NCBI GenBank assembly: GCA_041576165.1
Contig: JBFGLM010000055.1
Span: 1-28,820 of the forward strand
Length of the DNA stretch: 28,820 nucleotides
DNA from: Acidimicrobiia bacterium
Lineage (GTDB): Bacteria > Actinomycetota > Acidimicrobiia > Spongiisociales > Spongiisociaceae
Reading direction: 5' to 3'
This document shows positions 1 through 28,820 of this stretch, piece by piece. The number at the start of each line of letters is the position of its first letter. Positions within the stretch are counted from its first letter, which is position 1. Position numbers and translations under genes: made by a program. The notes under the pieces are model-generated. The model made no database searches. It had not been told where the DNA came from and saw only the letters and a program-made list of their open reading frames with translations.

Positions 1-100
1 GCGGCAATGCCGCCCACCCGCACCGCACCGACGAGGGTGCTCCGCTTTGGGATCAGAGCCGAACACCGTCGGCGGTGACGCCGAGAGAACGGAAGCGAGA

Positions 101-895
101 ATGCTCGAGGTCTCGAACTTAGAGGTTGTCTACAACGACGTGGTGCTGGTCCTGCGCGGCATATCACTGGAGGTGCCCGACCAGAAGATCGTCGCGTTGC
201 TGGGCGCTAACGGCGCCGGCAAGACCACCGTGTCTCGGGCCGTCACCGGGATCCTGGATGTGCATGAGGGTGACATCACCAAAGGCACCATCGTGTTCAA
301 CGACGTGGAGATCCAGGGGAAAAAGCCGTCCGACATCGTTAAGTCCGGCATCACCATGGTGATGGAGGGGCGCCGCATCTTTGCCGAGCTCACGGTTGAG
401 GAGAATCTTCGAACCGGGGCCTACACGAACCAGTCGAGATCGAACATCGCCCGACAACACGACCGGGTGATGGAGCTTTTCCCTCGGCTGGCGGAGCGAA
501 AGAATGCGACCGCCGGCTACCTCTCGGGCGGCGAACAACAGATGCTGGCCATCGGCCGCGCGCTGATGTCTGATCCGAAGATGATGATCCTCGACGAGCC
601 GTCGTTGGGTCTGGCTCCGATGCTGGTACAGCAGGTGCGCGACATCATCGTCGACATCAACAAGAGCGGCGTTTCGGTGCTGCTCATCGAGCAGAACGCC
701 AACATGGCTCTTTCGATTGCTGACCACGGCTACATCATGGAAACCGGCAAGATGGTGATGGACGGCGAGGCTCAGAAATTGTTGAAGGACGAGGACGTGC
801 AGGAGTTCTATCTCGGCCTCCACGGGGAAGAAGGCGAACGAAAGTCCTTCCGTGACGTCAAGCATTACAAGCGTCGGAAGCGTTGGCTCTCGTGA
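101..895 (+). CDS. livF: Branched-chain amino acid/fatty acid-type ABC transporter ATP-binding protein (LivF family)
   Basis: Walker A GANGAGKT, signature LSGGEQQ, Walker B ILDEP; C-terminal SFRDVKHYKRRKRWLS tail. ATG 101 preferred over TTG 47. Confidence 0.9.
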   Translation: MLEVSNLEVVYNDVVLVLRGISLEVPDQKIVALLGANGAGKTTVSRAVTGILDVHEGDITKGTIVFNDVEIQGKKPSDIVKSGITMVMEGRRIFAELTVEENLRTGAYTNQSRSNIARQHDRVMELFPRLAERKNATAGYLSGGEQQMLAIGRALMSDPKMMILDEPSLGLAPMLVQQVRDIIVDINKSGVSVLLIEQNANMALSIADHGYIMETGKMVMDGEAQKLLKDEDVQEFYLGLHGEEGERKSFRDVKHYKRRKRWLS

Positions 896-951
896 ACGCG
901 CCCGGCTCGTCCACGTCTCGCATTCAGTCATCACCGGGGTCGGAGGACGCA

Positions 952-1821
952 ATGACTGACACCGGCGTGCCGATCGTCGAGGTGGAAGACATCAAGCTGG
1001 CCTTCAAAGGTGTCGTCGCGGTCAACGAGGTCAGCTTCCACGTGAACGAGGGCGAGTTGTTCTCGATCATCGGTCCGAACGGAGCAGGGAAGACCTCGAT
1101 CTTCAACTGCTTGTCCGGTGTCTACAAACCCCAAGAGGGCGACATCCGGTGGCGGGGCGAGTCGATTCTCGCGCTGAAGCCCTTTCAGATCGCCGAGTTG
1201 GGGATGGGACGTACCTTCCAGAACATCGAGCTGTTCGAGCACATGACCGTGCTCGACAATCTGATGACCGGGCGTCACATCAGGATGAGCTCGGGGGTCA
1301 TTGCCAACGCGTTGCACTGGGGCAAGAGCCGCAAAGAAGAACTGGAGAACCGTAACCGGGTCGAGGACATCATCGACTTTCTCGAGATCGAGCAGTGGCG
1401 CAAGTACCCGGTTGGCCTGCTTCCCTACGGCATCCAGAAACGGGTGGAGCTGGGACGAGCGCTGGCTATGGATCCCCAGCTGTTGCTGCTCGACGAGCCC
1501 GTGGCCGGAATGAACCTCGAGGAAACGGAAGACATGGCCCGTTTCATTCTCGATATCCGGGAGGAACTGGGCATCTCGATGATCCTGGTGGAGCATGACA
1601 TGGGGCTGGTCATGGACATCGCCGACCGGGTGATGGTGCTCGACTTCGGCCAGAAGATCGCCGAAGGCGTACCGGCCGAAGTACAGCGAAACCCTGATGT
1701 GATTCGAGCGTATCTGGGTGAGGAGTTCGCTTCTCAGGAACTCCGAGAGGCGGAACGGGCACTGGAAGGCGACGCCATCGAGGCGGCGGAGCCGACCGGG
1801 ACTCCGGCCCCAGATAGCTAG
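952..1821 (+). CDS. livG: ABC transporter ATP-binding protein (LivG family)
   Basis: GPNGAGKT, RTFQN, LPYG signature, LLDEP, VEHDM, AYLG; RBS GGAGG at 942-946 before ATG 952. Confidence 0.9.
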   Translation: MTDTGVPIVEVEDIKLAFKGVVAVNEVSFHVNEGELFSIIGPNGAGKTSIFNCLSGVYKPQEGDIRWRGESILALKPFQIAELGMGRTFQNIELFEHMTVLDNLMTGRHIRMSSGVIANALHWGKSRKEELENRNRVEDIIDFLEIEQWRKYPVGLLPYGIQKRVELGRALAMDPQLLLLDEPVAGMNLEETEDMARFILDIREELGISMILVEHDMGLVMDIADRVMVLDFGQKIAEGVPAEVQRNPDVIRAYLGEEFASQELREAERALEGDAIEAAEPTGTPAPDS

Positions 1822-1999
1822 CCGGCGCCATCCGGCCGCGGACCGCCCCTCCCGCACAAGCCGGGTCTCAGCGGGGTGCCGCTTGTACCCTGACTGTCGC
1901 GCAATCGAGACTCGCTTCAAGCAGGGCGCGGGCGATGAGGGAGTAGGCGACGTGGCGCTAACCAGGCCGGTCGGGACTTTTTGGGGCCGGCTCCCTGCG

Positions 2000-3070
2000 A
2001 TGATCCCCCGGCCCGTGAAGGGCGGGGTTCGCAGCGGGTATGTGGCGCTCCTGGCCCTCGCGTTCGTCACCGCCTGCACGTCGACTACGGGTGGGCAGGC
2101 CGAGCCGGTGCCGGAGGCGCCGACCACGACTTCGAGCCTGGTGATTGAGCCAACCGCGACCACCCCACCTCCGCCGCGCCTGCTGGTCGACGTGGGTGTG
2201 GACCTGGAAAACGGTGTCATCATTGCGGCGGTGGTCATGCCGTCGGCGGCGGCCCTGGCAGGGCACCAGGCTTACTGGGCATCGGTGAACCTGGATCTCG
2301 GTGGGGTGGGCGGCGAGCTGGACGTGGAGCTCTTCGAGCGAGAAACCGCCGACGCCGCCTTCACGTCCAATGTGGCGGTGATCTCGCTCGACCAGGGAGC
2401 GGTCGAACCGGTCGGTCCGATCTTTGCGATGGCGCCCACCCAGACGATCGATTCGGTTGCGGCCGGCCGCACCCTCGATGCGACCCGACCGACGCTGGGA
2501 GCCGTGGTGTCGGCTGCCTCGCAGCTGGCCCTCGACGCAGATTTTGTTGCCGAAGGCACACTGGGGGTCGTGGCAGGAGCGTCCTGTCCGTTCGATCCGA
2601 TGACGTACCAGCTCACCGAGGGCGCCGGGGCTGACTTCGTTCTGGTGTGCGGGACCCCTGCGGAAGCCGTGGCGGCCCTGGCCGATATCGACGGCGTCGT
2701 GTTCCTCACCTACGAGGCCTGGTCGCCAGACATAGCCGCTGAACTGCCGGAAGACACCTACGTACTCGGGGCCGTACCTGAGCCGGGGACAGACGCGCCG
2801 GCGGCGGAGATTCTGGCGACGGTGGCCGATGAGCAGCCGTGGGACCCGGAATTCGTGCGCGGGTATACGGCAGCTTTGACCACCCATCTCGCGTTGGAGC
2901 GGGCGTACGCGGCGGGGGATCTCACCCGCGCCGGTGTGCAGACCGCCGCCCGCACCATGGATGACGCAGATCCGGGCTTTGGCCCGCGCGATTCGGTGAC
3001 GGTGGCGGTCCCCGACGAGGACAGCCCGAGCGGACTGCGCACCGTCGACCGCATCGATGCCGACCAATGA
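2000..3070 (+). CDS. Lipoprotein, probable divergent ABC substrate-binding protein (periplasmic binding protein type 1-like)
   Basis: Hydrophobic signal with lipobox VTAC, Thr/Pro linker, YWASVN..GGVGG and LERAYAAGDLTRAG segments reminiscent of Liv-type SBPs. Start uncertain (ATG 2000 or GTG 2015). Confidence 0.55.
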   Translation: MIPRPVKGGVRSGYVALLALAFVTACTSTTGGQAEPVPEAPTTTSSLVIEPTATTPPPPRLLVDVGVDLENGVIIAAVVMPSAAALAGHQAYWASVNLDLGGVGGELDVELFERETADAAFTSNVAVISLDQGAVEPVGPIFAMAPTQTIDSVAAGRTLDATRPTLGAVVSAASQLALDADFVAEGTLGVVAGASCPFDPMTYQLTEGAGADFVLVCGTPAEAVAALADIDGVVFLTYEAWSPDIAAELPEDTYVLGAVPEPGTDAPAAEILATVADEQPWDPEFVRGYTAALTTHLALERAYAAGDLTRAGVQTAARTMDDADPGFGPRDSVTVAVPDEDSPSGLRTVDRIDADQ

Positions 3071-3158
3071 TCACAGACCCAGCCGGCTCGGTTGAGAAGG
3101 CCGAGAAGCTCGCAATCGACTCAGAACAATTTCGCTCCGGCGGTAGCATCAGGGCCAG

Positions 3159-4226
3159 ATGGACACCTCGACCCGCCTCCCCACCCCGGTAACGCAGTCC
3201 CAGCCCGTTCAGCGACATTTCCCGCGCTGGCCGGCTGCCCTGCTCGTAGGGCTCGTACTGACAGGTGCGCTGATCGTGGCCGCCTGGCAGGTGACCATTC
3301 CGTATTTCGCTCTCTCACCCGGCCCGGTTGAAGAAGTCGATGATCTGATCGAGATTCCGGGCGAGACAGTTTTCGACAGCACCGGGGGGCTGCTGATGCT
3401 CACCGTGTCGCTGCAAGAGGTCAATGTGTTCGAGTACACGCAGGGCTTGTTCGATCCGGCGATAGATCTGGTCGAACGTGAGGTCATCCGGCCTGCCGAT
3501 GTCTCCCCGGACCAGTTCCGTCGGGCCAATCGGGAGGCCATGCAGGACTCCAAGGACACTGCCATTGCGGTCGCGCTCGGTTACCTGGGTTACGACGTGA
3601 CGCTGCAGGGTGAGGGAGTCTATGTCGCCGCGGTCCTGGAAGACACCCCGGCCGAAGGCGCCCTGCGGGCGGGTGACGTGATCACAGAGGTCAACGGCGT
3701 GCCGGTCATGCTCAGAGATGACGGGATCGGCGAGATCGTCAAGAACAACATCGGCGATACGATCACCCTCAAGGTGGACCGGGACGGTGAGATTCTCGAT
3801 GTCGATGTACGGCTCATCGAGCACACCACCAATCCCGGCCAGCCGATGGTCGGGTTCGAGGCGCAAACACACAACGAGACGCTCGAGCTGCCCTTCGATG
3901 TGGACATCGACACCCAGAACATCGGCGGGCCCTCTGCCGGGCTCATGTACGCCTTGGCGATCATCGACCTGCTGTCCGAGGAGGACCTCACCGGCGGGGT
4001 CGTGGTCGCCGGCACCGACACGATCAACTCATCGGGTGATGTCGGCGCAATCGGTGGTGTCCGCCAGAAGGTGGTGGCGGCCGAGGCGGCTGGCGCGACT
4101 GTGATGCTGGTGCCGAGATCCAACCTCGATGAGGCCCAGACCGCGCCTTCCAACGGGATCGAGCTCATCCCGGTATCGACACTCGACGAGGCGATCCAGG
4201 CGCTCCAGCAGCGAGCGGCCGCCTGA
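3159..4226 (+). CDS. YlbL/SdrC family PDZ domain + Lon-like (S16) protease
   Basis: N-terminal TM then PY..SPGP, PDZ (TPAEGALRAGDVITEVNG), catalytic IGGPSAG and IGGVRQK. Confidence 0.9.
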   Translation: MDTSTRLPTPVTQSQPVQRHFPRWPAALLVGLVLTGALIVAAWQVTIPYFALSPGPVEEVDDLIEIPGETVFDSTGGLLMLTVSLQEVNVFEYTQGLFDPAIDLVEREVIRPADVSPDQFRRANREAMQDSKDTAIAVALGYLGYDVTLQGEGVYVAAVLEDTPAEGALRAGDVITEVNGVPVMLRDDGIGEIVKNNIGDTITLKVDRDGEILDVDVRLIEHTTNPGQPMVGFEAQTHNETLELPFDVDIDTQNIGGPSAGLMYALAIIDLLSEEDLTGGVVVAGTDTINSSGDVGAIGGVRQKVVAAEAAGATVMLVPRSNLDEAQTAPSNGIELIPVSTLDEAIQALQQRAAA

Positions 4227-4270
4227 CAACGGTGTGATTGCCGCGGCAAACGGCGGTATCGTTTGAGATC

Positions 4271-6271
4271 ATGGCTTCCCCGGGCGCGCAGGACGACATA
4301 ACCGCCGTCGATTTCAGCCGGGCTCTACGCGGCTACGACCCGGCCGAGGTTCGCGCGTATCTGGCTGATCTCGCGGAACGGGTTGAGGCACTCCAGCGAC
4401 AGCACGCGACGGCGCTCGCAAGCCTGGCGGAATACGGCGAACGTGATCGATCGGAACAAATCGACGAACTCACTGCGGACATCAACCGCATCCTCCACGC
4501 CGCCCAGAGCGCTGCGGAGAAGCTGACCGCTCGCACCGAGGCGGAGACCGTCGAGCTGTGCCTGAGCGCCGAACGTCAGGCCAATGAGACCGTCGCCACA
4601 GCCGAGGCCGACGCCTACGCCCTCCGCAAGGACGCGTGGGAAATGGCGGCCAAGTTGCTGGATGATGTGGTTTCCCATGTCGCCGACGTACGTAAGCAGG
4701 CCGACGCCGAGGCGCTCGAGATCATCGGCGAAGCAGAGCGCACTGCGCACCGGCGCCTGGCTGCCGCCCGCCGGGACGCCGAAAACCAGCTCCGGGTAGC
4801 CCGGCTCGAAGGTGAGCGCATCCGAGTGGACGCCCAGGGGGAACGCGACGAGCTGCTCGAGAACGCGCGTCTCGCCTCCGAAGCCGCCCAGGAGCGGACC
4901 CGGGCACTGGAGAAGAGGCGCGACGAGCTGCTGGCCGACATCGAGCGGCTGCAGCTGGAGGGTGTGCGGGACGCACCCGGCGATGTGGCATCGACGACGG
5001 TGAGGGTGGTCCGCAACCACGAGCCAGGGGTCGAGACGGCCGCGGAAGAGTCCTCGGATGCGGTGCGCATCATCGGCCCCCCTGCCAGCGCTCGCTGGGC
5101 GGACGGGACCGAGAACGTGCGCCTGGTCCAACCGCCGTCCAAAGACGACGTTGAGTTTCTGGACGGCGACAGCATTGCCGACGAGGTGCGCCGGCTGCGC
5201 GACGCGGGAGAAGCCGAATCAACCGCGGAAGATGGCGCCGCGGCGCCCCCGGTCCCCACCGGTCCACAACCTGACGCCGTACCGCCGCCGGTGGACCAGC
5301 AGGCAGACGAGGATTCCCCGGAGGAAACCCCCGCCGTCGAGCCGGCGCCGGCTGAGGTCGATCTGACAGATGGAATGGACGCAACGCTTCTAGCCGGGTC
5401 GGAGTCGGCGGGTGCGCCCGGCGACGACCAGCTGGTGGCCGGCCAGGAAACACCCGTGTCCGACGAGGAGACGGCCGAGATCGACGATCTGTTCAGCCAG
5501 CTCCGGCGGTCCAGGCCGGACCAGCCGCACCGACCGCCGCCGGTGGTGGAGATCGTGTCTGACCGGGTCGCCCCCGAGGACATGGGAACTGAGGTCTCGG
5601 AGGAAACCCCGTTAGAGGATCTCGTTCCGCCCGAGCCAGTTGATCCCCTCGAGATTCGCGACCGGCTGCTCCTGCCGATCACCAATCGAGTCCTACGGGC
5701 CGTGAAACGTCAGCTGAGCGACGGGCAGAACGTCGCGTTGGAAGGGCTGCGCCTTGACCCCGATGGATGGTCGCCGCAGTCGGACGAGTTTGTGGCGACA
5801 ATCGGGCCCGACTGCTCCATCCTGGAGAGCGAGGCTTTCGGAGCGGGTGCGGCCGCCGCAGCGGAGCTCCTCGGGAGCAATAACCCTCGGCCCAAAGCCG
5901 TGGGCCTGGATGGAAATGCCGCGGCCCGGCTGGCCCAGATGCTGGAGGACCAGGTCGTCGAGGCGTTGGATGAGGGGCGCCGGGCAGGGCACAACGTGCG
6001 TGACCTTTCCGCCACGGTGTCGCGCGTATATCGCGCGTGGCGGACAGATCACGCCGAGCGGGAGATCAGGTCTACCGCGACCGCCGCGTACCACCAGGGG
6101 ATGCGGGCGGCCTACGCCGAGGCCGGAGTCGACAAGCTCCGGCTGGTGATCGCCGGAGCCGGCTGCGTCGATTGCCGGGCCGCGGCCGAGCATCTGGTCG
6201 ACCCATCCGACCCGGCCGGTCCGCTGCCGCCGCTGCACGAACGGTGCTCCTGCACGGTCGTGCACAACTGA
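4271..6271 (+). CDS. DivIVA-domain coiled-coil protein with C-terminal phage Mu gpF (MuF)-like domain
   Basis: N-term DITAVDFSRALRGYDPAEVRAYL (DivIVA), long Ala/Glu/Arg coiled coil, acidic Pro-rich linker, C-term AYHQG..YAEAGV..GCVDC..PPLHERCSC. Confidence 0.8.
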   Translation: MASPGAQDDITAVDFSRALRGYDPAEVRAYLADLAERVEALQRQHATALASLAEYGERDRSEQIDELTADINRILHAAQSAAEKLTARTEAETVELCLSAERQANETVATAEADAYALRKDAWEMAAKLLDDVVSHVADVRKQADAEALEIIGEAERTAHRRLAAARRDAENQLRVARLEGERIRVDAQGERDELLENARLASEAAQERTRALEKRRDELLADIERLQLEGVRDAPGDVASTTVRVVRNHEPGVETAAEESSDAVRIIGPPASARWADGTENVRLVQPPSKDDVEFLDGDSIADEVRRLRDAGEAESTAEDGAAAPPVPTGPQPDAVPPPVDQQADEDSPEETPAVEPAPAEVDLTDGMDATLLAGSESAGAPGDDQLVAGQETPVSDEETAEIDDLFSQLRRSRPDQPHRPPPVVEIVSDRVAPEDMGTEVSEETPLEDLVPPEPVDPLEIRDRLLLPITNRVLRAVKRQLSDGQNVALEGLRLDPDGWSPQSDEFVATIGPDCSILESEAFGAGAAAAAELLGSNNPRPKAVGLDGNAAARLAQMLEDQVVEALDEGRRAGHNVRDLSATVSRVYRAWRTDHAEREIRSTATAAYHQGMRAAYAEAGVDKLRLVIAGAGCVDCRAAAEHLVDPSDPAGPLPPLHERCSCTVVHN

Positions 6272-6378
6272 ACACCGCCACCACACCGTCCTCGATCAAT
6301 AACGCCTGGCAGGCGAGGCTGTTCGCCGCTTAACGCTGTGGCTTCATAGAATGCGGGGCCGCATCCTTTGGTGGAATC

Positions 6379-9270
6379 ATGATTAATCAAGAGCCGTCTG
6401 AGTCAGCACCTCGGGTGCCGCGAGCTGGCGGTCGCCGTGGCCTGACGATCCTGATCGTGATCGTGCTGGCGCTCCTGCTGACCCTGCGAGGCATCGCAAC
6501 GCTCTGGACCGAGTTCCTGTGGTTCACCTCGGTCGGCGCCACGTCCGTGTGGGGCACCCTGCTGGCATCTCGCATCGCGCTGGCCGTGCTGGCGTCAGTC
6601 GTTGCATTCGGATTCGTGTGGGCCAATCTCATCCTCTCCGATCGCCTCTCGCCTCGCTTCCAGATTGTCGACCTGGGCGCCGAAGAGGAGCTGGTTGAAC
6701 GGTTCCAGGAGTGGGTCGAGCCCCGGGTGGGGAAGGTCCGGTTCGGCCTCGCCACACTGTTCGGCATCATGATCGGACTGGGGGCCTCCGCCTGGTGGGA
6801 GGACGCGCTGCTGTTCTTCAACCGGGAGTCGTTCGGCCAGGTCGACCCTGTCTTCAACCTCGATATCGGCTTCTACGTCTTCCAGTTGCCGTTCCTCCGC
6901 GACCTCTTCTCCTGGCTGTTCCAGCTGGTGGTCGTCACCACGCTGCTGGTGGCCGCGCTGCACTATCTCAATGGCGGAATCCGGCTGCGTCAGGGCCGCC
7001 GGCCGGATGTCTCCGACGGGGTCAAGGCCCATCTGTCGATCCTGCTGGCCGTCCTTGCGTTGCTCAAAGCCGGCGCCTACCGCTTGGACAGCTACGAGCT
7101 GCTGTACTCGGGCCGGGGTGCCGTGTTCGGTGCCTCGTTCACGGATGTGCGGGCCCACCTGCCGGCTCTGACGTTGCTGATCCTGATTTCGATCACCGCG
7201 GCAGTGCTGTTGCTGCTCAATCTGCGCCGCCGCGGTTGGACGCTGCCGGTGGTAGCCGGGGCGCTGTGGTTGGTCGTCTCGGTCATCGTCGGCGGCGTGA
7301 TACCGGCGCTGATCCAGCGTTTCCAGGTCCTGCCGAACGAGTTGAACCGCGAACGCGAGTTCATCCAGGACCACATCGAGTTCACTCTCGACGCATACGC
7401 GCTGGACGAAACGCGTCTTCGCACCGAGCAGTTCGCTGCCAACACGGAGCTGACCGCGAACGATCTCGCCGCCAACCAGGAGACAATCGACAACGTCAGG
7501 CTGTGGGACCCGGGCGTTCTCACCGCGACATATCAGCAGCTTCAGGAAATCCGGACCTACTACCAGTTGCCGAACGTGGACGTGGATCGCTACATGATCG
7601 ACGACCAATTGACGCAGGTCATGGTGGCGGCGCGGGAGCTGGACGGAGACGACCTACCGGCCGAAGGCTGGGTCAACGAGCGTCTCGTCTACACCCACGG
7701 TTTCGGGCAGGTCATCAGCCCCGCCAACGCCGCTAATCCGACGACCGGTGAGCCGGCGTTCCTCGTCCGAGATGTGCCGCCCCGCAGCACGGCTGACGAG
7801 CTGACGACCGAGCAACCCCGCATCTATTTCGGGGAGACGGCCGGCCGGGACGACTTCGTCATCGTGCGCACCCAACAGCCCGAGGTCGATTTCCCGGCAG
7901 GTGAGAGCGAAACCCAGGTCGTCCGCAACACATACGACGGAGCCGGGGGCGTGCCAATCGGTGATCTGCTGCGTCGGGCCGCCTTCGCGTTGCGTTACGG
8001 CGATCTCAATACCCTGATTTCGCCCGAGCTGACCGGCGAATCCCGGATGTTGATGGTCCGCAACATCGTCGAGCGCCTCGAACGCATCGCACCGCTGCTC
8101 CATGCTGACAACGACCCCTACCTCACCCTGGTCGATGGGCGACTGCTGTGGATCGTGGACCTCTACTCGACGTCCGATCGTTATCCGTATTCGCAGCCGG
8201 CCATCGACTCCCGACTTGCCACCACCTCTGGGCTGCCGCGCCGGTTCAACTACATCCGCAACTCGGTCAAGGCGGTGGTGGATGCCTACGACGGCACCAT
8301 GACCCTCTATGTGATCGACGACGAAGATCCGCTCGTGCGGGCATATTCGAACATCTTTCCGGACGTCTTCACGCCGGGCGATCAGATACCCGAGGAGATA
8401 CGCGAGCACCTGCGGTACCCAGAGGACATGTTCCGGGTGCAGAGCGATATGTGGGCGATCTATCACCAGCAGGACCCGGACGTGTGGTTCAACTCCGAGG
8501 ACATCTGGGACATACCCGCCGACCCATCTACGTCGGATCGGTTGGAGACGCTGCGGGGCGCGGCCACCGAACGCCCCACTATCCCTTATTACTTGTTGAT
8601 GAAGCTGCCGGGCGAGGATCAGCTCTCATATCTGGCGCTGCAGTCGTTCAACCCCGCCAACCGCCCCAACATGACGTCCTTCTTGGTGGCGCTCTCCGAT
8701 CCAGGCCGGTACGGAGAGATCATCAACTACCAGCTGCCTAGAGGGGCGTTGATCAACGGACCCGCCCAGGTGGGCGCTCGGATCAATCAGGACCCCGAGA
8801 TCAGTCAGCAATTCACCCTGCTGGGCCAGCAGGGCTCTGATGTGATCCAGGGCAACCTGTTGGTGGTCCCGATCGAGGAATCGATCGTCTACATCCAGCC
8901 GATATATCTCGTCGGTGAGCAGCTGCAACTTCCCGAGTTCAAACGGGTCGTGGTCGTATTCGGGGACCGATCACCGGTGATGCGCGAGACGCTCGACGAG
9001 TCGCTGTCTGTCGTGTTCGGGACCGCGCAGGAGCCGCCACCCGACGAAGGCGAGCAACCGGTCGAGCCGCCTGACGACGGTGTGCTCACCGTGCCCGAGA
9101 CAGTCGAAGAACTGGTCGTGGAAATCGACCGGCTCTTGACTGAGGCGAACGCCGCCCTGGCCCGGGCGGATCTGGGTGAATACCAACGTTTGGTCGAGGA
9201 GGCCCGAGCGCTGACTGACCAACTGCGAGAGCAGGTGGCGCCGGTCACCGAGGAGGCAACCGGCGCCTGA
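6379..9270 (+). CDS. UPF0182 family membrane protein
   Basis: Family motifs LWF, DPVFNLDIGFYVFQLPF, NVRLWD, DVDRY, YTHGFG, PRIYFGE, NYIRNSVKAVVDAYDG, HLRYP; about 9 N-terminal TM segments. Confidence 0.95.
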   Translation: MINQEPSESAPRVPRAGGRRGLTILIVIVLALLLTLRGIATLWTEFLWFTSVGATSVWGTLLASRIALAVLASVVAFGFVWANLILSDRLSPRFQIVDLGAEEELVERFQEWVEPRVGKVRFGLATLFGIMIGLGASAWWEDALLFFNRESFGQVDPVFNLDIGFYVFQLPFLRDLFSWLFQLVVVTTLLVAALHYLNGGIRLRQGRRPDVSDGVKAHLSILLAVLALLKAGAYRLDSYELLYSGRGAVFGASFTDVRAHLPALTLLILISITAAVLLLLNLRRRGWTLPVVAGALWLVVSVIVGGVIPALIQRFQVLPNELNREREFIQDHIEFTLDAYALDETRLRTEQFAANTELTANDLAANQETIDNVRLWDPGVLTATYQQLQEIRTYYQLPNVDVDRYMIDDQLTQVMVAARELDGDDLPAEGWVNERLVYTHGFGQVISPANAANPTTGEPAFLVRDVPPRSTADELTTEQPRIYFGETAGRDDFVIVRTQQPEVDFPAGESETQVVRNTYDGAGGVPIGDLLRRAAFALRYGDLNTLISPELTGESRMLMVRNIVERLERIAPLLHADNDPYLTLVDGRLLWIVDLYSTSDRYPYSQPAIDSRLATTSGLPRRFNYIRNSVKAVVDAYDGTMTLYVIDDEDPLVRAYSNIFPDVFTPGDQIPEEIREHLRYPEDMFRVQSDMWAIYHQQDPDVWFNSEDIWDIPADPSTSDRLETLRGAATERPTIPYYLLMKLPGEDQLSYLALQSFNPANRPNMTSFLVALSDPGRYGEIINYQLPRGALINGPAQVGARINQDPEISQQFTLLGQQGSDVIQGNLLVVPIEESIVYIQPIYLVGEQLQLPEFKRVVVVFGDRSPVMRETLDESLSVVFGTAQEPPPDEGEQPVEPPDDGVLTVPETVEELVVEIDRLLTEANAALARADLGEYQRLVEEARALTDQLREQVAPVTEEATGA

Positions 9271-9290
9271 GCTGGTGGATGGCGGTTGGC

Positions 9291-9764
9291 TCAGCCGGTG
9301 AACGCCGTCTCGAACGCCGTGCGTAGCTCAGCCGTCGACTCACCGCTGTATCCGCAGTAGTTGACAACGCCGTCGGCGGCGGTGATCAGGTACTGGGTGC
9401 CGGGACGGAAGTCGATGCCGCCGATCAACGCTTCGAGCCCAAGCGGGGCAGTGAGCTGGACCGTGTCGGCGTCACCGCCGCGGAACCAGCGATCGACGCT
9501 CAGGGTGACGATCTCGCCGCTGACGGCGGTGGAGGTACCCTCGAAGGCGACCTCCATGTCGGCCAGGATGGCGATGTCGAACGCCAGGCAAGACGCCAAG
9601 CCCGGCGACTCGCCCAGCGATAGCTGTACGGGCGGGAGCGTTTCGGACTCGGTTCCTCGATCGGCCGCGTTCGCGGCCCACAGGATCCCTGCCACAGCGA
9701 GTGCGGCAACCAGCGCAACGGCGATGAGTCGCCCGGGACGGCTGGCGATGATGGTGCGGGTCAA
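9291..9764 (-). CDS. Exported/membrane-anchored hypothetical protein, TIMP/NTR-like pattern
   Basis: RBS AAGGAG 6 nt before TTG 9764; N-terminal TM; SC..AFEGT..VDRWFRG..F.PG.QYLI..NYCGYS with two Cys. Confidence 0.7.
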   Translation of the reverse strand: MTRTIIASRPGRLIAVALVAALAVAGILWAANAADRGTESETLPPVQLSLGESPGLASCLAFDIAILADMEVAFEGTSTAVSGEIVTLSVDRWFRGGDADTVQLTAPLGLEALIGGIDFRPGTQYLITAADGVVNYCGYSGESTAELRTAFETAFTG

Positions 9765-9910
9765 GCCCAACTCCTTGTTTAGATGCGTGCGGCGCATGGC
9801 CGCTGTTTGCGATGTTCGATCAGACGTTCGGCGTGTTACAGAGGTTCCCGACTTGCCCACCTGCGTGCCCCGGCGCGGGTGACGTGGGCGAAGCCTCTAG
9901 CCTGGAGGTG

Positions 9911-10762
9911 ATGCCACTACTCGAAATCGACGATCTGGGGGAGCTGACCGCTCCAGCACTGGTAGTGGCATTCGAGGGTTGGGTCAACGCCGGCTCGGCC
10001 GGTACCACGGCCGCAGAACATCTGGCGGGCGACAGCCGCGTGGTCGGCCGGGCCGATTCGGATGGTCTGTACGACTACCGGGCGGTGCGGCCCACAGCCG
10101 ACTTTCTCCACGGGGTACTCGAGGAGATCAGCTACCCGGAGGTGACGCTGCGGCATCGCAACCTCGGCGGGCGCGACGTCCTGATCCTCGCCGGGATCGA
10201 GCCGAACTGGAACTGGCGGGCGTTGGGCCGCGAGGTTTCCCTGCACGCGGTGCGGCTGGGCGTGGTGGAACACATATCGCTGGGCGGAATCCCGTGGGCG
10301 ACACCCCACACCCGGTTGACGTCGGTGATCATGACGGCTTCCCAGCATGACGTTCTGCCCGAGGATCCCAACCGGCCCCAGGGCCTCCTGCGGGTGCCGG
10401 CGTCGGCGACCTCTGCGATCGAGCACGCGGTCGCCTCCCAGGGCATCCCCACCCGGGGGTTCTGGGCCCGGGTCCCGCAATATGTGGGCGCGACATATCT
10501 GCCGGCGGCGGTAGCGTTGATCGAGCGGCTGTCGACCCAGCTCGGCGTCAGCGTGCCGTACGGCACGATCGTGGAGGAGGCGGCCGCGCAGCGGAGCCGC
10601 CTCGATGAAATCATGGCCACCCGACCCGAGGTCCAGGCGCTGGTCAGCCAGCTGGAAGCGCTGAGCGACGAGGCCGAAACGTCCGGAGAGGAACTGGCGG
10701 CCGAAATCGAGCGCTTCTTGCAACAGCAACCTGGGAGTGAGCCCGATCTCGGGTCCGAATGA
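9911..10762 (+). CDS. PAC2 family (proteasome assembly chaperone-like) protein
   Basis: AFEGWVNAG, YDYRAVRP, GIEPNWNW, PHTR, WARVPQY, ELAAEIERFL; RBS GGAGG 9904-9908. Confidence 0.9.
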   Translation: MPLLEIDDLGELTAPALVVAFEGWVNAGSAGTTAAEHLAGDSRVVGRADSDGLYDYRAVRPTADFLHGVLEEISYPEVTLRHRNLGGRDVLILAGIEPNWNWRALGREVSLHAVRLGVVEHISLGGIPWATPHTRLTSVIMTASQHDVLPEDPNRPQGLLRVPASATSAIEHAVASQGIPTRGFWARVPQYVGATYLPAAVALIERLSTQLGVSVPYGTIVEEAAAQRSRLDEIMATRPEVQALVSQLEALSDEAETSGEELAAEIERFLQQQPGSEPDLGSE

Positions 10763-10772
10763 GCCTGCCGCG

Positions 10773-10801
10773 TTGCCATACCTGTGGGCCGGGTTTACAA
10801 T
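10773..10801 (+). promoter_or_regulatory. Sigma70-type promoter of the tRNA
   Basis: TTGCCA (10773-78), 17 bp spacer, TACAAT (10796-801), 15 bp upstream of the tRNA. Confidence 0.7.
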
Positions 10802-10815
10802 TCTGGTCCCAACGA

Positions 10816-10889
<74 letters not shown>

Positions 10890-10894
10890 CCGAT

Positions 10895-10925
10895 AGCCCC
10901 GGTCAGCAACCTGCTGACCGGGGCT
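10895..10925. terminator. Strong hairpin between tRNA and convergent integrase pseudogene
   Basis: AGCCCCGGTCAGCA-acc-TGCTGACCGGGGCT, perfect 14-bp stem; no long U tract. Confidence 0.7.
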
Positions 10926-10943
10926 GCTACGGTTTACTGGCAC

Positions 10944-10977
10944 CCTTTTACCGTCGCTTCCCCCGGATCTTCTACCG
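10944..10977 (-). repeat. Left pair of CGGTARAAG motifs (putative integrase arm sites)
   Basis: CCTTTTACCG 10944-53 and CTTCTACCG 10969-77 are reverse complements of the motifs at 12147-12167. Confidence 0.55.
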
Positions 10978-12110
10978 GCCGGCGGCGATCAGGCTTTCGA
11001 AGACGCGAGCGGCTTCGGCCTGCGTGCCGGGCAGCACGTGCTGGTGAGTGTCGATGGTGAACGCCGGGTTCCCGTGCCGGAGCCGCTCCGACACAACCTT
11101 GACGGGCACCCCGGCCTTGATGAGCAGCGTGCCGTGGGTGTGGCGGACGTCGTGAAGACGGACCTTGGGAACCCCGGCTCGGGCGACGATCCGCTCGAAG
11201 GCCTGCGAGATGGAATGAGGGTGGATCGGGTTGCCCTCGACGTCGGCGAACACCCAACCCGTCGGTTCTATGCCCACAGCTCTTCGCTTCGACGCCTGCC
11301 TCGCCTTCCAGGCGGCCAAGATTGCCACGGTGGTGGGATCGAGGTCGATCGCCCGCCTCGAGTTGCCGGTCTTGCCACGCGACTCGTGCAGTTCGTAACC
11401 GATGGAGACGAGGCCTCGGTTCATGGAGATTGTTGCGGCGTCGAGTTGACGTCGTCCCATTGCAGTCCGAGGAGCTCGCTGCGGCGGAGCCCGGTGTTGG
11501 CGAGTAGCCACAAAGCGGGGAACAGCCTGTGGCCGGCCGCCTCACGGAGAAATGCCCGCAGTTCAATGGCTGTCCACGCTTGCGGTTCCACTTTGGGAAT
11601 CGACCGCACCTTGGGGCGTGGGCTACCAGCGCGACGTTGCGGGTCACGATTCCACGTCGGACGGCATCGCTTAGAGGACCGCGGATGATGAGATGGATCT
11701 CCAACACCGTCTTCGGCGCCAACTGCCGTTTCCCGCTCTGCGGATGCAGCTTCTGGTCGTAGAGCCTCTCTAGATGGTGGGGTAAGAGTCGACGGATCGG
11801 GATGCTCCCCAGAGAAGGGAGGACGTGCAGCTCAACTTTGCAGCGATACCCGTCCCAGGTGCTGTGTGCCAGCTCCACCTTCTTGCCCGGTAGCCACCGC
11901 GCCATCAGATAGGCACCGAACGTGAGCGACCGAGCGTCGTCCTGTCGGCCGTTCAACTCCGCGGCCAAGCTCCGACGCCAGCCACTCGGCGTCCTCCCGG
12001 TTGGTCCCGGCCGGGTGCCACCGCCGCCGCTCCTTCCCAGTCGCCGGGTCCAGGCCCTCGTAGATGACTGCCTACCAACGATCACCCTTCTGCGCCACAT
12101 AGCCCTTCAT
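10972..12110 (-). pseudogene. Tyrosine integrase pseudogene (tRNA-fMet associated)
   Basis: Starts MKGYVAQKGDRW then TAG (12072-74); frameshifts near 11970, 11608, 11445; spliced frames give TGLRRSELLGL, GKT, LHDVRHTH, SERLRH, TIDTHQHV (catalytic Tyr position is His). Confidence 0.9.
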
Positions 12111-12146
12111 CGTCCTTCTCCTCTCTGGGCTCCGAGGGTCGGAACC

Positions 12147-12167
12147 CGGTAAAAGGATCGGTAGAAG
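12147..12167 (+). repeat. Right pair of CGGTARAAG motifs
   Basis: CGGTAAAAGG 12147-56 and CGGTAGAAG 12159-67, starts 12 bp apart, just upstream of the integrase start. Confidence 0.55.
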
Positions 12168-12198
12168 TGATTGGCTGGTGCGGCACCGCCCCCGGCGT

Positions 12199-12990
12199 CT
12201 ACAAGGATTCTTTGTTGTCGGCTGTGAGCACCAGTGGGCAGCCCCGAAACGGGTGGTCGACAACGACCATACGCTGGTCGTAGACGGAGGTGAGGAGATC
12301 GGCTTGGAGTACTTGTCGCGGGTCGCCATCGGCCACCACGGCCCCTTCGCTCATGACGAGGATTCTGTTGGCATGCACCGCGGCGGCGTTGAGGTCGTGG
12401 AGCACGGCGACGACGGTCCTGTCTTCCGCGAGCACGGCGGCAAGGTTCATGATTCTTTCTTGGTGGGCTACGTCGAGTGCGGTGGTGGGTTCGTCGAGGA
12501 GGATGATCGGTGTTGCTTGGGCGATGACCCGAGCTAGGGACACCCGGGTCTGTTCACCTCTTGACAGCGTGGTGTAGGTGCGGCTGGCAAAACGTGTCGT
12601 GTCGGTCTGAGCCATGGCGTCGGCGATGACGGCGGCATCTTGTTCACGGGTGTTGGCTCCGTCTCGTCGGTGGGGGAACCGTCCCATAGCGATCACCTGG
12701 GAGGCGGTGTAGGGGATGTCGATGGGTTCGCGCTGGGTGAGGATGGAGCGTTCGAGGGCGAGGTCGCCGGGCAGGGCCCGAGCGGTGTCGATGCCGTTGA
12801 TCAACACTTTGCCTTCTGTTGCTTGGAGGTCTCCCGAGAGCAGGTTGAGGAGCGTGGACTTGCCCGCCCCGTTGGGCCCGATGACGGCGATGAGCTCTCC
12901 CGGTGCGACCTCGAGGTCGACGTCGGAGATCAGGGTGGCGCCTTTCACTCGATAGGTGGCGGCGTTGGCGACGATGGTGGGCTCAGGCAT
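12199..12990 (-). CDS. hmuV: Heme/iron-chelate ABC transporter ATP-binding protein (HmuV-like)
   Basis: GPNGAGKST, MGRFPH, LLDEPT.ALD, VLHDLN; signature reads LSRGE. Confidence 0.8.
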   Translation of the reverse strand: MPEPTIVANAATYRVKGATLISDVDLEVAPGELIAVIGPNGAGKSTLLNLLSGDLQATEGKVLINGIDTARALPGDLALERSILTQREPIDIPYTASQVIAMGRFPHRRDGANTREQDAAVIADAMAQTDTTRFASRTYTTLSRGEQTRVSLARVIAQATPIILLDEPTTALDVAHQERIMNLAAVLAEDRTVVAVLHDLNAAAVHANRILVMSEGAVVADGDPRQVLQADLLTSVYDQRMVVVDHPFRGCPLVLTADNKESL

Positions 12991-14023
12991 CACGACGCCT
13001 GGTGAGTAACCAGAGAAACACCGGGCCGCCGACGGCGGCGGTGACGAGACCTACGGGGATCTCTATGGGTTGGATGGCGAGTCGTGCCACCAGGTCGGCG
13101 GCGGCGACGAAGAGTGCTCCGCCGGCTAGTGACACCACGAGTAGATGACGGTGGAGTGGGCCGGTGAATCGGATCACGATGAAGGGGACGAGCAGTCCAA
13201 CGAAGGCGATCACACCGGCGGCTCCGACTGTGGCACCGACCGCGGCTCCGACGGCGATGAGGAGGATTGTGCGCACCAGTTCGACGTCGATGCCGAGGTG
13301 CCGGGCGTCGCTTTCGCCGAGGCGGAAGATGTCGAGGATGCGAGCGGAGGCCAGCATCACGATGGCGGCGATTGCGGCGAAGACGATGACGGTGCCGAAG
13401 GCTCGCCAGGTTGATCCGGCCAGACTGCCGAGGAGCCAGAACTCGATAGGGGGGACGGTGGCGCGGTCGGCGGCGAACACGACGAAGCCCACCCAGGCAC
13501 TCAGCGCGGCACCGAGTGCAACCCCGGAGAGGATGATTCGGGTGGGGTCGATCGAAGCCCTACGAGAGAGACGACGGATCGCAAACGCGGTGACCACGCC
13601 GGCGGCGACGCCGCCGGCGATCGCACCCTGAACTCCTCCGGCGGATGATCCGATGGCGGCCCCGATCGCAGCGCCGGGGCCGATGCCGAGCAACTGGGGG
13701 TCGGCCAGGTTGTTGCGGAGCAGTCCCTGCAGCACCCCGCCAGTGAGAGAGAGGGCGGCTCCGACAGTGAAGGCGAGCAGCATCCGGGGCATGCGGAGCC
13801 CCCACACCACCGCTTCGGCCTGGGCCGACGGTTCGGTGAAGACGCTGAGTCCGAGCTTGCGGGCGAGCACACCCAGTACCTCACCGGCAGGCACCGACAC
13901 CGCGCCGAGGGACAAAGCGCCCCACGCCACGGCGAGGAGAAGGAGCCCGACCACCGGACCCGCCCAGCGCCGTCGGTTGGCGAACGGGTCGGCGTCGTGT
14001 AGGGATTCGGTGGAGTCGGTCAA
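12983..14023 (-). CDS. hmuU: FecCD/HmuU family ABC permease
   Basis: LRMPR, LQGLLRNNLADP, FWLLGSL, LGE..ARHLG, GVIAFVGL.VP, EIPVGLVTA..GGP.F; overlaps both neighbours. Confidence 0.85.
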   Translation of the reverse strand: MTDSTESLHDADPFANRRRWAGPVVGLLLLAVAWGALSLGAVSVPAGEVLGVLARKLGLSVFTEPSAQAEAVVWGLRMPRMLLAFTVGAALSLTGGVLQGLLRNNLADPQLLGIGPGAAIGAAIGSSAGGVQGAIAGGVAAGVVTAFAIRRLSRRASIDPTRIILSGVALGAALSAWVGFVVFAADRATVPPIEFWLLGSLAGSTWRAFGTVIVFAAIAAIVMLASARILDIFRLGESDARHLGIDVELVRTILLIAVGAAVGATVGAAGVIAFVGLLVPFIVIRFTGPLHRHLLVVSLAGGALFVAAADLVARLAIQPIEIPVGLVTAAVGGPVFLWLLTRRRDA

Positions 14024-15042
14024 TCTCCGATGCCCGGATACAGGTCCCTAACGAAATCGTCTAGGGCCTGGCCGGTGCGCGGACCGAGGTTGAAGAAGTA
14101 GGCCTCGTCATAGGCGAGGAAAGCGTCATCCTGAGCCGCGGGGGTATCGGCCACGCCTGGTAGGGCGAGGAAGGCTTCGATTCCGCCGAGCGCTTCGAGT
14201 CCCGCCTCGGGCAGAACGATCACGTCGGGGGCGGCTGCCACCAGCGCTTCTGGTGTCAGCGGGGCGGGGCCGAACACTCCGGATTCGACCCCGGCGTCGA
14301 CGGCGCCGGCGCCTTCTATAATCGCCTGGGTTGCGCTACCGGCTCCGAACAGGAACACGACCTGAGGGCCACGCACATAGACGAACGCCACCCGGGGATC
14401 CGAGTCGTCGCCCGCTGCGAGGTCACGGGCCTCGTCGATCTCTCCCATGACCCGCTCCGCCAACGTAGCGCCCGCATCGGGCACGTCGAGGATCTCAGCG
14501 ACTTGGTTGATCTTGGTCTCTACGCCGTCCAGGGTTGTCTGGGTTTCCAGGATCACCACCGGGATGCCGGCACCACGCAGCTGCTCGATGGCCTCCGGTG
14601 GCGCAACTTGGGTGTCGCCGATCACCAGCGTGGGTTCGAAGCGAAGCACCGCTTCGGCGGTCAACTGCTGGGCGAATCCGACCGTCTGACCTTGGTCGTT
14701 GAGTGCAGCCGCCTCCGGTGGATAGGTGGTGGTTACGTCCACACCTACGACGTTGTCGCCGAGCCCGAGCTCGAAGATGATCTCGGTCAGGTCACCGTTG
14801 AGCGAGACGATCCGCGAGATGTCGGTGATCGTGGTCTCGACACCATCTGCGCCGACGAAGATCCGTCCCTCGGATTCGGTTGTTGATGTCGCCGCAGTCG
14901 AGGTTGTCGTCGGTGGGGTAGTCGAGGTCATCGTGGTTTCCGCTGCAGCGACCGAGGTGGTCGTCTCCGCCGTTTCTCCTCCGCACGCCACCGCGGTCAT
15001 GGCAGTGGCCATGGCGAGCGCTATCAGGGTCTTGGATCTCAT
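14020..15042 (-). CDS. HmuT/BtuF-fold substrate-binding lipoprotein
   Basis: Lipobox AVAC, Thr-rich linker, RIVSL, VVGVD.TTTYP, LTPEALVAAAPDVI, LGPR; ATG 15042 downstream of GAGG (GTG 15054 alternative). Confidence 0.85.
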   Translation of the reverse strand: MRSKTLIALAMATAMTAVACGGETAETTTSVAAAETTMTSTTPPTTTSTAATSTTESEGRIFVGADGVETTITDISRIVSLNGDLTEIIFELGLGDNVVGVDVTTTYPPEAAALNDQGQTVGFAQQLTAEAVLRFEPTLVIGDTQVAPPEAIEQLRGAGIPVVILETQTTLDGVETKINQVAEILDVPDAGATLAERVMGEIDEARDLAAGDDSDPRVAFVYVRGPQVVFLFGAGSATQAIIEGAGAVDAGVESGVFGPAPLTPEALVAAAPDVIVLPEAGLEALGGIEAFLALPGVADTPAAQDDAFLAYDEAYFFNLGPRTGQALDDFVRDLYPGIGD

Positions 15043-15055
15043 TTGATGGTTCACC

Positions 15056-15790
15056 TCAGGTCGTTTCGGTTGGGTAGGCGGAGACCGCCCTCTGTGTTTC
15101 GTGTATGGAGGCAGCCCGGTCGCCTGCGATCACCCGGTAGCCGGCCCAGATCAGCAGCAGCCCGAAGAGCTCGGTCACATAGAGCACCTCGACCATCCCG
15201 GCTCGGGCGAAAGATCCCCCGATGCCAGGAAGGATCGCTCCCGCCGCGATCAACAGGTTCCCATTGACCCTCGACCCGGCACCGCCTCGCCGCCAGTACT
15301 TCCACGCGGACCAGATGGCGCCGCCGATCAGGAACACGACCGCATACAGGTTCACCAGCGGGGAGAACAGCCTCACCCACTGCCAGGCCATCACCTCGCC
15401 TGACAGCCGGTTCGGCTCCACCAAGTCGTAGAGGAGCGGAGTGGCGATGACAAACGCGGATGCGACGGCAACATACGTCACCAGCGCCACCGCCAAACGA
15501 TCGGCGACACGTCTCGGCAACAGCAGGTACACGGTGCCTTGAGCCAGCGGTCCCGCCCCTAGCAGAGCCCCGGCGATGTACCAGGAGCGGAAGACCGGCT
15601 CGTTCCAACCGAAGATCGTCGTCAAGGCCTCAGTGAGCGTGCCCAGCCCATAGAGACCAACGCCGATCATCCACCACATCACGTATCGAGCCGATGGATT
15701 GCGCCGCCAATGCCGCCACAGAACCCGGAAGAACGCGGCCGCAACCACCGTCGTGACCACCGGCAGATAGTGGATCAGATTCGACGACAA
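15056..15790 (-). CDS. Hypothetical integral membrane protein (about 7 TM), first gene of the ABC operon
   Basis: Seven hydrophobic stretches; stop lies 13 bp before the SBP start; TTG start uncertain. Confidence 0.8.
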   Translation of the reverse strand: MSSNLIHYLPVVTTVVAAAFFRVLWRHWRRNPSARYVMWWMIGVGLYGLGTLTEALTTIFGWNEPVFRSWYIAGALLGAGPLAQGTVYLLLPRRVADRLAVALVTYVAVASAFVIATPLLYDLVEPNRLSGEVMAWQWVRLFSPLVNLYAVVFLIGGAIWSAWKYWRRGGAGSRVNGNLLIAAGAILPGIGGSFARAGMVEVLYVTELFGLLLIWAGYRVIAGDRAASIHETQRAVSAYPTETT

Positions 15791-15838
15791 ACACGCATCC
15801 CACGCCGCATGGGAACGGCACTCAAACCCACTCTCAGA

Positions 15839-15876
15839 CCGACACCAAGTCGGATCGATTCCGACACGATGTCGGA
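15839..15876. promoter_or_regulatory. Tandem palindromic operator-like array CCGAC-N5-GTCGG x2
   Basis: CCGAC-ACCAA-GTCGG (15839-53) and TCCGACA-CGA-TGTCGGA (15860-76), period 22 bp, 50-85 bp upstream of the operon. Confidence 0.6.
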
Positions 15877-16194
15877 CTCACCAACCGGGAACGGAGCTCA
15901 TCCGAACCGGCATCCATCGCGCGAGCGAGATGCGAGGTCGTCGATTCACAGTGCAGCCCCAGCAACATTCTCCGGGTGGATCTCGATGTCCCGCTCGTCT
16001 ACGCGGGCGTATGACGTATCTGCGAGTGCGACGAGTGCAGCTGGTTCAGGCGCCACCCGCCGACTGCAGCCGAGGTTCACGCCGCAAGCGACTGCGGTGC
16101 TCTGCCGCACCGCTTCGGAGGCGCTCGCGGGGACGATACGCAATGATGTGGCCCCGATTCACGACGTCGCACGTGGACGTTGGGCCCGCTCCGT

Positions 16195-16833
16195 GGGCCT
16201 GTCAGTTAAACGGTGGAAGTGGTCTGGCCTGACAAGCTGAACAATCGTTTGGCTAGTGAGGACGGATGATGACAGTGCATGATGATGCGGTGACGAGCCC
16301 ACCCGAAGACGACAATCAGAATCCGCGGTCCGGGGTCGAACCGGAGATCGCCCAGCGGCTGGTGGAACAAGCCAAAGCCGAGGGGGTGGATCTGGTCGGC
16401 CCGGGTGGTTTGTTGTCGGATCTGACCAAACAGGTGCTCGAGACCGGCCTCGAGTGTGGAGGCCTTGCGAGCAAGGTGGAAGAACACCTCGGCTATCCGA
16501 AACATGACCCTTCGGGCCGCGAGGCCGGGTCGAACTCCCGCAACGGTGTCCGAACCAAGACGGTGACGACCGAGGTGGGTCCGGTCGAGGTGGAGGTGCC
16601 GCGGGACCGAGACGGCACGTTCGATCCCAAAACGGTCCGCAAACGACAACGCCGGCTGGTGGGGGTCGACGCGATGGTGATCTCGCTGGTAGCCAAAGGC
16701 CTGACCACCGGCGAAGTGCAGGCGTATCTGGCCGAGACCTATGGCACCGACATCTCGAGGGAGACGATCTCGAAGATCACCGACCGGATCCTCGACGAGC
16801 TTTCGGACTGGCTGTGTCGGCCGTTGGACCGGA
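16195..16833 (+). mobile_element. IS256-family element, 5' part only (transposase from 16266, truncated)
   Basis: LVGPGGLL..LTK.VLE, HLGY, NSRNG, VPRDRDGTF.P, GLTT, ISKITD; breaks after RPLDR before the first catalytic Asp; probable left IR starting GGGCCTGTCAG at 16195. Confidence 0.85.
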
Positions 16834-17778
16834 GGCGGTTTCTACCGGTGGTTGCGAACTATGACGTGTTGTCGATTGCGATCAAGTCTGCCAGGACTCT
16901 TTCGGGTGTGCGGTCTCCGAGGATGAGGCGGGGGCGTTGGTTGAGTTCGCGGGCGACGTTGTTGAGGTCGTCGCGGCTGTGTGTGGCGAGGTTGGTCCGT
17001 TTGGGGAAGTATTGGCGGAGGAGGCCGTTGGTGTTCTCGTTGGTGGCTCGCTGCCAAGGGGCGTGAGGGTCACAGAAGAAGATCTCGACACGGATCGGGC
17101 ACTGATCTCCTCGTGAAGGGTGAGTTCTCTTCCCTGATCCCAGGTCAGTGTCTTGCGAACAGGTGAGGGGATTTCGAGGAGGCGCTCGATGAGCGCTTTG
17201 CGGACCTGAGGGGCTTTGTAGCCGTCCGGCAGGTGGAGGAGGATCACGAATCGGCTGAACCGTTCGACCAGGGTGCCGATCGCTGAGTGCATGTGCCGAC
17301 CGATGATCAGGTCGCCTTCCCAGTGGCCAGGAGTCTGACGTTCGTCAACCTCGGCTGGCCGCTGGTCGAGGAGCTTCATGTTCTTGATCTTGTTCTTGGT
17401 GGGGACCCCGCGCCGTTGCGGCTTGCGCCGACCCCGACCGGTGCGAAGCTTGCCTTCGGTGGGTCCAAGCACCCCAGCGAACAGCGCCTGGTAGATCGTC
17501 TCAGGACAGGCATGCATCGTCTCGTCGTCAGGGAAGGTCCGTTTCAGGAACCGTGAGATCTGCGCAGGTGACCATTTCAGATCGAGCTTCGCAGTGATGG
17601 CCAGGTGCAGGCGAGATCCTTGCTGGATTCGCTTCTCCTTGGGGCGTTGCCGCTGCAGGACAGCCCGGTTGTGTGCCCACCACGGCTGATAGGTGCCATC
17701 GGGTTTGCTGTTGCGCCGGATCTCCCGATACACGGTCTGGAAGCTCTTACCGATGCCCACCGCAATGGTCTTCACCGG
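16834..17778 (-). mobile_element. IS30-family element, 5'-truncated, frameshifted transposase
   Basis: TVYREIRRN, WSPAQIS, ETIYQ, GHWEGDLIIG, TLVER, LTWDQGRE; one-base loss near 17090, then FCDPHAPWQRATNENTNGLLRQYFPK; stop 16859-61; probable right end GGCGGTTTCTA at 16834. Confidence 0.9.
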
Positions 17779-17780
17779 TG

Positions 17781-18231
17781 TTGAGGCGGCAATGGGGTGG
17801 CTGGGCGGACACCTTCATGGGTTCGATGTTGGTGGCGCCAGATACGGGACGCCGGATCCGGATTGGGGGATCGACGAGTTGGACGAGCATCGATTCCGGC
17901 TTGAGCACGTGCTTCCAAAGGTCGGGATGAGGATGAGGCGGGACTACGACTTCGGCGACGGCTGGGAGCACGAGGTGCTGGTGGAGGCGGTCAGTACTCC
18001 TGAGCGTGGGACTGAGTGTCCGCGGTGCCTGGCCGGGCGACGGGCCTGCCCGCCTGAGGACTGTGGCGGTCCGTGGGGGTATGCCTTTTTGTTGGATGCT
18101 TTGGCCAATCCTGATCATCCCGAGCATCGCAGCTTCGGGAGTGGGCGCCACCGGGCTTCGACGCCGCCCGGTTTGACCTGGCGGGGACGAACCACGCGAT
18201 ACGGTCGCCGAGGCCCATAGAGGGCTGGTGA
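17781..18231 (+). pseudogene. Plasmid pRiA4b ORF-3 family protein, N-truncated and frameshifted
   Basis: AAMGW..HLHGF, YDFGDGWEH, CLAGRRACPPEDCGGPWGY; frameshift near 18128 then LREWAPPGFDAARFD..GW stop at 18231. Confidence 0.85.
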
Positions 18232-18639
18232 CGTCGAGTGCCTGGTCGGGTCTGAGCTGGAACCCGTCACTGATCTCGGCGAGTCAAGGCACGGCATGAG
18301 GATGTCCACTGGGAAACGCTTCGACACCAGAAGTGGCTGGGCGAATGCCCTCCACCGTGACGAGAATCGTCGATGAGCTTGCCCCTACTCGGGCCGATGC
18401 GTGACGGTCAGGGTCGGCCGTCGCGTTGGGCCAAGGGCCGCTTTGGAAGCGGCTCGAGAAAGTCAGATTCCTAGCTCCATATTGGGGGCCGAGACCTCAT
18501 CGCAAAGCGTCCGATCGGCACATCGTTTGGCGACGAGAGCTCTCCTTCGGCTAACAGTGGGGCCTCAGGCGTCTAGGCCCGTTCTCCCGCACGTCGGCCG
18601 GAGCCGCCGTGGTGCCGATCGGTGGGCGTCGTCGAGGGG

Positions 18640-18976
18640 CAACCGTGAGCGACGCCTCGAGGCTGGGGAATACGTGACCGTACGCGCCGAGAGTCACTTG
18701 GATCGTGCTGTGGCCGAGGCGTTCCATGATCGCCCTTGGATGGGCTCCCTCGGCGCTGAGCGTGGCCGTGTAGCTATGGCGAAGGTCGTGGAATCTCGTT
18801 TGCGGCGGAAGACCTGCACGATGAACCGCTGACTTGAAGTGGCGAGCGTAGAAGTTGGAGTGCCGGAGGGGCCCGCCTCTCGACGACGTGAACACGAAGT
18901 CGTGGCCGGCCTTGCTGGCCAGGTGCGAGGTCAGTTCAGAAACCAGCGCTTGGGGGATCGGAACGGAGCGGGCTCG
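18640..18976 (-). pseudogene. C-terminal fragment of a second tyrosine integrase
   Basis: RSVPIP, FVFTS.RGGPLR..NF, RFHDLRHS, ERLGHS.IQVT...YGHVF; no recognisable N-terminal half. Boundaries approximate. Confidence 0.85.
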
Positions 18977-19241
18977 CGAAACCCTCCGTGATGATCCCAG
19001 GGAGACCGGGCAGAGGTCCGATTCCCTTTCGTGATTGGTCGGACCGACGAGGGTCACGAACCCGGGCGGCTGCTCAGCTTGGCAAAAATTGGAAACGCGT
19101 GTGAGGCGTTGGCTGGCATCGGTGAGAAGCGCGGGACATGGCATTCGCTCGCCCGAAGGGAGGCGGACCCCATCGGTCCCTTCTGCTCGGCCGGATCCGC
19201 GCAAGACGGTGGCGACCCCTCACCGACGAACGCTGGTTCAT

Positions 19242-20084
19242 CTACGCATTGCTGGCGCGAACCACTGCGCCGAGACACGCCACATCGAGATCGGCGAAAC
19301 CCAGCTCCAGACCTGCCCTGGTGAGCGTCCGCACGGACTCCATGACCTGTGCGCCGCCGAGTTCCTCTCCCACCAATTCCATGTCCTTGGCTGCCTGCTG
19401 GAGCGAGAACCCTCCCACCGGCGCCTCCCCCGCGATCCCTGCTGCCCGGCCCGATGCTATGGGAGAGATACGCTCGATCACCGATGCGAAAGTCGCCACG
19501 TCCAGGTCCGGCTCCTTTTCCGTGAGCCACGACAGACTCTCGGCGGCGGCGGCGATCACCGACACAAGGAGACCGTTGACCGCCAACTTGGCCGAGGATC
19601 CGCTTCCTGCCGGGCCGAACACCACCGTCCGGGCTGCGATTGCGTCGAACACGTCTTGGTAGCGATCGAACAGTTCCCGGTCCCCGCCGCCCAGGATCGT
19701 GAGCTGAGCGTTCTCAGCAGGCTTGACCGACCCGCTAACGGGAGCGTCGAGGAAGTGCAGTCCTTCTCCCTCAACCCGAGAGGCGATGGCTTTGGTGGCG
19801 GTCGGACCGATGGTCGACGACTGGATGATCGCCGCACCGGGCGTGGCTCCGCTCACCCATCCTTCGTCACCGAACAGGACCTGCTCGACGGCGTCGGCCG
19901 CCGACACCATGACGAAGGCAATTTCGGTCTGCTCCCCCACCGACCGGGGAGAATCGGCCAATTGGACCCTTTCGGGCGCTTCCACCGGCGACCGGTTCCA
20001 CGCCGTTACTTGATGGCCGGCCTTGGCGAGGTTGTAGGCCATCGGCCTTCCCATGGCACCGAGCCCTATGAAGCCAACGTCCAT
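19242..20084 (-). CDS. NAD(P)-dependent oxidoreductase, 3-hydroxyisobutyrate dehydrogenase family
   Basis: GFIGLGAMG, WNRS, SSTI, FLDAPVSGS, AKLAVN, KD; RBS GGAG. Confidence 0.9.
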   Translation of the reverse strand: MDVGFIGLGAMGRPMAYNLAKAGHQVTAWNRSPVEAPERVQLADSPRSVGEQTEIAFVMVSAADAVEQVLFGDEGWVSGATPGAAIIQSSTIGPTATKAIASRVEGEGLHFLDAPVSGSVKPAENAQLTILGGGDRELFDRYQDVFDAIAARTVVFGPAGSGSSAKLAVNGLLVSVIAAAAESLSWLTEKEPDLDVATFASVIERISPIASGRAAGIAGEAPVGGFSLQQAAKDMELVGEELGGAQVMESVRTLTRAGLELGFADLDVACLGAVVRASNA

Positions 20085-20153
20085 GACGATCTCCTTTGTC
20101 TACCAATAGCTACCAGACGACCCCTCTCGCTCACCTGAGCGGGACCGCTTCGT

Positions 20154-21002
20154 TCAGGAGGTCGGGCCCACCACGCGGTTGCGCAGCTGGCCGAGACCCT
20201 CGACCTCGCATTCCACGATGTCGCCGGGCTGCAGGAACCGGGGTGGATCCATCACGAACCCGACTCCGTGGGGGGTTCCAGTCAGCATCACGTCGCCCGG
20301 TTCGAAGGTGATCCCCTGCGACAGGAAATGGATGAGATGAACGATCGGGAAGTACATCTCGGCTGTGGATGAGTCCTGGCGAACTTCGCCGTTGACAAGG
20401 GTCTTGATCCCCAAAGCTTGAGGGTCGGGTACGTCGTCGGCAGTGGTGATCCACGGGCCGATCGGGCAGAACGTGTCGAGGCTCTTCGCACGGTCCAGCT
20501 GGCCATCCGTCTTCATGCAATCGCGGGCCGATACGTCGTTGGCCACGGTGTATCCGAATACGACGCCCAGTGCCTCCTCTTCGGAGATTCCTTTCGTGCG
20601 CTTGCCGATGACGAGCGTCAACTCCGCCTCGTAGTCGGCCATCTGGGTGACCGTCGGATCCACGACGATGTCATCGGTCGGGCCGGTCAGTGAGGTCCCA
20701 TATTTCGTGAAGAGTATCGGGTTCACCGGCGGCTTCGAGTTGGTCTCCCGGATGTGATCGGCGTAGTTGAGCCCGATGGCCATGATCTTGCCCGGTGCCA
20801 CGATCGGCGCGAGGAACTCGGGGTCGACCGCACCTCCCCCAATAGAAGCGATATCGAGGGCCGCCAGGGCGTCGGCTGCCTCGACCAGCCCGGGTGTGGT
20901 GGACACCTCGATCCCGAGCGAAGCGAGATTAACCCAGGAACCGTCTCCTCCCTGGACCACGTGCTCCGGCCCCCCAGGCCCGGCGATACGAGCAATTCTC
21001 AC
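20154..21002 (-). CDS. Fumarylacetoacetate hydrolase family protein
   Basis: IGLNYADH, DYEAEL, GYTVANDVSARD, KSLDTFCPIGP, PGDV.LTGTP.GVG. Confidence 0.93.
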   Translation of the reverse strand: MRIARIAGPGGPEHVVQGGDGSWVNLASLGIEVSTTPGLVEAADALAALDIASIGGGAVDPEFLAPIVAPGKIMAIGLNYADHIRETNSKPPVNPILFTKYGTSLTGPTDDIVVDPTVTQMADYEAELTLVIGKRTKGISEEEALGVVFGYTVANDVSARDCMKTDGQLDRAKSLDTFCPIGPWITTADDVPDPQALGIKTLVNGEVRQDSSTAEMYFPIVHLIHFLSQGITFEPGDVMLTGTPHGVGFVMDPPRFLQPGDIVECEVEGLGQLRNRVVGPTS

Positions 21003-21018
21003 GGTGCGATCCTTCCTC

Positions 21019-21891
21019 TCAGCCGGTTCCCTGGATCTCGAAGACCTCCGACTTGTGCCAGAACAGCAGCTTCTTCTCGGTCCAGGCCACCAGGAAGAAC
21101 AGGATGAGCCCGATCACGCCCAGGTACACGATCATCGCAAACACCCGGTCGATCCGCAGCGTCTGCGCAGAGAGCCTGATGAGCTCTCCCAAGCCCTTGC
21201 CGCCACCCAGATACTCGCCGACCACTGCGCCCACCACGCTGAATACGGCCGCGGTCTTCAGGCCGGCGAAGATGAAGGGGAGGGCTGACGGGAGCTTCAG
21301 CTTGCGCAGCGTCTGCCACCGACTCGATTCCATCGACTGGAACAACATCAGGGAGTCGGCGTCCACCGCAGCCAGGCCGGCAGCCGTGTCGACGATGACG
21401 GGAAAGAAGGCGATGAAGAGTGCCATGACGATCTTCGAGTTCACACCGAAGCCGAACCAGGCAACGAAGACCGGAGCAAAGGCAACCTTGGGCAGCGCGT
21501 TGAGCGCCACCAGATAGGGCATGACAGCCCGCCGCCCCAGCCGCGTCTCTCCGACGACAACCCCCAGCACAAAACCTGCGGTCGCCGCCGCCAGGAAGCC
21601 CCAGATCACCTCTTGGGTGGTGATCCAGAGACCGTCGAAGATGTGACCGCCGGTGAAGATGTTTTTGCTGACGTCCCAGAGTTCGGCGAACGTCTCGGCC
21701 GGCCCGGGTAGGAGAATTCGGGACACGAACCTCATCTCTGCCACGAACCACCAGATGGCGAGAAAGATCAGGCCGAAGGCGGTGATGGAGAGCCACTGCG
21801 GTATGCGGTCGACCCAGGTGCCGGAGTACCACTGAGCCTCGGCCTCCGACATCTCGGCTTGCTTGCCGATTTCTCTCGTGGCTTGTGTCAT
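21019..21891 (-). CDS. ABC transporter permease (SsuC/TauC type)
   Basis: PKVAFAP, WFGFG, FFPVI, KLPSALPFIFAGLK, GAVVGE; 4-bp overlap with ATPase gene. Confidence 0.9.
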   Translation of the reverse strand: MTQATREIGKQAEMSEAEAQWYSGTWVDRIPQWLSITAFGLIFLAIWWFVAEMRFVSRILLPGPAETFAELWDVSKNIFTGGHIFDGLWITTQEVIWGFLAAATAGFVLGVVVGETRLGRRAVMPYLVALNALPKVAFAPVFVAWFGFGVNSKIVMALFIAFFPVIVDTAAGLAAVDADSLMLFQSMESSRWQTLRKLKLPSALPFIFAGLKTAAVFSVVGAVVGEYLGGGKGLGELIRLSAQTLRIDRVFAMIVYLGVIGLILFFLVAWTEKKLLFWHKSEVFEIQGTG

Positions 21892-22724
21892 GGCCGGTCT
21901 CCTCCCACGGCGCCCAGTTCGTCGAGCCGGTGACGCACGTGGCGAACGAGCGCGCCGAACTCGGGAGTCGTCATCATGTCGAGGGTCCTGGGACGAGGAA
22001 GATCCACGTCCACGATTTCGGCGATGCGGCCCGGCCGGGCCGACATCACGAACACGCGATCAGCCAAGAAGACCGCTTCGGGGATCGCATGGGTCACCAT
22101 GAACGCGGTTGCATCGCGCTCGCGACAGATGCGCTGCAGCTCCACGTTCATGTACTCACGGGTCAACTCGTCCAGGGCTCCGAACGGCTCGTCGAGCAAG
22201 AGGATGGTCGGCTCGGTGACCAGCATCCGACATATGGCGACCCGTTGTGCCATACCGCCTGACAGCTCATAGGGGTGAACCTGTTCGAATCCGGCCAGCC
22301 CGACCAGCTCGAGCAATTTCAAGGCCTCCTCTGACTGGGCCTGCGCCACATCGGAACCGAACCTGATCTCGATCGGCAGCAGGACGTTCTGGAGGGCGGT
22401 GCGCCAGGGCAGCAGCGTTGGCTGCTGGAACATGATCCCGATGTCCTGCCTGGGACCGGTCACCGGCTTGCCACTCAGGAGTACCTCGCCCGACGTGGCG
22501 GGGATCAGACCAGCCATGATCTTCAGCAGGGTGGACTTTCCGCACCCACTCGGCCCGATCACGCTCGTAAAGGTCCCGTGATGCAAAGTGACCTCGACGT
22601 TGTCGAGAGCTTTCAGGCCGCGCTTGTGGAAGGTCTTACTGAGGTTGGTGACCCTGACGACTTCGTGGTCGACCGGGCGGGACTCCCGGTCCGCCCGGTC
22701 GATACCATTGGCCGGAGTGGTCAT
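21888..22724 (-). CDS. ABC transporter ATP-binding protein (SsuB/TauB type)
   Basis: GPSGCGKST, LLPWRT, LSGGMAQR, LLDEPFGALD, VTH, SARPG. Confidence 0.92.
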   Translation of the reverse strand: MTTPANGIDRADRESRPVDHEVVRVTNLSKTFHKRGLKALDNVEVTLHHGTFTSVIGPSGCGKSTLLKIMAGLIPATSGEVLLSGKPVTGPRQDIGIMFQQPTLLPWRTALQNVLLPIEIRFGSDVAQAQSEEALKLLELVGLAGFEQVHPYELSGGMAQRVAICRMLVTEPTILLLDEPFGALDELTREYMNVELQRICRERDATAFMVTHAIPEAVFLADRVFVMSARPGRIAEIVDVDLPRPRTLDMMTTPEFGALVRHVRHRLDELGAVGGDRP

Positions 22725-22730
22725 TCCTGA

Positions 22731-23813
22731 TCAGCCGCCCACGTTGGCGTGCGCTGCCTCCACGAACTCGTTGGTGAAAGCGACGGACGTATCGGGAAGC
22801 TCTGCGAGGGTCCCGTCGTCGACCAGGCTCTGGCCCCAGTCCGCCCACGCCTGGGCATCATACGTGCCCCAGTCCAAGCCACCCAGTGGCTTGCTCACAA
22901 CGATCGTGAGATCCAGTAGTGCCCGGGCGAGTTCCGGGTCTGTCGCTTCCTCCGGGTTCATCTCGGCGCAATCCTCCTCGGCGGCGTCCGGGTCCTGCTC
23001 GCCGAACAGCGCACCCTTGGCCAGGCCGTTGACGAAGCCTTGGACCAGTTCGGGGTCCGAGTCGATGAGTTCCTGAGTGGTGGCGTATCCGTTACCGAAG
23101 ACGGTCTTGTACTCCTCTGGGGTGATCTCCCGTAGCGGCAGGCCACGAGCCTCGATGATCGCCATGTCGGGCACCGCCGCCGCATAGGCCTCGATCTCAC
23201 CCCGCTCGAATGCGGCGGTGGCAGGGCCACCGTCACCGACGGGGAGGAACTCGAAGTCGACGCCCTCTTCGAGACCGGCGTCGACGAGAATGGGCCGCAC
23301 GAAGGTCACTTCCGACCCCTCGGCGGTTCCCACGCCGATCACGAGTGGACCGTCCGTTCCCTCGAGGTCGGCCGGCACCTGATAGTCGGAGTCCTCCGGC
23401 ACGACAAGCCCGAACAGGGCCTGCGCGAACCCGTTGTAGATGGCGACGAAGTCCTCACCTTCCGCCCGGGCCGCCAGCAGCGGTCCCGGACCGGGGATCC
23501 CGAACTCGGCCTGTCCGGCCGCCATCGCTTGGAGGACCGCACCGGATCCGTCCACGGCTTCGAATGTTGCGTTGATCCCCTCCTCCTCGAGGAATCCCTG
23601 ATGAATCGCAGAACACAACTGGAACCAAATGACGGCTGACGGATTGGGCGCCAGAACGACAACGTCGGTCATCTCGGTCGGGGTGGCCGATGTGGCAGCC
23701 GTCGTCGCCGCCGCCGCCGCAGTGGTAGTTGTGTCCTCGGCCTCATCTCCACCGCAGGCTGCGAGCACCATGGTGAAGGCGAGCACGAGGACAAAGGATC
23801 GCTGGCGGAGCAT
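22731..23813 (-). CDS. SsuA/THI5(NMT1)-like ABC substrate-binding lipoprotein
   Basis: Lipobox LAAC, Thr/Ala linker, GFLEEEGI, PELVQGFV, FTNEFV; RBS GGAGG. Confidence 0.85.
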   Translation of the reverse strand: MLRQRSFVLVLAFTMVLAACGGDEAEDTTTTAAAAATTAATSATPTEMTDVVVLAPNPSAVIWFQLCSAIHQGFLEEEGINATFEAVDGSGAVLQAMAAGQAEFGIPGPGPLLAARAEGEDFVAIYNGFAQALFGLVVPEDSDYQVPADLEGTDGPLVIGVGTAEGSEVTFVRPILVDAGLEEGVDFEFLPVGDGGPATAAFERGEIEAYAAAVPDMAIIEARGLPLREITPEEYKTVFGNGYATTQELIDSDPELVQGFVNGLAKGALFGEQDPDAAEEDCAEMNPEEATDPELARALLDLTIVVSKPLGGLDWGTYDAQAWADWGQSLVDDGTLAELPDTSVAFTNEFVEAAHANVGG

Positions 23814-23869
23814 TGCCTACCTCCCGTGGGCGTTCTCCTGTGAACCAAGCTTGACAGTAGCAGTGGGCG

Positions 23870-23977
23870 TCACGCCACGAGCCGTTCGGGCGGGCCACAG
23901 GTCGCCAGCTCTGGCCAGCTCCAGGCGTAGTAGACGATCGATGCGAGCAGTGCGACCTCGATGGCGCTGCCGAGGAT
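23870..23977 (-). pseudogene. Remnant C-terminal TM segment of a small membrane protein (DUF6326-like)
   Basis: Reads ILGSAIEVALLASIVYYAWSWP then to TGA at 23870; no in-frame start identified. Family call from memory. Confidence 0.5.
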
Positions 23978-24185
23978 GTCATGTGATCGTCACCTCGATA
24001 CTGGGCCAAGCCAGCACCTGACAATCGCTGAAACCGTCAGCATCCTTCCTCCAAGGCCTCATTCCCACAAACTGTGGTCTCATCACCGCCGGCTGCTAGG
24101 GCCGAACTTCCCCATATGCGCCCGACCACGCCGAATCCCAGAATCACAGGGACCACTGGGATCCGCCTCGGTCCTGGTAGCTGGA

Positions 24186-25514
24186 TCACCGCGGTGTGAG
24201 CTCGATCAGCAACCCGTCCTTCGGCTCCGGCGGTATCTTGCGCCAGTCGTACGACAGGTCCTGGTGGGGGAGGATCCAGTCGTAATTGCGGAGCAGCTGA
24301 ATGATGAAGACGCTCATCAGGACGGTGGTGTACTCCACGCCAGCACAGCGGTGCGATCGATGATCCTCCCCAGGTCCCTGCGGGACGAACGCGTGCACAT
24401 GGCGCTCGTGCTCGGCCCGGTCGGGCGCAAAGCGGTCGGGATCGAACCGGGCCGGGTCACTCCACGTCTCGGTGGAGAAGTTGCAGTCGGTCAGCGCCAG
24501 CATGACCGAGCGGCCGTGCGGGATGCGGTAGCCGTACAACTCGAAGTCCTGTTTGGCGATTCCGAAGAACAGGTTGACGACCGGCGTGTGTCGTTTGAGC
24601 TCCAGGACGACCCGATGCAGGTAGTCGAGCCGTTCGAGGTCCGCGACGCTCAACTGCTCCGGTGCGAGCTCGTCGTCTATCTCATCCCGCACGCGCTTGC
24701 GTACCCCTGGGTTAGCGTCGAGTTGGAGAACTGCGCCGAGAAGCTCCCCGAACACGATGTACCCCGCGATCACCAGATGGTGCAGTTCCAGCCGGCAGGC
24801 GGTGTCATCCAAACGCGTGCCGTCTGGCGCGGTTGCTTGGAGCATCGCCGAGAGACCGTCGCTGGTCGGATTGGCCCGTCGCTCGGCGATTAGGCCGTCC
24901 ATTGCGGTGAAGATTCGATCCCGGGCCGCGATGGCCCGCCGGAGCGAAGTGCCCGGCAGGTCGAGTGGGATCCCATCTGGAGCGGCGAACACGATCCCAT
25001 ATTCGGCGACCAGCGCGTCGACAACCGTTCCCGGATCCAGACCCATCACGTTCTTGCAGATGCAGGAGATGGCCAGCTTGCGCAGGGCAGGGACACCGAC
25101 GATAGGCCCGTCGGTCGCGGACGCGTCTGCCAGAAAGCCGTCGATGAGGACCCGCAGCTCTGGCAGGTAACGCGTCAAGCTCGCCGCGTCGAACGCGCGG
25201 CGCACGAGGTGTTTGCGAGCTTTGTGGGCAGGTCCATCCATGATTGGCAGGCTGACACCGCCGAAGACGTCGAGCACCGGACCGGGCATCGAGTCTGCCC
25301 GCTGGATGATCGACTCATCGATCCAGCGGGCGCACGCTTCGGGTCCCGACATGACGATTCGTCGTTTTCCGAGGAATGAGGTCTGAAACACCGGCCCGTA
25401 TTTCTCGACCCGGCGAGCGGTGAACCCATACGTGTCCTGCAGGAACTCTCGCGTCTCGCCGATGAGCGGTAGACCCGTTTTCCCGGGCGGTGCGGGCAGC
25501 GACGCAGCGACCAT
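24186..25514 (-). CDS. Cytochrome P450, atypical
   Basis: PPG..GLPLIGET, DGPAH, ExxR (ELKR), FDPDRF, heme loop PQGPG....HRCAG; I-helix AGYIV. ATG 25514 preferred. Confidence 0.9.
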   Translation of the reverse strand: MVAASLPAPPGKTGLPLIGETREFLQDTYGFTARRVEKYGPVFQTSFLGKRRIVMSGPEACARWIDESIIQRADSMPGPVLDVFGGVSLPIMDGPAHKARKHLVRRAFDAASLTRYLPELRVLIDGFLADASATDGPIVGVPALRKLAISCICKNVMGLDPGTVVDALVAEYGIVFAAPDGIPLDLPGTSLRRAIAARDRIFTAMDGLIAERRANPTSDGLSAMLQATAPDGTRLDDTACRLELHHLVIAGYIVFGELLGAVLQLDANPGVRKRVRDEIDDELAPEQLSVADLERLDYLHRVVLELKRHTPVVNLFFGIAKQDFELYGYRIPHGRSVMLALTDCNFSTETWSDPARFDPDRFAPDRAEHERHVHAFVPQGPGEDHRSHRCAGVEYTTVLMSVFIIQLLRNYDWILPHQDLSYDWRKIPPEPKDGLLIELTPR

Positions 25515-25745
25515 GGTCCTGGCTTCGAGTGTACCCGGAGGACATGAGACGGGACGGCCACTTTCGGGTGCGCGTGGTGACCGAGACCCTGGAGCGGTTT
25601 CATGAGGCCCGAGGTTGGGACCGTGATGGAGTGGCAAATACCCCGCGCCCGCGCAATCGCGTGCTAGGCCGAAATAGTCCTCGTCGGCCGGAATCGGCGG
25701 GAGTACGTTCTCGCGAAATGGGGCGCATCGGAATGGAGGTTCACC

Positions 25746-26169
25746 ATGGGGCGTCGCCTCCAGGTTCTTGCCGTCCTGTCAGCGCTGTTGCTCGTTGTGG
25801 CGCTTCCGCAGGGGGCAGCCGTCGCAACAACCACCACCACCTGCCCGGCACCCAGTTTCAGAGCTCAAATGGGTCAATCTCGACGGGTGGTGGAGTGCGA
25901 CGATCGAAGGCTTCAAAATAGAGTTTCCGAAGGTGAATTGGAATGGAGCGCCGGGGCGGGAACCGCCTCGCGAGGACTGGAACAACGTGGCGCGACTGCT
26001 CGGATTCAATGACTGGAACGCGTTGGAGAGCTTCGTGTCGGTCGACCAATGGCAGGCGATGGACAAAAACGAAAACGGATACGTTTGCATGAAGTCGCTG
26101 CCGCCTTCGCAGCCCGCGTACCTATTCGTCGGGGTGGATGACCAGTCATCGCGCCCCACCGGGGACTGA
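25746..26169 (+). pseudogene. Secreted protein with EF-hand-like DKNENG loop, split by a +1 frameshift
   Basis: RBS GGAGG, signal peptide MGRRLQVLAVL..AVA, TTTTTCPAP; removing one C at 25851-53 joins to VSELKWV..DKNENGYVCMK. Confidence 0.65.
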
Positions 26170-26186
26170 CCTGGGCGGCCGGCTTC

Positions 26187-27194
26187 TCAAGCGCGCAGTG
26201 ACCTGACCTGATCGTGTTCCGAGCCGGTGCCTTGCGTGACACCCAGACGTTTCGCCCGGCGCAGGCTGAAGACGATCGCCGCCGTCAGGATCACCGTGAT
26301 CACCAGCAGCGACAGATAGGTGTTGAGGTGATACCAGTGGGAGACGGTCATCTTGAGCCCGACGAAGATCAGGATCCCACCCAGGGCATGGGATAGGTAG
26401 TGGAACCGCTGCTTGGCGTTGGCGAGCAGGAAGTACATGGCGCGGAGACCGAGGATGGCGAACGCGTTCGAAGCGAACACCAGGAACGGTTCGTTGGAGA
26501 CGGCCAAGATCGCCGGCACTGAGTCGACGGCAAAGATCACGTCAGTGACCTCCACGACGAAGAGCGCAGCGAGCAGCGGTGTCGCTGCCAGCTTGCCGCC
26601 AATCCGCGTTAGGAATTTCTGCCCGTCGAACTCGTGCGAGACGGGCATGAGCTTCTGCAGGATCCCGAGGCCGCGGGTCGCCTCGACGTCGCCTTCGTCG
26701 GCCCGGTGACGGATCACCTTGGCGCCGGTGACGATGAGGAACAGGCCGAACACCAGCAGGATCCACCAGAAGCGACCGATCAGTGCGGTTCCGACGAAGA
26801 TGAACAGCGCCCGGAGCGTGAGGGCCCCGAAGATCCCCCAGAAAAGAACGCGGTGCTGGTATTCGATGGGGATCGCCAGCGAGCTGAAGAGGATTGACCA
26901 GACGAACACATTGTCGACGCTGAGCGATTTCTCAATGAGGTATCCGCTGATGTACTCACCAAAGGCGTCGGCACCAAACGCAAACGCGACGACGGCGCCA
27001 AACCCCAGCCCGCAGGCCACCCAAACGGCGGATTCGGCCGCGGCTTCGCGCGGTGAAGGGGCGTGAGCATCACGATGGCGGTAGAGGTCGAGTGCGAGCA
27101 GCACCACGATGGCGACGACCAGCGCCACCCAGGCCCAGAGGGGAACGGCGAGGTCGACGAACTGCGACCCTCGGGTGACGATCGCTAGGAGCAC
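26187..27194 (-). CDS. terC: TerC/Alx family metal (Mn) homeostasis membrane protein
   Basis: GYLIEKSLSVDNVFV, QHRVLFWGIFGAL, DVIFAVDSVPA, SNAFAILGLRAMYF. Confidence 0.93.
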   Translation of the reverse strand: MLLAIVTRGSQFVDLAVPLWAWVALVVAIVVLLALDLYRHRDAHAPSPREAAAESAVWVACGLGFGAVVAFAFGADAFGEYISGYLIEKSLSVDNVFVWSILFSSLAIPIEYQHRVLFWGIFGALTLRALFIFVGTALIGRFWWILLVFGLFLIVTGAKVIRHRADEGDVEATRGLGILQKLMPVSHEFDGQKFLTRIGGKLAATPLLAALFVVEVTDVIFAVDSVPAILAVSNEPFLVFASNAFAILGLRAMYFLLANAKQRFHYLSHALGGILIFVGLKMTVSHWYHLNTYLSLLVITVILTAAIVFSLRRAKRLGVTQGTGSEHDQVRSLRA

Positions 27195-27224
27195 CCCATT
27201 GTCCTTTCAGCTGTGTGGTTGTCA

Positions 27225-27321
27225 GCCGAAAGTCTCGCTCCCGCCTCGAATGGCGGTCGGGGGGCCGGGCAGCGTACTGCCGTCGTGACGGACCGGTCCC
27301 GTGGGGCTACTCCCCTTCGAC
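27225..27321 (-). ncRNA. yybP-ykoY (Mn2+) riboswitch
   Basis: Minus strand GTCGAAG-GGGAGTAGC...CGTCACGAC...GCGAGAC-TTTCGGC; P1 closes; directly upstream of terC. Confidence 0.9.
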
Positions 27322-27327
27322 CGCGGG

Positions 27328-27356
27328 AGTATGCCGGATCGCTGCCAGCTTGACAA
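27328..27356 (-). promoter_or_regulatory. Promoter of riboswitch-terC
   Basis: TTGTCA (27356-51), 17 bp, CATACT (27333-28); predicted start near 27321 coincides with the riboswitch 5' end. Confidence 0.7.
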
Positions 27357-27516
27357 TGTCCAATCATTGAAATCTCTATGAGTTCTCTCTACTGCCGCGG
27401 GCGGCGCCATGCCGCCGCGAGCTTGGCGTCACAGAACGCCATACCCTCCCGCCAACAGCCACAAACCCGCCTGGCTACCCTGGCCGGCGGCAGTTGATCC
27501 ATTCGCCGCAACCGGA

Positions 27517-28602
27517 ATGAACCGACCAGCACCCGGAAGTCGCCTCCACGAGCTCGCCCACCGGGCCGAGACAGTATGGGATCGGCTTAGATCGAGGTTT
27601 GATCGCGAGCCCCAGCAGCTGACCGTGGTGCCGTACATGGGTCACGGAACCTCCCACAAGATCGTCGGCGGGGGACGCGTCCTCACGAATGCTCCGGTCA
27701 CGCCCGCCACCAGCCGCGAGGCCGTCTGGCGCCGGACCCGCCGGATGGTCGCCCGGTTCGCCACCGACGAGGTTGCCGGCATTGCAATCGTCGCCAGTCT
27801 CGGGGGTGCGACAGCCCGTGCCGTCACCGACGAGGAGGGTTACTACCGATTGGAGCTCGTCGAGGCTGACCTGGACGACAACCGCCTGTTGCACCCTATC
27901 GATGTTGAGGTCGAGGCGCCTCCGGACGGAGTCCCGGTTTTCGTGGGCCCAGCGGAGGTGATGGTGCCGACGGCGCGGGCCGAGCGACTGATCATCAGCG
28001 ACATCGACGACACCGTCCTCGAGTCCGGGGTCACCCGGACCATGCAGATGGTCTTGACGACGATGACCGGTTCGGTATGGACGAGAACACCATTTGCCGG
28101 AGCGGCCCGTCTCTATACCGGACTCGCCCGCGGACCCCGGCTCGACCAAGACAACCCGTTCTTCTACGTATCCTCGAGCCCCTGGAACCTGTACGACTTC
28201 CTACACGGTTTCATCGAACGTTCGGTGCTACCCACCGGGCCATTGTTTCTGCGCGACCTGGGGATAGACGACAAGAAGTTCGTAGCCGGAAGCCACGACG
28301 ATCACAAGCGGGCCGCCATCGAGGAGATTCTCGAGGTGCACGACCTGCCGGCGGTTTTGGTCGGCGATACCAATCAGCGAGATCCGGAGATATACCACGC
28401 AGTGGCGCAAGATCATCCCGACCGCGTCGAGGCGATCCTGCTGCGGGCTACACACGACGACGGCCGAGGCGAGAGCCTACGCCGTAGGTACGGCGACACC
28501 AAGGTCCCGTGGGAGATGGGATCCGATTCGGCAGAGCTCGCCGCCGCGGCCGAGGAGATGGGCCTCGTGGCGCCCGGCTGGGCCGACCGGGTACGCGTGT
28601 GA
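27517..28602 (+). CDS. App1 family phosphatidate phosphatase-like protein (DUF2183)
   Basis: PYMGHG, TDEEGYY, IISDIDDTV (DxDxT), FYVSSSPWNLY, GPLFLRD, LVGD..QRDPEIY. Start uncertain (27409 or 27517). Confidence 0.88.
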   Translation: MNRPAPGSRLHELAHRAETVWDRLRSRFDREPQQLTVVPYMGHGTSHKIVGGGRVLTNAPVTPATSREAVWRRTRRMVARFATDEVAGIAIVASLGGATARAVTDEEGYYRLELVEADLDDNRLLHPIDVEVEAPPDGVPVFVGPAEVMVPTARAERLIISDIDDTVLESGVTRTMQMVLTTMTGSVWTRTPFAGAARLYTGLARGPRLDQDNPFFYVSSSPWNLYDFLHGFIERSVLPTGPLFLRDLGIDDKKFVAGSHDDHKRAAIEEILEVHDLPAVLVGDTNQRDPEIYHAVAQDHPDRVEAILLRATHDDGRGESLRRRYGDTKVPWEMGSDSAELAAAAEEMGLVAPGWADRVRV

Positions 28603-28627
28603 ACTGAAACAGCACGAGCAAAACAAC

Positions 28628-28656
28628 AGTGGGGAGCCCGGACCGGGCTCCCCACT
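28628..28656 (-). terminator. Intrinsic terminator between convergent genes
   Basis: AGTGGGGAGCCCG-gac-CGGGCTCCCCACT perfect 13-bp stem; T-rich tail follows on the minus strand. Confidence 0.8.
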
Positions 28657-28676
28657 TGAGGTCTGGCCGATGTTGA

Positions 28677-28820
28677 TCAGGCCGCCGGCGGGAGGATCAC
28701 TGCGTCGATGACGTGGATGACGCCGTTGGAGGCCTCGACGTCGGTGGTGACAACGGTGGCGGAGTCGTTGAGGACGACGTTGCCGTCGACGACCTGGATG
28801 GCGATGTCGCTGCCTTCGAC
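28677..28820 (-). CDS. Fasciclin (FAS1) domain protein, C-terminal end only
   Basis: Manual translation [47 protein letters not shown] stop; H2 motif NGVIHVID. Confidence 0.92.

Follow-up and report, generated by a model that had tools for sequence, protein, structure and literature searches.

The window, a 28,820-nucleotide stretch of contig JBFGLM010000055.1 from an Acidimicrobiia bacterium, contains a gene that joins a DivIVA domain to a MuF-like domain (hereafter DivIVA-MuF) in one open frame at 4238-6271 on the forward strand. The gene lies between one for a membrane-anchored PDZ-Lon protease and one for a membrane protein of the UPF0182 family (Table 1). Its start ATG at 4271 aligns with the N-termini of homologues, and the encoded protein consists of four parts: a DivIVA N-terminus, a predicted helix of ~170 amino acids, an acidic disordered linker of 230 amino acids and a C-terminal domain of 208 amino acids. 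The full-length AF2 model likewise runs from a helix through a disordered linker to a folded C-terminal domain. An earlier note on this DNA had reported the fusion of DivIVA with a MuF-like tail, and this observation is confirmed: Pfam and NCBIfam profiles and AF2 recover the architecture that it described (DivIVA, coiled coil, acidic linker, MuF-like C-terminus), and every motif that it named was found where it had been placed (FSRALRGYD at 4313, WRTDHAE at 6038, GCVDC at 6161 and PPLHERCSC at 6227). Additionally, PF28068 is a precomputed assignment on this protein and on seven of 12 homologues.

Table 1. Features of the DivIVA-MuF locus, with positions in the window.
Feature	Residues	Position	Strand	Evidence or detail
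Upstream neighbour, membrane-anchored PDZ + Lon_C (S16) protease		3159..4226	+	PDZ_2 2.4e-16, Lon_C 9.7e-12
DivIVA and MuF-like fusion gene, whole	666 aa + stop	4271..6271	+	ORF list, translation
DivIVA domain match	8-125	4292..4645	+	PF05103, TIGR03544, whole-genome scan
Lipid-binding-type N-terminal module, L19-R20 loop in ALRGYD	8-55	within 4292..4645	+	
Long predicted helix, presumed coiled-coil oligomerisation stalk	59-227	4445..4951	+	AF2
Acidic, Pro-rich disordered linker, net charge -40	228-458	4952..5644	+	composition, AF2
Linker motif 1, W..(x)..VR(I/V)(I/V)P (WADGTENVRLV)	275-285	5093..5125	+	alignment
Linker motif 2, predicted helix DxxxAxEVRRLR	299-317	5165..5221	+	alignment, AF2
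Linker motif 3, amphipathic helix (L/I)DxLFxxLR	399-412	5465..5506	+	alignment, AF2
MuF-like domain	459-666	5645..6268	+	AF2, BFVD, ESM Atlas
Most conserved block, SRVYRAWRTDHAER	584-597	6020..6061	+	160 representatives
Putative Zn knuckle, C632-x2-C635 ... H656-x2-C659-x-C661		6164..6253	+	160 representatives
Downstream neighbour, UPF0182 polytopic membrane protein		6379..9270	+	PF03699 3e-275

The DivIVA domain scored above the cut-offs of both Pfam (PF05103; 49 bits against 28, residues 8-125) and TIGR03544 (36.3 bits against 22), and a whole-genome scan gave it 52.2 bits over 4292-4645. AF2 places strands and a helix at residues 7-55, and the loop before GYD contains an exposed hydrophobic residue followed by Arg (L19-R20; homologues have F, M, W, V or L and then R at the same site), the presumed counterpart of the pair with which B. 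subtilis DivIVA inserts into the membrane. The monomer AF2 model continues into one long helix (59-227, block pLDDT 81-96), and a weak Scy/Wag31-type match falls on this presumed stalk. An N-terminal DivIVA domain above cut-offs, a hydrophobic-then-Arg loop and a long predicted helical stalk after it are shared with DivIVA/Wag31, SepIVA and GpsB. In contrast to DivIVA/Wag31 and its paralogues, however, DivIVA-MuF is a second copy beside a canonical DivIVA, which the whole-genome scan located in a 285-aa frame of the same genome; it adds the 230-aa acidic linker and the MuF domain, and its gene adjoins UPF0182, outside any cell-division cluster.

Over most of its length the linker has a pLDDT below 50 in AF2, and it carries three conserved motifs. 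W276 of the first is nearly invariant in a 60-sequence alignment; A303 and E305 of the second, which AF2 models as a helix at 299-317 with a pLDDT of ~82, are invariant in the homologue alignment; and F408, L411 and R412 of the third, also a helix in the AF2 model (399-412), are invariant in the 60 sequences. A form of the protein that lacks the MuF domain, found in one genus (g7), retains the first motif and has the third as its C-terminus.

MuF, with SPP1 gp7 and Mu gpF as its type examples, is the module of head morphogenesis and minor capsid proteins in tailed phages; it is among the commonest phage head proteins, and its molecular role is poorly understood. The likeness of the C-terminal domain to MuF, for which the earlier note had proposed a Pfam and structure check, proved weak by sequence and strong by fold. 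In the AF2 model of residues 459-666 (pLDDT 95.8, pTM 0.90), four long helices lead into a small Cys/His knuckle. In BFVD, a comparison with predicted structures on both sides, residues 459-666 matched 65 phage structures at E<=1e-3 and probability 1.00. These matches span the whole 208 amino acids, the best of them (TMq 0.80) is a portal-MuF fusion, and all of the named ones are minor capsid, head morphogenesis, portal, maturation protease or MuF-fusion proteins. PF04233 is likewise present on 73% of the members of the top ESM Atlas cluster (score 0.94). Searches against solved structures yielded no match below E 0.5 with sequence profiles and none at E<=1e-3 with Foldseek on the PDB, while a wide structure search with VIA-align returned generic helical bundles alone (Z<=7.5); none of the three found a solved MuF structure.

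Sequence profiles match weakly, below their curated cut-offs: TIGR01641 reached 21.3 bits against 39.65 (E 2.8e-4, model positions 3-106 of 109) and PF04233 13.7 bits against 29.6, with a best PF04233 score of 28.4 bits among orthologues of other Acidimicrobiia families. We therefore describe the domain as a MuF-like homologue and not as a Pfam member. Searched singly with Pfam, just two of 31 family members gave PF04233 at E<=0.1; across 151 genomes, eight of the 14 places matching PF04233 are the DivIVA-MuF gene. An hhalign comparison with three canonical MuFs gave an E-value of 2.7e-4, with a probability of only 41.7%. Four PHROG head-and-packaging families match the tail (E 4e-5 to 0.013), minor head proteins among them (4e-5 to 5.5e-4). 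The tblastn match to the portal-MuF fusion of Arthrobacter phage Sonali had an E-value of 6e-4 and a coverage of 97%, and nine of the 12 phage records matched by tblastn (six of eight phages) are annotated as portal or head.

In the most conserved block of the domain, R588, W590 and R591 are present in all 160 representatives, D593 in 154, and E596 and R597 in 153 each. As for the knuckle, conservation of the Cys/His motif in homologues, on which the earlier note had let its case depend, holds for C632 (146 of 160), C635 (147) and C659 (148), less so for C661 (120) and H656 (104). All five residues of the CCHCC pattern are found together in 91 representatives, about nine lack the knuckle, and others have H656 or C661 replaced. 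The knuckle would be a metal-binding site. The protein carries the C-terminal CxxC ... PPxH..CxC signature; of the three canonical MuFs that PF04233 retrieved, which terminate in CRC(A/T), one has CxxC. With phage MuF proteins and SPP1 gp7, the domain shares its fold over all 208 amino acids (BFVD TMq up to 0.80), the order of its motifs (Arg/Thr/Glu helix, AY(H/N)xG, CxxC, PPxHxxCxC) and weak but consistent profile matches. It differs from them in falling below both curated cut-offs (PF04233 and TIGR01641) and in its setting, which is a chromosomal, single-copy, vertically inherited gene whose surroundings lack portal, terminase and capsid genes. Moreover, phage MuF occurs alone, in portal or protease fusions or at the N-terminus of toxins, whereas the cellular domain forms the C-terminal end of a protein of cytoskeletal type.

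The surroundings of the gene are not those of a phage. None of the 26 other ORFs in the window matched a head, portal, packaging, terminase or tail PHROG family, in agreement with the earlier remark that portal, terminase and capsid genes are missing from it, and the whole genome holds no other PF04233 candidate. The window does hold an integrase-bearing island, but the gene lies outside it: the island starts behind a tRNA-Met, at a distance of 4.5 kb. The MuF-like part is, as had also been noted, C-terminal and devoid of a toxin extension, because the protein ends five residues after CxC. We rejected a MuF polymorphic toxin identity on the same C-terminal position and on the lack of a prophage. 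Fusion of MuF to another functional module is a feature shared with MuF polymorphic toxins and polyvalent proteins; as described in the available parts of PMC5576092 and PMC5512222, however, those have an N-terminal MuF, a C-terminal toxin or enzyme and a place in (pro)phage late-gene modules, whereas DivIVA-MuF has a C-terminal MuF, a DivIVA partner, no toxin and no prophage.

The DivIVA-MuF gene is a core gene of its class. It was found in 32 of 41 relatives and in 135 of 201 Acidimicrobiia genomes (133 of the 161 high-quality ones, in single copy; 90 of 103 genera). It also occurs in Nitriliruptoria, and the rest of Actinomycetota has it in 35 of 301 genomes. Record titles place orthologues in Ilumatobacter, a genus with cultured members. 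Within Acidimicrobiia, conservation is single-copy, class-wide and vertical. The MuF domain is absent from genus g7 (0 of 8 genomes; a 360-aa form) and from the Egibacteraceae and Euzebya forms; these lineages retain the DivIVA and linker part alone. Streamlined genomes are without the gene altogether. The term 'domesticated', used in the earlier note, fits a gene that is single-copy, syntenic and class-wide, and we regard it as very probable that the protein is a DivIVA paralogue to which a domesticated MuF-like domain has been joined.

The strongest clue to function is the conserved neighborhood, which the earlier note overlooked although it had called for a survey of architecture and synteny in relatives. 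Among Acidimicrobiia loci with room for the neighbor in question, 72 of 74 have UPF0182 directly downstream (median gap 86 bp) and 63 of 63 have PDZ-Lon upstream (median gap 92 bp), both on the strand of the DivIVA-MuF gene. DivIVA(-MuF) is followed by UPF0182 in 18 of 21 Nitriliruptoria-type loci as well, these loci having been found with a 3-sequence alignment, where a single out-of-class protein query gave none. Together with the joining of DivIVA and MuF in a core gene, this near-constant adjacency suggests that a phage part was captured long ago to serve the cell envelope.

The two envelope genes that flank DivIVA-MuF are the same as those of the UPF0182 and PDZ-Lon (Rv3194c-type) pair of Actinomycetota, and in mycobacteria Rv3193c and Rv3194c are presumably directly adjacent. 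Among the loci examined here, a directly adjacent pair was seen only in one streamlined genome (G044), in which PDZ-Lon is followed by UPF0182 with no DivIVA-MuF gene between them; in family f15, UPF0182 is present without the gene and in a different neighborhood. Because UPF0182 occurs without DivIVA-MuF in G044, in f15 and in the rest of Actinomycetota, it has no need of it. The UPF0182 family (MSMEG_1959 / Rv3193c) has knock-down phenotypes tied to FtsH and YccA, from which a role in membrane-protein quality control has been proposed; the phenotypes reported for M. smegmatis include ones with polymyxin B and macrolides, and the available part of that report describes no DivIVA or MuF partner (bioRxiv 10.1101/2025.11.14.688347). 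Topology predicted from sequence places the catalytic parts of both neighbors outside the cytoplasm, so any contact would have to use the short cytoplasmic loops of UPF0182, whose predicted cytoplasmic segments are residues ~1-21, 86-120 and 196-212. A complex prediction for UPF0182 1-335 with DivIVA-MuF 396-666 gave scores of 0.02 and 0.01 (mark 0.32) and is neutral either way. Functional coupling of DivIVA-MuF to UPF0182 is possible in our judgment, with doubt slightly outweighing belief.

Our best reading overall, held tentatively and at a little under an even chance, is that DivIVA-MuF is a membrane-tethered scaffold that works with a UPF0182 envelope quality-control module. The gene would be a second, specialized DivIVA paralogue whose C-terminus is a MuF-type domain captured anciently. 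Its N-terminal DivIVA module and coiled coil may anchor an oligomer to the cytoplasmic membrane from the inside, with a probable preference for curved membrane such as poles and septa. The acidic linker of 230 amino acids with its three conserved motifs could serve as a flexible tether and docking strip, and the MuF domain as a Zn-stabilized, protein-binding head that docks on a cellular partner instead of a portal oligomer. The best candidate for that partner would be the UPF0182-centered module for membrane-protein quality control next door. Because several lineages keep DivIVA and linker alone beside UPF0182, the MuF head would be an accessory of the scaffold and not its core.

Alternatively, the protein may be a general cell-division or polar-growth DivIVA paralogue like SepIVA or GpsB, with a UPF0182 gene order that is historical and functionally meaningless; the MuF domain would then be an extra oligomerization or self-docking module that binds, for example, the protein's own LD-like linker helix. 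We consider this rather unlikely, although much is compatible with it: a second DivIVA paralogue does exist beside the canonical one, several lineages dispense with the MuF domain, the conserved amphipathic helix (L/I)DxLFxxLR shortly precedes the helical bundle, and UPF0182 occurs without the DivIVA-MuF gene. A meaningless gene order is nevertheless hard to square with a DivIVA-UPF0182 adjacency that two classes have preserved, at a spacing of ~90 bp, even where other neighbors differ. Self-docking, in turn, is at odds with the survival of the linker helix where MuF has been lost, which implies that the helix has another target, and the invariance of R588/W590/R591/D593, a motif of surface type, suggests that a partner outside the protein is conserved.

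A polar tether for DNA or the nucleoid, in which MuF binds DNA and DivIVA anchors it at the pole, was among the functions proposed in the earlier note. DivIVA proteins do anchor chromosome-binding partners in other bacteria, and SPP1 gp7 is called a DNA-binding protein in the title of reference 32 of PMC5576092. The charge of the protein argues against it, however: the whole protein has a net charge of -63, and its MuF domain, with a pI of 5.5, is acidic too (net -6; core 552-666 net -2). Likewise, the neighborhood has no par or chromosome-segregation genes, and the adjoining genes encode envelope proteins. The tether is thus not supported, and we judge it improbable.

The other proposal, an anti-phage sensor or decoy in which the cellular MuF attaches to phage portals, whether incoming or under assembly, and thereby prevents heads from being built, fares worse still. 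Phage MuF proteins bind the portal, according to the available part of PMC5576092, and the closest sequence matches are actinophage portal-MuF fusions. Yet neither the protein nor either neighbor matched a PADLOC-DB 2.0 family at E<=0.01, the integrase-bearing island excludes the gene, and defense genes are patchy and island-borne, unlike this core gene, which 90 of 103 genera have in single copy and with fixed synteny; this function finds no support and is very improbable. Finally, although the source assembly is fragmented (161 contigs, 7.5% contamination) and no single public contig among those compared covers the whole gene, a prophage remnant or an assembly chimera of a DivIVA gene and a phage gene has a negligible probability, because the fusion is conserved across hundreds of genomes (135 of 201 in the class, one-contig chromosomes included, and 80 named Acidimicrobiia loci), while positions 3650-6670 are tiled by near-identical contigs from runs of three studies, the best of which may be the source sample, and phage structural genes in the window and a second MuF in the genome are both lacking.

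Within the reading of DivIVA-MuF as a scaffold for the UPF0182 module, one more specific step can be envisaged, namely that MuF, captured early in actinobacterial evolution and hung from the DivIVA scaffold by the long acidic linker, docks on a ring- or dome-shaped membrane complex (a UPF0182 oligomer and/or FtsH) as phage MuF does on the portal. We think this distinctly unlikely; if true, poles and septa would be sites of membrane-protein quality control, the enigmatic UPF0182 family would gain a partner in the cytoplasm, and the MuF module would have its first cellular use.

In the available parts of PMC5576092 and PMC5512222, MuF has no setting other than phages, prophages and the toxin or polyvalent fusions of these, and the term 'DivIVA' does not occur in PMC5576092. 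Literature searches, which covered titles outside subscription journals and supplements, found no paper joining DivIVA with MuF; none was found on DivIVA with Acidimicrobiia, and none under the MuF family names described a cellular use in its title or the start of its abstract. A class-wide, vertically inherited cellular MuF attached to a DivIVA scaffold would show clearly that cells can recruit a virion part for a function of their own, and it would offer a phage-free setting for asking what the MuF fold binds. UPF0182 is universally conserved in actinobacteria and, by the available part of the report cited above, was tied only recently to FtsH-dependent quality control (bioRxiv 10.1101/2025.11.14.688347); DivIVA-MuF is a candidate for its cytoplasmic partner in two deep-branching classes, in which natural variants that lack MuF, the knuckle or the entire gene provide ready comparisons.

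The gene for P0001, the 666-aa protein under study, occupies a single open frame at window positions 4238-6271 (+), with its start at the ATG at 4271 (+) and its N-terminus aligned in register with those of homologues. All of the motifs quoted in an earlier note on this DNA were recovered by translating the window, each at the coordinates assigned to it. The N-terminal DivIVA domain claimed there exceeds the cut-offs of both Pfam (residues 8-125, 49 bits versus 28) and NCBIfam (36.3 bits versus 22), and its hydrophobic-Arg pair, L19-R20, occupies the place of the membrane-inserting pair of B. subtilis DivIVA. AlphaFold2 modelling of the full-length protein, with 60 homologues as input, gave the domain layout listed in the table; net charge is -40 in the linker and -63 in the entire protein. 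The canonical DivIVA of this genome (101 bits, 285-aa frame) is encoded on a different contig (C2 134818-135207, locus L127), and the P0001 gene is therefore a second DivIVA paralogue. Pfam PF28068.1 is precomputed on P0001 and 7 of 12 homologues, which may indicate that a catalogued family already covers part of the protein.

Sequence comparison alone gives weak but consistent support for a MuF-like C-terminus. TIGR01641 (phage SPP1 gp7) aligned across model positions 3-106 of 109 with an E-value of 2.8e-4, its 21.3 bits falling short of the 39.65 cut-off, and PF04233 reached 13.7 bits against 29.6, P0001 being its only candidate in the whole genome. Four of five PHROG matches were head-and-packaging families (E 4e-5 to 0.013). 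When 50,697 phage records were searched using tblastn, 12 were matched, nine of them annotated as portal or head proteins (six of eight phages), and the top match was the portal-MuF fusion of Arthrobacter phage Sonali (6e-4, 97% coverage). Only 2 of 31 family members singly reached PF04233 at E<=0.1; comparison by hhalign of this family's profile with three canonical MuFs, taken from Acidimicrobiia genomes, returned E 2.7e-4 (probability 41.7%, 88 columns). Across 151 class genomes, 8 of the 14 places found by PF04233 at E<=0.01 were orthologues of the P0001 gene, scoring up to 28.4 bits, and a MuF above the cut-off occurred in only three genomes. To judge by their sequences, orthologues from other Acidimicrobiia families look more like canonical MuF than P0001 does.

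The predicted fold of residues 459-666 makes a strong case. Their structure model (pLDDT 95.8, pTM 0.90) yielded 65 BFVD matches at E<=1e-3 over the whole domain (best TMq 0.80), and every named match was a minor capsid, head morphogenesis, portal, maturation protease or MuF-fusion protein. An ESM Atlas feature search, taken as a lead only, ranked a viral PF04233 cluster first (score 0.94). A search of solved structures with the domain found nothing alike beyond generic helical bundles. Together, the profiles and fold matches lead us to regard the domain as a MuF-like homologue at the superfamily level, outside the curated families. The MuF identity proposed earlier thus holds for the fold, and not for membership of PF04233 or TIGR01641.

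In 160 family representatives, drawn from a search with 389 finds at E<=1e-3, R588, W590 and R591 are invariant and D593, E596 and R597 nearly so. C632, C635 and C659 are each present in 146-148, C661 in 120 and H656 in 104, with the complete CCHCC pattern in 91; the Cys/His cluster, through which P0001 would bind Zn, is thus largely, though not universally, retained, and the conservation expected in the earlier note extends to the first three cysteines more than to H656 or the full pattern. Approximately nine representatives stop short of the CxxC, and in three genera (g21, g34 and g39) the domain-profile match reaches only about position 187-195 of 239; such forms keep the helical bundle without the Cys/His knuckle. 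In the linker, F408, L411 and R412 are invariant across 60 sequences. They belong to a (L/I)DxLFxxLR motif (window 5465-5506, residues 399-412), a predicted helix resembling the amphipathic docking helices of LD type.

The surrounding gene order is fixed. Among 80 named Acidimicrobiia loci, which are kin and so non-independent samples, 72 of the 74 with room have UPF0182 directly downstream and co-oriented, and all 63 with room on the other side have a co-oriented PDZ and Lon_C protease gene upstream (median gaps between matches of 86 and 92 bp, respectively). In Nitriliruptoria-type loci, UPF0182 is downstream in 18 of 21 and the protease gene is non-adjacent; the cross-class linkage is therefore DivIVA(-MuF) followed by UPF0182. 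The available part of a preprint reports, for three actinobacteria, that UPF0182 knock-down phenotypes correlate with ftsH and yccA, and proposes a role in membrane-protein quality control (bioRxiv 10.1101/2025.11.14.688347).

Other features of the window were also recorded. Directly 3' of UPF0182 is a PAC2-family gene (9812-10762 (+); proteasome-assembly-chaperone-like, E 2.5e-40). Past both, 4.5 kb downstream of the P0001 gene, a tRNA-Met marks the start of an island that carries an integrase; no phage structural genes were found in it. A 450-aa ORF at 1718-3070 (+) has no Pfam family and may encode the binding protein of the transporter to which the two preceding genes, for branched-chain-type ABC ATPases (2-895 and 883-1821), belong.

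Natural variants separate the two halves of P0001. The MuF domain is found in none of eight genomes of genus g7, from the window's own family, where a 360-aa DivIVA-plus-linker gene lies between the protease gene and UPF0182. This protein ends in the LFxxLR helix at its extreme C-terminus, and the target of the motif is therefore probably other than the MuF domain. Egibacteraceae and Euzebya loci carry DivIVA-only genes (231 and 210 aa) upstream of UPF0182. In family f16, with 1.1-Mb genomes, the P0001 gene is present in 0 of 47 and UPF0182 directly follows the protease gene; family f15 also lacks the P0001 gene (0 of 7), and the neighbourhood is different in the f15 genome examined. UPF0182 was present in all five genomes checked, so it does not require the P0001 gene. 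Of the two halves, the DivIVA scaffold persists where the MuF head has gone.

Coordinates of the parts of P0001, of MuF-less forms at other loci and of the tRNA-Met island
Feature	Position	Strand	Remark
Small N-terminal module	residues 7-55		AlphaFold2 full-length model
Single long helix	residues 59-227		AlphaFold2 full-length model, pLDDT mostly >90
Disordered stretch with short helices 299-317 and 399-412	residues 228-458		AlphaFold2 full-length model
Compact C-terminal domain	residues 459-666		AlphaFold2 full-length model
MuF-less form before UPF0182	4173-5255		locus L109
MuF-less form before UPF0182	~4037-5200		locus L112
MuF-less form before UPF0182	5013-5708		locus L141
MuF-less form before UPF0182	5013-5645		locus L147
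tRNA-Met	10816-10891		island start (island span 10816-19204)
Integrase	10934-12100	-	island
FecCD-type ABC transporter with binding protein	12199-15054	-	island
Mutator transposase fragment	16266-17066		island
rve transposase	16882-17775	-	island
PRiA4_ORF3-like gene	17693-18220		island
Second integrase, truncated	18551-19204	-	island

We consider it very probable that P0001 is a DivIVA paralogue bearing a domesticated MuF-like domain. As to its function, a rival to the proposed link with UPF0182, in which P0001 is a generic paralogue for division or polarity and MuF mediates self-association, seems unlikely. The polar DNA tether suggested in the earlier note is improbable and went unsupported, the MuF domain being acidic (pI 5.5). 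Its other suggestion, a sensor or decoy for phage portals, is more doubtful still: PADLOC returned no match, and the gene behaves like a core gene. Most related genomes carry one copy of it (two copies each in G068 and G131), and it is present in 32 of 41 relatives, a tally that takes in two unpublished genomes. A survey of the architecture, as the earlier note had proposed along with that of synteny, showed the fusion recurring in 135 of 201 Acidimicrobiia genomes (133 of 161 high-quality ones; 90 of 103 genera), including several one-contig chromosomes, and none of the 26 other window ORFs falls in a phage structural category, which agrees with the lack of portal, terminase and capsid genes noticed earlier; an assembly chimera or prophage remnant was rejected on these grounds.

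Outside the class, the profile found P0001-type genes in 13 other Actinomycetota genomes of those sampled (35 of 301 overall, one unpublished genome included), with related loci in records titled Nitriliruptorales, Euzebyales and Egibacteraceae; these proteins likewise start with DivIVA and end with MuF. The P0001 gene is tiled by near-identical contigs in public sequencing runs from three studies, none covering it whole, and the best-matching of these runs may derive from the source sample itself.

DivIVA and MuF domains are each already known; neither their fusion nor a class-wide cellular MuF domain was found in the searchable literature, and the accessible text of PMC5576092 does not mention DivIVA. 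Phage MuF proteins are described, in the accessible parts of PMC5576092 and PMC5512222, as head components that bind the portal. For P0001, the architecture, fold and synteny are demonstrated, and we infer the following mechanism. The DivIVA module and coiled coil would hold a P0001 oligomer where the membrane curves, on its inner face, the acidic linker would serve as a tether and, via three conserved motifs, as a docking strip, and the MuF domain would be a protein-binding head. The most economical choice of cellular target for this head would be the module encoded next door, and we tentatively suggest that P0001 may work with UPF0182.
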